Positions 1 to 54,357 of a stretch of DNA of 54,357 bases are shown here, one piece after another (positions within the stretch are counted from its first letter, which is position 1; each line of letters opens with the position of its first letter). The DNA is from an uncultured Pseudomonadales bacterium (GTDB taxonomy: Bacteria > Pseudomonadota > Gammaproteobacteria > Pseudomonadales > Azotimanducaceae): contig CAYZUV010000001.1 of NCBI GenBank assembly GCA_964481245.1, forward strand, positions 1 through 54,357. The letters run 5' to 3'. The translations under genes were made by a program, and so were the position numbers. A model generated the notes under the pieces. It was given only the letters and a program-made list of their open reading frames with translations. It did no database searches and was not told the origin of the DNA.

Positions 1-2
1 AT

Positions 3-449
3 CCTCGGATCAGTCGAGATCGGGCTATCTCGGCTGCGAAGACGGTCAATGCTCATGCCTTCATCACGCGAATCGAGGGTGCCTATGATGCGCCCCTTTC
101 TGAGCGCGGCGCCAATTTGTCTCAAGGTCAACGTCAACTGCTCGCGTTTGCTCGCGTCCTGGCCGCCGATCCAGAGATCTTGGTGCTCGATGAAGCGACT
201 GCGAGCATTGATACTGAGACTGAAATTTTAATTCAGGATGCGTTAAGAAAGCTGATGGTTGGTCGAACCAGTATTTTGATCGCGCATCGGTTACAAACAA
301 TTCAAGAAGCGGATCGGGTGCTTGTTTTGGTCAATGGCGAGGTAAAAGAGTTGGGCCCCCATCAGGCCTTGATCGACGCCGGCGGCGTCTACGCGACACT
401 CCACGAGCTGCAGTTTCAAGACGTTAATCCGGCAGCCGATTTGGCTTGA
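3..449 (+). CDS. ABC transporter ATP-binding domain, C-terminal fragment (gene starts upstream of the window)
   Basis: Frame 3 is open from the window edge. Translation carries ABC signature 'LSQGQRQ', Walker B 'ILVLDEATASID' and H-loop 'IAHRL', giving an MsbA/ABCB-type exporter tail. Confidence 0.85.
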   Translation, partial: PRISRDRAISAAKTVNAHAFITRIEGAYDAPLSERGANLSQGQRQLLAFARVLAADPEILVLDEATASIDTETEILIQDALRKLMVGRTSILIAHRLQTIQEADRVLVLVNGEVKELGPHQALIDAGGVYATLHELQFQDVNPAADLA

Positions 450-1417
450 TTGAGCCAGTCGTCCGATACGAGGAATCCTCGCTCTAGTTCGCCACCCCTA
501 TCATTTAGCATTGCAACGAGCCTCGGTCGAGATGTTAGCGCGAGCGTATCAATCAATTGAGCGTAGGGTAGTCCGTCAGCCACATCGTGTTCGGTCATTG
601 GACTGAGCCAGTATTTTTTCTCCAAAGGTTTAAATCGAAGGGAGGGGTCGCCAATCCAGGATCCGAGCTGGCCAACGGTCGCCCACCATCCGCGAAGATG
701 GTGCGGATTCATGAATGGCGGTTGAGGTCGTGCGTTGGCAAACGTTGCTAGCGGATAGAATGCCCAGCCCTTGACCAAGGCCCGTGCTTTCGAGATTTCG
801 CGGCCAAACTGATCAAGAAGTTGTGTCTTGATCTGAGGTTCAAGGCACCGCTTTAGTTGCTGGTGTTGAAGGTGCTCGCGCTTTTTTTTCAAGTTGTCGT
901 GAAGGTTGGGACCGACCCAGTGGTGTGCCTCGTTGGGATCTCCAACGCAGAGATAGAGTTTTACTGTGAGTTCCCAGTGCTCAAGCTCACGGCTCTGAAC
1001 CAAAAGATCAAGCTCACCCAACGTACGTCCAAGACTCTCAAATCTTAGATTGTGAGCGACCAGGTGATGGTTTTGATGATCTCTAAGTAGGTGATGCCAC
1101 AAAGACTCGAAATAGAGTCCCAGGCGAAAAGCACTGTTGTCGGCGGGCTCCGGCCAAGGTTCACAATCGCTTCGACCGAGCCACAGAGATTCGTACCAGT
1201 CGGGCGAGGGTGCATAATCTGGCGCAGTGAACAAATCTGGGCTAGTGATCGCCCAATGCGCGTCACGCTCGGTTCTGGAACCCATAAAAAATCGACTCAC
1301 TGGAGGTGAAAATCTTACCCTGGTCTCAGTCTCTGCGAAACTTTGGTGACGTAGCTCTGAACTGGTTCTTACATCATGGAATCCATAGTCACTCCTGATG
1401 TGTGCGGTGGGAGTCAC
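416..1417 (-). CDS. DUF1853-like protein with PD-(D/E)XK-like motif
   Basis: 333-aa ORF. 'GELDLLVQ...HWELTVKLYL' resembles the D...E.K core that I recall for DUF1853. An alternative start is near 1285 (MGSRTERD). The 3' end overlaps the convergent ABC gene by 34 nt. Confidence 0.5.
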   Translation of the reverse strand: MTPTAHIRSDYGFHDVRTSSELRHQSFAETETRVRFSPPVSRFFMGSRTERDAHWAITSPDLFTAPDYAPSPDWYESLWLGRSDCEPWPEPADNSAFRLGLYFESLWHHLLRDHQNHHLVAHNLRFESLGRTLGELDLLVQSRELEHWELTVKLYLCVGDPNEAHHWVGPNLHDNLKKKREHLQHQQLKRCLEPQIKTQLLDQFGREISKARALVKGWAFYPLATFANARPQPPFMNPHHLRGWWATVGQLGSWIGDPSLRFKPLEKKYWLSPMTEHDVADGLPYAQLIDTLALTSRPRLVAMLNDRGGELERGFLVSDDWLNQAKSAAGLTS

Positions 1418-1640
1418 AATCTGCTGTGAAGGGCATTTTTCCTCACTTATCGATTGCGCTCAAATGACTGGGGCGTCACGTCAGGCGGATTAGACCTTTT
1501 ATGATACCTGGGGCGCTATGGACAGCCCCGAGCCTTGGGCGCTCATCGCGGCCTCTTGTTATTTGATCGTTAGCCACCGTGCTCGTCATACGTTTTGGGC
1601 GTGAGCGAGCCGCGCGCGTCTTTTTACCCCATCGTGACTG

Positions 1641-2621
1641 ATGGACGAGCTGCGCTATCATAGTGCCCGTCTTGTAGGAGATAGCCATTTGAGTATCCGA
1701 AGTCGATTATTGAGCTTAGCGATTAAGGTCGCGCTGAAACCTATGTTGCAGCGAGAGGACCTTTCGATTGAAGACCTTCGGGCACGGATCGCTACTTCAG
1801 ATCAAATGTCCGGAAAAATTCCCAAAAATGTGGCCAGCGAGACTTGCGAGTTGGGAGGGGTCCCTTGCCGGAGAATACGATCGCATGATGCTGACGCTGA
1901 GCGCGTGGTGATCTATTTTCACGGGGGTGGGTACGTGCTGCCAGGCGCAGCTGGTCACGCGCTCGTCGCCGCACACCTGAGTCGTACGGCGCGGTGCGAG
2001 GTGGTTTTGGTGGATTACCGTTTGGCACCCGAGGCCCCATTCCCTGCCGCCGTAGAAGACGCGCTTGCTGTGGTGATGGCTTTGGCAGTGGAGGGCATCG
2101 CTTTTGAGCGGATGGTACTGGCGGGCGATTCTGCCGGAGGTGGGCTAGCTGCGGCTACGCTTTTGAATCTAAAGAATCAGGGGCTACCTCAGCCGGCGGC
2201 GGCGGCTCTGATCTCGCCTTGGCTTGATCTGGCGCTGACCGGGGACTCGATGAAAACGAATCACACGAGGGATCCAATGCTCTCCGAGGCGGTGCTTGAT
2301 CGCTGGGCGAAGCTTTACCTCGGTGAGCGCGATCCGCTGGCACCGCTAGCATCTCCGCTTTTTGGTGACTTGGCGCAGCTGGCACCTGTCTTGGTGCATG
2401 TAGGCGAGACAGAAGTACTGCTTGGTGACGCGGAACAGTTTGTGGACCACCTCATTGAGGCGGGGGGAAGTGCAGCGCTCAAGGTGTTTTCAAACGTACC
2501 GCATGTCTTCCAATTGCTGATTGGTCGAGTTCCTGAGGCTAGGACCTCGCTAGATCTCATAGGTCAGTATATTCTCGAGCAATTTGAGTCAGGCGAGCGT
2601 GAAGGCAGCGAGACCCCATAA
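1641..2621 (+). CDS. alpha/beta hydrolase, HSL-type esterase/lipase (fold-3)
   Basis: Oxyanion motif 'HGGGY' and nucleophile elbow 'GDSAGG' at the expected spacing; 326 aa. Confidence 0.85.
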   Translation: MDELRYHSARLVGDSHLSIRSRLLSLAIKVALKPMLQREDLSIEDLRARIATSDQMSGKIPKNVASETCELGGVPCRRIRSHDADAERVVIYFHGGGYVLPGAAGHALVAAHLSRTARCEVVLVDYRLAPEAPFPAAVEDALAVVMALAVEGIAFERMVLAGDSAGGGLAAATLLNLKNQGLPQPAAAALISPWLDLALTGDSMKTNHTRDPMLSEAVLDRWAKLYLGERDPLAPLASPLFGDLAQLAPVLVHVGETEVLLGDAEQFVDHLIEAGGSAALKVFSNVPHVFQLLIGRVPEARTSLDLIGQYILEQFESGEREGSETP

Positions 2622-4785
2622 ACAACTTGTCCTGGTTGGGGGCGGTCACAGCCATGTGACGGTAATCAAGCGTTTCGCGATGCAGCCGGTGCCTGGTCTG
2701 AAAGTCACGCTGGTCACGCCCTCACTCAAAACGCCCTATTCAGGCATGCTTCCGGGCTGCGTGGCCGGGCATTACGGCGTGGACAAAATTTATATCGATC
2801 TCGCTAAGCTCTGTTTCAAAGCAAATGTTGACTGGATTCTGGCGGAGGCGAGCGGGCTCGACCCTGAACGACAGCTGTTGGAACTCTCAGGTCGGCCAGG
2901 CCTTCAATATGATTACTTGTCGCTGGACGTTGGAATTACGCCGGACCTCGGGGATCTTCGGGTCGGTGCCACGGAAGTTACGCCGGTCAAGCCCATTGCA
3001 TCCTTTCTGAGTCGACTCACCGCGCTTCATCATCAATTGACTTCGGCTCAACGGATTGTGGTTGTGGGTGGCGGCGCGGCATCCATCGAATTGGCGATGG
3101 CCTTGGCGGAGTGGTCGAAGGGGAGAGAGGCGTCTTTTCAAGCTTCGCAACTGCATCTTGTGAGTTCCGAAGAGGTGCTGCTTAAAGAGGCGCCGATTGG
3201 TGCGCGTCGGATCATCGAGCGGACGCTTGCCGGCTATGGGGTGTCCGTCACTACGGATGCTCGCATCACGCAATACGCCGATGGGGTGCTGACAACCGAT
3301 CAAGGCGAGGTCATTCGAGCAGACCATGTGCTGTGGTCCACAGGTGCGAGCCCTTTACCTTGGTTGCGTCACAGTGGCCTTGAGTGCGACGAGAAGGGTT
3401 ATGTTTCAGTTGGAGAAACACTCCAGAGCGTGAGTCATGCGAATATTTTCGCCGTGGGTGATACGGCGCATATGGTGGCAAGCCCCAGACCCAAAGCCGG
3501 GGTCTATGCCGTGAGGCAGGGTCCGCGTCTGGCGCAGAACCTGAGAGCTATCGCGCTCGGTGAATCGCTCAAACGATTCAAGCCGCAATCTCAGCACCTG
3601 GCGCTCATCGCGCTCGGAGAGCAAAAAGCGGTTGGCTACCGAAATGGCTTCTCAATTTCAGGTCGATGGGTGTGGCGCTTAAAGGACTGGATCGATCGCA
3701 GGTTCTTGGCGCAGTTCAATGATTGGATCCTCCCCTCGATGACAGATCACGACGGCGCCCTGGATGCAATGAGATGCCTCGGCTGCGGCTCTAAAGTGCC
3801 AGCTTTGCGGTTACAAGAGACCTTGCATGAGCGGAATGCCGAGCTGACCCATGATGACGCCCAGGTTCTGATGACCCGTGAGGACGCTATTTGGTTACAA
3901 ACAATCGACCAGATCCGTCCTTTGGTGCCGGACCTCTATTTGCTCAGTCAAATTGGCCTCAATCATTCGGTCAGCGACATTTATGCGATGGGAGGCGCTG
4001 TGTCACAGGTGTTGGCCAATCTCACTGTCGAAGAAGCTGAGGGTCGCGTTGCGGACAATTTGTTCGGTCAGATCACTGCGGGCGCATTCGATCAAGCAGG
4101 TATTTTGGAGGCCCCCATCCGAGGAGGTCACAGCAGCGAAGGCCCAGAATCTCAGGTGGGGTTTGCGGTGACCGGTCAGGTTTTAAAGCATTGCTTGCGA
4201 TCTAAACGCGGCGTCAAAGAGGGGGATCGGCTCATCTTAACCAAGGCCTTGGGGGTCGGGGTAATTTTCGCGTCGCTCATGCAGGGGCGCTCAATGCCTG
4301 ACTGGCTAGAAGCTGCCATCGACTCGATGCTGCGGTCCAACAAGCTGGTTGCTGAAGTGGCGGCGAATGTTCCGGTCTCAGCGATGACAGACGTCACGGG
4401 TTTTGGTTTGGCGGGTCATTTAGGCGAGATGGTGCGAGGCGAACAGCTCGCGGCGCGGCTCTATCTGAATGACCTCCCGAGCTTGCCAGGCGCGCTCAAG
4501 CTACTCAGTGAGACGACCACAGAGAGCAGTCTCGCCATTCATAATCAGGCAGCGGTCGAAGATTTAATGGTTCCCGATGAGCCTTTGCTCCTCCAAGACG
4601 CTCGCTATCGGTTGTTGTTTGATCCACAGACCTCGGGTGGTTTGCTCATTAGCCTGCCCGAAAACTCGGTCGAAACCTTCATGAGTCAGCTCTCGTCTAT
4701 TGGTGAGTTCGAGGCGAGGTGTATTGGTGACATCGTTGTGGGGAAGGGCATTCACGTGTGTGCAGATCGTAGATCTCTGCACTAG
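2584..4785 (+). CDS. selD: bifunctional FAD/NAD(P)-dependent oxidoreductase / selenide, water dikinase (SelD fusion)
   Basis: N-terminal half has dinucleotide folds 'LVLVGGGHSHV' and 'IVVVGGGAASIE' plus 'FAVGD'. The C-terminal half starts with the SelD active-site loop 'RCLGCGSKVP' and has an AIR-synthase-like body ('MTDVTGFGLAGH'). It overlaps the esterase 3' end by 38 nt. Confidence 0.85.
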   Translation: MSQASVKAARPHKQLVLVGGGHSHVTVIKRFAMQPVPGLKVTLVTPSLKTPYSGMLPGCVAGHYGVDKIYIDLAKLCFKANVDWILAEASGLDPERQLLELSGRPGLQYDYLSLDVGITPDLGDLRVGATEVTPVKPIASFLSRLTALHHQLTSAQRIVVVGGGAASIELAMALAEWSKGREASFQASQLHLVSSEEVLLKEAPIGARRIIERTLAGYGVSVTTDARITQYADGVLTTDQGEVIRADHVLWSTGASPLPWLRHSGLECDEKGYVSVGETLQSVSHANIFAVGDTAHMVASPRPKAGVYAVRQGPRLAQNLRAIALGESLKRFKPQSQHLALIALGEQKAVGYRNGFSISGRWVWRLKDWIDRRFLAQFNDWILPSMTDHDGALDAMRCLGCGSKVPALRLQETLHERNAELTHDDAQVLMTREDAIWLQTIDQIRPLVPDLYLLSQIGLNHSVSDIYAMGGAVSQVLANLTVEEAEGRVADNLFGQITAGAFDQAGILEAPIRGGHSSEGPESQVGFAVTGQVLKHCLRSKRGVKEGDRLILTKALGVGVIFASLMQGRSMPDWLEAAIDSMLRSNKLVAEVAANVPVSAMTDVTGFGLAGHLGEMVRGEQLAARLYLNDLPSLPGALKLLSETTTESSLAIHNQAAVEDLMVPDEPLLLQDARYRLLFDPQTSGGLLISLPENSVETFMSQLSSIGEFEARCIGDIVVGKGIHVCADRRSLH

Positions 4786-4851
4786 GCTTCGTGCTTTCGA
4801 TCGAACGTAGAGGGTGATAGGCTCGTGGACTCACAAAGGAGGCCATCGACC

Positions 4852-6048
4852 ATGCACATCGATCTGTTAAACCCGGCATCCTTTGTGGGCGGCCATCCGC
4901 ATGATCAGTACGATTGGCTGAGAGACAACGCGCCGATCTATCGCCATAAAGACCCGTCTGGATCTGATTTTTGGGCGGTCACTCGTTTTGAAGATGTGCA
5001 TTACATTGGTCGACATTCAGAGTATTTCTCCTCTTCTCCAACCATCATGATTGCCGACCCTGACCCAGAGGCGCCAAGCAGTATGGGCGAGTACAAAATG
5101 ATGCTGATGATGGATCCGCCAGAGCATACGGCCTATCGAAAGTTAATCAGCCGAGAGTTCACTCAAGGGCTCGCCAACCAATATGGTCGGCGCATCAAAG
5201 AGTTCGCCGCTCAAATTGTCGATGCTGTAATTGACAAGGGAGAGTGTGATTTCATCGGCGATGTTGCAGGCGAAATGCCAAGTTTCGTCATCGCCGATTT
5301 GATGGGGTTACCACTCGCCGATGGCCGAGAGCTCTATCGCTTAACCGAAGTGATTCATTCTGACCCCAGTTCGCTGCCGCCTGGCGCCGCGGTTCAAGCC
5401 ATTACCAAGATGTTCGAATATGGCACGGGTGTGATCAAGGAAAAAAGGGCTAAACCAGGGGACGATTTAGCGAGCAAATTGCTGGCCGCTGAGGTTGAGG
5501 GTCACAAGCTGGCGGATGAAGAATTTTTACTCTTCTTTATGTTGTTGATTGATGCGGGTGGTGACACCACGCGCAATCTAGTGGGTACCGGGATGTATGA
5601 ATTGCTGCAGCACCCTGAGGCCCTCGACGAACTCGTGGCTGATCCGGAGGGCCAGATCGCAGGTGCTCGAGAGGAGCTTTTGCGTTGGACCTCTCCGGTG
5701 ATTTACATGCGAAGAACCGTTACGGCGCCAGTGACGATGCAAGGGGTCGATCTCGCTGTGGGTGATAAGGTGGTCATGTATTACGGGGCAGCCAACCGCG
5801 ATCGCAATCATTTCGAGAATCCACATCAAATGAAGTTTGCCAGGGAAGGGCAGCGCCACATTGCTTTCGGAGGGGGGCATCACGTGTGTTTGGGTCAATG
5901 GTTCGCTCGGCTTGAAATCGACGCCATCTTCCTTGAAGTGCTTGGGAGGCTGAAAGACTTTCGAGTTTTGGAAGCACCCCAGTGGATGCCCTCTAACTTC
6001 ATTTCCGGAATCACTCGATTGCCGATGGGTTTCACGGCCAGGACTTAA
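4852..6048 (+). CDS. cytochrome P450
   Basis: Heme-thiolate loop 'FGGGHHVCLG', I-helix 'AGGDTT' and an ExxR region. RBS AAGGAGG lies 9 nt upstream of the ATG at 4852; the ORF track starts at 4825. Confidence 0.9.
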   Translation: MHIDLLNPASFVGGHPHDQYDWLRDNAPIYRHKDPSGSDFWAVTRFEDVHYIGRHSEYFSSSPTIMIADPDPEAPSSMGEYKMMLMMDPPEHTAYRKLISREFTQGLANQYGRRIKEFAAQIVDAVIDKGECDFIGDVAGEMPSFVIADLMGLPLADGRELYRLTEVIHSDPSSLPPGAAVQAITKMFEYGTGVIKEKRAKPGDDLASKLLAAEVEGHKLADEEFLLFFMLLIDAGGDTTRNLVGTGMYELLQHPEALDELVADPEGQIAGAREELLRWTSPVIYMRRTVTAPVTMQGVDLAVGDKVVMYYGAANRDRNHFENPHQMKFAREGQRHIAFGGGHHVCLGQWFARLEIDAIFLEVLGRLKDFRVLEAPQWMPSNFISGITRLPMGFTART

Positions 6049-6097
6049 TTCCTATCATCTCACCGCGTTTAAAGATGGCTCGAAAATCATTGCCTTG

Positions 6098-6152
6098 GCG
6101 GGTCGAGCCGTCTGTCGTTCGAATCCATCCGTGATTAGGCGACCTGCTTTTT
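6098..6152 (+). terminator. possible intrinsic terminator after the P450 gene
   Basis: GCGGGTCG (6098-6105) pairs with CGACCTGC (6140-6147), with one G-U pair, and is followed by TTTTT. The 34-nt loop is long for a terminator. Confidence 0.3.
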
Positions 6153-6339
6153 GATCTAGACTCGAGCGACGACCCTTAATAGTTGGGGGATTGGATCGGA
6201 TTCGAATCCGCGACTTGCCTGGGCTCCGAACGCACACGCCTGAATCAGTCGGTTCACGAGGACTCCTGGGTTCGTTATTTGTCTGTTCTGGCGCCGGTTC
6301 TTGGGTCTTTTCATTCACTTCGATGGTAGGATGGTGCGT

Positions 6340-6432
6340 GGTGAAGTTTGCGGAGCGGTCTCCGTCCTGGTCTTCAAAACCAGAGAGGTCTTGTCAAAAG
6401 CGCCTATCGTTCGACTCGGTACTTCACCGCCA
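6340..6432 (+). tRNA. selC: tRNA-Sec (anticodon UCA)
   Basis: Hand fold. The 8-bp acceptor GGTGAAGT/ACTTCACC is all Watson-Crick, with discriminator G and an encoded CCA. The 6-bp D-stem GCGGAG/CTCCGT has a 4-nt loop CGGT. The anticodon loop is CTTCAAA (UCA). There is a ~20-nt variable arm and a T-loop TTCGACT. Confidence 0.8.
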
Positions 6433-6536
6433 CCGAAGGAACTTGGCTCGTGACTTGGAAGGATGTAGGCGGCGCACGACGATTGGCTCATTCTATTCAA
6501 TTTAGGAAGGCGCTCGCTGCGTGAGGGATTATTGAA

Positions 6537-7040
6537 ATGTCAGATCGTCGAATAGAGGCGACCAGGGGGTTTGTCCTCAATCAGACCATGCTTAGGATCA
6601 AAGACCCTGAGCGCACGATTGCCTTTTACACCGAAGTCCTCGGTATGACGTTGCTTGACCGATTTGATTTCGATGACATGGCGTTTTCGCTTTATTTCTT
6701 GGGCTACCCGACAGATCCAGTGCCGACTGATCCCAAAACCAGAGCTAAGTGGATCTTTGACCAACCCGCCTTGCTGGAGTTGACTCACAATCACGGGACT
6801 GAGGCTGATGCTGATGCGCTGTATCACAACGGCAACAGTGAACCGCGTGGCTTTGGCCATATCGGCATTTCCGTGCCGGACGTTTATGCCGCGTGCGATC
6901 GCTTTGCGGCAATGAGCGTGCCTTTTGTGAAACGACCGGATGATGGCCAGATGAAAGGTCTCGCCTTTATCCAAGACCCCGATGGTTATTGGATCGAAAT
7001 TTTATCGGGCGATGGACTGGCGAAGCTGATCAGCGGGTAA
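6537..7040 (+). CDS. gloA: lactoylglutathione lyase (glyoxalase I)
   Basis: Typical long-form GloA sequence: 'QTMLRIKDP', '[10 protein letters not shown]', 'GFGHIGISV', '[12 protein letters not shown]'. Confidence 0.9.
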
Positions 7041-7100
7041 TCAATCCTCAGGGTCGGCCGCGACAGAGCGCTCGATTCGGCGAAGCGTCAGCGCCTGGCA

Positions 7101-7544
7101 TCAAGCACTTGACCTCGCAGCTTTGGCTGCCTCTCGCATTCTTGCCAATTCCTCCCAGCCCAAATAATGTGTCAGGCCGTTGTCGTCAAAAAACAGAACA
7201 GGACCGTCGCAAATAAAAAGATACTCCGTATCCTCAAGTGCGACAGTGGCACCGTGCAGCACGCCATTAGGTTCGTAGTCATAGTCACCCGCATTTAACA
7301 CGCCGTCTCTAACTTGAAGCTTTCCTTTGAGCACATAGGTGTGAGCATCCGAGAGATGTTTGTGAGGTGAAGCGGTGTAGCCTTTGGACCAGCGGAATAG
7401 GGCGGCCCATCTCCCCGTTTCAGGACCGACCCAGAGCACCTTCATCCAAGCCTCGCCAGGCGATGATTCGATCCATGGCTCGTCGGCACGGACGATAATG
7501 TCTGCTAACTGATCATTGAGTGGGGTAATGTCTTGCAGGGGCAT
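7101..7544 (-). CDS. cupin domain protein (ChrR-like cupin)
   Basis: Beta-barrel cupin pattern 'HKHLSDAHTYVLKG...G...EPNGVLHG'. The start at MPLQ has RBS AGAGGAA upstream. Confidence 0.6.
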   Translation of the reverse strand: MPLQDITPLNDQLADIIVRADEPWIESSPGEAWMKVLWVGPETGRWAALFRWSKGYTASPHKHLSDAHTYVLKGKLQVRDGVLNAGDYDYEPNGVLHGATVALEDTEYLFICDGPVLFFDDNGLTHYLGWEELARMREAAKAARSSA

Positions 7545-7689
7545 GGCATGTTCCTCTTGGGTTGATGCCCGAAGCATACGTTCAGCATTGTGCTTCGTAA
7601 ACCGAGCGGGTTGAGTAAAGTCGGGCAGGTGTTTCGCGGGGACAACATAGCCTCACGACCTCCGCCGATTGAGATTGATTGCTGCGGGT

Positions 7690-8292
7690 TTAGCGAGGTC
7701 GAGTGTTGAGTCGGTAGATAGGCTCTGAAATGCCTTCATCCCTTGGGTCAATTCTGAAGAACTCGCTTTTTGACTGCTCGCTTAAGGCATCAAACGCTGC
7801 TTGCGTGATTAGTGTCTCCTTGCCGCGGGCGAGATCTTCGCCTAACTTTGAGGTTAAGTTCATCTCGCTACCGTAGTAGCCCTCCAAGGTTGAGGAGTAG
7901 AGCAGTTTGCCGTAACCGACCCCGATACACAGCTCGTAATTGGTTTGGCCGTTGATTTTGATCGGATGGCCCTGAAAATCTCGCTGCAGGGCGAGTGCAG
8001 CATCAACCGCCGCCTGAGGCGAACTGAACATAACGATGAAATTATCGGCCAGATAGCGAATGCCAAAGCCCCCATGCGATTCCAAAATGGGCAGCGACTT
8101 GTCTCTCGCTTGCATGACGCAGCTCAGAAAGTGAATGATGCCGTGATGGTCAGTCGTCTTGGTCATACCCACGGAGTCCGCGACCAAGATGGCCAGAGTC
8201 TGTCCAAAGCGGTCGTAGATTTCCGATTCGTGATCTCTCGGGTCTTTTTTTGACGCTATCAGCTCTCTCAGCAGATCAAACAAACTGCTCAT
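7690..8292 (-). CDS. stand-alone class III nucleotidyl cyclase homology domain protein
   Basis: 'LAILVADSVGMT', 'YLADNFIVMF..AAVDAALAL', 'IGVGYGKL' and 'GSEMNLTSKLGE' match the CHD order (metal Asp, Asp, transition-state region). It is only 200 aa with no sensor domain. Confidence 0.6.
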   Translation of the reverse strand: MSSLFDLLRELIASKKDPRDHESEIYDRFGQTLAILVADSVGMTKTTDHHGIIHFLSCVMQARDKSLPILESHGGFGIRYLADNFIVMFSSPQAAVDAALALQRDFQGHPIKINGQTNYELCIGVGYGKLLYSSTLEGYYGSEMNLTSKLGEDLARGKETLITQAAFDALSEQSKSEFFRIDPRDEGISEPIYRLNTRPR

Positions 8293-8433
8293 AGCCGGGA
8301 TATCCTTGTCAGTTGCGCTGAACTTGATGAATGCTATTTGCGTAGGTTAGCCGCGGCTGGTCATCATGCGGTATGCCTATTGATTTATCAAATCTCAATA
8401 CAAAGAGGGTGTAGCGAAAAGTCTAAGGGTCTA

Positions 8434-8476
8434 CTCAACAAAAGACAGCACGCGATGAATGTATCGTGTGCTGTCT
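8434..8476 (-). terminator. intrinsic terminator downstream of the FadL-like gene
   Basis: A 14-bp inverted repeat AGACAGCACGCGAT / ATCGTGTGCTGTCT (8443-8456 / 8463-8476, one non-WC position) has a 6-nt loop. On the minus strand it is followed by TTTGTTG. Confidence 0.55.
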
Positions 8477-8499
8477 CTCTTCATTTCTTGGTCAGTTGA

Positions 8500-9870
8500 T
8501 TAGAAGCTGTAGCTCAATTCCAATTCGAACTGGTTCATCTCCAGCTGGATCGTCTGGGTTGGATCGAACGGGTTTGGGCCCTTGATCTCGTTATTTGGCG
8601 CGATCATAAAGGCGGCACTGAAAGCGTTGCCTGATGTGAGTTCTTTTGTCAGGCCAATGGTGATGTGTTGCTCTACGACAGCAGGCGCTACAACATTCAA
8701 GATGAGTTGATTTTTGTCAATGGGCTGGTCGGCTTTGCTGTAGCCAAAGCGAAGCGTCAGGTCGGACGAGTAGAGCCACTCGACCCCAAGCTTGACCGTG
8801 CCCACATCGTCCCAACCAAACCCAGGGCCTTGCGCACCACCCATACAATTCTCGAGGTTGGTTCCACCGGCACCGGCAGTCGGGCAACCGAATAGGTTGG
8901 CTAAGCCGTTGCCGACAGAATCAACATCGCTGAACGCGGTATGCTCGTAGTCCAAATGCACTTTCACACTTGGAGAGGCTGCAAAGGATGCGCCCAAGCG
9001 AAGGCTTGCGGGGATATCGAAGCCACCGCCTTCTGCGAACAGGTCCGAATAATCATCAAATTCCGACATGCCGATTTTTGATTGGTAGGCGGCGGCGAGA
9101 GAAACCGAGTCGCTCACTTCTGCAATAATGCCGATTTTCGCCCCGAAACCAGACGATATTTCAGCGCCGGTATTAGTAAGCGAAGTTGGCATCTGAGTGC
9201 CCCCACTGGCTGCAAAGGATTTCGTATAACCCCCGAACATCATGAAGCCATTTGCCTCAAATCGTTGGAGCGCGAGCACACCACCGACACCAATTGAGAT
9301 GCGACCCATTTTTCTAGCATAGGTCACGTCAAGGAAGGCTTGCATCAAGTCTACGCCAGCATCACCGCCCGCGAACGGTCCCGGCATGGTCATCACAGGG
9401 GCGGGTCCTGGTCCGTCAGGATCGAGGGTCGCTTCACCCTGTGTGTAGTCCGTATTCATGCCGCCGCGACCATAAAAATTGGCCGCGATCGCTGAATCAT
9501 CGGACAATCGCCAGGTTTTGCCCACATAGGGGATTGGGAAATACTCGCTGTCGCTCTCTATCTTCCCAGCACCTAGGGTGAAGGCACCGCCGTTGCCATT
9601 GGCCATGCTCGTGCTGGCGGTGTAGCTTCTGCGAGGTGAGAAGACACTCAATCCCACCTCCCAATCGGTACCGACGAGAACCGCGGACGCGGGATTGTTC
9701 GCAGATGCAATTGACTCATCGGGTGAAGCTGTTCCAGCACCCGCGAGTGCTTTGTTCTTGACGCCAAGACCATGTGTGAAATAGCCATTGGTTGCAGAAG
9801 CAATCGGGCTTAGAATCAAACACATTAGGGCCATGAGGCCAACGATCAAGTTGTTTTGCTTTGTTATCAC
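8500..9870 (-). CDS. outer-membrane transport protein, FadL/OmpP1/TodX family
   Basis: Signal peptide, then 'NGYFTHGLGVKNKALAGAG...NNPA' as in FadL-family N-termini; Gly/aromatic-rich barrel; C-terminal 'LSYSF'. Confidence 0.8.
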   Translation of the reverse strand: MITKQNNLIVGLMALMCLILSPIASATNGYFTHGLGVKNKALAGAGTASPDESIASANNPASAVLVGTDWEVGLSVFSPRRSYTASTSMANGNGGAFTLGAGKIESDSEYFPIPYVGKTWRLSDDSAIAANFYGRGGMNTDYTQGEATLDPDGPGPAPVMTMPGPFAGGDAGVDLMQAFLDVTYARKMGRISIGVGGVLALQRFEANGFMMFGGYTKSFAASGGTQMPTSLTNTGAEISSGFGAKIGIIAEVSDSVSLAAAYQSKIGMSEFDDYSDLFAEGGGFDIPASLRLGASFAASPSVKVHLDYEHTAFSDVDSVGNGLANLFGCPTAGAGGTNLENCMGGAQGPGFGWDDVGTVKLGVEWLYSSDLTLRFGYSKADQPIDKNQLILNVVAPAVVEQHITIGLTKELTSGNAFSAAFMIAPNNEIKGPNPFDPTQTIQLEMNQFELELSYSF

Positions 9871-10021
9871 AGTAGATCCCTCCCCAAAAGGTTAAGTGAC
9901 GTTCGACAGGTCTGCGAGATTTCGATGACAAGTGCCACATGGGGCGCTCTTACGTCCTCACTCAGGTCTGGTAGGCGTAGGCCGAGGTGACCAGAGTTTG
10001 CTTGACTCGCCGTCCTTGCGC

Positions 10022-10330
10022 TCAAGACGTTTCCACGTCCTTGCAAAAGATTTCGTACATGACTGCGATCAGGTCCGACGCTGCTCCCTCTTTCAATGAA
10101 TAGAAGACAACTTGCGCATCTCGCCTTGACTCTACGACCTCCTCGTGACGCATTCTGGCAAGATGCTGGGACACTAGCGATTGGCTGATGCCTAGTTTTT
10201 CAGAAAGTTCACCCACAGAGCGCTCCTGGAGCTTCAGTTCACACAAAATCATTAAGCGGTGCGGATGGCCAAGCAGTTTCATCATGTTGCTGGCTCGCTC
10301 AGCCGATGCTTGCATTACCTCTAAATCCAT
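10022..10330 (-). CDS. ArsR/SmtB-family transcriptional regulator (SoxR-like by position)
   Basis: wHTH 'HPHRLMILCEL...VGELSEKLGISQSLVSQHLARM'. It is divergent from the sox operon. Confidence 0.85.
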   Translation of the reverse strand: MDLEVMQASAERASNMMKLLGHPHRLMILCELKLQERSVGELSEKLGISQSLVSQHLARMRHEEVVESRRDAQVVFYSLKEGAASDLIAVMYEIFCKDVETS

Positions 10331-10974
10331 AATCTTCTCTTTCTGGTTGTGTGCTAGTCGTTCTACTTGATCGCAATCCCTGCCTGAGTTGAGCTTAGGC
10401 GTCTTAACTGTATTGGCGGTTAGCCCGAGCGATTACTCTGAGGGTTGGCTGTATCCGTCGAATGACCCAATACAGCCAAATCAAAGCCGCCTGATTCCTT
10501 GCTACCGTCCAGGTGTTGTGTATTTCGTTGCGGATCGAGCTTTGGCTTGCCGGCGGGCGGACGCCATTCTCAATTCTGCTTGCAACGATATCTCTCTTTC
10601 CCCAAATTAACCCTAATTACCCCTAATTTCTTCTATGCCGCCATCTTCAAAAGGGAGCACCACACTTTGCGCAGTCTCCACCTCAGGATCTTCAGTCTTC
10701 TCAAGAATTGAACTTGATCGAACCGCTTTTCTGAAGCCGTTTACTCTTTGACTCACACAATAGGCGACTCGCTCTCGGCTCAAACACTGTTTAGTTTCGC
10801 CCTCTAATGTCGGGCCACATTTGTTGGTCGAGTGTCCCCGATCAACGTTCTTCGGAGCCTTTCGCGAACTTGTAAGCCGCTCGATCAAAGGGACGATCAG
10901 AGGGTATACAAGAATTTCTTAATATACTAACATTCAGCGAAGCTTAACAGAACCCCAGCGTGGATCATAGTGCT

Positions 10975-12285
10975 ATGACGACCAAGGTCACTGAGTTTAC
11001 CAGCAGTCACTCTCCCGATTCTGGATCAAATTTGATACCCAGGCGCGCTTTGCTCACGGGTAGTTTGGGTCTAGCAGGTGGTGCGTTGGCTGCTGCGGGA
11101 TTGGCTCCTCTGACCACCAGGGCAGGGGGATTCATGCCACCCGAAGTACCCCAATGGACGAAATCCTTGGGTCCAGGCGTCCTGACCCAGCCTTACGGTC
11201 AGCCATCAAAGTTTGAGTCACACGTTCAGAGAAGAACCGTTGAGTGGCTGACGGCGGACCGAATTGCGTCGATCTCTTTTACGCCCCTTGCCGATCTAAA
11301 AGGCATTATTACGCCGAGCGGGGTGATGTTTGAGCGCTATCATGCGGGCATTCCTCAAATTAACCCGGATCATCATCGACTTATGATTCATGGCTTGGTT
11401 AAGCGCCCGCTGATACTGACGATGGATGATCTGGCGCGCTTACCCTCAGTCAGCATGATTCGATTCGTTGAATGCCCTGCCAACGGTGGCATGGAGTGGC
11501 GAGGAGCGCAGATGGATCGCGTGCAGTTCACCCACGGGATGTTGGCTTGCTGTGAGTGGACTGGCGTGCTGTTGTCCACGCTATTGGAGGAGGTCGGTGT
11601 CGATCCCTCAGCCAGTTGGATCCTGGCGGAAGGCGCCGATGGTGCGCATATGTCGCGAAGTATTCCCATGGAGAAGGCGTTAGACGATGCCATCGTCGTC
11701 TATGGCCAAAACGGTGAGGCCCTTCGACCTGAGCAGGGGTATCCGCTGCGGCTGATAAACCCGGGGTGGGAAGGAAACACCTCTATCAAGTGGCTACGTC
11801 GATTAGAAGTGGGCGATCAACCCTGGTTCCATCGTGAGGAAACTTCAAAGTACACAGACCTCATGCCAGATGGTAGGGCGCGAGAGTTTTCTTTCGTGCA
11901 AGAATGCAATTCCGTGATTACCTCTCCCAGTCCAGAGAAACCCCTTAAGCAAAAGGGAAAAACCCATATCGAAGGTTTCGCTTGGTCCGGACGCGGGAAA
12001 ATTAAGCACGTGGATGTCTCGAAGGATGGCGGGAAGACGTGGCAGGAAGCACACTTTACGTCGATGGTATTACCCAAAGCGTTGACACGATTTGCGCTCG
12101 AATTGGATTGGCAAGGTGAACCGTTGCTTCTTCAGAGCCGCGCTGTGGATGAAACGGGGTATGTCCAACCGACCTATCATCAACTTCGAGATGTGCGTGG
12201 AACCAACAGCATTTACCACAAAAATGCGATTCACACGTGGAAGATTCATCAAGACGGGCGGGTGGAAAATGTCCAGTTTGTCTAG
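10975..12285 (+). CDS. soxC: sulfane dehydrogenase molybdopterin subunit SoxC
   Basis: Tat signal 'RRALLTGSLGLAGG', SUOX-family Mo-ligand region 'FVECPANGG', and position directly upstream of a diheme SoxD. Confidence 0.85.
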   Translation: MTTKVTEFTSSHSPDSGSNLIPRRALLTGSLGLAGGALAAAGLAPLTTRAGGFMPPEVPQWTKSLGPGVLTQPYGQPSKFESHVQRRTVEWLTADRIASISFTPLADLKGIITPSGVMFERYHAGIPQINPDHHRLMIHGLVKRPLILTMDDLARLPSVSMIRFVECPANGGMEWRGAQMDRVQFTHGMLACCEWTGVLLSTLLEEVGVDPSASWILAEGADGAHMSRSIPMEKALDDAIVVYGQNGEALRPEQGYPLRLINPGWEGNTSIKWLRRLEVGDQPWFHREETSKYTDLMPDGRAREFSFVQECNSVITSPSPEKPLKQKGKTHIEGFAWSGRGKIKHVDVSKDGGKTWQEAHFTSMVLPKALTRFALELDWQGEPLLLQSRAVDETGYVQPTYHQLRDVRGTNSIYHKNAIHTWKIHQDGRVENVQFV

Positions 12286-13195
12286 GCTATTTGGCGTCGT
12301 CTGCCTTTGGATTATCAGCGGCTCGCTCCTGGCGGATGACCACCGCACAGGTTACTTTGGCATTGGCGAAGTCGCGACGCCAGATCAGATTTCAGGTTGG
12401 GATATTGATATTCGCCCCGATGGGGAAGGCCTCCCAGAGGGTGAAGGTTCAGTTGCCGATGGCGAATGGCTCTATGAGGCGCAATGCGCAGAGTGCCATG
12501 GAAGCTTCGGAGAAGGGGTGGGTCGTTATCCTGTCCTTGCTGGGGGGCAAGGCACCCTCTCTGATGGACGTCCAACCCGAACTGTCGGCAGTTATTGGGC
12601 GCATCTCAGCACGCTGTGGGACTACATCCATCGGGCCATGCCTTTCACAGCCCCAGAGTCACTTTCCGACGATGAGGTCTATGCGATCACGGCCTACGTG
12701 CTGTACTTGAATGATATTGTTGATGACGAGTTCGTGCTGTCGAAGGCGTCATTTTTGTCAGTGGAAATGCCCAATGCCGCGGGCTTCTACCGAGATGACC
12801 GCCCTGATGTCAGCAACATTCGTTGTATGGAGGACTGTCTTGTTGGGGAGTTGGTGGTTCATTCAAGCGTCATGGGATTCAGCTCGGAGCAGGTTGCTTC
12901 ACTCGAGCCAGAATCAGAGACGAGCGCCGAGGATGAGCGAATGGCCAAGGCGAAATCCACCTACGAATCGCTTTGCGGTATTTGTCATGCCAGCGGCATC
13001 GGCGGCGCGCCGATTGTGGGAGACGCTGAGGTATGGCAGCCTCGATTGGAAAAAGGATTGGATGCCCTGATTGATAACGCCATCGTGGGCTACATTGGTG
13101 ATGCAGGCGTGATGCCCGCGAAGGGCGGCTTTGCACATCTTTCTGACGAAGACGTTTCGAGCGCAGTCGAATACATGGTGGATCGGAGTCGATGA
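12269..13195 (+). CDS. soxD: sulfane dehydrogenase diheme cytochrome c subunit SoxD
   Basis: Signal peptide and two CxxCH sites ('CAECHG', 'CGICHA'). The start at 12269 overlaps the soxC end by 17 nt. The longer track ORF from 12092 lies inside soxC. Confidence 0.8.
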   Translation: MSSLSRLFGVVCLWIISGSLLADDHRTGYFGIGEVATPDQISGWDIDIRPDGEGLPEGEGSVADGEWLYEAQCAECHGSFGEGVGRYPVLAGGQGTLSDGRPTRTVGSYWAHLSTLWDYIHRAMPFTAPESLSDDEVYAITAYVLYLNDIVDDEFVLSKASFLSVEMPNAAGFYRDDRPDVSNIRCMEDCLVGELVVHSSVMGFSSEQVASLEPESETSAEDERMAKAKSTYESLCGICHASGIGGAPIVGDAEVWQPRLEKGLDALIDNAIVGYIGDAGVMPAKGGFAHLSDEDVSSAVEYMVDRSR

Positions 13196-13575
13196 TGAAA
13201 CGAATGGTAAACCGGGGGCTCAGGGTGACTCAGCAGAAAAGGTTGGGCTTGTGGACTTTGGTTTTGTTGTCTCCGTTCCTGAACGCCGAGCCTTTGGCTC
13301 AGGATCAAATCAGAGAAGGTCGAGTCATCGCTTGGGATCGAAATGCCGGTAATTGTTTGTCCTGTCATTGGATGCCGGAATCCGAGTTGCCAGGTAATAT
13401 CGGCCCTCCTCTGATTCAAATGCAATATCGATTCCAAGATCGAGCGTCGCTCAGACGCCAAATTTGGGATCCTACGGAAGCTAATCCCGACACGGTGATG
13501 CCGCCCTACGGTAAGCATGGCATCTTGACCGACCACCAAATTGAACAAGTCATTGATTATCTCTATTCCATATAA
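13192..13575 (+). CDS. soxX: monoheme cytochrome c SoxX
   Basis: One CxxCH ('CLSCH'), about 11 kDa, ATGA overlap with the soxD stop, upstream of soxYZ. Confidence 0.8.
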   Translation: MMKRMVNRGLRVTQQKRLGLWTLVLLSPFLNAEPLAQDQIREGRVIAWDRNAGNCLSCHWMPESELPGNIGPPLIQMQYRFQDRASLRRQIWDPTEANPDTVMPPYGKHGILTDHQIEQVIDYLYSI

Positions 13576-13596
13576 GAAGCACGAAGAGGACAGAAC

Positions 13597-14046
13597 ATGA
13601 TGAAACACTCTAGAAGGCGCTTCCTGCGTGGCCTCAGTGTCGCGATTGCCTTAGCTGCCGTCCCTGCGCGTCTGCTGGCGCGCGCCACAGACGCTTTCAA
13701 GGCGACTGAATTGGAGGATGCGAATAAGGCCCTATTTGGGCAGTTGCCCCTCGTCGAATCCGATGCTGTGAACTTAAAAATTCCCGCGATCGCTGAAAAT
13801 GGCGCCGTGGTACCGGTGACGGTGTCCACCGAACTAGAGGGCGTGCAGGCGATCTACATCATGATCGATGAAAATCCTAATCCTTTGTCCGCCACCTTTG
13901 AGTTAGGTGCTTCCAGCCCCGCAGATGTGTCAACTAGGGTCAAGATGGGTAAAAGTTCCATGGTGCGGGGGTTGGTGAAGACTCAAGATCAGGTTTTCTA
14001 TGCGGCGCAGGAAGTAAAAGTCACCATTGGTGGTTGTGGCGGTTAG
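13597..14046 (+). CDS. soxY: sulfur carrier protein SoxY
   Basis: Tat signal 'RRRFLRG' and the diagnostic C-terminal swinging arm '...VTIGGCGG'. Confidence 0.9.
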   Translation: MMKHSRRRFLRGLSVAIALAAVPARLLARATDAFKATELEDANKALFGQLPLVESDAVNLKIPAIAENGAVVPVTVSTELEGVQAIYIMIDENPNPLSATFELGASSPADVSTRVKMGKSSMVRGLVKTQDQVFYAAQEVKVTIGGCGG

Positions 14047-14056
14047 GGAGAAACAC

Positions 14057-14368
14057 ATGGCAGCAGAAATAAAATTGAGAGGCAAGATCAAAGATGGTGT
14101 TGCAGAAATAAAGTCCCTGATGCCGCATCCCATGGAAACTGGGACTCGTCGAGAAGAATCAGGCGATGTGGTGCCCGCGCACTATATTGAAGAGGTGGTC
14201 TGCCAGCATAACGGGGAGAGCGTTCTTCGCGCGGAGTGGGGCCCCTCGATCTCGAAAAATCCGTACTTCGCATTCAGGGTGCGCAATGCCAGTCCGGGAG
14301 ATGTCATCAGCGTGCGTTGGACAGATAACCTCGGTGAATCAGGATCTGGCGAATTGGTACTCAAGTGA
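14057..14368 (+). CDS. soxZ: SoxZ
   Basis: About 103 aa directly after soxY; 'IKSLMPHPMETG' and 'YIEEV' are typical of SoxZ. The start is chosen at the ATG after the soxY stop. Confidence 0.85.
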   Translation: MAAEIKLRGKIKDGVAEIKSLMPHPMETGTRREESGDVVPAHYIEEVVCQHNGESVLRAEWGPSISKNPYFAFRVRNASPGDVISVRWTDNLGESGSGELVLK

Positions 14369-15192
14369 AAAATCCTTTTGATCGCGTGCTTTTGCTCTCA
14401 GCGGTTCTCTTATCGTCGTTTGCTCTCGCCAGTCCAAAGGAAGACTTAGCAGCTTTCCGTGCGTTTTACGAAAGTCGATTCCCCGAGATTGAACTTGCGG
14501 ATCACGCTGACGGCGCTTACGCGCTCGACGAAGCGAAGAGGGCGCAATGGCTCGAGATGGAAGATTTTCCGCCCTATGAATTCGCCATAGATGAAGGCGA
14601 GGCATTGTTTGAGATGGCCTTCTCTGACGGTGAAAGCTACGCGTCTTGCTTTCAAAGCGAGGGGCGGGGCATCAAACATCTGTATCCGATGTTTGATGAA
14701 GTGGCAGGCGAGGTGGTGACGTTAGAACTTGCTCTTAACCGGTGTCGAGAGGCGCATGGCGAAGCGCCACTGGACTATGAGGGAGATGAGATTGCGGCCT
14801 TAATGGCGTACATGGCGTACACGTCGCGAGGTCAAACGTACGATATCAAAGTCCCTGAGGCTGGCCTCGGAGCCTACGAAGCGGGAAAGCAGTTTTTCTA
14901 TGAAAGGCGAGGTCAGCTGAACTTTGCTTGTTCCAGTTGTCATCTTCAGTCAGGAGGCGGCATGTTAAGGGCTGAAATCTTGAGTGCCTCGGTGGGTCAT
15001 GCCACACACTGGCCAACCTATCGCTTTAAGTGGGAGCGAGTCGGTACGCTGCATGACCGGTTTATCGAGTGTAATGAGCAAGTCGGCGCGCAAGGCCTAG
15101 CCCCGCAAAGCGCTTCCTACCGCAATCTTGAATACTTTTTGACTTACATGAATAACGGGATGGTCCTGAATGGACCAGCAAGCCGCAAATGA
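14365..15192 (+). CDS. soxA: cytochrome c SoxA (single CxxCH form)
   Basis: Signal peptide, one heme site 'CSSCH' and the conserved 'RFIEC' Cys-ligand region. The position of the first heme site reads 'SCFQS', so that site is absent. Confidence 0.85.
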   Translation: MKNPFDRVLLLSAVLLSSFALASPKEDLAAFRAFYESRFPEIELADHADGAYALDEAKRAQWLEMEDFPPYEFAIDEGEALFEMAFSDGESYASCFQSEGRGIKHLYPMFDEVAGEVVTLELALNRCREAHGEAPLDYEGDEIAALMAYMAYTSRGQTYDIKVPEAGLGAYEAGKQFFYERRGQLNFACSSCHLQSGGGMLRAEILSASVGHATHWPTYRFKWERVGTLHDRFIECNEQVGAQGLAPQSASYRNLEYFLTYMNNGMVLNGPASRK

Positions 15193-15536
15193 GTGCATGT
15201 CTTAGGCGTTTTTTGAAGAAAGTGTCGGTGGGTGGCTTAGCGACTGCTGTGCTTGTCTCGAGTCTGACCTGGGGGACAGCGGTTGCAGATGATGCGACTG
15301 TGGTGGCTATCGAAGGCCTCATCGGTCAAGCCGAATCCCTGCACGATGAGGCGCAGCAAAAAGAGCACGCTTGGGTTGTCACTCATCGTTTGATTCTTGA
15401 GGCGAGGGCGGCGCTGTCGGCAGGCCGTATCGATGATGCAAAGTCAATCGCGGCTCGGGCGGTGCAAACTGCGCAAGCATCAGTTGACCAAGCCGATCGT
15501 GAGCAAGCCGTCTGGTCTGCCAGAGTGCCCCAGTAG
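15189..15536 (+). CDS. small exported helical protein between soxA and soxB (SoxK-like by position only)
   Basis: 115 aa, signal peptide 'GGLATAVLVSSLTWGTAVA', Ala/Gln-rich helices. There is an ATGA start/stop overlap with soxA. Confidence 0.45.
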   Translation: MSACLRRFLKKVSVGGLATAVLVSSLTWGTAVADDATVVAIEGLIGQAESLHDEAQQKEHAWVVTHRLILEARAALSAGRIDDAKSIAARAVQTAQASVDQADREQAVWSARVPQ

Positions 15537-15588
15537 GTTCTGAATAAAAAAATAGATCCCGCGAGGTGGCGAACAAAAAGGGGGCGTC

Positions 15589-17346
15589 ATGCGTCGACGT
15601 GAATTCCTAGATCTAATGGTCAAAGCCAGCGTGGTGGCCAGTGCTTCTGCGCGTGTCAACGCGAGCGATCGTTCTGCAGAACGCTTTTATGATCTCACTC
15701 GGTTTGGCTCAGGCCGCATTCTCCACTTTACTGACTGCCACGCGCAGCTTCTTCCGGTCTATTTTCGCGAACCCAATGTTAATTTGGGCGTAGGAGAAGC
15801 CTCAGGGCGCCTACCTCATCTAGTGGGTCAGAAATTGCTCGCCACGATGCCGGGAATCGATGCCCGCACGCGACACGCGCTGACCTATCTTGACTTTGCA
15901 AAGGGCGCTAGAGCTTATGGCCGTGTTGGCGGCTTTGCGCACCTCAAGACACTGGTTGATCGCCTAAGAGCGGAGGCACCCTCCAGTTTATTGCTGGATG
16001 GCGGTGACACGTGGCAGGGGTCAGGTACCGCGCTTTGGACTCGAGGTCAGGACATGGTCGGCGCATGTAACCGCTTGGGTGTCGATGTTATGACGGGGCA
16101 TTGGGAGTTCACGTACCTTGAGGATGAGGTCTTGACCAACGCGGAGGCGTTTCAAGGCGAATTAGTGGCTCAGAATATAAAAGCCACAGAGGACGCAATG
16201 TTTGAGGGCGTTCCGGTTTTCGACGAGGATACTGGCCGCATCTTTAAGCCGTACACGATCAGATCCCTGGGTGAAAGGCGGGTCGCCGTGATTGGCCAGG
16301 CCTTCCCTTATACACCTATCGCTAACCCTCAGCGTTTTATTCCAAATTGGACCTTTGGTATTCAGGAAGCGGCGCTCGCTGATCTCGTTGCTCATATTCG
16401 AGGTTCAGAGCAGATCGATGCGTTGATTCTTCTCTCTCATAACGGAATGGATGTTGATCTAAAGCTGGCTTCTCGTGTCTCCGGTATCGATTTTATATTG
16501 GGGGGGCACACGCATGACGGGATCGCAACGCCCATTGAAGTTAAAAATGCGGGCGGACGCTGCGTCGTGACCAACGCGGGGAGTAATGGAAAGTTCCTAG
16601 GGGTGTTGGACTTGGAATTCGGCCAGCGGGGGCTTACGGGCTATCGTTACCGATTAATGCCGATCTTCTCGAATTTACTCGCGCCTGATCCCGATATGTC
16701 TCGATACATAGAAGAGGTTCGAGCCCCTTTCCTGGAAGCGCTCAATACGCCATTGGCAGTGGCCGAGGACGTGCTTTATCGCCGTGGAAACTTCAACGGT
16801 ACATTTGATCAACTGATTTGCGACGCGCTTTGCGCTGAGCTTGACGCAGAGTTTTCTCTCTCGCCAGGATTCAGGTGGGGAACCACGGTATTGCCTGGTG
16901 ATACGATCAGAATGGAACATCTGCTCGACCAAACTGCCATGACCTACCCGGAAACCTACGTTCGTGAGATGACGGGCAGTGAAATCAAGTTGATCCTTGA
17001 AAGCGTCGCCGATAACTTATTTCATGAAGATCCCTATTTGCAGCAGGGCGGGGATATGGTTCGCACGGGTGGCTTGCGTTACACCTTGAACCCAGTCAAC
17101 GGCATGGGACACCGAATCAGCCAGTTGTCTAATGCCAAAGGTCAACGCATCGACGCAGATAAATCCTACAAGGTCGCGGGTTGGGCAACGGTGGGTCGAG
17201 CATCTGAGGGGCCACCCGTGTGGGAGGTTGTTGCACGGTCGTTAAAACAAACCCCGATGGCAGGTATCAAACAATTAGAAACGCCTACGTTACTCGGAGT
17301 AAAAGACAATGCTGGGATTGAAGACTACGCGGGGCATCATTTGTAG
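15589..17346 (+). CDS. soxB: thiosulfohydrolase SoxB
   Basis: Tat signal 'RRREFLDL', metallophosphoesterase motifs 'HFTDCHAQ', 'GGDTWQGS' and 'GHWEF', and a 5'-nucleotidase-like C-terminal domain. Confidence 0.9.
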   Translation: MRRREFLDLMVKASVVASASARVNASDRSAERFYDLTRFGSGRILHFTDCHAQLLPVYFREPNVNLGVGEASGRLPHLVGQKLLATMPGIDARTRHALTYLDFAKGARAYGRVGGFAHLKTLVDRLRAEAPSSLLLDGGDTWQGSGTALWTRGQDMVGACNRLGVDVMTGHWEFTYLEDEVLTNAEAFQGELVAQNIKATEDAMFEGVPVFDEDTGRIFKPYTIRSLGERRVAVIGQAFPYTPIANPQRFIPNWTFGIQEAALADLVAHIRGSEQIDALILLSHNGMDVDLKLASRVSGIDFILGGHTHDGIATPIEVKNAGGRCVVTNAGSNGKFLGVLDLEFGQRGLTGYRYRLMPIFSNLLAPDPDMSRYIEEVRAPFLEALNTPLAVAEDVLYRRGNFNGTFDQLICDALCAELDAEFSLSPGFRWGTTVLPGDTIRMEHLLDQTAMTYPETYVREMTGSEIKLILESVADNLFHEDPYLQQGGDMVRTGGLRYTLNPVNGMGHRISQLSNAKGQRIDADKSYKVAGWATVGRASEGPPVWEVVARSLKQTPMAGIKQLETPTLLGVKDNAGIEDYAGHHL

Positions 17347-17776
17347 CGGTGCCTTGGTTTCAGTGATTTTTGCGTCCGTGTCCGCCCTCGCAGCGGACAT
17401 TGACTCGAAGCCGTTTGCCGAACAGCGAGTCCTCCTCTCTCTGAGCAATGCATCGCCTCAATCCCAATCTGCAATCATGGATATCGCCTTCAACCTGATG
17501 AGGCACTATGGCGGACCCGATATGGTTGATATTGAAGTGATTGTTTATGGACCTGGTATACGTGCGGTGCTCGTAGAATCCGCGATTGAATCCGCACGCA
17601 TAGCCAGCCTAGTAGATAATGGCGTGCGATTCTATGCGTGTGGGAATACGCTCGATACGCTCGCAAGCCGCGAGAAGCGAGAACCGAGGCTCGTGAATGC
17701 CGTCGAAAGGGTACCCTCTGGCGTTGCGTTCATTCTTGAGGAAATAGACGCGGGCTACAAGTCGGTGCACCCCTAG
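17309..17776 (+). CDS. DsrE/DsrF-like family protein, exported
   Basis: 155 aa with signal peptide. It has a DsrE-like alternation of beta strands and helices and a 'FYACGNT' Cys loop. Assignment is by resemblance and sox context. Confidence 0.55.
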   Translation: MLGLKTTRGIICSGALVSVIFASVSALAADIDSKPFAEQRVLLSLSNASPQSQSAIMDIAFNLMRHYGGPDMVDIEVIVYGPGIRAVLVESAIESARIASLVDNGVRFYACGNTLDTLASREKREPRLVNAVERVPSGVAFILEEIDAGYKSVHP

Positions 17777-18049
17777 AAAAAGAGCCTCGTAACGCAAGCG
17801 AGAGTGCGCGCGGAGGCGCAATTGTCTCGCTTGCATGACGATCACCCTGCACCTTAGGGCGCAGCGTGCTTAGGATTAATAAAAGGTGCGCTTGTATACG
17901 CGAGTCTCCCAACGAAACTCAACGTGACTGGTAGCCTCCATCATCCAAAACGGCTGTTCGCTGGTGAGCGGGCAATTAACGGACGCAATGAGCGCGCGCA
18001 ATTGTTGCCATTCTACGATTGTGCGCATCTCAAGGAAGGTTGATTCAAG

Positions 18050-18577
18050 CTACTCGTAACGATCTTTCAAAACAAAGAATGCGAGAAAGAGAAGCGCTGC
18101 GCTCATGGCCGCCGCGATATAAAAGCCTGGCACGCCGATTAGGTCGCTTAACGTAATCTTGCCAAAGTTCGCGTTCTGAATGAGCAGGGCGTCAAGGCTT
18201 GGGAAAGCGATCGCAAACAGGAATGCGCCCACGAGCGCACCAATGAGCGTGGCCACTGCATCGAGTTTGCCTTCCGCGGTGCCTACCACGCATGTCCCTG
18301 GGCAGTAGCCAGACACAGCCCAACCAATACCAAAAATACCACCACCTGCTGCGATTCCCCACAAATAGGCGGGCTTCACACTCATATGAGCTAATTGTCC
18401 GAGGTCAAGCAAGTAGATACCCAAGGTCCCGACCCCGATCGCGGTCATCATTAACTTAATAATGGTCATATCTTTAAGTAGGAGCGTTCCTAGAATATTT
18501 CGATAACTAGACGCACCCCCAAGATAAAGAATCGCGCCGAAGGCGCATCCAATGAGAAATCCAATCATTAAAGTCAT
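18050..18577 (-). CDS. YeeE/YedE-family sulfur-compound transporter, half-size subunit
   Basis: Polytopic membrane protein with the conserved Cys loop 'SGYCPGTC'. Confidence 0.8.
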   Translation of the reverse strand: MTLMIGFLIGCAFGAILYLGGASSYRNILGTLLLKDMTIIKLMMTAIGVGTLGIYLLDLGQLAHMSVKPAYLWGIAAGGGIFGIGWAVSGYCPGTCVVGTAEGKLDAVATLIGALVGAFLFAIAFPSLDALLIQNANFGKITLSDLIGVPGFYIAAAMSAALLFLAFFVLKDRYE

Positions 18578-18579
18578 GG

Positions 18580-19116
18580 TTAGTTACCTCTCTGACGGAA
18601 GAGAAATTTGGCTGTCAGGATTGCAACCGAGAAGGTTACGATCCCGAAAATAAGGGAACCGACGGCAAGTTGAGAAATGCCGCTGATCATATGTCCGCTT
18701 GTGCAGCCCCCAGCGAGCCGCGCGCCGAATAACAGAAGCAGACCGCCAGCGAAGGCTGCACTCAGTCGCTTGATTCGCGAAGGGCCAAACTGAGTGGCCC
18801 AAAGTCGAGGCATGGATCCCTTGTCTTCCTCAGGTTGCTTGTGCCCCAGTGCCCTGGAGGTCACGGCAGCTCCAATCAGCATGCCGAAGACCAGCATCCA
18901 ACCGTAGCCAACGCCCCAATCTTGTTTGGTTCCATATTTCGCAAGATAGGCATTCGTCTCTGCCATTTCTGGCGCGATGCTGTGTAGGGCTATCGCGTCC
19001 GTCACCACAAATTGCGTGGACACACCGAGTGGCGAAACGAGGTAGGTCGCGAGGGTGAGTAGAAGTCCCAATGAGACGCCCGCAGCTCGCCAGGAAATAA
19101 TTGGCTTATCATGCAT
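18580..19116 (-). CDS. YeeE/YedE-family sulfur-compound transporter, half-size subunit
   Basis: Polytopic, with conserved 'GGCTSGH'. The start at MHDK has RBS AAGAGG. Its stop lies 2 nt before the downstream partner's ATG. Confidence 0.8.
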   Translation of the reverse strand: MHDKPIISWRAAGVSLGLLLTLATYLVSPLGVSTQFVVTDAIALHSIAPEMAETNAYLAKYGTKQDWGVGYGWMLVFGMLIGAAVTSRALGHKQPEEDKGSMPRLWATQFGPSRIKRLSAAFAGGLLLLFGARLAGGCTSGHMISGISQLAVGSLIFGIVTFSVAILTAKFLFRQRGN

Positions 19117-19197
19117 ATGAATATGCCTCTTTGTTATATGATAGATCGGCAATTTAGCATGTTAGATTATTAAATAAAACTTATATAAGGAGGTCGA

Positions 19198-20127
19198 GTG
19201 CGCCGGCTTTGGGGACCTTTTTTGGTCATTCTGTGCATAGTGAGCCCCCGTGCCGAATCGGTTGAACCCTTGTGCCTTACGCGTGTGTCGGATGTAGTCT
19301 GGGTGGCTGTGGGTGAAACCGAGCCCCCGTCGTACGAGAATGCCGGACACAACAATAATCTCTCGATTATCTTGGGAGAGACCGAGGTCATCGTCGTCAA
19401 TGGGGGCGATAACGCCTGGCTAGCAGCAAGGCTGCACGCTGCCATCCGACGCTTAACGGATAAGCCCGTGACTTGGGTGATTAATGAAAATGGCCAAGGG
19501 CATGCGTTCTTGGGCAACAGCTATTGGCGAGACCAAGGCGCACGTTTGGTCGCGCATCAGGAGGCGTTGGAGGATATTCGATCGCGAGGCCCGTACGTCC
19601 TGGAGGCAATGCGCAAGCGAAATCGGGAGAAGGCCGCAGGTACGACCATCGTGCGCCCAGAAGCGATCAGTGAGGACCTGTGGATAGTGCCTGTCGGCGG
19701 CATTGAGGTTCAGGTGCTTCGATTTGGTCCCGCTCATTCACCGGGCGATGTGTCTGTTTGGTTGCCGCGAGATGGAATATTGATTGCAGGGGACATCGCA
19801 TTTCATGAGCGAATTCCAGGCGTCTTCCCTGAAACGGACGTTGAGCAGTGGCTCGTGTCCTATGATCGCATGCGTCAATTGCCAATCCGGACCATCGTGC
19901 CAGGCCACGGTCATCCCACGACAGAGAAAGATACGAGAGAGACAACTTACAACTATTTAAAATTTTTGTGGGAGGCGTCAATGGCGATTCTCGATGAGGG
20001 TGGCGGACTCAATGAGGCTTATGATATTGATCAGAGTGCGTTTGCACATCTGGACACCTTCGATGAACTCGCTGTGAAAAATGCGGGTAGGGTGTTCCAA
20101 CAGGTGGAGATGATCTTTTTCGAGTGA
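19198..20127 (+). CDS. MBL-fold protein with degenerate first metal motif (SoxH-like by context)
   Basis: Signal peptide. Later MBL motifs are present ('GPAHSPGD', 'AGDIAFH', 'VPGHGHP'), but the HxHxDH position reads 'NENGQGH'. RBS AAGGAGG precedes the GTG start. Confidence 0.7.
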   Translation: MRRLWGPFLVILCIVSPRAESVEPLCLTRVSDVVWVAVGETEPPSYENAGHNNNLSIILGETEVIVVNGGDNAWLAARLHAAIRRLTDKPVTWVINENGQGHAFLGNSYWRDQGARLVAHQEALEDIRSRGPYVLEAMRKRNREKAAGTTIVRPEAISEDLWIVPVGGIEVQVLRFGPAHSPGDVSVWLPRDGILIAGDIAFHERIPGVFPETDVEQWLVSYDRMRQLPIRTIVPGHGHPTTEKDTRETTYNYLKFLWEASMAILDEGGGLNEAYDIDQSAFAHLDTFDELAVKNAGRVFQQVEMIFFE

Positions 20128-20316
20128 GGATAAAGATCCCGCGTGAAGTTCGGGTGAGTGTCAGGCCGAGGAGCATGTGCAGTATGCTGGTTGGGACATG
20201 CGGTTTTAGGAAATCGTTGGGTCGATAACCGAGGAATTGAATGTTTGAGGTTGATACCGTTGTATTTATCGCTACTTGATACTCTCTATCGTTTGGTGGG
20301 TCGAAGCTGTGAAGAA

Positions 20317-20820
20317 ATGCTCTCAGGCGGCATGCTGTACCGATTGAGTTTACTTACGCTCTTGTTATCCATGAGTGGCACACTGCGCGCGGAGTTGGCT
20401 GCCGCGGAAAATTTAGCGCACCAGTGTTCGAGCGCAGAGGAGCATGAGAAAGTCTGTGTGGTTTACATCTCGCAACCGGGATGCCCCTTTTGCGCGCGAA
20501 TGGAAAGCGAGGTCTTGGGTCCTCTTCAAAAGATTCCCTGGCTTATGGACTCCATCGACCTGGTTGAGCTGGGCTGGGAGTTTGAACGTGTCGTGGGCTT
20601 TGGCGATCAGCGCATGACCGGACCGGAATTGATGGCGATACTCGGTGTGTCGGGTGCGCCCGCGCTTCTGTTTTTGGATGGACAGGGCAATGCACTGGTG
20701 GACCCAATATTGGGTTACCAATCGCCTGATTTTTTCTGGTTTTATCTGGAGCGTGCGATCGAGCTTGCTCAGCAGAAAATCAAGGCAAGCAGGTCCGATA
20801 ATTTACTTAAGTCAGACTAA
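20317..20820 (+). CDS. periplasmic thioredoxin-fold protein (SoxS/SoxW-like)
   Basis: Signal peptide 'LYRLSLLTLLLSMSG' and redox motif 'GCPFC' in a thioredoxin-like fold. The start is chosen at an internal ATG of the track ORF. Confidence 0.65.
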   Translation: MLSGGMLYRLSLLTLLLSMSGTLRAELAAAENLAHQCSSAEEHEKVCVVYISQPGCPFCARMESEVLGPLQKIPWLMDSIDLVELGWEFERVVGFGDQRMTGPELMAILGVSGAPALLFLDGQGNALVDPILGYQSPDFFWFYLERAIELAQQKIKASRSDNLLKSD

Positions 20821-21295
20821 GTTGATCCGCGAATCACCATTCACTGTCGGTCCCATGGTAGCTGCCCATGGCGCACTGGGTGCTGGGCTGCATGCTTAGG
20901 GGAGTTGTTAATAGAACACTCAAACGTGCAGAAGGCCGCGTCTTCAGGGGCAGATCTCGGAGTTCTCACTCAGACATGCTGGTGCACGGGCACTGATCGG
21001 CCGACGGATGGGCGCGAGTTCGTCTATGACTCAGGTTATGGTCTCGTGGAAAGGATCTGCTAGCCAATCCCTAAGATCTGTGCATTTGAATCTTTCTTTC
21101 GCAAGGCATGTGAATTGGCGCTCAAGGCCGCAGTCTGAAGCGCGTGACTCGATCAGAGCTCAATTCTTGGTTGTCGCTTGTCGACCCAGCTTAACGACTC
21201 ATGCGATACGCCCTTCGCTCTGGCTTGGGCAGTTTAGAGGGCCTGTGGTCTTGCGATGGTGGCCATCAGCCGACTCGGGCCTAAATTCTCTTGTG

Positions 21296-21339
21296 AGTTT
21301 TTTAAAAATAAGCGGCAGCGGGCCCGAAAGCCCGCCACC
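21296..21339 (-). terminator. strand-specific intrinsic terminator (minus strand)
   Basis: Minus-strand RNA folds as GGUGGCGGGC-UUUCGG-GCCCGCUGCC (10 bp, two G-U pairs), then GCUUAUUUUU. On the plus strand the two G-U positions become C-A and A-C mismatches. Confidence 0.5.
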
Positions 21340-21685
21340 ACTTAGGGGAGCCGGTTCACGCGAATCCAAACTTTGAGCGCGTTCTGATCGCGCTGTGACT
21401 CTCTGCCGCGCTGCCTCTAACAACTCGCTCTAAAGGGCAGGCGTTCCTGGTTCGTCACCAATCACTTGTCCGAGGAACGCAATTCTGGAGCTCAAATAAT
21501 CGTGTACTGACATTAGCTGAAGCGTAATAACAGTCAAGATTGTTTGTTTTTTTGATCGCCTCGTTCGCTCCGAAACCCTCGATATGTGGAGGAGTGCGCG
21601 CGATGCAGTCCCCTTAGTCGCCAATTTGACACCTCTCAACGCCGGGCCCTGCGCCTCTTCCGATCGGCTCGATAGGGCTCTTTGA

Positions 21686-21731
21686 CCCCCTCCGGGGGAT
21701 GATTAGACAGCCCCCCGGGGATTGATACAGC
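21686..21731. repeat. tandem pair of GC-palindrome units
   Basis: CCCCCTCCGGGGGATGATTAGACAGC is followed directly by CCCCCCGGGGATTGATACAGC. Each unit is a small GC hairpin plus a GAT..ACAGC tail. Confidence 0.5.
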
Positions 21732-21945
21732 TTCGGTCATGTAAATCTGTGGCCCTTGGTCGATGCCGAGCGATCGAAACGGGCGCCGCTATGATGTCGA
21801 CGGGTGGCAGCATCTAGAGGAAGCCAATCGGTTGAGTCCATGTCGAGACTAAGGTCTCGGTGCGGCGGGCCTGCGAAGCTTGACGCTGATATTAAAGGCC
21901 TCACCTCTTAGGGCGAGCCGGCCAACGCGAGCGCGCTCTAACCCA

Positions 21946-22866
21946 TCACTCCTCAGGATCTGGCAGAGGATAGTGCACGCCGGGGACGCCTTTTTCGAGC
22001 GCCTGATACCAGTCAGGTCTTGGCTGAACCGGTTGGTAAGACGAGGGAACCATGGGCTTGTCGGTATTCCACTCATGATGAATGGGCGGGATCTGAAAGG
22101 TGCCGTTGCTGGCATTGGTTCCCCCATCCACAAGCAAATCGACCCCAGTGATATAGCTTGCAAGATCTGAGGCCAAGAACATGACGGCATTCGTCACTTC
22201 CTGGGCATCACCCACGCGCCGCATGGGTGTTCGACTGGCGATCCACCGGTCGATACCCATGGCCTCTAACATGGGACGGGTCATCTCCGTGACGATAAAC
22301 CCTGGTGAGACCGAGTTAACTCGAACGCCACGATCCGCCCACTCACAGCCTAATTGATAAGTGAGATTGAGAAGGCCGCCTTTAGCGGCAGTGTAGCCAA
22401 TCACATTATTTTCATTGCCGCCGCTCGCCATAATTGAACAAATATTGACGATAGCGCCTTGGCCACGCTCGAGCATATGGCGCCCACACTCTCGTGCGTA
22501 TAAGAACGCACCCACCAGATCAACTGAAAGAATTTGGTTGAAAGTCTCGGTGTCAAATTGCTCGGCCGCGACGCCTCGGGCGTCTGCAATCCCCGCATTG
22601 TTGATCAGCACATCGATATGATCATGGGCAGCGATGCCTTCTTTGATCACTTGATGGACGTCCGCTTCTACTGAGACGTCACCCGTCACGACAGTCACCT
22701 TGGCACCTTTTTCCTCGCATTTTGAACCAACTTGTTCGAGCATCGCTTGGCTTCTTGCAGTGAGTATGAGGTCGGCACCTGCTTCCGCAAAACTGTAAGC
22801 AAATTGCTCGCCCAAGCCGTAGCTCGCGCCGGTAATGAGTACGACCTTGCCCTTAAAATCAAACAT
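21946..22866 (-). CDS. SDR-family oxidoreductase with a ~50-aa Pro-rich C-terminal extension
   Basis: 'ITGASYGLG' cofactor motif, 'NNAG', catalytic 'YTAAKGG'. The start is at MFDFKGK. Confidence 0.85.
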   Translation of the reverse strand: MFDFKGKVVLITGASYGLGEQFAYSFAEAGADLILTARSQAMLEQVGSKCEEKGAKVTVVTGDVSVEADVHQVIKEGIAAHDHIDVLINNAGIADARGVAAEQFDTETFNQILSVDLVGAFLYARECGRHMLERGQGAIVNICSIMASGGNENNVIGYTAAKGGLLNLTYQLGCEWADRGVRVNSVSPGFIVTEMTRPMLEAMGIDRWIASRTPMRRVGDAQEVTNAVMFLASDLASYITGVDLLVDGGTNASNGTFQIPPIHHEWNTDKPMVPSSYQPVQPRPDWYQALEKGVPGVHYPLPDPEE

Positions 22867-23297
22867 GCTGCTTCTCTCTATCGTCTGGTGTCTGGATGAG
22901 CCCTGCAGAGAACCTAGGGCGATCAATGAATGTTTTGCCGAGGTGTTGGCGTATTGGCTACGCTAGCTAATTTACACGTTAATTTCGAGACGCAGAGGCA
23001 ACTTCTTGCGTTGCGGGACATCCGCGAGTTGAGGTCTTTTGGATTGGCATGGCCGATGTGCCGGCGTATTGAGAGGTTCTAGAAATTAATGCGAAACCAT
23101 AAATCGTTGCCGTAGATGGCAATGTCGTCGGGATCTTTTCTCCGTTCTGACGTTTGGACTTTGATCTCTGAGGGCAATGGATGACGGCAGTCGCTCCTAG
23201 GGGAGTTAAGACTTCCGAGAAATTCATACGCTCGAGACGTGAGAACTTCGAGGTGTCAGGTTAGGATAGCGAGGTCCAGAAGAAGGTAGGTGGCGAG

Positions 23298-24368
23298 ATG
23301 ATTCCCAACACGATTGACGATGTAAGCACTGAATGGCTAGGCGAGATTTTAGGCTGCCGGATAGATGAGTTAACTGTGCGTCAGGTCGGGCAAGGTGTTG
23401 GTCTGATGGGGGATATCTTCAGAGTAGCGATTGCCGGTGATGACAAGGCCAAGGCACTTGGCAGTGTCGTCGTCAAGTTGCCGTCATCCTTTGAGGAAAA
23501 CAAACAGCAGGGCATCGCCCTTGGCATGTTCGAGGCTGAAGTCCGTTTTTACAATGAGCTGGCGCCATCTGTCGGCGTCGGGTTACCCCAAATTTTTCAC
23601 ACCGAAATTGTGACGGGCACCGCGGATTTCGTCATCGTCATGGAAGATCTGAGTGATCTGGTGCTCGTGAGCCAGGCAGATGGCATGACGTTCGAGCAAG
23701 CAGCGGCTGCGGTACGGGTTTTGGCCCAGATTCACGCGACGTGGTGGGGGCAAGGGCAAAACGCTGCGTTTGATTGGATACCCGCGATGGTAGGCCCTAG
23801 AATCGAGTATGTGGATCAGTTGCTTCTTCAGATCCAACCTGCCTTTGAAGCAGGATTTGCCGCTGCTCTGACGGACGATATGTTGGCAATATTTCGCGGT
23901 TTTGCCGGTAACTATCTGAAATTGAATAGCATTCTTTGCAACAGATCTCCGTGGACCATTGCACATCAGGATTATCGCGTGGAAAACATGATGTTTGCTT
24001 CTGGCGCGCAACCGCGCGTCGTTGTGATTGATTGGCAGGGTATTGGGCGAGGCCCTGGAGTCTATGATCTGTCCTATCTGATCAGTGGCTCCATGGATAT
24101 CGAGCTCCGCAGGACGCACGAGCAGTTCCTCGTTGATCTCTATCAGCAAACGCTCGAAGCGTCTGGTGTCACGGGCTATAGCGGTGAACAGGCTTGGGCA
24201 GATTACCAGCATGCGCAACTGATGGGGGGGCTGGCGACTGCGATGGTGGCGGGTGGCAACCTCGATCTATCCAATGAACGCGGTCAGCAGTTGGTCGCCT
24301 CAATGGCTATTCGGCACAGTCAAGCAGCACTTGATCATGGTGGTTTGGAAATACTTCGCGCGTTGTAA
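23298..24368 (+). CDS. phosphotransferase, APH/EcKL (DUF1679-like) kinase fold
   Basis: Catalytic loop 'HQDYRVENMMF' and metal-binding 'VIDWQG'. Confidence 0.75.
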   Translation: MIPNTIDDVSTEWLGEILGCRIDELTVRQVGQGVGLMGDIFRVAIAGDDKAKALGSVVVKLPSSFEENKQQGIALGMFEAEVRFYNELAPSVGVGLPQIFHTEIVTGTADFVIVMEDLSDLVLVSQADGMTFEQAAAAVRVLAQIHATWWGQGQNAAFDWIPAMVGPRIEYVDQLLLQIQPAFEAGFAAALTDDMLAIFRGFAGNYLKLNSILCNRSPWTIAHQDYRVENMMFASGAQPRVVVIDWQGIGRGPGVYDLSYLISGSMDIELRRTHEQFLVDLYQQTLEASGVTGYSGEQAWADYQHAQLMGGLATAMVAGGNLDLSNERGQQLVASMAIRHSQAALDHGGLEILRAL

Positions 24369-24791
24369 AACATTAACAGATGGGGAGGCTGTTCAAGCGA
24401 CGGAATCGCGCGCTTAATCAAGCGATCGCTTGCAGGCGATCTGTACTTGAGACTCTGTGCGTATAAGTTGCTGTAATCGTGTTGGCTCATCACGAGCGTG
24501 AGGCGCTGCCAGACCAGTGCCTAACGCAAGCTCGCGATCTGGAGTCCCGTCTCCCAGTTAATTCAGCGTTTGCCTCAGGTCTCAGGGTTTACGTGCGAAT
24601 CCAGAGCTGCAAAATGAGGGATCAACACCACCCAGACGATTGGTCGCGCATAGGTCTTTAGAGAGGGTTTGGGCCAGGCTCAAATCGCACCCGATGAAAC
24701 AGGGCACTCTGGTTCGTTGGCCGTGAAATTGACCAGAGAGGCGCGAGGCAGTCACTAGACGCGAGGTGACCAAGGCACACGAGGAAAAACA

Positions 24792-25289
24792 ATGCTTGTT
24801 CTCAAAGAGTTTGGACTTATCGGTTTGCTGTTAGCCTGGTCCGGGGCCGCCGTTGCTGTAGAAGTGGGAGATTCGGCGCCTCAATTTAGCGCGCCCACAC
24901 TGGGGGGTGAGGGTCCCGTCTCGATTGCTGATTACGCAGGAAAGGCCGTGATTCTTGACTTCTGGGCGAGTTGGTGTGGTCCGTGTCTGGTCGCTATGCC
25001 GGAGTTGGAGCGCTTGTCTAACGCGCTTGAACCGGAGTCGGCAGTGCTCCTCGCCGTAAGTGTTGATTCGGACCCTAAACGAGCTGCGCGCTTTATGAGG
25101 AAAATGGGCGTGAGTTATGATTCGCTCATCGATACGGACGGCAAAATAGCAGCACAATATGACTTGCCCGGTATGCCTACCACCTACGTCATAAACCCTG
25201 AAGGACTGATCGTGGCGCGCCATGTCGGTTTTAAGCCAGGCGATGAGGCGAAACTCGCAAGTGCGGTGAACGATGTCCTTTCAAAGTAA
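24792..25289 (+). CDS. TlpA-family thiol:disulfide oxidoreductase (periplasmic redoxin)
   Basis: Signal anchor and 'WASWCGPC' active site. Confidence 0.9.
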   Translation: MLVLKEFGLIGLLLAWSGAAVAVEVGDSAPQFSAPTLGGEGPVSIADYAGKAVILDFWASWCGPCLVAMPELERLSNALEPESAVLLAVSVDSDPKRAARFMRKMGVSYDSLIDTDGKIAAQYDLPGMPTTYVINPEGLIVARHVGFKPGDEAKLASAVNDVLSK

Positions 25290-25497
25290 ATCGCGCCTAT
25301 TGCTTGTGATGTTGGTGCTGGGTTTCGTCAGTGCCTGTCAGACCGTCGCACCCTGGGAGCGGGAAATTCTTGCGAAAGATGAAATGGCCTGGACCGAGGA
25401 CCCACTGGCTCAGGCGTTGGATCAGCAAGTCTACTTCAGTAAAGAGGGCGCGAGCGGCGGGCTAGGGGCAGCAGGGGGCGGGTGTGGCTGTAACTAA
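25273..25497 (+). CDS. DUF4266-type small lipoprotein
   Basis: Lipobox 'FVSAC', conserved 'WERE.L....M' region, Gly-rich tail ending 'GGGCGCN'. It overlaps the tlpA-like gene by 17 nt. Confidence 0.8.
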   Translation: MSFQSKSRLLLVMLVLGFVSACQTVAPWEREILAKDEMAWTEDPLAQALDQQVYFSKEGASGGLGAAGGGCGCN

Positions 25498-25507
25498 ACG
25501 TAATCAG

Positions 25508-26692
25508 ATGGACCGTAGCGCAAAACGTGAACATCACGGCGCCCCACAAGATTTAGGGCGAGCGCTGGTTGCGTTAACCACGGCGGCCATGGCACTCCCA
25601 GCGTTTTCGGTTAACCAACCGACTGAAACCAGCGTTGCGCTCCGAAGCAGTGTTTACCAAGAAGATCCAATAAAGAATGGGGATGAAACCATTCTTTTTG
25701 GATCAGCCGATCGATACAAAATCAAGATCAACCAGTTTTATTTGGAGCGTCCAGTCGGTAGCGACTGGGCCCTCAATCTGAATTACTCCAACGAAGCAAT
25801 GTCTGGCGCATCTCCTTGGGGCGCATCAGTGGATTCAGTAGGCGACCAACAGGTCATCATGTCTGGTGCGTCGATCGATGACTCTCGAAATAAATTGGAA
25901 GGGTCGCTCACCAAGTATTCAGACAATGCTGCATGGTCATTGTCGGTGGGCGGTTCGAGAGAGCATGACTATCGATCAAATTATGCTGGGATTCGCTGGA
26001 TCAACGAGTTTTTCCAAAAGAATACGACCCTAACGCTCGACGCCAGTTATGCGCGTGATACGTTGAATCCCACCGATGCTGTGCTCTACGGTCGCGTGGT
26101 AAAAGCAAGTAAGCAGAGTCGTAGCCTCGCACTCAGTGTGAGCCAGATCCTGAGCCGTAAGCAGATTGTACAGATGGGGTATGGCCTGACAAAGCGCGCC
26201 GGTTTTCTCAGTGATCCTTACAAGCTGAGAGACGTCAGGCCCGACAATCGAATCGAGCATCGTCTCACCGCGGGATATCTTCACTATGTAGAAGCGGCGG
26301 CCAGTCGGGTGCGAGCAGAGTATCGATATTACTGGGACTCCTACGACCTCGAGGCGCATACCGTCGAGTTCAGCATCCTGACCCCCTTTCTTGATCGCTG
26401 GGAAATCGAACCGGGCATTCGCCGTTACCAGCAGTCGTCTGCATCGTTTTTTACGCTGGGCGACCTCTATGACCGCCCGCTGTCATTGCCTCAATCGAGT
26501 GACTTCAGGTTGTCCGCATTTGGCGCGCTGAGCACCAAATTGGCCATCAACTACAAGCGAGATGCCCTCAAAGTAGGGCTGCAGTACGAGCGCTACCGAT
26601 CGAAACCCTCTTGGGGTCTCAGTGGGCAAGATTCACACGTTGCACTGCTCGGTTATGAGCTTCTCTCGCTCGGAATCCAGTTGAAATTTTGA
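25508..26692 (+). CDS. DUF3570-type predicted outer-membrane beta-barrel protein
   Basis: Signal peptide 'ALVALTTAAMALPAFS', alternating aromatic/polar strands, terminal 'GIQLKF'. The family name is assigned from the known DUF4266/DUF3570/ApbE neighbourhood. The alternative GTG start at 25484 overlaps the upstream gene. Confidence 0.65.
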   Translation: MDRSAKREHHGAPQDLGRALVALTTAAMALPAFSVNQPTETSVALRSSVYQEDPIKNGDETILFGSADRYKIKINQFYLERPVGSDWALNLNYSNEAMSGASPWGASVDSVGDQQVIMSGASIDDSRNKLEGSLTKYSDNAAWSLSVGGSREHDYRSNYAGIRWINEFFQKNTTLTLDASYARDTLNPTDAVLYGRVVKASKQSRSLALSVSQILSRKQIVQMGYGLTKRAGFLSDPYKLRDVRPDNRIEHRLTAGYLHYVEAAASRVRAEYRYYWDSYDLEAHTVEFSILTPFLDRWEIEPGIRRYQQSSASFFTLGDLYDRPLSLPQSSDFRLSAFGALSTKLAINYKRDALKVGLQYERYRSKPSWGLSGQDSHVALLGYELLSLGIQLKF

Positions 26693-27585
26693 GAAGACGG
26701 TCGTTCACGGCGATGTTTAAAGCCATGGGGTCGCCGTGCGAACTCAGACTGGTTGGGGATGACCCGTCGCTCCTTCAAGATGCAAGTCGCTGGGCTCAAG
26801 ACGAGACCCGTCGATTTGAACGCAAGTATTCTCGGTTTAAAGAAGACAGTTTAGTCGGGCGCATCAATGCGCGAGCGGGCCTATCCGATGCGCTTGATTT
26901 AGACGAAGAAGCGATGGCGCTCTTTGGCTATGCAGATCAATGCTATCGGGTAAGCGAGGGTGCTTTTGATGTTACCTCCGGGTGTCTACGCAGGGTGTGG
27001 TTTGCCGGAAGAAAAACGCTGCCACCTCAAGAAGAGCTCCAAACGATGCTAAAGCTTGTGGATTGGCCAGCCGTTGAATGGGCCCGCGGCGAGGCGCGAT
27101 TGCCGGTCAAAGGAATGGAGATCGACTTCGGCGGCATCGTTAAGGAGTACGCCGCAGATGCGTTGATTGAGGGCCTTAAGCTTAGAGGGGTCACTTCTGC
27201 GCTGGTTAATTTGGGCGGCGACATTCGCTGCGCCGGCGGGCATCCAGATGGGGGCGCATGGCCGATTGGCGTTCAACACCCTTATGAGTCTGGTCCGATT
27301 GCGACTTTGCTGCTGACGGACAAGGCAATCGCATCAAGCGGTGGTTATGAGCGATACCTTGAAATTGAAGGGCGACGCTATAGCCACATTATCGATCCCA
27401 GGACAGGCTGGCCGGTTGACGCACTTGCGGCGGTGAGCGTGGTCTCTGATCAAGCGGTCGTCAGCGGTAGCCTCGCGACTATCGCGATAGTGCTAGGCGA
27501 ACGTGGCCTTGAATTCCTCTCTGCCTCAGGGGCGACTTGGTTCGCGGTTGATCGAACCGGGAAAACGTTCGGCACCCACATTTAG
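26689..27585 (+). CDS. apbE: FAD:protein FMN transferase (ApbE)
   Basis: 'FKAMGS', 'GGIVKEYA', 'VNLGGDI', 'SSGGYERY' and 'YSHIIDPRTGWP' match ApbE hallmarks. The TTG start overlaps the upstream stop; an alternative ATG is at 26713. I see no obvious signal peptide. Confidence 0.85.
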   Translation: MRRRSFTAMFKAMGSPCELRLVGDDPSLLQDASRWAQDETRRFERKYSRFKEDSLVGRINARAGLSDALDLDEEAMALFGYADQCYRVSEGAFDVTSGCLRRVWFAGRKTLPPQEELQTMLKLVDWPAVEWARGEARLPVKGMEIDFGGIVKEYAADALIEGLKLRGVTSALVNLGGDIRCAGGHPDGGAWPIGVQHPYESGPIATLLLTDKAIASSGGYERYLEIEGRRYSHIIDPRTGWPVDALAAVSVVSDQAVVSGSLATIAIVLGERGLEFLSASGATWFAVDRTGKTFGTHI

Positions 27586-27687
27586 CGGGTCTTTTGGCTA
27601 GTGAAACATTTGATGGGCAGAAAGGCGGCATGATCTTGATTAGTTCGAATTGCGTAATCCACGAAGCTGGGCGGGGGAGTATTACCC

Positions 27688-29004
27688 ATGATTACATCTA
27701 GTCAGTGGTTAGGGATGGCGGATAAACAAAAACGGAGAACGCGCTCTCTGGCGCGCCTGTTGATCGTGTTGTCGTCGGTTATGGCCAGTTTCAAAATTGC
27801 GGCGTCAACCGAGGAAGAGGCTTTTGCACACTACCAAAACTCAGTTGACGCGATAATTCAATCCAAGTGCATCGTGTGCCACGTGAGCGGTGGTCAGTAC
27901 GGGGGTATTGATCTTGTTTACGTCAGGGGGTCTTCCCTCAGCCAGCAGGACACCAATTTTGGCAAGCTGAAGAACTACATCGAGAAAGGGAAGGGGAATG
28001 AGCTTCTGAACCGCCCGAAGGGGAATCGGCACACGAATCAAAACTTGAGTAGTGATCAGCTTCTAGCGCTTGAAAGACTGATAACCCTAGTTGAAGAAAT
28101 CGAGGATCCTGTAGTGGACGATGACGGCGGGGAGACCGGCGGCGGAGAGGCAGGTGGAGAAACCTCGGGTGGTGAAAGTGATGGAGGATCCACGGACGGC
28201 TCGGTTGATGGTGGCGACGAAGGGCTAGGATCGGGCGGATTGTCCGGAGGCGATGGGGGCGGCGGATCCTCTGACGATGGCTCGGAAATCTCCGACGCCG
28301 ATGGTGACGGCGTTGAGGACGAGATCGACAATTGTGAGTCAGTCATAAATTCGGGGCAGTCTGATTTGGACAGTGATAACGTCGGTGATGTGTGCGATGA
28401 CGACATCGATGGTGACGGAGTTGAAAACGACTCGGATGATTTCCCGGAGGATGCTGCCGAGACCACGGATTCAGATGGCGATGGTGTAGGAGACAACGAG
28501 GACGCATTTGATTTTGATGCCACTGAGAGCGAGGACTTCGATTTAGACGGCATTGGGGACAACACCGACGATGATGATGACGAGGATGGGTTTTCAGATC
28601 TTGTTGAGATCGAAGCTGGTACGAATCCCAGAAACCCCTATCTGTGTCCTGATGATTGCCTGCGCTTCGACTTCGATTACGACGGATCATCAACCGCTCT
28701 AACGGATGGATTGATTGCGATACGTTACCTATTTGGATTCACAAGTGAGAGCCTATCCAATGGTGCAGTATCAAGCGCTGCTCGCTTCGATCAGTCTGCA
28801 GTTGAGCTATTTCTTAAGGCGGTTGAGCCAGAGTTGGACATCGATGGCGATAATAAAAGCCAGGCTCTGACGGATGGACTGTTGTTAATTCGCTACCTTT
28901 TTGGTTTTAACGGAGATGCGTTGTTCAACGGCGCCATATCCCTTGAGGCTACCAGGACTCGGGAGGAAATGTTGGCCGTCCTTGAGAGCCGGACGATCCG
29001 GTAG
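27688..29004 (+). CDS. secreted modular protein: CxxCH module, Gly/Asp linker, thrombospondin type-3 repeats, dockerin-like pair
   Basis: Signal peptide; 'CIVCHVSGG' (27868-27882); TSP3 consensus 'DNCESVINSGQSDLDSDNVGDVCDDDIDGDGVEN'; two 'D.D.DG....LTDGLL.IRYLFGF' segments at the C-terminus. Confidence 0.7.
   Translation: MITSSQWLGMADKQKRRTRSLARLLIVLSSVMASFKIAASTEEEAFAHYQNSVDAIIQSKCIVCHVSGGQYGGIDLVYVRGSSLSQQDTNFGKLKNYIEKGKGNELLNRPKGNRHTNQNLSSDQLLALERLITLVEEIEDPVVDDDGGETGGGEAGGETSGGESDGGSTDGSVDGGDEGLGSGGLSGGDGGGGSSDDGSEISDADGDGVEDEIDNCESVINSGQSDLDSDNVGDVCDDDIDGDGVENDSDDFPEDAAETTDSDGDGVGDNEDAFDFDATESEDFDLDGIGDNTDDDDDEDGFSDLVEIEAGTNPRNPYLCPDDCLRFDFDYDGSSTALTDGLIAIRYLFGFTSESLSNGAVSSAARFDQSAVELFLKAVEPELDIDGDNKSQALTDGLLLIRYLFGFNGDALFNGAISLEATRTREEMLAVLESRTIR
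28665..28995 (+). other. dockerin-like duplicated Ca-loop/helix module (copy in the 438-aa protein)
   Basis: 'FDFDYDGSSTALTDGLIAIRYLFGF' and 'LDIDGDNKSQALTDGLLLIRYLFGF', separated by about 30 aa. Confidence 0.55.
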
Positions 29005-29305
29005 GCACGTCCTGTACGGGCGGCGTGGAGGAAAGTGCCGGCCATGATGAGCGAGAAGCGCCAGTGAGAGTGCGCGTTGGCGAAAGTAAGTGCTAGAGGA
29101 AGGTCGGCCTCGAGAGCCGATTATTTCAACGAGGTAAAAAAATCACGCCTCTGGTCAACCTGCACGGGCTTCCAGCCGATGGGCTGTCGAGCCATTTTAT
29201 TTTGCGGGGGTTACCACTTCACAGCCATATTGAACGTCTGAGTGACCATCGGTCTCGGGACCAGCGGGGTGGCTTTTGGGCTTCCCGCTGATCGATTAGC
29301 AAGGC

Positions 29306-30175
29306 TTAGGGCGCTTTGATATGCACCGAGCCCTGATCGGGAATCACGTTGCTTAAACCCTCATAAATGTCGTCGGTCCAACGCGAATGACCGACGCCGG
29401 ATGAGTAGCCTCCATCCACTGGAATCAACGCGCCGGTCATGTAACTGCCTGCGTTGCTGGCGAGCATGAGCAAAGGCCCTGCAAGTTCGCTCAGTTCGCC
29501 TAGTCGACCCATGGGCGTCGCATTCTGCACGTAAGGCTCAAACCCGGGCACGGCTAGATAAGGGCCAGTCATTTCGCTGGGGAAATACGCCGGCGCGATC
29601 GCGTTGACGCGAATGCCCCGGTCAGCCCAACTGCAAGCCAAGTTGCGCGTCAAGTTGATGACCCCAGCCTTCGAAGTCTGGTAGGCAAGCGGATGATCTG
29701 CGGCGCCTCCCATGCCCATGATCGAAGTGATGTTGATGATGGAGCCGCCGTGGCCGTCAGCCAGCATGCGTTTGCCCACTTCCTGGCTGCAGGTCCAGAG
29801 GCCGATGAGATTTGTATTGATGGTCTCAGCAAAAACCGCCCTGGGTAGTTTCTCCGGGACGAAGCCCCCATCCCCAACCGTGCCTGCATTGTTTACCAAA
29901 ATATCGATACGACCCAACTCGCTCCAAATGTCGGCGACAACTTCCCCAACGCGGTCGGCGTCGACGATATCGCACGTTTTTGTGATGATCGAACCGCCTT
30001 TAGATCTAACGAGGTCTGCAACCTCGTCTAGTTTGTCGGCTCGGCGGGCGACGATGGCGACAGTTGCGCCAGCATCGCAAAGTACCTCGGCAAAGTAGGC
30101 ACCAAGCCCAGATGAGCCACCAGTAATCAGCGCGGTTTTTCCAGAGAGATCGAAGAGAGATTGACTTAGGCTCAT
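29306..30175 (-). CDS. SDR-family oxidoreductase
   Basis: 'ITGGSSGLG', 'NNAG', 'YQTSKAG'. The start at MSLSQ has a GGAG RBS; the longer track ORF adds an unsupported extension. Confidence 0.85.
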   Translation of the reverse strand: MSLSQSLFDLSGKTALITGGSSGLGAYFAEVLCDAGATVAIVARRADKLDEVADLVRSKGGSIITKTCDIVDADRVGEVVADIWSELGRIDILVNNAGTVGDGGFVPEKLPRAVFAETINTNLIGLWTCSQEVGKRMLADGHGGSIINITSIMGMGGAADHPLAYQTSKAGVINLTRNLACSWADRGIRVNAIAPAYFPSEMTGPYLAVPGFEPYVQNATPMGRLGELSELAGPLLMLASNAGSYMTGALIPVDGGYSSGVGHSRWTDDIYEGLSNVIPDQGSVHIKAP

Positions 30176-30446
30176 GGGAGTACTCCTTTGAATTACTCGC
30201 ATCCTGCGATCTTCTTTGGCCTGGATCAAGCCCTTGGCGGCGAATTTCGAGTAGGCGTTAGACCATCTTTTCGGCGGTGTTCGTGCCCAAGCTCGGGCAT
30301 GCCCGACTGGGTTGCCTTGAGGCATGGAAAGCTTGACTTAAAACCGGACAACGTGCTTTTTTTGCACGCCGATAACAGGTAATTTAACGCCTAACGAGAT
30401 CACCCCCCTGCAAGGGAAGTTTGCAGCATCAATGGAAGGAGTCGCG

Positions 30447-32027
30447 ATGAATACGGCAACGAAAGCCGGTGTACGCACCATGGACGAAGCGTTCGAGAAG
30501 CTATTGCAAGCCGATACCAACCCGGAACACATCTCCGAGGCCTTGAGGCGCAATGCCCCGATGGATCCAGGACCCACACTGGTTCCAGTGAAGCGATACA
30601 CGTCTCGTGTGTATCACGAACTCGAACGTGAGCATTTATGGAAGAAATCCTGGCAAGTGGCTTGTCATGAGGATGATCTGCCGAATGTGGGCGACGTGGT
30701 CCCCTACGATATTTCGACAATGTCATTCCTTGTGGTTCGGGTGGCGGAAGATGAATACAAGGCCTACTACAACGCCTGTCTGCACCGCGGGCGTAAACTT
30801 CGTGAAAGCCGTGGAAAGGGGCTGGATGAGTTGCGTTGTGCGTTCCACGGTTGGGCTTGGAATCTTGATGGAACCTTAAAGCAAATTCCGTGTGCCTATG
30901 ATTACACAGGACTAAAGCGAGACGAGGAATCATTACCTGAAGTAAGAGTCGGTCGTTGGGGTCGATTTATCTTCATCAATCCTGACCCAGAAGCAGAGCC
31001 TTTGGAAGATTTTCTCGGTGATTTAGACAGCCACTTCCCATTGCTGCCGTACACCAAGCGCTATAAGTCCGCTCATGTTGCGAAAATTGTGAAAGCAAAT
31101 TGGAAAGTGGTTCAAGAAGCATTTATGGAGTCTTACCACGTACTCATGACCCACCCTCAGATTTTGACGGGCGGTGCACACGATCTCTGCACCAAATACG
31201 ACGCCTTCGGAAACTACTCTCGTGCGATACGTTGTGGCGCGTTGGAAGGCAACGGACTTCCTGCGTGGGAGCCTGTCGAACTCGATGGTGTGCATAAGAT
31301 CCAGCATCCATTGAATGGCTGGGTCTACGAAGATTTGGGCGATGGTGTGGTTCAAGTGACAACGCCCAAAGGTAAGTCAGGCAAATTCAACACACACGCA
31401 GAGTGGATTGAAGGCGATTTAACGGATGCGAACCCGCACTTGTGTGATTGGGTGGGCGGACGCCAATTGCCTGAACAGGCTGTTCAGGCGATGAGCAGTT
31501 CTCGGGCGGCGGGTCGGATTAAAGACAAAATGGGCGCCCGAGCGAACACTCGGCAAGGCGGCGCTGAAATTCAGCGTCACGTCCTGAAAGACATTGTTCC
31601 CTCGGTTGCCGATACCATTCCGGATATAGAGTTGACTGCATCCATCTTCTTCACGGTGTTTCCAAACTGGCACCCTTGGGGCTCATTCAACCAGATTAAT
31701 TATCGCTTCAGGCCCAATGGTGATAATCATGAAGAGTGCATTATGGAATGTATGTACTTATCACCGATGCCCGAGGATGGCGATTACACGCCCGTGTCTG
31801 AGATTCATTGGTTGAGCGCGGAGGACGACTACACCGAAGCGCATGAACTCGGCATGCTGACGAAAATCTTCAATCAAGATATTCGTAACCTTGAGCATGT
31901 GTATGCAGGCATGAAAGCCACTGCGCGCGAGCACTTGCGATTCGCGGACTACAACGAGTTAAAGCTCAGACACTGGCACGAGATGTATGCAAAGCTGATC
32001 CCGGACCCGATCTCTCAATCCGGTTGA
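30447..32027 (+). CDS. Rieske [2Fe-2S] ring-hydroxylating oxygenase, alpha subunit-like
   Basis: Rieske motif 'CLHRG...CAFHGW'; mononuclear-iron region 'EAFMESYHVLMTHP'. RBS GGAAGGAG lies before the ATG at 30447. Confidence 0.85.
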   Translation: MNTATKAGVRTMDEAFEKLLQADTNPEHISEALRRNAPMDPGPTLVPVKRYTSRVYHELEREHLWKKSWQVACHEDDLPNVGDVVPYDISTMSFLVVRVAEDEYKAYYNACLHRGRKLRESRGKGLDELRCAFHGWAWNLDGTLKQIPCAYDYTGLKRDEESLPEVRVGRWGRFIFINPDPEAEPLEDFLGDLDSHFPLLPYTKRYKSAHVAKIVKANWKVVQEAFMESYHVLMTHPQILTGGAHDLCTKYDAFGNYSRAIRCGALEGNGLPAWEPVELDGVHKIQHPLNGWVYEDLGDGVVQVTTPKGKSGKFNTHAEWIEGDLTDANPHLCDWVGGRQLPEQAVQAMSSSRAAGRIKDKMGARANTRQGGAEIQRHVLKDIVPSVADTIPDIELTASIFFTVFPNWHPWGSFNQINYRFRPNGDNHEECIMECMYLSPMPEDGDYTPVSEIHWLSAEDDYTEAHELGMLTKIFNQDIRNLEHVYAGMKATAREHLRFADYNELKLRHWHEMYAKLIPDPISQSG

Positions 32028-32471
32028 GGGTGCAAGAATGTAAGGATTGGCTAGGAGGTCTCTGATCCGGCCTCGGTTGCGTTGACAGCACTCGCACGTA
32101 TTGCAGACGGTCCGCAGCAAGGGTCAGCCCCGACTGCAACTACGGGTAGAGTGCCCACGTGACCCTTTAGCGAGTCGAGGGTTGATTGGGGACTCGTAGT
32201 CCGACGGAGTGAGCAGTTAGGTTGAACGAGGTGCTATTCCAGCCGAACTTCTCACCTAACATCGAGGTCCAGACGCCTCGCGGTGACTCTCCAAGAGCCG
32301 AAGCGTTGCACGGGGTCGCTCTGGCACTGAGGTTTGGAACGGCTCCACTCGGAACGAATCCCCGCCAGATCCGCGCAGTGTGGTAGGAGGGTTTGGAAGC
32401 ACGCCAGCCATTGAATTTGAACGAGGTATGAGGTGTGTGGTCTTTTTTCTTTGGTTCGGGAGCCACGTCCG

Positions 32472-34094
32472 ATGCTTAAGATCATAAGCGGTCTTGTCTC
32501 GCCCCTTAGAGGCCTCGTCATAGTAATCAATCTGTGCATCTCGCCCGGTTTTGCGTTCGGAGAGGACGAATCACTCTCTCAGCTGTTGCCGGTGGATTGC
32601 CTTTTACCGGCCCAAGTTCGACAGCTTGGGAACATGACCTATTCAGCAGCGAGGCGCGCGGTAAAAGTCAGTGCTGACGAGTGTCGCACGAGAGGCGGAG
32701 AGTACGTGCTTTACGATCGAGCCTCTTTGGCCTCAACGCTTAAGGCATGGCTGCCGAGCGCCGAAGCCGGGGATCCTGAGGCGCAGACCTATGTTGGCGA
32801 GGCGTTTGAACGGGGGTATGGTGACGCGCCGAATTTTGCCCAGGCGGCCATGTGGTACTTGGCAGCCGCAGAGCAAGGCTATGCTCGGGGCGCGTTGAAT
32901 TTAGCGCATCTCTTCGAGGCAGGGCTGGGTCTAGAACAGGATGCATCCATGGCGGCCTATTGGTTCGGTCAAGCTTCTGAGCTCGCACTCAAGCGTCGAC
33001 TCGAATCACTCGGCAAACGAGAGGTACCGCCTCCCACCATTAAAGTGATCGAACCGATGCTGAACCAGCGAGGTATCAGGGTCACCAGCACAACAGAACC
33101 GATCCATGATGGTCAGACGGCGACTTTGGTGGTCGGCCAAATTGAGGGTGGCACCGAGATACGAGAAATCACGTTGAATGGTCAGCCTGCGGTCATGCTC
33201 GGTGGCGGCTTATTTAGAGGCTCGGTCGAGCCGGTAGATGGGCTGATCGAGGTCGCCGTCACAGAGGCGACGCGCCGCGTGACGATGCTTCAAATTGGCA
33301 TTCAGCCGGGCTTACTTGATGAAGATTTCGAGGGAATTCAAGAAACGGTTTCTAAATCACGAGGCTCGGCCGTAAGGCGTTCAGTCGCCTTGGTGGTTGG
33401 GAATAACGATTATGTTCACCTAAGTGATCTCTTCACCGCTGGCGCAGACGCCAGGTCGCTGAGCGAACTGCTTCAAAGTGAATTCGGGTTTGAGGTCGAG
33501 ACGCTGCTCGATGCCTCCCGGGACGATCTCCTACGAGCTGTTAATCGTTATCGCCAATCGCTCAACGCCGAAGATCGGTTCCTTCTGTATTACGCTGGCC
33601 ATGGAGATTTGGACAGGGTGAATTTCCGTGGTCACTGGTTGCCCGTGGATGCCGAAGCGGGGGATAACACAGAGTGGATATCGAATGTGACTGTGACGGA
33701 TTTGCTGAACTTGTTGCCTGCCAATGAAGTGCTGGTCATTAGTGATTCTTGCTATTCGGGAATGCTTTCGCGAGGGGCGCTCACGGCATCGCAGCTGTCA
33801 CAGAGCTATTCGGGTCAGGGGCTGACGCGTGTTAGAACGTCAATGACGTCTGGTGGGATCGCGCCGGTGCTTGATGGCATCGGGGGGCGGCACTCAATCT
33901 TCGCCGATGCTTTGATCAAAAAGCTCGAGGCCGCACCGGGACGAATTTCAGCACAATCGTTGTTTGATCAGATTGCGCCAAGGGTGCGCAAAGCAGGTCA
34001 AAGCGTCGGCTATGATCAACAACCTGAATATGCGCCTTTGCAGTTTGCGGGTCATGAAGGCGGTGATTTTTATTTCGAAAGGGTTGCAAAATAG
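32472..34094 (+). CDS. exported Sel1-repeat / caspase-family (peptidase C14) protein
   Basis: Signal peptide 'VIVINLCISPGFAFG'. Sel1 repeats ('AQTYVGEAFERGYG..AAMWYLAAAEQGYARGALNLAHLF'). C14 domain with His 'YYAGHG' and Cys 'SDSCYSG'. Confidence 0.8.
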   Translation: MLKIISGLVSPLRGLVIVINLCISPGFAFGEDESLSQLLPVDCLLPAQVRQLGNMTYSAARRAVKVSADECRTRGGEYVLYDRASLASTLKAWLPSAEAGDPEAQTYVGEAFERGYGDAPNFAQAAMWYLAAAEQGYARGALNLAHLFEAGLGLEQDASMAAYWFGQASELALKRRLESLGKREVPPPTIKVIEPMLNQRGIRVTSTTEPIHDGQTATLVVGQIEGGTEIREITLNGQPAVMLGGGLFRGSVEPVDGLIEVAVTEATRRVTMLQIGIQPGLLDEDFEGIQETVSKSRGSAVRRSVALVVGNNDYVHLSDLFTAGADARSLSELLQSEFGFEVETLLDASRDDLLRAVNRYRQSLNAEDRFLLYYAGHGDLDRVNFRGHWLPVDAEAGDNTEWISNVTVTDLLNLLPANEVLVISDSCYSGMLSRGALTASQLSQSYSGQGLTRVRTSMTSGGIAPVLDGIGGRHSIFADALIKKLEAAPGRISAQSLFDQIAPRVRKAGQSVGYDQQPEYAPLQFAGHEGGDFYFERVAK

Positions 34095-34265
34095 GCCAGT
34101 GCGCAGACGCTTTGGATGAATCAAAGATACGCGGACACAATGTCGAGCGTCACAAAAGCCATGGGTGACCATCGCAAAAGACTGATTTCTATTGCAGCGA
34201 TTGACCTACGAGCGGCGCGCACTCGGTGAATGAGATAACAGTGGATCAAAAGGAGAGAGAACCTC

Positions 34266-35486
34266 ATGCGGACAAGGCAAGCGATCATCATCATGGGATT
34301 GGGCTTGTTCTCCGGGCTAGCGCAAAGTGCGGCCCCTGATTTTCAAGACTTTCTAACGAGAGCGTGCGCCAACGCTGTGCCAGGCACGCCGTTCTTTGAA
34401 CGCTGCAATATTGATTCGGTAGACGGTGACTTATCTGGAGACAGTGAGGATTCGCTGAATCCCACGCAACCGCTTTCAGCGGGTGCTTCGGCGCTTTCTG
34501 AGACCCGGGCCCGGATCAAGGCCCTACAGGCGAAAATGAAGAATGATTCTGAGGATTCTTCAGGGGGCGTCGTCGAAACTTTTGGCATCAAAGGCCTGAG
34601 CATGCTCCTCAACATCGAAACGGGTCAACAGGATCGGGAAATCACCGGTAATGAGCGCGGCTTCGAGACGGATAGCCTACGCATTATGGTCGGGGGGGAT
34701 TATCGGCTTCGAGATAACCTGTTGGTGGGGGCCATTTTTGGGATCAATCGGTCGGATACCGATTTTCTCGCTGATTTGCCTGGACGCAATTTCGTACCTG
34801 GTCCGACGGAAGGCGCCATTGATCGCGACACCTATTCGTTGAACCTCTTCGTAACAAGCATGGTGGGCCAAAGCGGTTATGCAGATGCCATCTTCAGCTA
34901 TGCCTGGACGCAATCGGAATTTTCCCGCATCGGGGTGTTTCAAGAATCAACCCGAACGCTGCCCACGCAAGCGGTGGTGACTCGCAGCGACATCGATGGT
35001 AGCCAGTGGTCCTTGAGTGGCGGATTGTCTTGGGATCTGTCCGTTGGCGGGATTCAAGTTCAACCCTTTGCTCGTGCGACCTATCAAAGCAGTCAGTCAG
35101 ACCCTTACGGTGAAGCGGGCGGCATTGGATTCGCCATGCGCTTCGACACCGCGGATTTCAGCGAGTCGATTCTGAGCGGTGGGCTTCGAATCTCTAAGAA
35201 TTTCAATGCAGATTGGGGTATTTTTTCGCCACAACTCGGTATTGAGTACAATTTCAAGGGCGGCGATGACCGGTTCAGCGCCAATACCAGCTTTCTTGAA
35301 GACCCGCAGCAAACGCGATTTCTGGTGACGGGCGACATCTTGGATGACGCATACGGGCGCGTCTTTGGGTCTGTTTCCCTGGGCTTGCCCAACGGGCTTT
35401 CGGCCTTTATCAGCATTGAAGATTATTTCAGCCAGGCCTTTGTCGATGATTCGCGAATCACCGCAGGGCTCCGCAAAGAGTTTTAG
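34266..35486 (+). CDS. autotransporter beta-barrel protein with a very short passenger
   Basis: Signal peptide, passenger of about 100 aa, then a typical autotransporter beta-domain ('RIMVGGDYRL...', terminal 'GLRKEF'). Confidence 0.75.
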   Translation: MRTRQAIIIMGLGLFSGLAQSAAPDFQDFLTRACANAVPGTPFFERCNIDSVDGDLSGDSEDSLNPTQPLSAGASALSETRARIKALQAKMKNDSEDSSGGVVETFGIKGLSMLLNIETGQQDREITGNERGFETDSLRIMVGGDYRLRDNLLVGAIFGINRSDTDFLADLPGRNFVPGPTEGAIDRDTYSLNLFVTSMVGQSGYADAIFSYAWTQSEFSRIGVFQESTRTLPTQAVVTRSDIDGSQWSLSGGLSWDLSVGGIQVQPFARATYQSSQSDPYGEAGGIGFAMRFDTADFSESILSGGLRISKNFNADWGIFSPQLGIEYNFKGGDDRFSANTSFLEDPQQTRFLVTGDILDDAYGRVFGSVSLGLPNGLSAFISIEDYFSQAFVDDSRITAGLRKEF

Positions 35487-35515
35487 GGGCGGTTTCCGCT
35501 CCACAGGGTGACCGA

Positions 35516-36529
35516 GTGAAAGCAGCGCTCATGCAACGCGGAAGGCTTTGGATCGATGACGTTCCAGAGCCCCAGCCAGGCGCAGGTGAGGTTTTGGTGG
35601 CAACCAAAGCCTGTGGCATCTGCGGCTCCGATTTGCACGCTGTTCAGCACACCGCGGCATTCATTCAAACATCTCGAGAAGTGGGCGGCGGGTTCAAGCT
35701 GACCACCGATGCGCCCGTGGTGCTCGGGCATGAGTTTTCCGCCGAAATAGTGGCCTTCGGTCCAGACACCAAGGGGGCGCTGCGAGAAGGAGATCTTATT
35801 TGTTCGATGCCCGTACTACTCCGACCCGAAATGGTGGGGTTGGGCTATTCGGATATCGCCCCCGGGGGATTTGCCGAATATATGGTGTTGACCGAAGCCC
35901 TCATTCAGGCGGTCCCAAATGGACTCCCAGCAGAAATAGCGGCGCTGACGGAGCCGATGGCGGTTGGGCTTCACGCTGTCAATAAGGCGAACCTGTCACA
36001 TGAAGATCAAGTGCTTGTCGTTGGTTGTGGGCCCGTTGGCTTGGCGATCATCGCCGCGCTCTCGATGCGGGGCTATTCGGTCGTTGCGAGTGATTTTTCT
36101 CCGGGTCGCCGGACTTTGGCGGAGCAACTGGGCGCATCGCTGACCCTCGACCCTGCGATGTCTGACCCTCTTGGAGCACAGCCCTGGCCGCAGGACGGAC
36201 ACACGGTCATCTTCGAATGTGTTGGTGTGAAAGGCATGCTAGATCAGCTGTTTTCCAATGCGCCACGAAATGCTCGTATTGTGGTGGTAGGCGTCTGTCT
36301 TGAAACAGATGCGTCTCGACCACTTATTGCAATCAACAAGGAATTGTCGCTTCAGTTTGTGCTCGGCTATACCCCGCAGGAGTTCAGCGAAACCTTGCGG
36401 CTCCTGGCGGAGGGTGAGCTCAACGTAGCGAACCTGGTGACGGACAAAGTCCCGTTGGCGAACGTTTCGGAAGCATTTCAGCGGCTGGCCGACCCGCGCA
36501 CAGATGGTAAGATCATCGTCATTCCCTGA
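35516..36529 (+). CDS. zinc-dependent alcohol dehydrogenase (MDR family)
   Basis: 'CGICGSDLH', 'GHEFSAEIV', Rossmann 'VVGCGPVGL'. Confidence 0.85.
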   Translation: MKAALMQRGRLWIDDVPEPQPGAGEVLVATKACGICGSDLHAVQHTAAFIQTSREVGGGFKLTTDAPVVLGHEFSAEIVAFGPDTKGALREGDLICSMPVLLRPEMVGLGYSDIAPGGFAEYMVLTEALIQAVPNGLPAEIAALTEPMAVGLHAVNKANLSHEDQVLVVGCGPVGLAIIAALSMRGYSVVASDFSPGRRTLAEQLGASLTLDPAMSDPLGAQPWPQDGHTVIFECVGVKGMLDQLFSNAPRNARIVVVGVCLETDASRPLIAINKELSLQFVLGYTPQEFSETLRLLAEGELNVANLVTDKVPLANVSEAFQRLADPRTDGKIIVIP

Positions 36530-36932
36530 TGATCGTATTCGATCTTGAGTTACTTGTGCTTCACCGCGAACGGGTGGCATGTAACCAGCTGTCGCTTGAT
36601 CCGCGGGGTACGTTGGTTTGAGCGCTCGCGGTCTGCCGAAGAATTGCTGAAATCGGTGCAAGCTGGGGTTTAACGATGGGTTTGACTTCGCTCATCTTCA
36701 TTTTGCTCGAGACGCGCGACCTTGATTCGCTAGCCTTCATTCTGAGTCATCAATTTTAACCAATCCTTTTTTGGTCCTTACGTCGCTTTTAGTCTCGCCT
36801 TCAGGTGATGGTTAATAATAGGACTTCGACACTCGTGCGTGGGTCCCTCGGTTATCTTGGCGTCTTGTTTGTGCTTCTACCTCGTTTTTGCTCTCGCATG
36901 TGTAGCCTGCGCTTTGCGAAAGTACTGCTATT

Positions 36933-37325
36933 CTAGACGTTAGTCGGAAAGTCACTTAGGTTGATGCTGATGACCTGTCGACGGTGAATTCTGCCCGATA
37001 AACGGCTGAAGAAATCGAGGAGGCCCATCTGCCAACCATATTTCGACCGCAATGCTCGATAGGCTTGCTCGCACTCGTCAGGATCATCAACGAGGCGGCC
37101 AAGCCCCGAACTTGATTGGCCTGTAATTTTCCCAGTAGAGGTGCAGGGAGCCACTTGGATGTCCGCGAAGTTGCGCAATCGTTTGACTTTGCCCGCATTG
37201 GCGGCCGAGAAAATGTAGTACTCATGAGCTGCATGTCCTGGAGCGAACCAGACGGCAGTCCACACCCAAGTCCCAGACATTTTTTTTGTGGCCAGAGAGC
37301 AATAGCGTAATCGATCATCCAGCAT
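36933..37325 (-). CDS. pyridoxamine 5'-phosphate oxidase-like (PNPOx/FMN-binding split barrel) family protein
   Basis: 'LRYCSLATKKMSGTWVWTAVWFAP' resembles the PNPOx-like N-terminal pattern; 130 aa. Confidence 0.5.
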   Translation of the reverse strand: MLDDRLRYCSLATKKMSGTWVWTAVWFAPGHAAHEYYIFSAANAGKVKRLRNFADIQVAPCTSTGKITGQSSSGLGRLVDDPDECEQAYRALRSKYGWQMGLLDFFSRLSGRIHRRQVISINLSDFPTNV

Positions 37326-37685
37326 CTTCAGTTAGCTCCTCCTGGTTGTTGGCCTAGTGAGTAGTTGAGCCTACGCAGCCTGATTAATCAACGGAACCGA
37401 ATTAAGCTGTCCAACTTGATCAAGTTAGCGATTCGCTTTCGAGATAACCCATGGGAGCGATTGACACCAAGTTTACGACCACAATGCCGCTCAGATACGG
37501 TAGGGTTCTTGGGAAGAACAGCGTGGGTTGAGCGCTTTGTGTGTTCAGCGCCCATACTCCCATAGATGGCATTAGCCAAAGCGAGTTCTGTCCAGCTTGC
37601 TACAGGGTAGGCCGATGCGCAGTTCGTCAAGGATACGGTAAAGCCAGAGTGCCCTATCTTTGGATGTGAAAAAGAGAAACTTTCA

Positions 37686-38243
37686 ATGAAATTCATTGCG
37701 TGGTTTGGCCTGTTTTTAGTCTTTGTTGTGATTGGGTTTACTTTGCGTGAGCAGAGAGATGACAGGTGGATTGCTGAAGGGCAAGATCAAGGTGATGCGG
37801 GGGCGTTGGGGTACGAAAGTAAAGATAAAGAAACCATGAGCAGCGTGATCCCGTTTCCAATAGAGAGCGCTATTGTTCGAGACGCGGCATCTCTCAGTTC
37901 ATTCAAGCCCGGCCAATTCTTCAGCTTGGCTAAGGAAGGAGAAGGGGACAGCGCTGGGCGTTTTCAGATTCGTGTGACCGAGTCTGAAGAGAAAATTGAC
38001 GTGATGAAGCTTAGGGGGGTGGTCGAAGGAGGAGGACAAGTTGTCATGACTTTGAGCCCGAATCTAACGCAAATTTTCTTGACGACACCTTCGGGCGCTT
38101 GGCACTTTACTGGTGATGAATTCGGAGGGGAACTCATCCCCTCAAAATCCATTGGACTCGACAATGACATTCGTAAGCCGACACTGGGCGAGAGAAAGAC
38201 GAGTGATCCGAAGCCGCCGCCGTCGCCCGCCGATCGAGGCTAG
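37686..38243 (+). CDS. membrane-anchored hypothetical protein, first gene of the surface-protein block
   Basis: N-terminal helix 'FIAWFGLFLVFVVIGF' and no recognisable domain. It ends 13 nt before the protease gene. Confidence 0.5.
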   Translation: MKFIAWFGLFLVFVVIGFTLREQRDDRWIAEGQDQGDAGALGYESKDKETMSSVIPFPIESAIVRDAASLSSFKPGQFFSLAKEGEGDSAGRFQIRVTESEEKIDVMKLRGVVEGGGQVVMTLSPNLTQIFLTTPSGAWHFTGDEFGGELIPSKSIGLDNDIRKPTLGERKTSDPKPPPSPADRG

Positions 38244-38256
38244 AGAGATAAAATTC

Positions 38257-41200
38257 ATGATAGAACTTAAACGCATATTCTTGCGGTTGATTTTGGGGTT
38301 TTACCCAGTGCTTTTTGTGAGTGCGGCGTTTGGTGGGGCATCAGTCAAAATGGTCTGCCCATGTGAGTTCGAGCAGATTGATCAAACTGTGGCGAAGGTT
38401 GAACTCTCGCTTGGTTTTATAGACGCAGTTGAAGCTTCAGACGAACTGAGGCTTGAAGTCGTCCACTTGAAGACTAAAGACCTACTCTCGGGGAGTAGTT
38501 ACTACATTCTGGGTGAGGCCAACCTCGGCGCATTCGATTTCGGACCGGACCCGATCCCAATGAAAGCGCTCATCCCGCTTCGAGCCCAGGAATTAGGTGA
38601 AGGACAACTTGGACTGCTGCTCTGGTCTAATGACAGCGATGTACCTATTGACCAAGTCTTGCTGGGTTCGCAGTCGGTCGCGATCGATGCATCTTACGGC
38701 ATTTGGTCATTTGACAGCCCGAGTATCTTCTTTTCGTCTGGACTGGAATTCGAATTTGGATTAGCCGGCGCGGAACTCAGTATTGGCGATATCCGAAGTC
38801 CTGACCTTGCTGGTCAGGAGGAAACTTGGAATTTGCAAATCGTTGTTGCCGATCAGGAAGGCTCTTACTTTCCCAAAGCTGAATTCGAAGTGACGGTCAG
38901 CTTTGATGCAGATGGTAAGGCTAGCCTCCGTTCAACGATTGATCTCAGCCATGGCTTGGATAGTCATTTGTCTGATTACGCGAACTTCACGGAAGTAGAA
39001 TTGCTCATCTATAGAAATGGCGACTTTTATCTACGCTACTGGTTGGAATCGCTCGCAGGCCAATCGGGCCCGGAACTGGTACCGCTTATCAAAGCGATTG
39101 ACGCGATATCAGATTCAGATGGTGATGGTCTGACAGACTATGTTGAGTCTCTAGTGGGCAGTTCGCCTGAAGCAGTTGATTGGTTGAGCCCGGCTGAGAT
39201 TGAAGTTGCATTTACGTATGGTGCGACAGCCGCTGAAGCCTTTGGGGATGATTTGAACGCGAGATTGGCTCACGTGATTGACGTGGCTAACTTGGCGTTT
39301 GAAACCTCTGCAGTGCCAGCGCGTGTGGCCATGACGGATCTGATTGAACTTGGCGATGACTCGGGACTGACTGCGGCGGCGCTCATCCCACAGATGGAAG
39401 TTCGAGACGAATTGTTCGCGGATCTAGATGCAAGATTCACCCGAAAACCCGATTTGATCATTCATCTCGGGCTCATTGATGTCATCGATACGGGCGGTCT
39501 AGCCAACCTTCAGGGCGGATTGAACGATGGCATATTCGACGGAGCGACTTACGCTGCAAGAGGATCCAACGTAGGTGTCGTCGGACTTGATAATTCGGAC
39601 ACGACCCTTGTGCATGAGGTGGGTCATCTCATGGGGCTTGATCACTCTCGAGTCCAAGGCACAGCAGATGGTGCCTTTCCTTGGTCTTTGGGGCATGGCG
39701 TTGACGCAGCATTCGTTACGATCATGGCTTACGCGTCGGAATTTTCAGATGCGGCAGAAGTCGCCAATTTTTCAACGCCCACGCTGATCTGCGATGGCGC
39801 AGACGCGTTGTGTGGGGTGAATCGTGCGGATCTCATTCTTGGTGCGGATGCCGCCCGCTCTCTTGCAATTACTGCATTTCAAGTGGCTGCGACATCAAAC
39901 GGTTTCACGCCTGTTATTCAATTGATAGGTGGGCCGGAGGTCACGGTTTCAGATGCTGAGGCGATAGCCGAGCTGGTCTTTACCATTTCAGATGCTGAAG
40001 ATGGTGATTTAACTACGGCTGCTGAGCGGACACTCGCCGCCTCAGCGGAAGAAGGCTTTGATTACGTTCAGACCATTCGAGTCACCGATTCGGATGGTAA
40101 TTCCGTAGAGGCCGCGCGCCGCATCAAAGTCGATGGTAGCCTGGCCTCAGGTGGTGACACGGTTGGAGGCGCCAGCGACGAGGGGTCGACTGATGCGAGT
40201 GATAGCGGAGGTTCCTCCGACGCAGGGGATGATGACGGAGTTGGCTCCGGTGGGGGTACTGATGCTGGGGTTGGCTCGGATGATACCGACGGTGATGGCT
40301 TGCCAGATGATCGGGACCCAGAGCCTGACATCGACAATTCAGAACAGCTTGCCCACTACCTCTGGGTGAAGGATAGGATGACCTGGCTAGAGGCCAGAGA
40401 CTATGCCAAGGCTCAAGGTGGATACCTCGCGTCGATTAGCAGCCAGTTAGAAAACGATCTGATCTACGCGATCGTCAGCGAAGGGTTTGACGAGAACTCG
40501 TATCAAACGCTCGGATACGCTGACGATGGGGGTAGCGCAACCTATGTGTATATCGGCGCCTCTGACCGAGCCGAGGAGGGCACGTTTGTTTGGGAGAGCG
40601 GAGAAGCCTTCAGCTTTAAAAATTGGGGGAAGGCAGAACCTGACAATTACGACGGCAATCAAAATGTGGTCGGCTTGGCGCTCGAAAACTGGCCCTATCA
40701 AGCGAGTGACAGCGATGCCTTTGGCCTAACGAGTCAGTGGAATGATATTAGCGAGACAAACGAACTGACATTCGTTATTGAATTCGATGAGGCTCAAACG
40801 GGCGGCACTGACGGGGGCTCGGGCGGGGGTACGACGGATTCGGGTGAGACGGATGGCGGCTCAACTGACGATGGGGAGACCGACTCGGGCACAACCGATG
40901 GAGGAGGCACCAGCGGAGGGACGACTGATAGCGGCGGAAGCGACGGCGGTACGGACGGCGGAACCACAGATAACGGTTCCACGGATGGCGATACAACGGG
41001 TGGTGACTCGGGGTTCGAGAGCGAAGCAGGGATCCTAGATATTGATGGCGATGGCAAGCGAGCTGCGCTTTCGGACGGTCTACTCATTATTAGACACTTG
41101 TTTGGGTTTCAGGGCACTTCTCTCATCAGCGGTGCCGTAAGTCAGAGTGCCATGGTGACAGAAGCCGTCGATATCGCCGCGATTATTGAATCTCACAGAC

Positions 41201-43065
41201 AAGATTTCGACATCGATGAAGATGGAGAGACTAAGCCGCTGACCGATGGCTTACTGATTATTCGTCATTTGTTTGGCTTCGAGGGGGCATCACTTGTCGC
41301 CGGAGCCACGAGTGCAAATAGCGCACTGACCGCGGCAGAAATCGCTGCGAACTTAGAGGCATTGGAGTCTTACACGGATGACGGCTCAGGTGGCGGCACC
41401 ACAGACGATGGCGAAGTCGACGCGGGTGGCACAGACAATGGATCGGGAACCTCCGATGGGGGGACTTCGACGACGGTTGATGTACTACTCAAGGTCACTT
41501 ATGACCGAGTCAATCCGGTGACCGATTTGAGTAATGGTTATTACCAGGCGAAGCTCGATTATGATGCCATCGAGTCCCTACCAGGTCGCTTTTTGAGCGT
41601 CGAGGTCATCGACGCTGACACTGACCAAACGTTCGATGGTGATTGGATGACCAGTGCTGAAGGGTTGGCATCAGGCCAATTGCCGGTTGATCGTTCGTTC
41701 TATTTCAAGATTCGCGCGAAAAGCGAGGTGTCAGACGCACAAGCGAAATGGTCGGTCAGTGTTCACGATAACCAGGGCAGCATCAATGTCGCTTCTTATC
41801 CGCAGTACGTCGCGATCTCGGATACGTTTACGACCAGTGCCGACCGTTCGATCGAAGTCGCGATCAAGAGCGGCTGGACAGGCACAGGTTACACGGCGGA
41901 GCGGGCCGCGGCGCCCTTCGCCATCATCGACACCATAATTGATGCCATGGGGTATATGGCGCGCAATTCGAGCGGTTTGGAGTACCCACCGCTCGAAATT
42001 TATTGGAGCAAAGACAACACTATCGCAAAAATCGGCACATCGTTTTACTCGGGAGGGGTAATATACATCCTGGGTGGCGTCGATGAGGACACCGACGAAT
42101 ACGACGAGCACGTCATTGTTCACGAGTGGGGCCATTACCTCCAAGACCGACTGTCACGAGACGATAGTCCAGGTGGCCCCCATGGCTCAGGTGATATTCT
42201 GGATCCAAGAATCGCCTTCTCTGAAGGTTGGGCTAACGCGTTATCTGGAATCGTTTTGGGCGATTCTGATTACAAAGACACCAATGGTGCAGACCAAGCC
42301 GAAGGTTTCTTCTTGCCTATGGAAGAAGGATTCCCCTCTAGCGTGGTTGAAGTAACCGCTGGATGGTTTTCTGAGGACAGCGTTGCAGAGATCGTTCTCG
42401 ATCTTTTTGACGGGAACAATGATGCGGAAGACGCGGACACAGTCTCGTTGTCGATAGCTGAGATGACTAGCGCGTTGGTTGATAAGGTGCCTGATACACC
42501 CGTAGCAACCACGATATTTAGTCTCGTGACGCCGCTTATCTCAGCGAACCTGGATCAAGAAACTGCGATCAGGGCGCTCCTGAAAAACCATAGCATCGCC
42601 CTGGAAGCAGGTGAGATAGACGTCTACGGGAGTCACGAACTGGTTGTTAGTGGTGGCGTTACCGACAACGCGCTGCCCATTTTTGCTCCTATAACTGTTG
42701 ACGGCGAGGCAGTTCGAGTCTGTCAGGACAACACACATACACCAGAGGACTACGTTGCCTCAGAACCCGATGCCAACAAGTTAGGCAACCGAACCTTGGG
42801 TAGGTTTTCAGTGACTGAATCTGGCAGCTTTGTTTTCTCAGCGACGTCGGGTGTTCAAGGCGGGTTGGGTCGTTCCGACGATCCTGATTTATTGGTCTAC
42901 AAACTGGGGCAACAAATTGCCTATAACAGTAATTCTGGATCAGTGAGCGAATCTTTAGATGATTTGACGGTTGGAGAGTACTGGTTCGTGCTCTATGACT
43001 ACGGATTCCTGGCTGGCAAGCAATCCTCTGCGCCTTGCCAGTTAGTGGAGATCAACAGAAAATGA
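38257..43065 (+). CDS. 1602-aa secreted multidomain protein: metzincin protease, C-type lectin, dockerin-like pair, second HExxH protease, PPC domain
   Basis: Signal peptide after the ATG at 38257. 'HEVGHLMGLDH' (39613-45) with Met-turn 'TIMAY'. CTLD 'WLEARDYAKAQGGYLASI...EPD...WNDIS'. Two 'DIDGDG....L.DGLLIIRHLFGF' segments. 'HEWGH' (42121-35) with downstream 'EGWAN'. C-terminal PPC-like 'GEYWFVLYDY'. Confidence 0.8.
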   Translation: MIELKRIFLRLILGFYPVLFVSAAFGGASVKMVCPCEFEQIDQTVAKVELSLGFIDAVEASDELRLEVVHLKTKDLLSGSSYYILGEANLGAFDFGPDPIPMKALIPLRAQELGEGQLGLLLWSNDSDVPIDQVLLGSQSVAIDASYGIWSFDSPSIFFSSGLEFEFGLAGAELSIGDIRSPDLAGQEETWNLQIVVADQEGSYFPKAEFEVTVSFDADGKASLRSTIDLSHGLDSHLSDYANFTEVELLIYRNGDFYLRYWLESLAGQSGPELVPLIKAIDAISDSDGDGLTDYVESLVGSSPEAVDWLSPAEIEVAFTYGATAAEAFGDDLNARLAHVIDVANLAFETSAVPARVAMTDLIELGDDSGLTAAALIPQMEVRDELFADLDARFTRKPDLIIHLGLIDVIDTGGLANLQGGLNDGIFDGATYAARGSNVGVVGLDNSDTTLVHEVGHLMGLDHSRVQGTADGAFPWSLGHGVDAAFVTIMAYASEFSDAAEVANFSTPTLICDGADALCGVNRADLILGADAARSLAITAFQVAATSNGFTPVIQLIGGPEVTVSDAEAIAELVFTISDAEDGDLTTAAERTLAASAEEGFDYVQTIRVTDSDGNSVEAARRIKVDGSLASGGDTVGGASDEGSTDASDSGGSSDAGDDDGVGSGGGTDAGVGSDDTDGDGLPDDRDPEPDIDNSEQLAHYLWVKDRMTWLEARDYAKAQGGYLASISSQLENDLIYAIVSEGFDENSYQTLGYADDGGSATYVYIGASDRAEEGTFVWESGEAFSFKNWGKAEPDNYDGNQNVVGLALENWPYQASDSDAFGLTSQWNDISETNELTFVIEFDEAQTGGTDGGSGGGTTDSGETDGGSTDDGETDSGTTDGGGTSGGTTDSGGSDGGTDGGTTDNGSTDGDTTGGDSGFESEAGILDIDGDGKRAALSDGLLIIRHLFGFQGTSLISGAVSQSAMVTEAVDIAAIIESHRQDFDIDEDGETKPLTDGLLIIRHLFGFEGASLVAGATSANSALTAAEIAANLEALESYTDDGSGGGTTDDGEVDAGGTDNGSGTSDGGTSTTVDVLLKVTYDRVNPVTDLSNGYYQAKLDYDAIESLPGRFLSVEVIDADTDQTFDGDWMTSAEGLASGQLPVDRSFYFKIRAKSEVSDAQAKWSVSVHDNQGSINVASYPQYVAISDTFTTSADRSIEVAIKSGWTGTGYTAERAAAPFAIIDTIIDAMGYMARNSSGLEYPPLEIYWSKDNTIAKIGTSFYSGGVIYILGGVDEDTDEYDEHVIVHEWGHYLQDRLSRDDSPGGPHGSGDILDPRIAFSEGWANALSGIVLGDSDYKDTNGADQAEGFFLPMEEGFPSSVVEVTAGWFSEDSVAEIVLDLFDGNNDAEDADTVSLSIAEMTSALVDKVPDTPVATTIFSLVTPLISANLDQETAIRALLKNHSIALEAGEIDVYGSHELVVSGGVTDNALPIFAPITVDGEAVRVCQDNTHTPEDYVASEPDANKLGNRTLGRFSVTESGSFVFSATSGVQGGLGRSDDPDLLVYKLGQQIAYNSNSGSVSESLDDLTVGEYWFVLYDYGFLAGKQSSAPCQLVEINRK
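40350..40790 (+). other. C-type lectin-like domain (cysteine-free, EPD / WND motifs)
   Basis: 'MTWLEARDYAKAQGGYLASISSQLENDLIY', 'YIGASDRAEEGTFVWESGEAFSFKNWGKAEPDN', 'WNDIS'. Confidence 0.65.
41035..41370 (+). other. dockerin-like duplicated Ca-loop/helix module (copy in the giant protease)
   Basis: 'LDIDGDGKRAALSDGLLIIRHLFGF' and 'FDIDEDGETKPLTDGLLIIRHLFGF'. It has the same architecture as 28665-28995. Confidence 0.55.
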
Positions 43066-43628
43066 GAATGACGAATTTAAAATGTATGCGCTGGTTAGCA
43101 CAAATGCTCATTCTTGGTGTCAGTCTGGGATTAGCGGGTTGCTTAGATGGAAATTTTTCAGCAGCCACACTTGAGCCAATCGCAGTGATTGAAACGGATT
43201 GGCCCAATATGGATCTCCGTAAAGGTAAAACACAAGGTCCGATACAGCTTCGATATAGGCTAGAGGAGTACGTCGGCAGAGATTTTAGAGTTGTGGTCTC
43301 CGCGCGCTCGTCACTTAAGGGTCTTGGCCCATGGCAGATGGAACTGACAGGAGCTAAGGTGCCGAAACTAATCGATTCGACGAGTCAATTGCAAAAAATT
43401 GCACAAGAGGGGGAACCCCCGTCGGTCTCTCGAACGTTTGCGTTCAAGGATTCAAGCGAAGAGTTTGAGTCAGTTTCGGTCAGAGTGCAGGTTGTAGTAG
43501 GTGATCAGTTGGCCAGTAGAACGCTCAATGTTCGACTTGATCCAAGTATTGATGAGATGCCCGTAAGACTTTGCACTCCGAGTGAAGCCTGTGGCCGCTT
43601 TTTTAAAGCCGAGACACGAGTTGAATGA
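43062..43628 (+). CDS. lipoprotein of unknown function, translationally coupled to the protease gene
   Basis: Lipobox 'LGLAGC'. Its ATG overlaps the protease TGA (ATGA at 43062-43065). Confidence 0.6.
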   Translation: MRMTNLKCMRWLAQMLILGVSLGLAGCLDGNFSAATLEPIAVIETDWPNMDLRKGKTQGPIQLRYRLEEYVGRDFRVVVSARSSLKGLGPWQMELTGAKVPKLIDSTSQLQKIAQEGEPPSVSRTFAFKDSSEEFESVSVRVQVVVGDQLASRTLNVRLDPSIDEMPVRLCTPSEACGRFFKAETRVE

Positions 43629-43744
43629 GATATCAGCAATGGTTTTGCGGCGAAGGAGCGTCTGGCCGCGGGACGGGTCTTGCAAGCTTGTAATTAGTGT
43701 TGAATGGTTTCAAAATCGTACTTGAAGCAGTGAAGGGTTCCCCA

Positions 43745-46700
43745 ATGTTTAAATCTTATCAATTCTTTAAAAATATGGTTTTGTCGTTGATTTTCGCAGC
43801 TGCTGCGAGCGGTGCGCTGGCAGCAGAACAAAAAATCACAACCGATCCAAGCAACACGGATGTCAAGGCAGGACAGACAGGTATAGCTTTGGCCCTAGGT
43901 TATTCCTCTACTGATAATGAACAAACGACTGGCCTGGGAGTGAAGATTTTCTTTGACTCGACGCAGGTAACATTTGTCAGCCTTGCTTCGAGCGCGGAGG
44001 TTGAAGACTTTATCATCGGAATCACCGAAACCCCCGATTCGATATCCACGGATGACAAAGATCTTGATGGCGATCCTAAAACTGATAAGTTCGCGAATAT
44101 CGCGGTCAGTAGCTTCAACGGGAAGTTTCCAGGTAGTGGTGACTGGCCGGAAAGTGGGCCTTTGCCTTTCGCCACGATCACCTTCGATTTGGCAACAACT
44201 GCGCAAGAAGACACTATTACTGCCATTAATTATGTCCTTGATGGAGCTGCTGGTTATGACACTGCGGCGGAATCCGCAACGATCACAATTAAGGGTGACG
44301 AAATTCCACCCGAGATCACAGCTTCAGCGACTTCGGTAACCATAGAAGCCGAAGGGGCTTACACACCACTGAGCTCTGAGCAGTTGACCGAATTTCTGGC
44401 AGGCATCTCGGCAAGCGATAATATTCAAGGTGATATAAGTTCCGATTTGGTCGCTACAATAGATGGGGATACAGCTGAACTGTTGCCCGTGGGTGACTCA
44501 ATTATTCAGTACGATGTTAAAGATTCCAGCGGGAATGCCGCGGAAAGTGTCCAGGTTACAGTTACAGTTGTGGATACAACTGGTCCTACAATACTTGGCG
44601 CAGTGGACGTTTCTTTCGAGGCAACGGGACCAAATGGCATTTCAAGCGAGGATCCGACTGTAACCGCGTTTGGGGACTCAGTGACTGCGCTTGACTTGGT
44701 CAGCGGTGAAGTAGAGGTGATCCCAACCGTTGGAGGGGAAGCACTCCCCGAGTACTTCCCTATAGGTACAACCACGGTCGAATTGAGTGCACAGGATGCA
44801 TCGGGTAACCCTACGACAGGGTCATTGGTTGTGACCGTAGTCGACACCACTGCACCGGCGATCGTCTCGGCTGCTGGATTGACACTGGAAGCCACGGGCC
44901 CAACGGGTTACACGGGAACGACCGATGAGGTGACCGCAGCAATTGAAGTCACTGACTTGGTTGATCCAGCCCCGGTGGTCACTTTGGCTGAAGGCGTAAG
45001 CACGCCGTTCCCTCTTGGAGTAACGTCAGTTGCCGTCACAGTGACAGATAGCGCTGGAAATGCGGCCCAGGGTACTGTTCCTGTAACCGTTGCAGATACA
45101 ACAGGTCCAGCGTTTGCTGGCGCCAACACCTTGATTTTGACTGTTGATGAAGAAGTGCCGGTTGCTAGCTCTGATGAACGTGTGGCGGCTTGGCTTGAAG
45201 GCATATCAGCGTCCGACCTGGTCGATGGCGAAGTTGAATTTACTTACTCCGCGCTGCCTGCAGAGTTCCAAGTAGGTGAAACGACGGTCACGTTCACGGC
45301 TTCGGATGCGGCCGGCAACACCACAAAAGAGGAAGTCATTGTGCTTGTTGCGGTAGGGCCGAGCGTCAAGGTCGCGGCTGCGATTACGGTGGTTTCTGTA
45401 GATGGTGAAGCGGTGCCTGCATCGCAGCCGTTGATCGCTGCATTCATCGAAGCAGCAACGGCGACTGATTTCTCAGGCAATACGCTCGATGTAACGAATG
45501 ATGCTCCAGACTCCTTCGCCGTCGGCGAAGAAACGGTGGTGACCTTTACCGCGGTTGATGCCGATGAGCGCCAGGGCCAGAACACCTCGACGGTAACCAT
45601 TGTTGCCGCGAGTGGTGATAAGGATACCGACGGTGATGGCATCGACGACCTGTATGAGGTGGAAGAGGGACTTGATCCCAACGATGCTGAGGACGGGGAA
45701 GGAGATGCAGATGGCGATGGCCGCAGCAATCTGGATGAGTACTTGGAAGGTACCGATCCTAATGCTGATGATGTGAAGCCTGTCGTCACAGCACCAGCAG
45801 ACGTGTCGGCTGACTCGACGGGTCTTGTGACCAAGGTCGCACTCGGGGATGCAACCGCGGAGGATGTATTGGACGGCGAGTTGACGGCAACGCCTGATAA
45901 CCCAGGGCCTTATGCACCAGGTACATATACGATCACGTGGTCAGCAACCGACGCAGCGGGCAATGTCGGTATAGATACCCAGACAGTGACGGTACGTCCT
46001 CAGGTGACGACTGTGCCCAAGCTTCGAACGGCAGAGGGCAAGACTGTGATGCTGGACGTTGTCTTAAACGGTGCAGCGCCCGCCTATCCGGTGGAGATTC
46101 CGGTGACGTTGGGCGGTACCGCAACGGTTGATGAAGACTACACGGTCGATGCTGAGGTGGTCACGATCGCTGAGGGTCGTAAAGGTATGCTGACACTGAC
46201 CATCTTGAATGATGAACTTGAAGGCGAGGGAGCCGAGACCATTGAAGTGATGCTGGTTGACCCTGCAGCCAACGCGGTGCTTGGATCTGCCAAGATGTCG
46301 ACGATCACCATTATTGAAGAAGCAGCACCGCCGGTCTTGAAGATCACGGTGACGCAGGGTGATTCGAAAGGCAAGCGTGTTTCTGCTGGCGGTGGTGCCG
46401 TGAGTGCCATGGTGAGCATTGTTGACCCGAACGGTGAGCACACGATCGATTGGTCTGGATCCAATGAAGGCCTTGAGTCTTCCACCGGCACCGATACGGA
46501 TACGTTCACGTTTGATCCCTCCGCGCTTGAAGCTGGCTCTTATGATCTGATCGCGGTAGTGACCGATAGTGGTATTGCTGATACCACCTTCACCATTGGC
46601 GTTACGGTTCAAGTGACGGCAGAAGAGGTCGAGGCGGACTCTGATGGTGATGGTATTCCTGACAGCAAGGATACGAGTGACCAAGGCAACGTGATCGCGT

Positions 46701-47356
46701 TGAACGCTGATGCCGGAACTGCGGCTGCTCAGGCGGACGAGGGCGTCTCGATCGTGATCGGAGACGTTGCGAATAGCTCAGGCAATGCTGGGATCGGTAT
46801 TACCGAGGAACAACTCGCAACGACACCTGGTGGTGATGATGCGGATTATGATTACCCTGCAGGCATCTTGGACTTCGAGGTTCAAGATCTTGCTGAGCCA
46901 GGTACTTCGTTCAGAATCGTGATCCCGCTTGCTGCTGCCGTCCCAGAGGGTGGTGTGCTCCGCAAATTCACGGAAGCCAACGGTTGGAATGACTTCGTGG
47001 TTGACGACAACAACGCAGTTGCCAGTGCGCTCGGCGAAGACGGCGCCTGTCCGGATCTTGGTTCCGAGCTTTACGTCGCGGGCTTGACAGCAGGAGACAC
47101 GTGTATGCAATTGACGTTGCAGGACGGTGGTCCGAACGATGCTGACGGTGAAGTGAATGGTTCTTACAAAGATCCAAGTGGTATTGCTGAAGCCACGCCT
47201 GTGCAAGTGGTTGAAATCAATGCGGACGGTTACAAGAGTCGTAAGAAAGTAGGTGGTGGTTGTTCGGTGGTCGAAGGCTCAGCCGATACAGGCCTCCTCG
47301 TCTTGTTACTACTTGGTTTGGCAGGGCTGCTGCGACGTCGATTCGTCGCAGCTTAA
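43745..47356 (+). CDS. 1203-aa surface protein: cohesin-like N-domain, HYR/Ig repeats, TSP3 repeats, Calx-beta, C-terminal Cys-containing sorting signal
   Basis: Signal peptide 'LIFAAAASGALAA'. Repeated 'V(V/A)DTT(G/A)P' HYR starts. 'DKDTDGDGIDD...DADGDGRSNLDEY' TSP3. Calx-beta 'GGTATVDEDYT...LNDELEGEGAE'. Tail 'GGGCSVVEGSADTGLLVLLLLGLAGLLRRRFVAA'. Confidence 0.8.
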   Translation: MFKSYQFFKNMVLSLIFAAAASGALAAEQKITTDPSNTDVKAGQTGIALALGYSSTDNEQTTGLGVKIFFDSTQVTFVSLASSAEVEDFIIGITETPDSISTDDKDLDGDPKTDKFANIAVSSFNGKFPGSGDWPESGPLPFATITFDLATTAQEDTITAINYVLDGAAGYDTAAESATITIKGDEIPPEITASATSVTIEAEGAYTPLSSEQLTEFLAGISASDNIQGDISSDLVATIDGDTAELLPVGDSIIQYDVKDSSGNAAESVQVTVTVVDTTGPTILGAVDVSFEATGPNGISSEDPTVTAFGDSVTALDLVSGEVEVIPTVGGEALPEYFPIGTTTVELSAQDASGNPTTGSLVVTVVDTTAPAIVSAAGLTLEATGPTGYTGTTDEVTAAIEVTDLVDPAPVVTLAEGVSTPFPLGVTSVAVTVTDSAGNAAQGTVPVTVADTTGPAFAGANTLILTVDEEVPVASSDERVAAWLEGISASDLVDGEVEFTYSALPAEFQVGETTVTFTASDAAGNTTKEEVIVLVAVGPSVKVAAAITVVSVDGEAVPASQPLIAAFIEAATATDFSGNTLDVTNDAPDSFAVGEETVVTFTAVDADERQGQNTSTVTIVAASGDKDTDGDGIDDLYEVEEGLDPNDAEDGEGDADGDGRSNLDEYLEGTDPNADDVKPVVTAPADVSADSTGLVTKVALGDATAEDVLDGELTATPDNPGPYAPGTYTITWSATDAAGNVGIDTQTVTVRPQVTTVPKLRTAEGKTVMLDVVLNGAAPAYPVEIPVTLGGTATVDEDYTVDAEVVTIAEGRKGMLTLTILNDELEGEGAETIEVMLVDPAANAVLGSAKMSTITIIEEAAPPVLKITVTQGDSKGKRVSAGGGAVSAMVSIVDPNGEHTIDWSGSNEGLESSTGTDTDTFTFDPSALEAGSYDLIAVVTDSGIADTTFTIGVTVQVTAEEVEADSDGDGIPDSKDTSDQGNVIALNADAGTAAAQADEGVSIVIGDVANSSGNAGIGITEEQLATTPGGDDADYDYPAGILDFEVQDLAEPGTSFRIVIPLAAAVPEGGVLRKFTEANGWNDFVVDDNNAVASALGEDGACPDLGSELYVAGLTAGDTCMQLTLQDGGPNDADGEVNGSYKDPSGIAEATPVQVVEINADGYKSRKKVGGGCSVVEGSADTGLLVLLLLGLAGLLRRRFVAA
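43823..44300 (+). other. cohesin-like beta-sandwich candidate at the adhesin N-terminus
   Basis: About 155 aa whose strand pattern recalls cohesins: 'VKAGQTGIALALGY...GLGVKIFFDSTQVTFVSL...FANIAVSSF...PFATITFDL...TITAINY...ATITIKG'. Resemblance by eye only. Confidence 0.3.
47252..47353 (+). other. C-terminal protein-sorting signal (GGGC motif, TM helix, Arg cluster)
   Basis: The tripartite 'GGGCS' / 'GLLVLLLLGLAGLL' / 'RRRF' lies at the extreme C-terminus, 16 nt upstream of a CPBP protease gene. Confidence 0.7.
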
Positions 47357-47372
47357 TTCCCTGGGGGTTGTC

Positions 47373-47837
47373 ATGGCGGGACGGCTTGCCGCAGCCATGT
47401 CACCTCAAGGTTTAGAAAAGAGCGCCCTCCTGGGCGCTTTTTGTTTTTATCTAGTCTTATTTTTTGGTTTTGATATTCAGCCTGACCTTCTGTGGTGGCT
47501 GAGGCAGCCCTTGAATGCGATGGTTCTGATCATTGTCTCGCCCGCATTAGAAGAGTGGATCTTCAGAGGTTGGTTGTTTGATCTGGTTCGGAATTGGAGC
47601 CAAACCCTTAAGCAGGAGCTTCTCAGTGAACGCCTCCTCTCTATCCAAAATGCCGTCACAACGAGTTGCTTCTGCGCACTCCACAGCGTGCTTCGTGACC
47701 CTCTCACGGGGCTGCTTGTCTTGGGCCCCTCACTGCTCCTTGGCTTCATGCGGGATCGTCAGGTCTCGTTACCTGTATTAATGATGATTCATGGAGTCTG
47801 GAATGCTGGTTGGTTCTTCTTTTACCCACCAGGTTAA
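47373..47837 (+). CDS. CPBP-family (CAAX-type) glutamic intramembrane protease, small form
   Basis: All three CPBP motifs are present: 'EEWIFR', 'FCALH', 'HGVWN'. About 4 TM helices, 154 aa. Confidence 0.8.
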   Translation: MAGRLAAAMSPQGLEKSALLGAFCFYLVLFFGFDIQPDLLWWLRQPLNAMVLIIVSPALEEWIFRGWLFDLVRNWSQTLKQELLSERLLSIQNAVTTSCFCALHSVLRDPLTGLLVLGPSLLLGFMRDRQVSLPVLMMIHGVWNAGWFFFYPPG

Positions 47838-48069
47838 TTTGGAGGAGATCTTGCCTCGGATTGACCCACTGATTTCAGAATCCAGCATAAACCTGGGCTG
47901 GGCACGCCCAAGATTGATCGGTGTTCGCTAAATCGAAGTTCAACGCGGCCATACTGAGACCCAGTAGGCCTGAGCGAAGCCGCGGGCTTTACACTCATCA
48001 GTGCCCATAGGCAATGCGAGTTTAATTTGTCACAATGAATCGTTTCAGGTCTCGTTTCAGGAGTGCGCT

Positions 48070-50271
48070 ATGACTCGGTTTTTCTCATCATCACTGCTCT
48101 TCAGTATCGTGTTGGGCAGTGGTGCGGCACTCGCCGCGATCTCGCCAGGACAGCAAGTTGCTCTCCAAGAAAGTCTTGAGGCGGGTGACGGTGCTGGCGT
48201 GACGCTGGCCACCAATCGCATTCTGTCTAGTGGGTTATCGGCTAACGATGTTGGAGCCCTTGAGCAAATCGCATCCTTCCTATCTGAGGCGGGCTATCGA
48301 GATGCAGCTGGCGGTATTCTGGTCAGAGCCGCCGAATTGGTTGACGCACCCAATACAGAAAGCGACCGAGAAACATTGGTGCGTATCGCCGAGGCTTTGC
48401 AGGCGATCAATTTACGCTCGACAGCTCAAACTGTCGCGACCCGGGGTATTAAGGTTACGGGGAAATCACAAAGCGATCAGCTTAATGCGCAAGGTTATCA
48501 ATTACTGGGTGATCTAGCGTTTGAAAACGGTGACCTTGATGCCGCCTCTGAAGCTTATGCGAATGCTTCTGCCAGTCAAACCGCGAGCCTCCCCACGGAT
48601 TTGCTGGTAAGGCAAATTAAATTAGCCGCTAGTCAGGGAAATCGAGCTGAGATCCGTTCAGGTCTTGGTCGTCTTAATGCACGCCTAGTGGTGGAAGTGT
48701 CTACATCTCATTTGCTGGACGTGGCCGCCGCTTTGGTGAACTCCGGTGAGCGCGAGTTTCTTCCAGATGCGCTCTTGCTGATCGAGCGGGCAAGCGCCCA
48801 AGGCGACGCTGGAAATCTTGCCGAGCGGGCGGAGCTCGCACTACTCCGGAGTCAAATATCAGAGGGAATGGGTCAAACGACAGAGGGCCTCAAACAGGCG
48901 CGCGCGGCGCTTGCAGATCTTGGTGATAATGCTTCTCCTGGGCTTGCTTATCGCGTGTATTGGCAGATCGCGCGTCTTCAGAAAGCGTCTGGGGATTTGA
49001 CTGCTTCGATCAAAAATTACGAACGGGCGATAGCGAAGCTTGACGCAATTCGTGGCGTTCTATTGCAAGGCAGTACGCTTGTTTTCAGAGAGAGGGTACT
49101 GCCGGTCTATCAAGAATATTTGGATTTATTGCTTGCGGAGGCTGATCGGCCCAGTGCTAGAGAGGTTTCCTTAGCAAAGGTACAAGCAACGTTAGAAGCG
49201 CTTAGCGCGTCCGAAATTCTCGACTACTTTGATGACAACTGTGTCCTACCACAGAACACGATGAGCCTTACGGATGTTCCCAACGGTACGGCTGTCGTGT
49301 ACTCAGTCACAGTCTCCGAGAAGCCGGTTGTTTTGGTTCGTTCTTCTAGTGGGCTCTACCGATTCGCCACAGGCTCAACCGCATCTGATTTGGAGCGCAT
49401 GGCGCTTGCCTTCAGGGAAAGTATTACCAATCCCGGCACATCTGAGGCGGTGTATCTGAACCAGGCCCAGACGCTTTATCAAAGTCTGCTTGGTGAGGCG
49501 GGTCCTTTTCTTAAAGACGAGGGCATAAAACGCATCATCAGCGTGCCTTCAAGTTATCTTCGACTCATTCCTATGGCTGCACTGCATGACGGCGATTCTT
49601 ATCTCTTAAATCAGTACGAATGGTCGACCACGTTGGGGCTCGGTTTGACCGACGCGTCATCGTTTAAAGCATCGCGAACCAGCGCCTTTTTGGGCGGTGT
49701 TTCTGATGCCGTCCAAGGGTTTGAGGCATTACCCGGGGTCGAGACGGAATTGGCGGGCCTGCGAACCGCGTTGCAAAGTGAGCCGCTTCTCAACGAGCGT
49801 TTTTCAGTTGCAGACGTGACGCGACGGTTGGCCGAAGGGGAGTTCGGCATCGTTCACCTAGCGACCCACGGTTATTTCGATGGGGATCATGCGAATTCGT
49901 TCCTGCTTGCCCATGATGACAAGATCACCCTGGATCGACTCCAGAGCACTGTTGGAGCAAGACGGTTCTCTGGAGACGCCTTGGATTTATTGGTGTTAAG
50001 TGCATGTGAAACCGCCAAGGGCGATGAGCGCGCGGCACTGGGTCTCGCTGGTGTTTCGCTCAAAGCGGGTGCTCGAAGCACGCTGGCTTCGCTTTGGCCC
50101 ATTGCCGATGAGGCAACAGCAAAACTGATGAAAACCTTTTACGAGGGACTGCAAGCGGGAGAAACCAAAGCACGAGCGCTGCAGCTTGCGCAACAATCAC
50201 TCTTGTCTGATCCGGAATGGGCGCATCCGAATTATTGGAGCCCCTATCTGATGATTGGCAATGCGCAGTAA
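48070..50271 (+). CDS. exported TPR-like / CHAT-domain protease-fold protein
   Basis: Signal peptide 'LLFSIVLGSGAALAA', helical-repeat N-half, CHAT C-half with His 'VHLATHG' and Cys 'VLSACETA' and 'ASLWPIAD'. RBS AGGAG lies 6 nt before the ATG. Confidence 0.85.
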   Translation: MTRFFSSSLLFSIVLGSGAALAAISPGQQVALQESLEAGDGAGVTLATNRILSSGLSANDVGALEQIASFLSEAGYRDAAGGILVRAAELVDAPNTESDRETLVRIAEALQAINLRSTAQTVATRGIKVTGKSQSDQLNAQGYQLLGDLAFENGDLDAASEAYANASASQTASLPTDLLVRQIKLAASQGNRAEIRSGLGRLNARLVVEVSTSHLLDVAAALVNSGEREFLPDALLLIERASAQGDAGNLAERAELALLRSQISEGMGQTTEGLKQARAALADLGDNASPGLAYRVYWQIARLQKASGDLTASIKNYERAIAKLDAIRGVLLQGSTLVFRERVLPVYQEYLDLLLAEADRPSAREVSLAKVQATLEALSASEILDYFDDNCVLPQNTMSLTDVPNGTAVVYSVTVSEKPVVLVRSSSGLYRFATGSTASDLERMALAFRESITNPGTSEAVYLNQAQTLYQSLLGEAGPFLKDEGIKRIISVPSSYLRLIPMAALHDGDSYLLNQYEWSTTLGLGLTDASSFKASRTSAFLGGVSDAVQGFEALPGVETELAGLRTALQSEPLLNERFSVADVTRRLAEGEFGIVHLATHGYFDGDHANSFLLAHDDKITLDRLQSTVGARRFSGDALDLLVLSACETAKGDERAALGLAGVSLKAGARSTLASLWPIADEATAKLMKTFYEGLQAGETKARALQLAQQSLLSDPEWAHPNYWSPYLMIGNAQ

Positions 50272-50281
50272 GGGGATGATC

Positions 50282-51832
50282 ATGACGATATTTAAAACAT
50301 TATTGGTTCTCCTCCTCACGCTCATTGCGCACACGATCAAGGCTGACGCTATGGTGGATGGCGTGGTGCTAAAACGTGTGGAGTTCAGTGGTGCAACTGT
50401 TTTTTCGAATCGAGATTTACAGACCGCCCTCCCAGTGAATGAGGGCGATCGCGTCTACGCTGAAGATATATTGGCCATGGTCGATGCGATTACAGCGCTC
50501 TATCAAAATGCCGGTTATATCACCTCGGGTGCAACGCTAAGCAACCAAGATGTGAGCGATGGCATTATTCGAATCCAGGTGATTGAAGGGCAGTTGACGG
50601 ATATTTCCCTTAGCACCACAGGCAGGTTGAGTGATGCATTCGTCCGAGGCAAGGTGAAGGCCAGCACCTCCGGCCCCGTCAAGCTGGCGGATTTACAACG
50701 AGCCATCAGCCGCCTTGAAAGGGAAGACACCATTAGCCACGTGAAGGGTTCCTTAAAACCGGGCACCGAGCGTGGCCAATCTGTTTTAGATCTGGAAGTG
50801 GTCGAAGCTGATGCGTTTTCATTAACGATTGGCGGCAATAATTATCGCAGTCCCAGTGTGGGCGAAGGGCAGGCCGAAGTGGCGCTCGAGCACCTCAACC
50901 TGCTCGGTAGGGGAGATCGACTTAACGTGGGCTATCAAGACACCGATGGCGTGGATGCTTATTCGGTCCGTTATGACTTGCCGCTGCTTCGGCTGAATTC
51001 TCGGCTGGCGGTCTTCCACGCCAAAGGTGACACCCTGGTCGTTGAAGAGCCGTTTGACGAAATTGCGCTCGAGAGTGAGACCGACACCACGGGTTTCCAG
51101 TTAACAAGCGCCTGGAAAGATACCGGCACGCATCGCTTCTCGAGCATTATCGGCTATGAGCAAAAAGAGAGCATGACCACACTCCTAGGGATGCCATTTG
51201 ATTTCTCTCCCGGGTCTCGAGGGGGCGTTACGGAAGCCTCGGTTTGGAGCCTGGGCGTTGAATGGGCGAGGAGCGGCGATAACAGTGGTTTTGCGCTGCG
51301 ACTCACTGGCCGAATGGGCAGTGATGAAAATGATGCGCCCAATCCGCAGGGGGTTGATGGCGATTTCAGCGTGTTTCGTTTGCAGAGCCAATACGTGCAT
51401 CGCATAGACGAAGCTTGGCAACTGAATTTTGGTCTGAGTGTTCAGGAAACCGGTGACACCCTGCCAGCCTTCGAGCGAATCGCGCTCGGAGGGCACGATA
51501 CGGTCAGGGGCTACCGTGAGAACCAGCTGCTTAAAGACTCAGGCGTCCTGTTCAATGCGGGTATGACGCTCGCGCTTCTTCAACCCGACGCACCACGGTC
51601 CCTCGGGGTGAAAGGGCACCTCTTCTATGACTATGGCCGAGGCGAGAACAGCGAAGTATCACTGAATGTTGACACGAAAGGCGACATCAGCAGTGTCGGC
51701 GTGGGGATTACGGCGACGTATGCCGGACTGACATTCAGGCTGCAAAAGGCACATCGGCTGGGCGACAAGTCCACGCTGGGTGATACGTTTCAGGACAATG
51801 GTATTCATTTGGGGGTGAGCTATGAATTCTAA
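50282..51832 (+). CDS. ShlB/FhaC/HecB-family two-partner secretion transporter (TpsB)
   Basis: Signal peptide, POTRA 'LKRVEFSGATVFSNRDLQ', 16-strand barrel-like C-half 'RGYRENQL', terminal 'VSYEF'. Confidence 0.85.
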   Translation: MTIFKTLLVLLLTLIAHTIKADAMVDGVVLKRVEFSGATVFSNRDLQTALPVNEGDRVYAEDILAMVDAITALYQNAGYITSGATLSNQDVSDGIIRIQVIEGQLTDISLSTTGRLSDAFVRGKVKASTSGPVKLADLQRAISRLEREDTISHVKGSLKPGTERGQSVLDLEVVEADAFSLTIGGNNYRSPSVGEGQAEVALEHLNLLGRGDRLNVGYQDTDGVDAYSVRYDLPLLRLNSRLAVFHAKGDTLVVEEPFDEIALESETDTTGFQLTSAWKDTGTHRFSSIIGYEQKESMTTLLGMPFDFSPGSRGGVTEASVWSLGVEWARSGDNSGFALRLTGRMGSDENDAPNPQGVDGDFSVFRLQSQYVHRIDEAWQLNFGLSVQETGDTLPAFERIALGGHDTVRGYRENQLLKDSGVLFNAGMTLALLQPDAPRSLGVKGHLFYDYGRGENSEVSLNVDTKGDISSVGVGITATYAGLTFRLQKAHRLGDKSTLGDTFQDNGIHLGVSYEF

Positions 51833-54200
51833 ATGGCAGTTAAAAGCGGCTTTGCTTGGTTGCCTAGCGGCAACGCCCCTTCATGCGGAAATCACGCTGC
51901 AAGACACTGGGCAGACCCTGACCGGGGATATGCAAATCACCCAAGAGATGGGCATAACAAAAGGCACCAACCTGCTGCATAGTTTTCTCGCCTTTAACAT
52001 TGATGCTGGCGAGTCTGCGACCTTCTCTGGAAGCAATAGCATCACCAACATCATTGCGCGGGTAACTGGCGACTCAGCGAGTCAGATTGATGGTCTTTTG
52101 CGCTCCACCATTTCGGATGCGAACCTATTTTTGATTAACCCGAATGGCATCGCCTTTGGCGAAGGGGCTAGCATCGATATTAACGGTAGCTTGCATTTGT
52201 CAACGGCCAACAGCATCACCTTTGCAGATGACTCAGTGCTGTTGGTCTCTGATACCGGAGCATCTGGGCTTACCACGGCTGCACCTTCTGCTTTTGGGTT
52301 TGGTGAGGCGAGTGCCGGCATCACGTTTAATGGCACCCAGATCTCCGTTGAAGATGGCGATAATCTTGATGCGATCTCACTGATTGGCGGCGACGTCACA
52401 TTGACTGAGAGCTCGATCAGCCTCTCAGGTGGTGATATCGAAATCGTAGCCACCATGGGTGAAACCATGGTCTCGCTTGAGCAGGCAGCGCGCGATTACT
52501 CGATGATCTCACTAGGCGACATTACCGTCAGTAACGAGGCAGCCGACGGTAACAAAATTGATTTGGATGCCAGCGGCGAGTCCGCCGGTGCGATCCATTT
52601 AGCGGGCGATACGGTCACCCTCGATGCTGCGTTTGTGTTTTCAGACACCCAAGGCGTAGGGACTGGCGGAATGCTTGAAGTGGTCGCGGAAACCGAACTC
52701 GTCATGAGCAATGGCGCGCGCATCACGACCGATACCACCGACGGCGGCATCGGCGGCGACGTGAATATTAATGCAGGGTTGGTTTCAATGATTGGTAAGA
52801 ACACTGCGATTGCAGCGAGCACCGTTGAGGCAGGCGGTGCGGCGGGTGAAATCATGATCACGGCTGATGCCATCAGCATTGAAGATCAAGCCCAAATTAG
52901 TTCGGTTTCAAGTACTACTTCCGATGGTGGTGACATTACTTTGAATACGGGCACATTAGTATTGGCCTCTGGGGGGCAAATAACTGGCCAGGCAGCCTCT
53001 CGAGGGGACGGAGCGAACGTAACTATTGTCGCGTCTCAGAGTGTAAGCATCGATGCGACTGGTCTGGCCGCAGGAGATGCTTCAGGTATTCGAGTTGATA
53101 GTATTAATTTCTTGCCGTTTTTTACCGGTGGTGATGCGGGCGATATCACAATTACTAGCCCAAAGCTGACGCTTACAGGGGGAGCTGTAATTACAGCAGA
53201 AGCCATTTTGCCGTCTTCAGGCGCACCTGGCGCGATTACACTGAATGTGGACGATTTGAATATTCAGAGCGGTAGCACGGTATCAACGTTGACGGCTTCG
53301 AATGCGGATGCAGGCGCAATCACCATCAATGCGAACACTATCGATCTAGCGGGTGCCGGTTCTGGACTCAACTCCACCGCACGTCGAGGCGGTCAGGGTG
53401 GCAGCATTATTATTAACGCAGCTGAACTCGCTATGTCGGGTGGGGCTGTGGCAGACACTTCAACCGAAGCGGAGGGCGGCGCGGGTGAGATTGTGATCAA
53501 TCTCAGTGGCGGCTTTGTTTTGACGGGCAGCGGTACGACTCTCGCGAGCCAAAGTTCGGACGCGGGTCTCGGGGGCTCAATCTCTGTTGCGGCTGAGACC
53601 ATTCAATTCCTCGACAACGGCGTGCTCAGCGTGACGGCAAATGGCGGCGGCGACGCGGGCAATATCACACTCGCGGCGACAGACCGGCTCCACATTTTTG
53701 ATGGCGCCGAAGTTCAAACCAACGCGGTGAATTCCGGTGGCGGTAATATCACGATCGAAGTCATCGATACGATCTATCTGCGTGATGCTACGCTCACCGC
53801 CTCAGCGGGCGGCAGCGAAGCTGGCGACAACGGTGGGAATATCTTTATTGACCCCATCTTTTTAATTCTCGATAACGCGTCGATCGTGGCTCAAGCCTTC
53901 GCGGGTAACGGGGGCATCATTGAGCTGATCTCTGAAAACTACATTGCGGACATTAATAGTTACCTCGATGCCTCGAGTGAACTGGGTAATGATGGCGAGG
54001 TCAGAATTACGTCTCTTGATAACAGCGTCACTGGCGTACTTGGAGTGCTCAGCGCTGACTTCGATGCGGTTTCAGATATTTCGGGTGATGCGTGTTCTGC
54101 TAGGAATGCTGCGAATCGAAGTAGCCTTATGATAGATCAGCCGATGGGTCGGCTTTCTGCTCCTGGTGATCTGAGAGCTCCCGCCGGAGAAGATTGTTGA
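51822..54200 (+). CDS. TPS-domain (filamentous hemagglutinin N-terminal) beta-helix exoprotein, short TpsA-like
   Basis: Signal peptide. TPS motifs 'NLLHSF..FNI', 'NIIARVTG...SQIDG' and 'LFLINPNGIAFG'. Gly/Asn/Thr-rich beta-helix repeats. It overlaps the tpsB end by 11 nt. Confidence 0.85.
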   Translation: MNSKWQLKAALLGCLAATPLHAEITLQDTGQTLTGDMQITQEMGITKGTNLLHSFLAFNIDAGESATFSGSNSITNIIARVTGDSASQIDGLLRSTISDANLFLINPNGIAFGEGASIDINGSLHLSTANSITFADDSVLLVSDTGASGLTTAAPSAFGFGEASAGITFNGTQISVEDGDNLDAISLIGGDVTLTESSISLSGGDIEIVATMGETMVSLEQAARDYSMISLGDITVSNEAADGNKIDLDASGESAGAIHLAGDTVTLDAAFVFSDTQGVGTGGMLEVVAETELVMSNGARITTDTTDGGIGGDVNINAGLVSMIGKNTAIAASTVEAGGAAGEIMITADAISIEDQAQISSVSSTTSDGGDITLNTGTLVLASGGQITGQAASRGDGANVTIVASQSVSIDATGLAAGDASGIRVDSINFLPFFTGGDAGDITITSPKLTLTGGAVITAEAILPSSGAPGAITLNVDDLNIQSGSTVSTLTASNADAGAITINANTIDLAGAGSGLNSTARRGGQGGSIIINAAELAMSGGAVADTSTEAEGGAGEIVINLSGGFVLTGSGTTLASQSSDAGLGGSISVAAETIQFLDNGVLSVTANGGGDAGNITLAATDRLHIFDGAEVQTNAVNSGGGNITIEVIDTIYLRDATLTASAGGSEAGDNGGNIFIDPIFLILDNASIVAQAFAGNGGIIELISENYIADINSYLDASSELGNDGEVRITSLDNSVTGVLGVLSADFDAVSDISGDACSARNAANRSSLMIDQPMGRLSAPGDLRAPAGEDC

Positions 54201-54234
54201 GCAGCGGGACCTAATTTCGGGGTTTTTTGAATCG

Positions 54235-54357
54235 ATGTTTGTCTTTAGGAATCTAAGATCCTCTTTGATTTTGCTAACGTCTATGTTGATCCTCAGCACC
54301 GCAGTTCAGGCTGAGGATCAATATGAATCGAATGACTCCATCGCAGAGGCTACCTAT
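54235..54357 (+). CDS. 5' fragment of a secreted protein (runs off the window)
   Basis: The ATG at 54235 opens 41 codons to the window edge: 'MFVFRNLRSSLILLTSMLILSTAVQA' signal peptide, then 'EDQYESNDSIAEATY', which resembles the start of PPC/pre-peptidase-type domains. Confidence 0.4.
   Translation, partial: MFVFRNLRSSLILLTSMLILSTAVQAEDQYESNDSIAEATY

Follow-up and report, generated by a model that had tools for sequence, protein, structure and literature searches.

Cohesin- and dockerin-like modules occur outside cellulosomes, where they are mostly without known function. In Saccharophagus degradans, dockerin- and cohesin-like ORFs have been noted, and the same idea that is pursued here has been raised for a marine gammaproteobacterium (PMC2386152). 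The closest described anchoring systems rely on C-terminal sorting tags and dedicated intramembrane proteases. The JDVT-CTERM/MrtJ system is an in-silico prediction (Haft 2023, bioRxiv 10.1101/2023.06.07.544157), in which the client gene characteristically adjoins its protease gene, Asp-Pro is nearly invariant about nine residues past the Cys of the tag, and one client per genome is typical. The myxosortase MrtX has been demonstrated experimentally to cleave MYXO-CTERM-type tags and is required for surface localisation (Guo, Haft and Wall 2025, PMC11980579).

The window analyzed here is the whole 54,357-nucleotide stretch of contig CAYZUV010000001.1 from an uncultured Pseudomonadales bacterium, and one of its loci suggests, as judged from sequence, cellulosome-style enzyme tethering on the cell. 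The earlier note had described five co-directional genes at 37686-47837, and all five ORFs were confirmed on the + strand, on which all features given below also lie. They encode a 185-aa protein (37686-38243), a secreted multidomain metalloprotease (38257-43065; 1602 aa from ATG, or 1650 aa from an alternative GTG at 38113), a 188-aa putative lipoprotein (43062-43628), a fibrillar surface protein, hereafter the adhesin (43745-47356; 1203 aa from ATG, or 1219 aa from an alternative GTG at 43697), and a CPBP/Rce1-like glutamic intramembrane protease (47373-47837). We give roughly even odds to the proposal that this locus encodes a two-part cell-surface display device, composed of an anchored cohesin fibre and module-tethered cargo, and the display interpretation as a whole is partly supported. 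The window also contains many further genes with surface and secretion functions, including an autotransporter, CHAT, TpsB/TpsA and a caspase-like protein.

The two small ORFs would be accessory components of the device. The 185-aa ORF starts with an N-terminal hydrophobic/transmembrane helix and gave no match in family searches; in loci L044 and L050, the ORF immediately before the protease encodes a distant homologue (phmmer E 2e-12 and 4e-11, respectively). The lipoprotein contains the lipobox LGLAGC, and its ATG overlaps the TGA of the protease as ATGA at 43062-43065, as the earlier note had claimed, so that the lipoprotein is predicted to be translationally coupled to the protease. It is kept between the protease and the adhesin in L001, L044, L059, L083-L087 and L090, and L050 has a lipobox ORF at the same position (by inspection only).

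The metalloprotease consists of a signal peptide, a metzincin domain, a C-type lectin domain, a linker, a dockerin-like module, a second linker and a second zincin-like domain. The reprolysin/Mep72-like catalytic domain (39199-39891) contains HEVGHLMGLDH at 39613 and matches Pfam Reprolysin_4 and Reprolysin_5 over aa 315-506 (E 2.4e-8 and 7.4e-8), and NCBIfam Mep72 (N-terminal part) is matched at E 4e-32, far under the equivalog cut-off. The lectin domain (40375-40677; aa 707-807) scores 31.7 bits against Pfam Lectin_C, with a cut-off of 22.6. The C-terminal domain of ~530 aa (41479-43062) carries a second HExxH motif (HEWGH at 42121-42135), around which M36-type matches are faint only, and it is a putative second metallopeptidase; sequence comparison of this domain with the PDB gave no match. 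The domain is kept in L001, L044, L050, L059, L083-L085 and L087, and orthologues of the protease are found in L050, L059, L044 and L085.

How would the adhesin be held on the cell? The protein is organized as a signal peptide, a cohesin-fold tip, an HYR/Ig-like stalk, a choice-of-anchor-U domain and a JDVT-CTERM tag. The stalk (44315-46840) contains HYR (Pfam E 2.9e-20, five stretches), Big_13 and Ig-like repeats with TSP3-like Ca loops, and the choice-of-anchor-U domain (46841-47188) scores 42.4 bits against NCBIfam NF041766, with a cut-off of 32. The adhesin ends in GGGCSVVEGSADTGLLVLLLLGLAGLLRRRFVAA, a tripartite sorting tag of the JDVT-CTERM/MYXO-CTERM type (47243-47353) with a GGGC motif, a Leu-rich TM helix and RRR. 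The C-terminal sorting signal recognized in the earlier note was therefore borne out by the Cys/TM/Arg-rich tag, which scores 28.7 bits against NF033191 JDVT-CTERM (cut-off 27) and 21.1 bits against TIGR03901 MYXO-CTERM (cut-off 20); that note had not named the system as one of JDVT-CTERM/MrtJ type. The tag has D-T rather than D-P at +8/+9 after the Cys, and D-P is present in the tags of the orthologues P0130 and P0140. No second tagged protein was found in the 54-kb window. The CPBP gene begins 16 nt downstream of the adhesin, and its product matches Pfam Rce1-like at 46.5 bits and NF033192 MrtJ at 70.9 bits, just below the cut-off of 75. Wherever an orthologous locus reaches far enough, this gene lies next to that of the adhesin (L001, L002, L003, L009, L050, L059, L088 and L089). 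On these sequence features, the adhesin and the CPBP protease are assigned as a sorting pair of the JDVT-CTERM/MrtJ type. By analogy with MYXO-CTERM/myxosortase, the adhesin would be exported, its tag would be processed by the adjacent MrtJ-like protease, and the processed protein would be held on the outer surface by its C-terminus. Such an orientation would cause the HYR/Ig stalk of ~850 aa to place the cohesin-fold domain at the distal tip.

The assignment of the adhesin N-terminal domain (43817-44314) as a cohesin, which the earlier note had regarded as its weakest link, proved to be the strongest. The AF2 model of the domain is confident (pLDDT 96.7, pTM 0.89) and gave 94 Foldseek matches in the PDB at E<=1e-3, down to 1.7e-7. 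Cohesins account for 49 of the best 50 matches (prob 1.00), some of them from dockerin complexes, with TM-scores of 0.40-0.59 normalized to the query and up to 0.69 normalized to the target. A cohesin fold is thus supported by the predicted structure. The family of the tip comprises 362 representatives, with a conserved acidic loop, DDKDLDGDPKTDK, and the invariant residues Y29, G39, D79, D84 and T89. By sequence, the tip domain has no match to Pfam Cohesin (PF00963) at E<=10, and a profile of its family found no cohesin in the PDB. Six of 44 relatives match Pfam Cohesin at E<=1, the best at 1.2e-5, and the same domain of P0123 reaches 20.8 bits, with a cut-off of 24.1. The tip is the only cohesin-like domain detected in the window.

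The proposed counterpart of the tip is a duplicated module that the earlier note had pointed out in the protease and in a 438-aa protein, and it was found in both. The 438-aa protein, p438 (27688-29004), is a secreted CxxCH protein with CIVCH at aa 61, TSP3 repeats and, at its C-terminus, a dockerin-like module. The protease module (41029-41376; HMM E 2e-45) and the p438 module (28660-29001; HMM E 5e-43) share a repeat period of 57 aa, the protease module being made of two such repeats, and each repeat consists of a DxDxDG loop, a helix reading LTDGLLIIRHLFGF and a helical hairpin. The window contains the D-x-D-x-DG...DGLLIIRHLFGF pattern at exactly four places, two in each protein. When the window was scanned in six frames with the core expression DG[LIV]xx[LIV]R[HY][LIVM], exactly four sites were obtained, all in frame in these two ORFs: aa 940-948 and 997-1005 of the protease (41074-41100 and 41245-41271) and aa 340-348 and 396-404 of p438 (28705-28731 and 28873-28899). 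Given that the family HMM found no further match in the window, the two modules match far beyond chance. Through sequence searches, 366 homologues were retrieved. The module is, on sequence grounds, a genuine unannotated family of ~115 aa that is abundant in uncultured marine Pseudomonadales.

Is this module a dockerin? In canonical dockerins, the two repeats are spaced by ~33-36 aa. The LLxIR[HY]LFG helix of the module is in register with the dockerin pattern DxNxDG...LLKRYLLG, and the register is kept at D1, D3, D5, G6, R, [HY], L and G; however, the acidic ligand is located at loop position 13 rather than 12, and the repeats are spaced by 57 aa. Instead of the compact dockerin fold (~60-70 aa, three helices), the AF2 model has six helices over ~115 aa, folded as one confident domain (pLDDT 90.7). 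Both window modules lack a match to Pfam Dockerin_1 (PF00404) even at E<=10, the full-module and single-repeat family profiles found no dockerin in the PDB, and hhalign with the CelS and CelD dockerins reached only P=0.011. The Foldseek comparison that the earlier note had proposed, made here against the PDB, likewise returned no dockerin (best E 1.6, TM at most 0.26); since small helical domains are difficult for Foldseek, a dockerin core into which helices were inserted is still conceivable. Among the relatives, 14 of 44 match Dockerin_1 at E<=1, P0029 passes its gathering score across both repeats (26.7 bits versus 22.9), and one member of the module cluster carries the NCBI name 'dockerin type I domain-containing protein'. 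In the profile comparison, the likeness to PDB dockerins shrinks to the DxDGxG loop. This result, together with the frequency of DxDxDG loops and the presence of TSP3 repeats in these proteins, would fit a generic EF-hand/TSP3-type calcium repeat whose cohesin-dockerin resemblance is coincidental. We consider that explanation very improbable, because it is at odds with a duplicated 57-aa unit that has 16 invariant positions reaching well past the Ca loop, with the confident single-domain fold and with the fixed partnership with the cohesin-fold domain.

The placement of the module resembles that of dockerins. It is located either at the extreme C-terminus or directly after the signal peptide, and 37 Pfam families occur among 59 of the proteins that carry it. 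The carriers include GH16, CBM60, S41, trypsin-like, M60-like, reprolysin and PSCyt3 proteins, and an S8 carrier is present in L003. Several MAGs contain at least 6-8 module loci each. The module thus shares with dockerins the trait of occurring at the termini of diverse secreted enzymes in many copies per genome. Of the earlier statement that the Ca-loop/helix duplication mirrors dockerins, the duplicated organization stands, and a dockerin match was not obtained for the window modules in Dockerin_1, for the family profiles in the PDB or for the model in Foldseek. The module is dockerin-like in design and placement.

A link between the two families emerges from proteins that contain both. Among 151 proteins retrieved through the cohesin domain alone, 44 (29%) also bear the dockerin-like module, and other cohesin-family proteins have a canonical Pfam Dockerin_1 domain (~40 bits) after the cohesin. 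Of 40 Coh->Doc junctions, 37 have a gap of no more than 9 aa. Furthermore, in diverged genomes whose adhesins are only ~47% identical, the adhesin/CPBP pair is flanked by module-bearing proteases of reprolysin-like, M4, S8 or M60-like type. These fusions and synteny speak for docking and support the view, drawn from sequence, that the two families are evolutionary partners, although much of the synteny reflects the common ancestry of related genomes and not independent events, which counts against docking. Cohesin proteins with a terminal sorting tag (JDVT/MYXO-like, GlyGly-like or IPTL-CTERM) include none that carries the module.

The geometry of the fusions allows the partnership to be read in another way. 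The gaps in Coh->Doc order have a median of 2 aa, whereas most of those in Doc->Coh order measure 11-74 aa; CD, CCD and CDC architectures are common, with up to nine cohesin repeats per protein; small secreted proteins such as P0158 have no parts other than a signal peptide, a cohesin and the module; and the S8 protease beside the adhesin in L003 itself bears a Coh-Doc dyad. The modules may accordingly interact mainly in cis or between dyads, as an X-Doc-like rigid unit or as head-to-tail polymers and a matrix, and the tip would then capture adaptors or polymers while the protease plugs into soluble or multi-cohesin scaffolds elsewhere. We judge this arrangement improbable. The p438 and protease modules are free-standing, without a cohesin in cis, and that of the protease lies between long flexible Gly/Thr/Asp/Ser-rich linkers of ~80 and ~35 aa; no other cohesin-like domain is encoded in the window; and the modules in cis have the same consensus as the free ones.

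A challenge to docking comes from the variability of the tip. In nucleotide comparison with L090, the identity of the window is 96.7% as far as 43628, a match is lacking over 43629-44282, and the identity is 90% from 44283. This pattern indicates, at the sequence level, that near-identical strains have exchanged the cohesin tip as a cassette. Between the window and L089, the tip is 48.6% identical and the remaining adhesin 87.8%; between L050 and L059, the respective values are 28% and 67%, whereas the neighbouring dockerin-like module is 85% identical. Given that the tip diverges while the neighbouring module stays conserved, there is no sign of co-evolution, and a specific one-to-one pairing is weakened. 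The adhesin has one cohesin and related genomes have many module-bearing proteins, an observation that is also counted against docking. The two parts could instead be independent, with a variable tip that binds an external ligand (particle, glycan or other cell) and a protease module that has another conserved target, such as a cell-envelope glycan, or acts as a stabilizer; the genes would then adjoin because they belong to an island that encodes surface and secreted proteins. Cassette swapping is a typical trait of tips that bind ligands or are antigenic, the module is conserved whatever the tip, it did not pass as a dockerin in the structure and profile comparisons, and the surface and secretion genes listed above surround the locus in the window. 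We nevertheless regard independence as rather unlikely, though a reading with real weight, because it leaves unexplained the linkerless fused module in 29% of the cohesin-family proteins, the canonical dockerins at the same position in other members and the recurrence of module-bearing proteases of unrelated type beside adhesins of ~47% identity.

In the display device that we propose, the metalloprotease would be secreted, as probably would the CxxCH protein and others encoded elsewhere in the genome, each carrying a linker-flanked, duplicated Ca-loop/helix module of ~115 aa as an extended dockerin analogue. The module may bind the cohesin-fold domain in trans and thereby tether the enzyme to the cell. 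More broadly and more tentatively, with the balance leaning slightly against it, abundant uncultured marine Pseudomonadales (HTCC2089/Ca. Azotimanducaceae, SAR92, K189A and relatives) may have an unrecognised cohesin-dockerin-type system, in which a double-sized dockerin analogue tethers proteases, glycanases and redox proteins to receptors with swappable tips that are JDVT-CTERM-, GlyGly-CTERM-like- or IPTL-CTERM-anchored or chained via rigid Coh-Doc dyads. Enzyme retention versus release by marine heterotrophs is a central question for ocean carbon turnover, and a docking system in widespread uncultured gammaproteobacteria would offer a molecular handle on it. Such a system would carry the cohesin-dockerin principle over to proteases and Gram-negative outer surfaces, as a Gram-negative, aerobic, protease-rich cellulosome counterpart that keeps exoenzymes on open-ocean cells. 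It would also give the JDVT-CTERM/MrtJ system a concrete client function and provide a new orthogonal binding-module pair for protein engineering. Both families are nearly invisible to annotation, with most members named "hypothetical protein", and defining them would improve the annotation of many proteins from marine MAGs.

Our literature search found no paper that describes either module family. With JDVT-CTERM/MrtJ and MYXO-CTERM/MrtX, the locus shares a tripartite tag, in which a single Cys is combined with a TM helix and an Arg cluster, and a dedicated CPBP/Rce1-like protease beside a large, repetitive surface client; it differs from JDVT-CTERM/MrtJ in the D-T of its tag and in a protease that scores below the MrtJ cut-off (70.9 versus 75 bits). 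Haft 2023, which does not mention cohesin or dockerin, describes no client that has a cohesin tip and module-bearing enzymes on its flanks. Like the cellulosomal anchoring scaffoldins OlpA/OlpC and ScaE, the adhesin presents an N-terminal cohesin-fold receptor on a C-terminally anchored protein, and as in the cellulosome, varied secreted enzymes bear a duplicated Ca-loop-plus-helix module at their termini and adaptor-like proteins bear both modules. The direct fusion of a beta-sandwich domain before a dockerin-type module is reminiscent of X-Doc dyads. In contrast to the cellulosome, the locus comes from a marine, aerobic gammaproteobacterium, the proposed cargo comprises a metalloprotease and a CxxCH protein and not cellulases, a myxosortase-type tag replaces SLH or sortase anchoring, and a single cohesin is present without a CBM-bearing multi-cohesin scaffoldin, although multi-cohesin proteins and carriers of GH16 or CBM60 type do exist among the relatives. 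The module differs from solved dockerins in its length of ~115 aa, its six helices, its 57-aa spacing and a Ca loop that is one residue longer, and the tip family differs from cellulosomal cohesins in an extra invariant acidic loop. Occurrence outside cellulosomes is shared by the tip with cohesins such as those of Archaeoglobus fulgidus (2xdh) and the Clostridium perfringens toxin complex (2jh2 and 2w1n), all three of which are among its Foldseek matches. In contrast to those modules, the two families described here are for the most part missed by Pfam and NCBIfam, follow architecture rules of their own, and show sorting-tag anchors and a conserved linkage to proteases.

The candidate surface-display locus consists of five co-directional genes on the forward strand, and ORF calling of the window recovers every ORF that an earlier note had claimed there. 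A 185-aa ORF that has a hydrophobic helix at its N-terminus (37686-38243) is followed by a 1602-aa protease (38257-43065), a 188-aa lipoprotein with the lipobox LAGC (43062-43628), a 1203-aa adhesin (43745-47356) and a CPBP protease (47373-47837), and the ATG of the lipoprotein gene overlaps the TGA of the protease gene as ATGA. Surface and secreted proteins are abundant throughout the window. Upstream of the locus, 32433-35486 encodes a caspase-like (Peptidase_C14) protein with Sel1 repeats and an autotransporter beta-domain protein. Downstream, 48001-54200 encodes a CHAT-domain/TPR protein, a ShlB/FhaC-type TpsB transporter and a TPS-domain exoprotein of two-partner secretion, a block whose synteny is kept at the related loci L001, L059 and L088 of other genomes.

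How is the adhesin held at the cell surface? Its stalk and anchor region consists of HYR, Big_13 and Ig-like repeats and a choice-of-anchor-U domain, and its C-terminal end, previously read as a sorting signal, indeed exceeds the cut-offs of two tag models, JDVT-CTERM (28.7 bits; cut-off 27) and MYXO-CTERM (21.1 bits; cut-off 20). The downstream gene scores 46.5 bits as Rce1-like and 70.9 bits against the MrtJ model, for which the cut-off is 75. Together, the tag scores and the Rce1-like/MrtJ-like neighbor argue strongly, at the level of sequence models, that the last two genes are a JDVT-CTERM/MrtJ-type pair of client and protease. The window tag differs from the JDVT-CTERM family in reading D-T, whereas D-P is nearly invariant in the family and is present in orthologues. 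The JDVT-CTERM/MrtJ system is an in silico prediction (Haft, 2023, bioRxiv 10.1101/2023.06.07.544157), and for its Myxococcus counterpart, experiments show that it cuts the tag and that surface localization depends on it (PMC11980579). In the mechanism that we propose, the MrtJ-like enzyme would cleave the adhesin tag, and the adhesin would be anchored via its C-terminus and carry its cohesin at the distal tip. A strong terminator-like hairpin (47417-47442; an 11-bp stem followed by a T-run) is located just past the adhesin stop, within the 5' end of the CPBP gene, and might attenuate read-through, thereby setting the ratio of the adhesin to the sorting enzyme.

The cohesin call on the N-terminal domain of the adhesin (the tip; 43817-44314), which the earlier note had regarded as its weakest link, has become the firmest result of the analysis. 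The AlphaFold2 model of the tip, generated with an alignment of 44 family representatives, is confident (pLDDT 96.7; pTM 0.89) and yields 94 Foldseek matches in the PDB at E<=1e-3. Cohesins of type I, II or III account for 49 of the best 50 of these matches, all at probability 1.00, and include the non-cellulosomal cohesins of A. fulgidus and C. perfringens. The lone outlier, the CnaA-like isopeptide stalk domain CLIPPER/DUF11 (9ifr), was set aside as unrelated. Sequence methods leave the window domain unmatched (Pfam at E<=10; PDB sequence searches), and Pfam Cohesin touches six of the 44 tip relatives, with the match in the homologous protein P0123 falling on the same domain. The predicted structure thus strongly supports a cohesin fold for the adhesin tip.

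An exhaustive HMMER search assigns 362 representatives to the cohesin-fold family, with up to nine tandem copies per protein, and its anchored, fused and free subfamilies are not cleanly separated by nearest neighbor. Two members (P0175 and P0196) carry canonical Pfam Dockerin_1 modules and another (P0179) comes from the non-gammaproteobacterium Desulfothermus naphthae; therefore, the cohesin family is broader than the extended-dockerin family described below. An acidic loop, DxxDxDGDxxTDK, is invariant in the cohesin-fold family (44054-44095 in the window; adhesin aa 104-117) and may provide both a Ca site and a conserved binding surface. Canonical cohesins are not known to contain such a loop.

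The second component is a duplicated Ca-loop/helix module that had been noticed in the protease (41029-41376) and in p438 (28660-29001), the 438-aa CxxCH protein at 27688-29004. In a six-frame scan of the window, its DGLLxIR[HY]LF core occurs in frame exactly four times, at aa 940 and 997 of the protease and aa 340 and 396 of p438, with a 57-aa repeat period in each protein. Family HMMs match the window modules at ~1e-45 and find no further match in the window, and the regex and HMM results place the duplication far beyond chance. The protein collection yields 366 matches to the module family, and 214 sites were confirmed among GTDB representative genomes; the genome scan for module/cohesin loci was anchored on the module, with the cohesin alignment columns being too variable. 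The hosts are almost all MAGs of uncultured marine Gammaproteobacteria/Pseudomonadales (HTCC2089/Ca. Azotimanducaceae, SAR92 and K189A), several of which have 6-8 module loci each.

Is this module a dockerin? It consists of two copies of the consensus [FS]xDIDGDGxxxALTDGLLxIR[HY]LFGFxGxSLxxGAxxxxAxRxxxxxIxxYL, with 16 invariant positions, and its AlphaFold2 model (pLDDT 90.7) contains six helices. As in a canonical dockerin, the Ca loop and exit helix follow the register of DxNxDGxxxxxDxxLLKRYLLG, except for a single additional residue in the loop, and in a wide variety of secreted proteins the module is found at the extreme C-terminus or directly behind the signal peptide. Pfam Dockerin_1 touches 14 of 44 module relatives, one of them above the gathering score in a match that spans both repeats, and one cluster member is named dockerin type I protein by NCBI. 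In contrast to a dockerin, the module is approximately twice as large, its window copies are unmatched in Pfam at E<=10, and PDB sequence searches with the window sequences and the family profile return no dockerin. A phage CI repressor in the direct PDB sequence search is a spurious match that rests on "LTDG". A single-repeat profile matches in the PDB the DxDGxG loop of one dockerin alone (E ~2-3), and Foldseek finds no meaningful PDB match to the model. The hhalign comparison of the module family with the CelS and CelD dockerins, for which the CelS sequence was checked against 2MTE/1DAQ, gives the right register at P=0.011 only. The module is therefore dockerin-like in its Ca loop, exit helix and terminal placement and falls short in Pfam (for the window copies), PDB profiles and Foldseek, and we call it a dockerin analogue, at best a highly divergent and extended relative, that is not filed under PF00404.

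Three independent lines strongly support a partnership of the cohesin-fold domain and the module at the family level. First, 44 of 151 proteins retrieved solely via the cohesin domain (C) also bear exactly this module (D), in the architectures CD, CCD and CDC. The cohesin-to-module gap is at most nine residues in 37 of 40 junctions (median 2), and most module-to-cohesin gaps span 11-74 residues, so that the cohesin-module junction forms a rigid dyad reminiscent of X-Doc. Second, other proteins of this cohesin family have a canonical Pfam Dockerin_1 (~40 bits) in the slot behind the cohesin. Third, labor is divided: cohesin proteins with terminal sorting tags (JDVT/MYXO-like, GlyGly-like or IPTL-CTERM) never contain the module, and the module decorates enzymes.

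The gene order of module-bearing protease, lipoprotein, cohesin-bearing adhesin and CPBP gene recurs at L001, L044, L050, L059 and L083-L090. Across relatives, the neighboring protease varies in its N-terminal catalytic domain (reprolysin-like, M4 or S8) but keeps the module and the linkage. L003/L009 belong to a more distant genome, in which the adhesin is 47% identical and three proteins with the module flank the adhesin/CPBP pair: an S8 protease that has a cohesin-module dyad, a PBP/YHYH protein whose module is N-terminal and an M60-like peptidase whose module is C-terminal.

The window protease begins with a metzincin domain (Reprolysin_4/5; HEVGHLMGLDH) that matches the N-terminal part of the Mep72 model (E 4e-32) and continues with a C-type lectin domain. 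A Gly/Thr/Asp/Ser-rich linker of ~80 aa leads from there to the duplicated module, and a second linker leads on to a C-terminal domain of ~530 aa with a second HEWGH motif, to which family and PDB sequence searches assign no family. The protease is modular among relatives, with a reprolysin-like N-terminal catalytic unit in the window and L050 and an M4 thermolysin-like unit in L085 and L001. L044 encodes the two halves separately, as two genes that each include a dockerin-like module. The two-gene protease of L001 is probably a frameshift artifact rather than a true split, given that L085 has a single 2183-aa ORF and that the L001 adhesin is fragmented too. The other module-bearing protein, p438, is directly preceded by four genes that encode a TlpA-like redoxin (24792-25289), a DUF4266 lipoprotein (25273-25497; E 2.7e-22), a DUF3570 protein (25484-26692) and, as the last, ApbE (26689-27585). 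Because a DUF4266/DUF3570/TlpA neighborhood adjoins JDVT-CTERM proteins in a few species (Haft, bioRxiv 10.1101/2023.06.07.544157), p438 may bear a docking module instead of being anchored directly. A homologue search with the p438 CxxCH domain, aimed at such a swap of module for JDVT-CTERM, returned two near-identical fragments only.

We propose that the protease and p438 would dock onto the adhesin tip in a Ca-dependent manner through their modules, which are free-standing and flanked by linkers. The tip itself is exchanged between relatives. The window and L090 are 96.7% identical in nucleotides up to the lipoprotein stop, exhibit no detectable similarity over 43629-44282 (intergenic region, signal peptide and cohesin tip) and are 90% identical from 44283. 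The same cassette is replaced between the near-identical strains of the window, L089 and L090, without a blastn match between flanks of 90-97% nucleotide identity. At the protein level, the window and L089 share 48.6% identity in the tip and 87.8% in the remaining adhesin. A second replacement distinguishes L050 from L059 (28% in the tip; 67% in the remaining adhesin), and the module of the neighboring protease is 85% identical between these two loci, above the adjacent catalytic domain at 68%. In a co-divergence test, the adhesin cohesin and the neighboring protease module display no correlated divergence. Binding could possibly proceed via a few invariant cohesin residues only, leaving the other, exposed parts of the tip able to vary; alternatively, the tip may bind something else. 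We consider trans docking of the modules on the adhesin tip an evenly balanced proposition, because co-divergence is absent and the module failed its structural match.

In the literature searched, no paper links non-cellulosomal cohesin or dockerin modules with JDVT-CTERM or describes these two families, and almost all members are named "hypothetical protein" in databases. The finding bears on marine exoenzyme ecology and on the cohesin-dockerin field, where non-cellulosomal cohesins and dockerin-like modules are already known and a cohesin-dockerin arrangement has been floated, as a suggestion, for Saccharophagus degradans (PMC2386152).

Follow-up and report, generated by a model that had tools for sequence, protein, structure and literature searches.

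Among described sorting systems, the JDVT-CTERM/MrtJ pair is the closest to the locus studied here. This pair was described in silico by Haft (2023, bioRxiv 10.1101/2023.06.07.544157), who reported one client per genome and found client and protease adjacent in 16 of 17 cases; in partial phylogenetic profiling (PPP) the score was 94.6, versus 41.9 for the next candidate. In the same study, the Asp-Pro pair located about nine residues past the tail Cys was nearly invariant, and an association of the system with TlpA, DUF4266 and DUF3570 genes was noted. JDVT-CTERM/MrtJ is known from comparative genomics only, and well-defined single-client pairs are handy test beds for the recognition and cutting of Cys-containing tails.

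The only experimentally supported model is that of MYXO-CTERM and its protease MrtX (Guo, Haft and Wall, mBio 2025, PMC11980579). MrtX was found to cut MYXO-CTERM in M. xanthus and E. coli; the Cys was required, and this Cys-dependent cleavage was followed by surface display through the T2SS. A sequence-only reading of the present locus had stated that CPBP systems lack experimental characterisation, which agrees with the literature on MrtJ but not with this work on MrtX. MrtX resembles the enzyme described below in its homologous CPBP core, and its tail in the invariant Cys ahead of a TM helix and an Arg cluster. It differs in that it serves some 35 unlinked clients and carries an additional N-terminal region (7 helices), whereas the locus studied here encodes one linked client and a five-helix minimal enzyme. 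Moreover, MYXO-CTERM tails often carry two Cys (GCGC) and are universal in Myxococcota, with dozens of clients per genome.

The type II CAAX proteases Rce1 (eukaryotic) and MmRce1 (archaeal), both of PF02517, belong to the same superfamily, share the motifs EExxxR, FxxxH and HxxxN, and cut just past a lipid-modified Cys near the C-terminus. Rce1, however, trims three residues off a cytosolic prenylated CAAX box, whereas the enzyme of our locus would remove a peptide of ~30 residues, including a membrane helix, from an exported protein. In the rhombosortase/GlyGly-CTERM and exosortase/PEP-CTERM systems, a tripartite tail is likewise cut by a dedicated multi-pass enzyme, sometimes encoded beside a single client, but these enzymes (a rhomboid Ser protease and a Cys transpeptidase, respectively) are from families unrelated to the CPBP protease.

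The adhesin and its sorting tail

We analyzed a window of 54,357 nucleotides (the 54-kb window) from an uncultured Pseudomonadales bacterium. The client gene and its parts were as follows.

43745..47356, + strand: adhesin gene, encoding a secreted protein of 1203 aa (translation)
N-terminus of the adhesin: Sec-type signal peptide, MFKSYQFFKNMVLSLIFAAAASGALA followed by AE, read by eye
46841..47188, + strand: choice-of-anchor U domain (adhesin residues 1033-1148), a short distance upstream of the sorting tail
47252..47353, + strand: JDVT-CTERM-type tripartite sorting tail (adhesin residues 1170-1203)

At full length, the adhesin ORF covered 43697..47356 (+), with ATG 43745 as the likely true start; a 1203-aa adhesin gene was also called on contig L009, with a start matching this ATG. 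The protein consisted of HYR and Ig-like repeats, TSP3 repeats, the choice-of-anchor U domain and the C-terminal sorting tail. Pfam matches were obtained with HYR (73 bits over five stretches) and Big_13, and the NCBIfam model choice_anch_U (NF041766) scored 42.2 bits, against a cutoff of 32. Translation of 43697..47356 ended in ...KVGGGCSVVEGSADTGLLVLLLLGLAGLLRRRFVAA and the stop, exactly as quoted in the sequence-only reading, which had placed the signal from 47252, the first base of the tail.

The tail was located at the extreme C-terminus (GGGC...TGLLVLLLLGLAGLL-RRR-FVAA, then the stop) and had the single Cys in a Gly-rich motif that characterizes the JDVT-CTERM form. It was composed of GGGC, with the Cys1173 codon at 47261..47263; Asp1181 (47285..47287), followed by Thr-Gly; a Leu-rich helix (47288..47332); RRR (47333..47341); and a terminal FVAA. 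Like described JDVT-CTERM tails, it is thus Gly-rich, with one Cys, an Asp about 8-9 residues further on, a Leu-rich helix and an Arg cluster. The adhesin scored above the curated cutoff of the JDVT-CTERM model NF033191 (27 bits), with 28.7 bits for the whole protein, 33.4 bits for the last 85 aa and 35.1 bits for the last 46 aa; the E-value of the tail alone (9e-9) indicates that this is not a chance match. The GlyGly-CTERM model TIGR03501 gave 10.4-12.1 bits, below its cutoff of 15.5, and no PEP-CTERM match to the tail was found in the NCBIfam scan.

The tail also passed the MYXO-CTERM model TIGR03901 (21.1-26.5 bits, cutoff 20), and its helix has no Pro, which is a MYXO-CTERM-like trait (Haft 2023, bioRxiv 10.1101/2023.06.07.544157). 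It could be argued, from these two observations, that the tail is of MYXO-CTERM type and is served by an unlinked, general-purpose myxosortase (of the MrtX, MrtC or MrtP type), with another role for the mini-CPBP protein. We consider this very improbable, since the JDVT-CTERM score was 7-9 bits higher, the tail has one Cys and no GCGC, the scores of the adjacent protease on Mrt_core, MrtC and MrtP (31-36 bits) were below their cutoffs (100-250), and the pairing with a mini-protease is kept in 17 lineages. In addition, the two-gene MrtJ and JDVT-CTERM neighbourhood never occurs in Myxococcota, where MYXO-CTERM is universal (Guo et al. 2025, PMC11980579).

The tail of the window departed from the JDVT-CTERM form at the near-invariant Asp-Pro: its Asp was located at +8 from the Cys instead of +9, and was followed by Thr instead of Pro. 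In all of the marine-type tails compared (11 out of 11), the Asp was at +8 and a Gly at +10, with a variable residue between them, giving the signature C-x7-D-[T/A/F/L/I]-G versus the canonical C-x8-D-P; in the canonical tails that were found (L068, L069 and L078), Asp and Pro occupied +9 and +10. Besides this Asp and Gly, the residues invariant in the 11 marine-type tails were G-G-C, a Gly at +5, a Leu at +14 and one Arg within the basic cluster. The C-x7-D-x-G tails scored 23-35 bits on JDVT-CTERM, versus 47-50 bits for canonical D-P tails. The marine tails, with Gly in place of the canonical Pro, may represent a sub-type that is only partly captured by current curated models. In the marine sub-clade, G-G-C, the Gly at +5, the Asp at +8 and the Gly at +10 outlast the loss of Pro, leaving fewer candidate recognition determinants.

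The adhesin tail was the only one of JDVT-CTERM type within the 54-kb window. A tail-profile search of 5.8 billion proteins returned five short proteins, four of which were clearly C-terminal pieces of the same adhesin family and one another fragment, and gave no evidence of additional client types bearing the tail.

The adjacent protease and conservation of the pair

Downstream of the adhesin gene, the following features were identified.

47373..47837, + strand: mrtJ-like gene, encoding a predicted minimal CPBP/Rce1-type glutamic intramembrane protease of 154 aa
ATG 47397, + strand: alternative conserved mrtJ start, giving a 146-aa product
47550..47567, + strand: protease motif EEWIFR (E60-R65)
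47670..47684, + strand: protease motif FCALH (F100-H104)
47790..47804, + strand: protease motif HGVWN (H140-N144)

The adhesin stop ended at 47356 and the next ATG on the same strand was at 47373, leaving the 16-nt gap noted in the sequence-only reading; its 154-aa ORF with three CPBP motifs was likewise recovered. A 194-aa ORF, which begins at GTG 47253, upstream of the mrtJ ATG and one base past the tail start, was also listed.

As that reading had proposed, both proteins were searched against the NCBIfam/TIGRFAM HMMs. The tail passed the JDVT-CTERM model and MrtJ was the best model for the protease, although 3.3 bits short of the cutoff (equivalog NF033192, 71.7 bits, cutoff 75); an E-value of 6e-20 excludes a chance match. 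MrtJ led the other CPBP sub-families by ~36 bits, the next being Mrt_core (35.9 bits), followed by MrtP (32.5 bits, cutoff 250), MrtS (31.9 bits) and MrtC (31.3 bits, cutoff 195), with no match to MrtX in the NCBIfam scan. The Rce1-like Pfam family PF02517 scored 47.4 bits (gathering score 22.4; E = 2e-12). Two sibling proteases, P0002 and P0006 (69% and 51% identity, respectively), were above the MrtJ cutoff (76.5 and 78.2 bits), the nearest outgroup proteases scored 73-94 bits, and many homologues carry the NCBI name 'JDVT-CTERM system glutamic-type intramembrane protease'. The NCBIfam cutoffs therefore miss part of the family, and the window protease would be named a generic CPBP protein.

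The pair is a member of the catalogued JDVT-CTERM/MrtJ system, at the edge of both curated cutoffs. JDVT-CTERM was among the candidates named in the sequence-only reading, which had nevertheless held that a catalogued family could not be distinguished from a new variant; profile searches place both proteins in JDVT-CTERM/MrtJ, without the near-invariant Asp-Pro.

Residues E60, E61, R65, H104, H140 and N144 were invariant in both alignments of the protease family (50 and 66 sequences), and F100 was fully invariant in only one of the two, being nearly so in the second. The protease had no extra N-terminal domain, its homologues were mostly of 130-180 aa, and the minimal size of MrtJ is about 135-165 aa. 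Its AF2 model (pLDDT 93) was all-helical, with five long helices. A Foldseek comparison of this model with the PDB gave no match at E < 7, and none was found with the 66-sequence profile among PDB sequences. These searches gave no structural link to MmRce1, so the Rce1-like fold is predicted from sequence profiles.

In metagenomes, which were scanned with a 12-sequence alignment among other searches, the adjacent adhesin-protease pair recurred in 17 independent lineages, and all relatives bearing the tail kept the two genes adjacent. The window falls in an uncultured marine/estuarine sub-clade of 13 lineages, in which the two genes are always adjacent. In all close relatives, the protease gene was preceded, at a distance of 15-41 nt, by the orthologous adhesin gene, and the tails were nearly identical. 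Proteases at 33-45% identity also adjoined clients with a C-x7-D-x-G tail, and adjacency (a gap of 1-144 nt or an ATGA overlap) was kept for proteases down to 29% identity. Canonical D-P tails were found at soil and sediment metagenome loci, and in a neighbour-joining tree the proteases paired with C-x7-D-x-G tails formed one branch, apart from the partners of D-P tails. In the marine clade, the pair is inherited vertically as one block, and for this reason the fact that tail type and protease clade vary together does not count as independent support for co-evolution.

Adjacency is not universal, because many NCBI-named MrtJ genes (Thiogranum type, Salinisphaera) had no tail-bearing neighbour within about 8 kb; an adjacent tail-bearing client of NCBI-named mrtJ was found neither in Thiogranum or Salinisphaera nor on the metagenome contig with P0164 (JGI/NCBI). 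GTDB species genomes contained no close relative (the best was 33% identical), and none of the seven GTDB loci had a tail-bearing neighbour.

The last 300 aa of the adhesin were 91-95% identical among relatives, versus 51-69% for the protease. A recombination breakpoint at the adhesin/mrtJ junction was considered and rejected, as DNA identity declines gradually and the adhesin is under stronger purifying selection.

The genes without an adjacent client could suggest that the tail is an uncleaved stop-transfer anchor and the CPBP protein an unrelated chance neighbour, for example immunity- or Abi-like; the roles of CPBP proteins are varied and poorly known, and the literature holds no experiment on any MrtJ. 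This explanation nonetheless seems very unlikely. A generic anchor needs neither a Cys nor an intramembrane Asp, whereas the invariant tail residues (G-G-C, then G, D and G at +5, +8 and +10) are maintained in adhesins that are only 42-59% identical; the adjacency persists at the lowest protease identities mentioned above (29%), the catalytic residues are intact, and the homologous MrtX does cut its own tail (PMC11980579).

Overall, the adhesin and the protease very probably form a dedicated two-gene sorting module of JDVT-CTERM/MrtJ type, from a divergent marine lineage. The tail and protease models, the conserved adjacency and the single tail in the window all support the sorting pair proposed in the sequence-only reading. 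The module has the ~150-aa CPBP protease without extra domain, encoded directly downstream, and the one tail-bearing client nearby that are typical of JDVT-CTERM/MrtJ. It differs from the described pairs in its protease score below the cutoff, in its tail signature, and in its client, an orthologous ~1200-aa HYR adhesin encoded in a conserved block, in an uncultured marine/estuarine host.

A terminator-like hairpin inside mrtJ

Two predicted RNA structures were located at the beginning of mrtJ.

47360..47410, + strand: predicted start-region stem (MFE and centroid structure)
47417..47453, + strand: intrinsic-terminator-like element within mrtJ codons 15-27 (TM1), the hairpin itself covering 47417..47442

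Whereas the pair belongs to an already catalogued system, the hairpin is a new element. It begins 61 nt past the adhesin stop, and has the form of a Rho-independent terminator: an 11-bp stem with 6 GC pairs (AAAGAGCGCCC / GGGCGCTTTTT) and a 4-nt loop (TCCT), followed by a U-run (TTTTTGTTTTT). From the centre of the loop to the codons of the catalytic Glu-Glu pair further downstream, the distance is exactly 120 nt. Under strict criteria, this was the sole terminator-like site in the whole 54-kb window. In Rfam, no family reached its gathering score at this position, where only sub-threshold matches to terminator-containing leaders were obtained.

The hairpin was conserved at the RNA level. Across six lineages the stem was invariant and the loop variable, and a hairpin in the same register was detected in 11 out of the 16 adjacent pairs scanned, versus none of the 15 unlinked mrtJ genes. 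In the five clade-A lineages compared (5 out of 5), the S, A, G, A and F of the stem were encoded by identical codons, which appeared frozen at synonymous sites, whereas elsewhere in mrtJ only 1 of 29 conserved 4- or 6-fold residues had an identical codon (hypergeometric, about 1e-4). Between clades A and B, a Ser-to-Gly change in the 5' arm was paired with a synonymous GCT-to-GCC change in the 3' arm, and is thus compensated. The U-run followed the hairpin in every case.

One could object that the hairpin is a coding by-product, with no regulation, of a small-xxx-small helix motif (S/G-A-x-x-G-A-F) written in Gly and Ala codons that are GC-rich and self-complementary. As GGC is the reverse complement of GCC, G-A...G-A easily becomes palindromic; the hairpin always lies over the same protein motif, and it is missing in 5 of the 16 adjacent lineages. 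We regard this origin as rather unlikely, given that one lineage (L044) retains a G-A-L-L-G-A motif without hairpin or T-run. The fixed stem codons beside a varying loop codon, the compensatory change, the constant U-run and the lack of the hairpin in unlinked mrtJ genes also argue against it.

Our tentative reading, which we hold with slightly less than even confidence, is that JDVT-CTERM/MrtJ pairs carry a previously undescribed, built-in expression governor, in the form of a terminator dual-coded in TM1, and that the marine C-x7-D-x-G tails are a distinct sub-type. According to this reading, selection at synonymous sites, together with compensatory changes, may maintain the hairpin in lineages ranging from marine to soil, and in the clade of the window it may be preceded by a stem occluding the start codon. 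Judging from its sequence, the hairpin probably holds the expression of the protease far below that of the adhesin, and mrtJ transcription might depend on ribosomes translating through it.

Leaky intra-operon terminators are found between genes for abundant structural or precursor proteins and those for their processing enzymes, as with lantibiotic precursors and major pilins. The mrtJ element resembles them as a stem-loop with a U-run placed right after the substrate gene, an arrangement that would set a highly expressed substrate far above the enzyme; it differs in being dual-coded in TM1 of the enzyme, instead of intergenic, with a codon register fixed across distant lineages. If functional, it would be a clear case of dual coding, in which the codons of a TM helix also contain a regulatory RNA element, and would explain how the enzyme is held at catalytic levels in a two-gene sorting module. 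The basic picture of the JDVT-CTERM/MrtJ system is changed neither by the pair nor by the hairpin.

In the start-region stem, as predicted, the sequence surrounding ATG 47397 pairs with ATG 47373 and with a GGGGG that resembles a Shine-Dalgarno site. Analogous stems were observed at four other loci (L018, L020, L021 and L024), with a swap of GGC/GCC to GGU/ACC, and z-scores against mononucleotide shuffles ranged from -1.2 to -5.9. By its predicted pairing, this stem may be a translational-coupling or occlusion structure, with weaker support than the terminator.

Proposed pathway and neighbouring genes

By analogy with MYXO-CTERM/MrtX, we infer a pathway in which the export route, Cys modification, cleavage and terminator activity would be arranged as follows. 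The adhesin would be exported by Sec via its N-terminal signal peptide, and held in the inner membrane by the Leu-rich tail helix, with RRR on the cytoplasmic side. Cys1173, located just outside the helix, would be modified, probably lipidated, by a housekeeping enzyme. This working model places the modification before cleavage, unlike the sequence-only reading, in which the Cys might be lipidated or otherwise attached afterwards. The adjacent five-helix glutamic intramembrane protease would recognise the tail inside the membrane, where Asp1181 and Gly1183 would act as conserved recognition or helix-weakening residues, replacing the canonical Asp-Pro. Expression is apparently tuned to a large excess of substrate over enzyme: most transcripts probably end at the hairpin in the TM1 codons, past the adhesin gene, and the protease would be encoded by read-through transcripts only.

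Neither T2SS genes nor lgt were found in the scanned ORFs of the window. A TlpA-DUF4266-DUF3570 cluster was present at 24.8-27.6 kb, but was rejected as part of the system: it lies ~16 kb upstream of the adhesin gene, with unrelated genes between, and none of its ORFs bears a tail.

The client setting is a conserved metallopeptidase-lipoprotein-adhesin-MrtJ block, whose first two genes were as follows.

38257..43065, + strand: secreted metallopeptidase of 1602 aa, with metzincin/Mep72-like and C-type lectin domains; first gene of the conserved block
43062..43628, + strand: predicted lipoprotein of 188 aa, MRWLAQMLILGVSLGLAGC; conserved neighbour immediately upstream of the adhesin

The metallopeptidase, which ends in ...VEINRK, has no sorting tail. 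It partially matched the Mep72 model NF052434 (111 bits), was supported by a gene call and Pfam hints on L009, and was partly conserved in L033 and L112. Profile scans gave no family match for the 188-aa lipoprotein. Both L009 and L112 have a gene called at the corresponding position, and tblastn detected counterparts there in L033, L037, L039 and L042, with 29-34% identity.

The adhesin tail and its adjacent protease

The pair consists of two genes:
43697..47356, + strand: adhesin ORF, C-terminus ...YKSRKKVGGGCSVVEGSADTGLLVLLLLGLAGLLRRRFVAA*
47373..47837, + strand, from the ATG: mrtJ-like CPBP protease, 154 aa, with EEWIFR, FCALH and HGVWN

The sequence-only reading had described this tail, a 16-nt gap and a 154-aa CPBP ORF with three motifs. 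Translation and ORF coordinates confirmed all of this as written, the adhesin stop codon ending at 47356 and the mrtJ ATG lying at 47373, 16 nt on. The adhesin likely starts at ATG 43745, giving 1203 aa (the identical call was made on the independent contig L009), and its N-terminus, MFKSYQFFKNMVLSLIFAAAASGALA followed by AE, looks by inspection like a Sec signal peptide. It contains HYR and Ig-like repeats, with a choice-of-anchor U domain a little upstream of the tail (NCBIfam, Pfam).

Both proteins were searched against the NCBIfam CTERM and CPBP models, as that reading had proposed. The tail matched JDVT-CTERM (NF033191) above the cutoff of 27 bits, with 28.7 bits in the full protein and 33.4-35.1 bits when scanned alone, and the top family for the protease was MrtJ (NF033192; 71.7 bits, E = 6e-20), under the cutoff of 75; the runner-up NCBIfam family scored 35.9 bits, and the Pfam Rce1-like PF02517 47.4 bits. 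The JDVT-CTERM system was defined in silico by Haft (bioRxiv 10.1101/2023.06.07.544157), with one protein per genome, a small CPBP protease adjacent in 16 of 17 cases, and a near-invariant Asp-Pro about nine residues past the single Cys of the tail. The earlier choice between a catalogued family and a new variant is settled in part for each: the pair is a new, divergent member of this catalogued, published system, its tail lacking Asp-Pro, one hallmark of the family description, while the protease falls just below the equivalog cutoff.

Residues E60, E61, R65, H104, H140 and N144 were invariant in 50- and 66-sequence alignments. The AlphaFold2 model of the protease was all-helical, with five long helices, and confident (pLDDT 93, pTM 0.86). 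No significant PDB match was found by Foldseek against PDB or by a profile search of PDB sequences, and the Rce1 relationship therefore rests on the Pfam and NCBIfam profiles.

Guo, Haft and Wall (PMC11980579) demonstrated cleavage of MYXO-CTERM by MrtX, a related enzyme; it was Cys-dependent and also took place in E. coli. The earlier remark that CPBP systems lack experimental characterisation thus does not apply to MrtX; it does apply to MrtJ, on which no experimental work was found in the literature. In the model of these authors (PMC11980579), Sec export is followed by anchoring through the tail transmembrane helix, lipidation of the Cys by an unidentified (possibly Lgt-like) enzyme, cleavage, and T2SS-dependent surface display. 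We regard a dedicated JDVT-CTERM/MrtJ sorting pair, acting like MYXO-CTERM/MrtX, as the best explanation and a probable one. MYXO-CTERM was the second model for the tail (21-26.5 bits), and GlyGly-CTERM scored below its cutoff; a MYXO-CTERM identity for the tail, with an unlinked myxosortase as its enzyme, is highly improbable beside the JDVT-CTERM match and the adjoining MrtJ-like gene.

Relatives of the pair and the marine tail

Among 5.8 billion proteins searched, the protease had only five close relatives (51-69% identity), all from marine or estuarine metagenomes, and none closer than 33% was found among GTDB species genomes. An orthologous adhesin with a nearly identical tail was located 15-41 nt upstream of every close relative, and a sixth close lineage (L112/L113) was also found. 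The last 300 aa of the adhesin were 91-95% identical (~75-90% at the DNA level), versus 51-69% for the adjacent protease (window 46450..47837; comparison loci L018, L020, L021, L023 and L024). That the tail is a plain membrane anchor and the CPBP protein unrelated to it is, set against this recurrent adjacency, quite unlikely.

In 1.84 billion cluster representatives, a full HMM search returned 698 small CPBP proteins (E < 1e-3), many of them named 'JDVT-CTERM system glutamic-type intramembrane protease' by NCBI. Siblings of the window protease scored 76.5 and 78.2 bits with the MrtJ model and the nearest outgroups 73-94, and it therefore belongs to a clade straddling the curated cutoff.

The metagenome scan yielded 80 loci. 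Where the protease was 33-45% identical to that of the window, the client was again directly upstream, with tails GGGGCSVSEGPGDFGLLFLALLG..LRKR, GGGCSASNGSFDLGLILLL.. and GGGGCTVSAGGTDIGLIVLL..; more distant soil and sediment loci carried the canonical tails GGGCTIGTDGRSDPSLP.., GGGGCTVGGEGSLDPTLLL.. and GGGCTIGGGGKPDPVLPIL... The canonical signature is C-x8-D-P, whereas the marine group, including the window, has C-x7-D-x-G; G-G-C, G at +5, D at +8 and G at +10 were invariant in marine tails (n = 11). Canonical tails scored 47-50 bits with the JDVT-CTERM model, versus 23-35 for marine tails.

In a neighbour-joining tree, marine-tail proteases formed one branch, apart from proteases paired with D-P tails, and the client throughout this branch was one orthologous adhesin (42-59% identity). 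The order lipoprotein-adhesin-MrtJ was repeated wherever contigs reached far enough, with CHAT-TpsB-TpsA downstream in several lineages. MrtJ was the fastest-evolving gene of the block (35% identity in L042, versus 52-62% for adhesin, CHAT, TpsB and TpsA). The co-variation of tail and protease therefore reflects vertical co-inheritance, and it is not counted as independent evidence of co-evolution.

Among the MrtJ genes so named by NCBI, a large set of Thiogranum type and one gene from Salinisphaera had no adjacent client. The Thiogranum-type loci (L028, L030, L031, L055-L065), with no adjoining tail-bearing client, exhibited a conserved trio: DUF302 on the minus strand, then MrtJ, facing a convergent protein of 104-130 aa that ends ...EPAAYTFTRPLGEL. 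The client of these proteases is either of another kind or encoded elsewhere in the genome.

A terminator-like hairpin within mrtJ

Two RNA elements were predicted at the start of mrtJ:
47417..47442, through 47453 with the T-run, + strand: terminator-like hairpin from a consensus scan, AAAGAGCGCCC-TCCT-GGGCGCTTTTT, then GTTTTTATCT
47360..47410, + strand: predicted second stem, SD-like GGGGG and ATG 47373 paired with sequence around ATG 47397

With thresholds set strictly (≥5 GC pairs and ≥8 T in 12), the two strands of the 54-kb window yielded no terminator-like site other than this hairpin. It lies inside mrtJ, 61 nt past the adhesin stop, and codes for K-S-A-L-L-G-A-F-C-F-Y of the first transmembrane helix. 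Outside it, mrtJ DNA was only ~60-75% identical across six lineages; the stem was invariant in five relatives, with one A-to-G change in the window copy (an A-U pair becoming a G-U wobble), and the loop was variable (TCCT, TCTG, TGAT, TTTT). Ser, Ala, Gly, Ala and Phe of the stem were each encoded by one and the same codon in all five lineages compared, versus 1 of the 29 conserved 4- or 6-fold-degenerate residues elsewhere in mrtJ (hypergeometric calculation, about 1e-4).

Hairpins were present at the window site (47417..47453, +) and at L020, L021, L018, L024, L113, L036, L041, L042, L061, L068 and L069. Clade B, which lies outside the clade of the window, kept the register with another stem, GGGGCGCC[A/T]-loop-[A/T]GGCGCCCT, then a T-run, and the D-P-type loci L068 and L069 had their own versions. 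In 11 of the 16 client-adjacent lineages scanned, exactly 120 nt separated the loop centre from the catalytic Glu-Glu codons downstream of it; none of 15 unlinked mrtJ genes had a terminator-like site at this position. In ten marine sequences, 88% of cells paired, versus 35-65% with partners slid, and both sides had changed at three pairs (AU to GC twice; CG to UA or AU). The covariation score was reached by none of 500 shuffles, a control that ignores relatedness.

The hairpin falls in conserved coding sequence and might be a by-product of it rather than a regulator. However, L044 keeps the G-A-x-x-G-A protein motif and has no hairpin, which is therefore not an automatic outcome of the coding sequence; we hold the by-product reading, which concerns the hairpin alone, to be doubtful. 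Rfam gave no family at the hairpin, only sub-threshold matches to terminator-containing leaders, and neither Haft 2023 nor Guo et al. 2025 mentions a terminator. The embedded terminator appears previously undescribed, and is a regulatory detail, not a new kind of system.

Analogous second stems occurred in relatives from clade A, the clade of the window, with one compensatory swap (GGC/GCC to GGU/ACC). The adhesin stop (TGA) and the mrtJ start (ATG) share bases in clade B (ATGA); this overlap and the predicted stem suggest translational coupling. We infer that the hairpin is a leaky terminator, which would keep the protease far less abundant than the adhesin; its read-through may require that ribosomes translate into mrtJ.

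Neighbouring genes

All genes described here are on the + strand. Downstream of mrtJ (48001..54200) are a CHAT-domain (caspase-like) protein, a TpsB/ShlB-type transporter and a TPS-domain (FHA N-terminal) exoprotein, syntenic in the distant marine relatives L042, L061 and L034 (55-62% identity in L042) and not found downstream of mrtJ in L112; they may be a separate two-partner secretion module.

The region 24792..29004 encodes a TlpA-like thioredoxin, a DUF4266-like lipoprotein of 74 aa whose sequence ends GGGCGCN, DUF3570 and ApbE. Also encoded here is a 438-aa secreted protein that carries TSP3 repeats and a CIVCH haem motif. The sorting tail was absent from all ORFs of the region. DUF4266, DUF3570 and TlpA genes adjoin JDVT-CTERM proteins in a few species (Haft 2023, bioRxiv 10.1101/2023.06.07.544157); in the window, ~16 kb separates the TlpA-DUF4266-DUF3570 cluster from the adhesin gene downstream of it. 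Two copies of a ~15-residue, dockerin- or EF-hand-like repeat, ALTDGLL(I/L)IR(H/Y)LFGF, are present in each of two secreted proteins, a 1602-aa metallopeptidase (38257..43065) and, 10 kb upstream of it, the 438-aa TSP3 protein (27688..29004); the repeat thus links the two.

The genes for SoxC sulfite dehydrogenase, SoxA and SoxB (10960..17346) indicate a thiosulfate-oxidising marine bacterium. Finally, 32433..35486 encodes an EACC1-associated-type caspase-domain protein with Sel1/TPR repeats, then an autotransporter beta-barrel protein, which add to the surface- and protease-rich content around the sorting pair.

Follow-up and report, generated by a model that had tools for sequence, protein, structure and literature searches.

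A candidate three-component type Vb secretion system in which an exported TPR-CHAT protein is encoded with a two-partner secretion pair

Background

In two-partner (type Vb) secretion systems such as HMW1/HMW1B and HxuA/HxuB of Haemophilus influenzae or EtpA/EtpB of ETEC, a TpsB transporter is paired with a beta-helical TpsA protein, and in HMW1 and HxuA a C-terminal disulfide loop fixes the C-terminus in the TpsB pore (PMC5422565). In Pseudomonas aeruginosa, CdrA is retained by a C-terminal cysteine hook in CdrB and is released when the periplasmic cysteine protease LapG cuts its tail. LapG, a transglutaminase-like (BTLCP) protease, recognises TAAG, is under the control of LapD, a c-di-GMP receptor, and is encoded away from cdrAB. 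In the FhaB/FhaC system of Bordetella, the C-terminal part of FhaB, which carries a large prodomain, is periplasmic during secretion and is proteolysed before or upon release, by proteases (e.g. the subtilisin autotransporter SphB1) that are unlinked to the fha locus. According to a review of TPS systems, their operons do not include maturation-protease genes.

The association of a TPR superhelix with a CHAT domain bearing a His-Cys dyad is known from Csx29 (the type III-E CRISPR craspase), separase and DdvA. Csx29 and separase, which are cytoplasmic or nuclear proteins, depend for activation on RNA-guided complexes or on the removal of securin. DdvA, a membrane-anchored anti-sigma factor of Myxococcus, carries a periplasmic TPR-CHAT domain fused to its anti-sigma domain, indicating that TPR-CHAT proteins can work in the periplasm. 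Here, we present a locus that brings together an exported TPR-CHAT protein, a TpsB transporter and a TpsA-like exoprotein, and its distribution across bacterial genomes.

Materials and methods

The window, i.e. the whole stretch of DNA analysed, covers positions 1-54,357 of the forward strand of contig CAYZUV010000001.1 (assembly GCA_964481245.1), from an uncultured Pseudomonadales bacterium (Azotimanducaceae). A scan of GTDB genomes with the TPS family yielded 79 loci, 39 of which had at least 5 kb on each side and constitute the full-flank set.

Results and discussion

Organisation of the locus

At 48070-54200 (+), the genes of the CHAT, TpsB and TPS proteins are tightly packed on one strand, each beginning with ATG, and all three products start with a Sec-type signal peptide (Table 1). 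The initial annotation of the sequence had described this layout, with its 10-nt gap and 11-nt overlap, as an exported TPR-like/CHAT protein with an intact His/Cys dyad, a ShlB/FhaC-type TpsB and a 792-aa TPS-domain beta-helix protein devoid of any recognisable C-terminal domain, followed by a secreted-protein gene starting at 54235; each of these points was confirmed. The spacing of the three genes suggests that they are co-transcribed. The operon promoter is likely located in the 232-nt stretch preceding the CHAT gene, where a scan for the sigma-70 consensus gave no match. A Shine-Dalgarno-like AAGGGG spanning the CHAT stop codon is the likely ribosome-binding site of TpsB, and the overlap likely couples the translation of TpsB and the TpsA-like protein. 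The gene at 54235, whose counterparts in loci L001, L002 and L005 are PPC/TSP_3 proteins, keeps its position in close relatives only and is absent beside the trio in L006, where the three genes lie among unrelated flanking genes; it probably does not belong to the system.

Table 1 Coordinates of the features of the locus in the window
Feature	Position	Strand	Evidence or detail
Intergenic region 5' of the CHAT gene, 232 nt	47838..48069	+	Between the MrtJ stop (47837) and the CHAT ATG
Exported TPR-CHAT caspase-fold cysteine protease, 733 aa	48070..50271	+	Pfam CHAT 3.4e-56; AF2; Foldseek
Sec signal peptide of the CHAT protein	48070..48135	+	MTRFFSSSLLFSIVLGSGAALA, followed by A after the cleavage point; read from sequence
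TPR-like alpha-helical superhelix, aa 26-386, 19 helices	48145..49227	+	AF2 secondary structure; Foldseek
CHAT protease domain, aa 466-731	49465..50262	+	Pfam CHAT 3.4e-56
CHAT-TpsB spacer, 10 nt	50272..50281	+	Sequence 'ggggatgatc', after the CHAT TAA
TpsB outer-membrane transporter, 516 aa	50282..51832	+	Pfam POTRA_2 1.1e-20, ShlB 3.9e-26, Omp85 3.3e-10
Overlap of TpsB stop and TpsA-like start, 11 nt	51822..51832	+	Sequence
TpsA-like exoprotein, 792 aa	51822..54200	+	Pfam TPS 6.4e-33; NCBIfam TIGR01901 2.4e-20
Disordered C-terminal tail, 56 residues, aa 737-792	54030..54197	+	AF2 pLDDT 35-45
Next secreted-protein gene, start only (cut by the window end)	54235..54357	+	Signal peptide MFVFRNLRSSLILLTSMLILSTAVQA; YESNDS motif

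The AF2 model of the TPR-CHAT protein (pLDDT 84, pTM 0.81) had as best Foldseek matches the TPR-CHAT of Csx29, the periplasmic TPR-CHAT of DdvA and separase (8eey_B 7.5e-15, 8rw5 2.6e-12, 7nj1 6e-10), at a sequence identity of 13-15% to TPR-CHAT structures, and a PDB sequence search with the protein returned no match. The superhelix, presumed to be the substrate-binding domain, also matched TPR repeats with Foldseek, Pfam TPR_8 reaching 24.1 bits, under its 25.7 cut-off. The codons of the catalytic dyad were verified (His600, 49867-49869; Cys646, 50005-50007). Across 54 locus-linked CHAT proteins, conservation reaches 98% for H600 and 96% for C646, the latter being invariant in alignment A3, and 47 of the 54 start with a hydrophobic, signal-peptide-like N-terminus; the remaining seven include three fusions using the signal peptide of the TpsA, and mis-called starts. 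Unlike Csx29 and separase, this protein is Sec-exported, and unlike DdvA it is soluble and linked to type V secretion.

TpsB comprises a signal peptide, a POTRA domain (aa 30-103) and a ShlB/Omp85 barrel (aa 165-516) with the L6 motif VRGY at aa 408 (51503-51514); its sequence contains no cysteine, and its PDB sequence matches are CdiB (6wim) and FhaC (4qky). The TpsA-like protein has a signal peptide (aa 1-22) and a TPS domain (aa 32-228, with NPNG at aa 106), the only domain found by Pfam, and its AF2 model (pLDDT 85, pTM 0.84) forms a right-handed beta-helix over aa 24-736. The structures nearest to the TPS domain and to the whole fold are EtpA, HxuA and HMW1 (8cpk, 2odl, 4i84, 4rm6). As in HMW1 and HxuA, a short C-terminal region contains two cysteines, but the operon lacks their glycosyltransferase or TonB receptor partner and includes an exported TPR-CHAT gene instead.

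Once mature, the TpsA-like protein has just two cysteines, Cys758 (54093-54095) and the final residue Cys792 (54195-54197); both lie in the disordered tail, Cys758 within a C-S-A-R...RSSL motif. The initial annotation had pointed to this Cys-containing tail, and the two residues are indeed present, but the family-wide signature revealed by the motif logo is a single invariant cysteine in C-x-A-R...SSF..GRGG.P..P and not a pair. This conserved motif, with C-x-A-R...SS[FL]..., sets the tail apart from those of HMW1 and HxuA: its first cysteine is invariant in 36/36 sequences and present in 98 of 107 ORFs, while the second is missing from about a third (~35%) of complete tails, with no correlation to the presence of CHAT in the locus (31/55 vs 23/43). 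A disulfide hook is therefore not a universal feature on which CHAT acts.

Conservation of the trio across genomes

This CHAT family was found in 27 of the 39 full-flank loci, and in 24 of the 26 that also carry TpsB. The genes are arranged in at least 25 ways, counting order and orientation, and occur in at least eight phyla; the median distance between CHAT and the nearest TPS or TpsB gene is 13 nt. The gene-neighbourhood conservation across phyla proposed as a check on the initial annotation was thus found. The search started from CHAT pointed the same way: three members of the family, chosen from Competibacteraceae, Alphaproteobacteria and NC10, all adjoin TPS genes, and a more distant 1120-aa TPR-CHAT had no adjoining TPS gene. 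That CHAT/TpsB/TPS neighbourhoods are common in cyanobacteria, as stated in that annotation, was also confirmed, with loci in Pseudanabaena, Nostoc punctiforme and plasmids of Nostoc PCC 7120 annotated as ShlB/FhaC, CHASE2, FHA-N-terminal, CHAT and DUF928. The linkage of the three families is very strong and is not local synteny; their co-occurrence in nearly all these loci, in diverse phyla and arrangements, exceeds what chance would give. It is accordingly very unlikely that the genes are neighbours devoid of functional coupling, or that the CHAT protein is a component of some anti-phage or toxin system lying beside a TPS pair. CHAT domains are common in defence systems and marginal PADLOC matches to BovA were obtained (E about 1e-3), but these are insignificant and span the catalytic core only, and the CHAT protein is exported whereas defence CHAT proteins are cytoplasmic.

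Gene fusions further argue against a fortuitous association. In three Desulfobacterales genomes, a single protein combines signal peptide, TPS domain, beta-helix, tail motif, TPR and CHAT in this order, the first TPR helix starting ~10 residues after the tail motif. This places CHAT at the C-terminal slot where CdiA-type TpsA carry effector domains, as would be expected if CHAT were itself secreted, either as cargo of TpsB or by serving as the system's effector domain. This possibility, also raised in the initial annotation, is nevertheless improbable: stand-alone CHAT proteins have ordinary Sec signal peptides and lack a TPS domain, which is the recognised signal for targeting to TpsB, a TPR-CHAT of 700 aa, folded and already released into the periplasm, could cross the TpsB pore only in unfolded form, and separate proteins are more frequent than fusions (51 vs 3).

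The fusions also bear on whether CHAT retains the exoprotein instead of releasing it. The TPR domain could clamp the periplasmic tail as a non-covalent stopper, and in two fusions (L050, L068) the bulky TPR-CHAT stands in place of the second cysteine as the only possible stopper; many tails devoid of this cysteine still keep the TPR-binding-like motif. Clan CD, moreover, includes transpeptidases, so a sortase-like site could move the tail onto another envelope component, in the manner of PorU or GPI transamidase. We regard such a retention or transpeptidase role as unlikely. A pure clamp does not fit the strong conservation of the dyad, which argues for catalysis; regarding transpeptidation, the analysis identified neither an acceptor molecule nor any feature resembling a sorting signal, and the characterised CHAT enzymes (separase, Csx29) are all hydrolases.

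Partner genes in other lineages

In most lineages, the core is accompanied by a CHASE2 nucleotide cyclase, a DUF928 protein and a cNMP-binding regulator, an association absent from the initial annotation. Of the 26 full-flank loci with TpsB, 17 contain the CHASE2 cyclase, the partner-gene set is common to Gallionella, Verrucomicrobiia, NC10, Alphaproteobacteria and cyanobacteria, and cNMP-binding regulators lie near several loci. DUF928 proteins are exported and start with P-P-x-R-G-A-P..R-x-G-G-G-T-R-G, loosely resembling the GRGG.P motif of the tail. These partners hint at signalling, and not simple shedding, as the purpose of the system, and at DUF928 or the CHASE2 domain as a possible substrate.

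Proteolysis-gated envelope signalling is thus a possible, though less probable, reading, in which the exported beta-helix would be a surface antenna. By cleaving the tail, DUF928 or the CHASE2 domain, CHAT would make or remove a periplasmic CHASE2 ligand, and the adenylate/guanylate cyclase would act on a cNMP-binding, Crp-type regulator. In S. meliloti, CHASE2 cyclases respond to a protein signal whose perception involves a beta-barrel protein of the outer membrane (PMC7529298, PMC13001267). By contrast, none of the three partner genes occurs in the 54 kb of the window, nor near the trio in its marine Pseudomonadales clade (L001-L006, L011-L015), which implies that the minimal conserved unit works without them; under the signalling reading, the trio of the window would be a reduced form, with its partner encoded elsewhere or its signalling lost. 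This reading overlaps with the cleavage model that we favour below, and differs in what cleavage is for.

Proposed mechanism

The explanation that we consider best, with about an even chance of being correct, is a three-component type Vb secretion system in which CHAT binds and cleaves the periplasmic tail of the TpsA-like protein. TpsB would move the beta-helical protein out, N-terminus first, while the conserved disordered tail, presumed to be both periplasmic anchor and CHAT substrate, would remain in the periplasm. In the clade of the window, a Cys758-Cys792 disulfide loop is probably the stopper, as in HMW1, HxuA and CdrA. The exported TPR-CHAT protein would hold the tail by its superhelix and cut it with the His600/Cys646 dyad, and cleavage would determine the fate of the beta-helix, either continued tethering to the cell or maturation or shedding. 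A cut between Cys758 and Cys792 would leave the fragments disulfide-linked, so that release would not be automatic.

Handling of the TpsA-like protein by CHAT in the periplasm, as first suggested by the initial annotation, is favoured by the signal peptides of the CHAT proteins, the conserved disordered tail, the order of domains in the fusions and the precedents of HMW1, HxuA and CdrA; the cleavage itself is a prediction from sequence. The functional logic would be that of LapG acting on CdrA, with an unrelated protease of caspase/separase fold encoded inside the operon, unlike LapG and the FhaB proteases. Furthermore, the tail contains no TAAG, no LapD-type partner was seen for the trio of the window, other lineages have a CHASE2 cAMP/cGMP cyclase as partner where the CdrA system has LapD, and the processed region would be a short tail, compared with the large FhaB prodomain.

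Conclusions

Our literature search found no study of a CHAT/TpsB/TpsA module. Given its recurrence in at least eight phyla, the trio is thus probably an undescribed means by which a surface protein is cut or controlled from within the envelope.

Organization of the CHAT, TpsB and TPS genes

Near the end of the window, an exported CHAT protein, a TpsB transporter and a TpsA-like protein with a TPS domain are encoded by three closely spaced genes. The initial annotation had proposed this trio with a short gap at its first junction and a short overlap at its second; ORF reading recovered the three frames, their coordinates and both junctions, and Pfam and NCBIfam searches confirmed the CHAT, TpsB and TPS families. 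The longest CHAT ORF opens at a GTG codon (48001), the signal peptide lying instead directly after the ATG retained here. The secreted-protein gene reported to follow the trio was also recovered: its ORF opens with a signal peptide and contains D-Q-Y-E-S-N-D-S, which we take to be a typical opening of PPC (pre-peptidase C-terminal) domains, and its counterparts in two loci of the same marine Pseudomonadales clade (L001 and L005) matched PPC and TSP_3. A scan for promoters and terminators gave nothing informative on operon boundaries.

Coordinates of the features described in the text (positions in the window, unless another locus is named)
Feature	Location	Strand	Remarks
Exported Sel1-repeat and Peptidase_C14 protein	32433-34094	+	Caspase domain, 1.2e-23
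Autotransporter beta-domain protein, 406 aa	34266-35486	+	6e-35; passenger of only ~100 residues; 171 nt after the Sel1/Peptidase_C14 gene
1,650-aa protein	38113-43065	+	Reprolysin-like (M12B) metallopeptidase domain and C-type lectin domain
HYR/Ig-repeat surface protein, 1,219 aa	43697-47356	+	C-terminal JDVT-CTERM sorting signal (NF033191); directly upstream of the trio
MrtJ, cognate CPBP-family intramembrane protease	47253-47837	+	NF033192, 70.9 bits against a 75-bit cut-off; listed start probably too far upstream
CHAT gene	48070-50271	+	ATG start; classical signal peptide MTRFFSSSLLFSIVLGSGAALA, cleavage before A
TpsB gene	50282-51832	+	10 nt after the CHAT stop; preceded by Shine-Dalgarno-like AAGGGG
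TpsA-like gene	51822-54200	+	Start inside the TpsB end (11-nt overlap)
Next ORF	54235-54357	+	Signal peptide; cut by the window end
TPS-CHAT fusion	L047, 4642-9213		Desulfobacterales genome; the three fusions measure 1,523-1,681 aa
TPS-CHAT fusion	L050, 267-5309		Desulfobacterales genome
TPS-CHAT fusion	L068, 1554-6599		Desulfobacterales genome
PemK-type toxin-antitoxin pair	L092, 8149-8720		Competibacteraceae
Variant module with two caspase-fold proteases	L091, 3331-18559		Metagenome contig SRR23814903_62076
DUF928 protein (example)	L007, 9215-9949		Exported
DUF928 protein (example)	L009, 17308-18150		Exported

Exported and surface proteins make up an island that runs from about 32 kb to the end of the window. 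There, the Sel1/Peptidase_C14 and autotransporter genes form the second case in the window of a caspase-fold protease with repeats encoded beside a type V beta-barrel. At the position of the 1,650-aa protein, L001 encodes a protein with Peptidase_C13 and TSP_3 matches instead. The JDVT-CTERM/MrtJ pair is syntenic with the trio in close relatives only; the listed MrtJ start, which overlaps the upstream gene, is probably misplaced because homologues measure 149-154 aa.

A type Vb pair accompanied by an exported TPR-CHAT peptidase

The TpsB protein matched POTRA_2 (1.1e-20), ShlB (3.9e-26) and Omp85 (3.3e-10) in Pfam, carries the VRGY motif of L6 at aa 408 and contains no cysteine at the codon level; its PDB matches were CdiB and FhaC. 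As initially described, its 792-aa partner has no recognisable C-terminal domain, its sole Pfam and NCBIfam matches being TPS (6.4e-33) and TIGR01901 (2.4e-20), with NPNG at aa 106. Its AlphaFold2 (AF2) model (pLDDT 85, pTM 0.84) consists of an unbroken beta-helix from aa 24 to 736, and by both sequence and fold its closest solved structures were EtpA, HMW1 and HxuA, with FHA and HpmA ranking behind. Sequence and model thus place the TPS domain in the HMW1/HxuA/EtpA subtype, and the pair fits two-partner (type Vb) secretion, with predicted TpsB-dependent export.

The product of the first gene is a CHAT peptidase with TPR-CHAT architecture and predicted proteolytic activity. Pfam gave a strong CHAT match (PF12770, 3.4e-56) and a TPR_8 match slightly below threshold, and the AF2 model (pLDDT 84, pTM 0.81) displays 19 paired helices between aa 6 and 386, arranged in a TPR-like superhelix, followed by the alpha/beta CHAT domain. 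The intact His/Cys dyad noticed initially was verified at the codon level (His600 at 49867, Cys646 at 50005) and is conserved at 96-98% among 54 locus-linked CHAT proteins, indicating that catalysis matters. A role of the CHAT protein as a TPR clamp or as a sortase-like transpeptidase, for which we found no specific support, is unlikely.

The CHAT protein starts with a 22-residue cleavable signal peptide directly followed by the TPR helices, and a signal-peptide-like N-terminal segment was found in 47 of the 54 locus-linked proteins, the seven others including mis-called starts and the three fusions, in which the signal peptide is that of TpsA. These N-termini argue that the enzyme acts outside the cytoplasm. 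They also bear on the suggestion that CHAT could itself be a TpsB-dependent cargo: the protein carries a Sec signal peptide and lacks the TPS domain needed for export by TpsB, which makes this alternative quite improbable.

A PDB sequence search with the CHAT protein returned no match, so a fold search was needed, in which Foldseek ranked best the craspase TPR-CHAT protease Csx29 from type III-E CRISPR (8eey_B, 7.5e-15), the anti-sigma factor DdvA from Myxococcus, whose TPR-CHAT domain is periplasmic (8rw5, 2.6e-12), and separase, with full-length alignments to Csx29 and DdvA. The contexts of these two proteins are nonetheless different. Csx29 is the cytoplasmic partner of gRAMP/Cas7-11, whereas the CHAT protein described here bears a signal peptide, neighbors TpsB and TPS genes, and had no CRISPR context in any locus examined. 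DdvA possesses an N-terminal zinc anti-sigma domain, a transmembrane helix and an ECF sigma partner, whereas the present protein opens with a cleavable signal peptide and has no sigma gene adjacent to it.

Linkage of CHAT to two-partner secretion across phyla

All near relatives of the CHAT protein (53-99% identity, from marine metagenomes and MAGs labelled "Pseudomonadales bacterium") are encoded in the order CHAT-TpsB-TPS, which proves little about linkage because the flanking genes are also common to them. More distant loci were informative. In L006, from a further Pseudomonadales MAG, the same trio has entirely different neighbors, a Gallionella locus is arranged as TPS-TpsB-CHAT-CHASE2 cyclase together with a DUF928 and a Crp-type gene, and a Verrucomicrobiia locus as TPS-CHAT-CHASE2 cyclase-DUF928-TpsB-cNMP-binding. 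The underlying families are large, with at least 1,211 matches homologous over the full length of the TPS protein, and the relatives retrieved in all exceed 1,300 for the CHAT protein as well as for the TPS protein.

We then scanned one genome per GTDB species with a 12-sequence TPS alignment (A2), which yielded 79 loci. Reliance on one peptide pattern biases this sample, in which for instance no cyanobacteria appear. HMMs based on the window and on three reference loci served to screen it. A CHAT gene was present in 44 of the 79 TPS loci, in 27 of the 39 flanked on each side by 5 kb or more, and in 24 of the 26 full-flank loci with a TpsB gene; CHAT-less TPS genes were mainly orphan paralogues from which TpsB was missing too. 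Among 40 CHAT-positive loci we counted at least 25 distinct gene orders or orientations, with a median distance of 13 nt between CHAT and the nearest TPS or TpsB gene. Seen from the CHAT side, the three relatives picked (Competibacteraceae, alphaproteobacterial and NC10 assemblies) all adjoin TPS genes. A distant 1120-aa TPR-CHAT protein used as control (P0022) showed no TPS linkage, indicating that the association is clade-specific and not a general property of CHAT proteins.

A tblastn search of a plasmid collection returned 89 records, in majority cyanobacterial. The CHAT/TpsB/TPS neighborhoods that the initial annotation described as common in cyanobacteria were thus found, in Pseudanabaena (annotated as ShlB/FhaC - CHASE2 - FHA-N-terminal - CHAT - DUF928) and, as equivalent gene sets, on pNPUN03 of Nostoc punctiforme and on the alpha plasmid of Nostoc PCC 7120. 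The module extends to at least eight phyla, among them Pseudomonadota, Desulfobacterota, Nitrospirota, Verrucomicrobiota, Acidobacteriota, NC10 and Cyanobacteriota. These linkage statistics contradict a coincidental neighborhood, which, like membership of a defence system, is most improbable; for the latter, PADLOC gave only marginal BovA matches and the candidate was rejected.

In addition, three Desulfobacterales genomes encode single proteins with the order signal peptide, TPS, beta-helix, tail motif, TPR and CHAT. These are Rosetta-stone fusions of the two outer genes of the trio (CHAT and TpsA-like), and we consider the functional coupling of all three genes close to certain.

Some loci depart from the common gene content. 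In a Competibacteraceae locus (L092), the TPS gene is separated from the CHAT gene by an inserted PemK-type toxin-antitoxin pair, and a metagenome contig (L091) carries a variant module ordered CHASE2 cyclase - unknown protein of 317 aa - Peptidase_C14 - CHAT (852 aa) - Big_2 protein - TPS (1,358 aa) - TpsB.

A conserved tail as candidate substrate of the CHAT peptidase

The final 56 residues of the TpsA-like protein (aa 737-792) have a pLDDT of only 35-45, indicating disorder. The short Cys-containing C-terminus noticed initially was confirmed by a codon check: the mature protein possesses two cysteines in all, C758 (Cys1) and the terminal C792 (Cys2), both in this tail. The family-wide signature of the TpsA partner sits here, outside the beta-helix, and consists of a cap (ASS.LG.DG.V.I.SP), a linker of ~23 residues, an invariant cysteine within C-[AS]-A-R, and SS[FL]-V-V-x-G-R-G-G-x-P-x-x-P; cyanobacterial TpsA proteins share the same tail. 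Cys1 is its sole invariant cysteine. In 55-60% of complete tails, Cys2 lies 1-8 residues before the C-terminus; it is the final residue across the whole close clade of the window, and ~35% of tails in the wider family lack it. A Cys1-Cys2 hook was considered as the feature with which CHAT co-evolves and rejected, Cys2 being present in 31 of 55 tails at CHAT loci and 23 of 43 at non-CHAT loci.

In the Desulfobacterales fusions, TPR-CHAT is joined exactly at the end of the tail, the first TPR helix following about ten acidic residues past the tail motif, and two of them (L050 and L068) have a tail without the second cysteine ahead of the TPR region. Tandem arrays of two to three tail-bearing TPS paralogues were observed in Methylococcales, Desulfobulbus, Parabeggiatoa and Nitrospirales (L042, L039, L054, L087 and L088); all these paralogues retain Cys1, frequently with one TpsB and no more than one CHAT, which suggests that several exoproteins are served by one transporter and protease.

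TpsA proteins are exported with the N-terminus leading, and HMW1, HxuA, FhaB and CdrA retain their C-terminus in the periplasm. By analogy, the tail of the TpsA-like protein would stay there too, where a Cys758-Cys792 loop may hold it in the clade of the window. TPR domains bind extended peptides, which makes the exported TPR-CHAT protein the obvious candidate for binding the conserved extended tail. The peptidase would then cut the tail, and the surface beta-helix would thereby be matured, set free or switched in some other way. We give roughly even chances to this mechanism, in which a tail-anchored TpsA is bound and cut by an operon-encoded exported TPR-CHAT. The signal peptides, the conserved tail and the fusions favour the initial proposal that CHAT processes or releases the TpsA-like protein in the periplasm, the cleavage itself keeping the status of a prediction.

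Known systems offer partial parallels. HMW1 and HxuA carry a small C-terminal periplasmic domain whose disulfide bond locks TpsA in the TpsB pore (PMC5422565); for the two cysteines of the tail described here, such a disulfide and the periplasmic topology are putative. The same review states that the proteases which mature TpsA are not encoded within TPS operons. The function proposed here follows the principle of LapG, a periplasmic cysteine protease that takes off the cysteine-hook tail of the TpsA protein CdrA; LapG is however encoded by an unlinked gene and has an unrelated fold. The protease of the trio matched CHAT and no other Pfam or NCBIfam family, and may thus have a LapG-like function without being a member of the LapG/BTLCP family. 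The TAAG-type cleavage motif of LapG is absent from the tail, with neither TAAG nor AAG in aa 731-792, and the annotated neighbors of the trio are unrelated to the LapD-type partner of the Lap/CdrA systems.

Possible signalling partners of the module

In most lineages the module is larger: a CHASE2 adenylate/guanylate cyclase (in 17 of the 26 complete loci) and an exported DUF928 protein belong to it, frequently together with a cNMP-binding regulator. The point of the proteolysis could then be signalling across the envelope, with the tail, DUF928 or the CHASE2 domain as substrate, a reading that overlaps with tail cleavage and that we regard as possible but doubtful. A precedent exists in S. 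meliloti, where CHASE2 cyclases answer a protein signal perceived via an outer-membrane beta-barrel protein (PMC7529298, PMC13001267). TpsB, tail-bearing TpsA and TPR-CHAT may, tentatively, represent the outer half of an unrecognised proteolysis-gated pathway that starts at the outer membrane and ends in the cytoplasm: an event at the surface beta-helix would license cleavage of the periplasmic tail or of DUF928 by the protease, and the product would be read by the CHASE2 nucleotide cyclase and a Crp-type regulator. Against this, the HMM screen found no CHASE2 cyclase, DUF928 or cNMP-binding regulator in the clade of the window, indicating that the minimal trio works without these genes; under such signalling, the trio would be a cyclase-less derivative.

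The DUF928 proteins of the module (22 ORFs) are exported and display, right after the signal peptide, the motif Y-x-P-P-x-R-G-A-P-x-x-R-x-G-G-G-T-R-G, loosely like the G-R-G-G-x-P-x-x-P of the TpsA tail. From this loose likeness, DUF928 could be a second ligand of CHAT or of CHASE2.

Novelty and implications

Individually, TPS systems, CHAT proteases and tail-anchored TpsA proteins are known; their fixed combination is undescribed in the literature searched. Full-text searches on combinations of CHAT, TPS, TpsB/FhaC, filamentous hemagglutinin, CHASE2, DUF928 and cyanobacteria did not find the gene set, which is absence of evidence only as subscription journals were mostly not covered; where papers were listed they were unrelated, and the sole match for DUF928/CHASE2 was a WD40 survey.

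Our results reveal a caspase/separase-fold protease genetically welded to a TPS pair and, in three genomes, fused to the TpsA protein itself. The action of LapG on CdrA is the one well-understood mechanism of TpsA release; if tail cleavage by TPR-CHAT is true, a subclass of type V secretion would gain a third dedicated partner, and a soluble periplasmic CHAT protease its first natural substrate. Under the same condition, the CHASE2/DUF928 linkage would furthermore give a practical starting point for finding out what is sensed by CHASE2 domains. Were signalling across the envelope to hold, these domains would gain their first natural ligand, and the bacterial envelope would have its own counterpart of the switch proteolysis carried out by separase or craspase. 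Organisms that can be cultured and are genetically tractable also carry the module (Nostoc punctiforme PCC 73102, Nostoc PCC 7120, Geobacter sp. OR-1 and Undibacterium isolates), making these hypotheses directly testable. For the marine Pseudomonadales of the window, the beta-helix protein of the trio, encoded in a larger island for exported proteins, is a candidate for regulated surface display or shedding.
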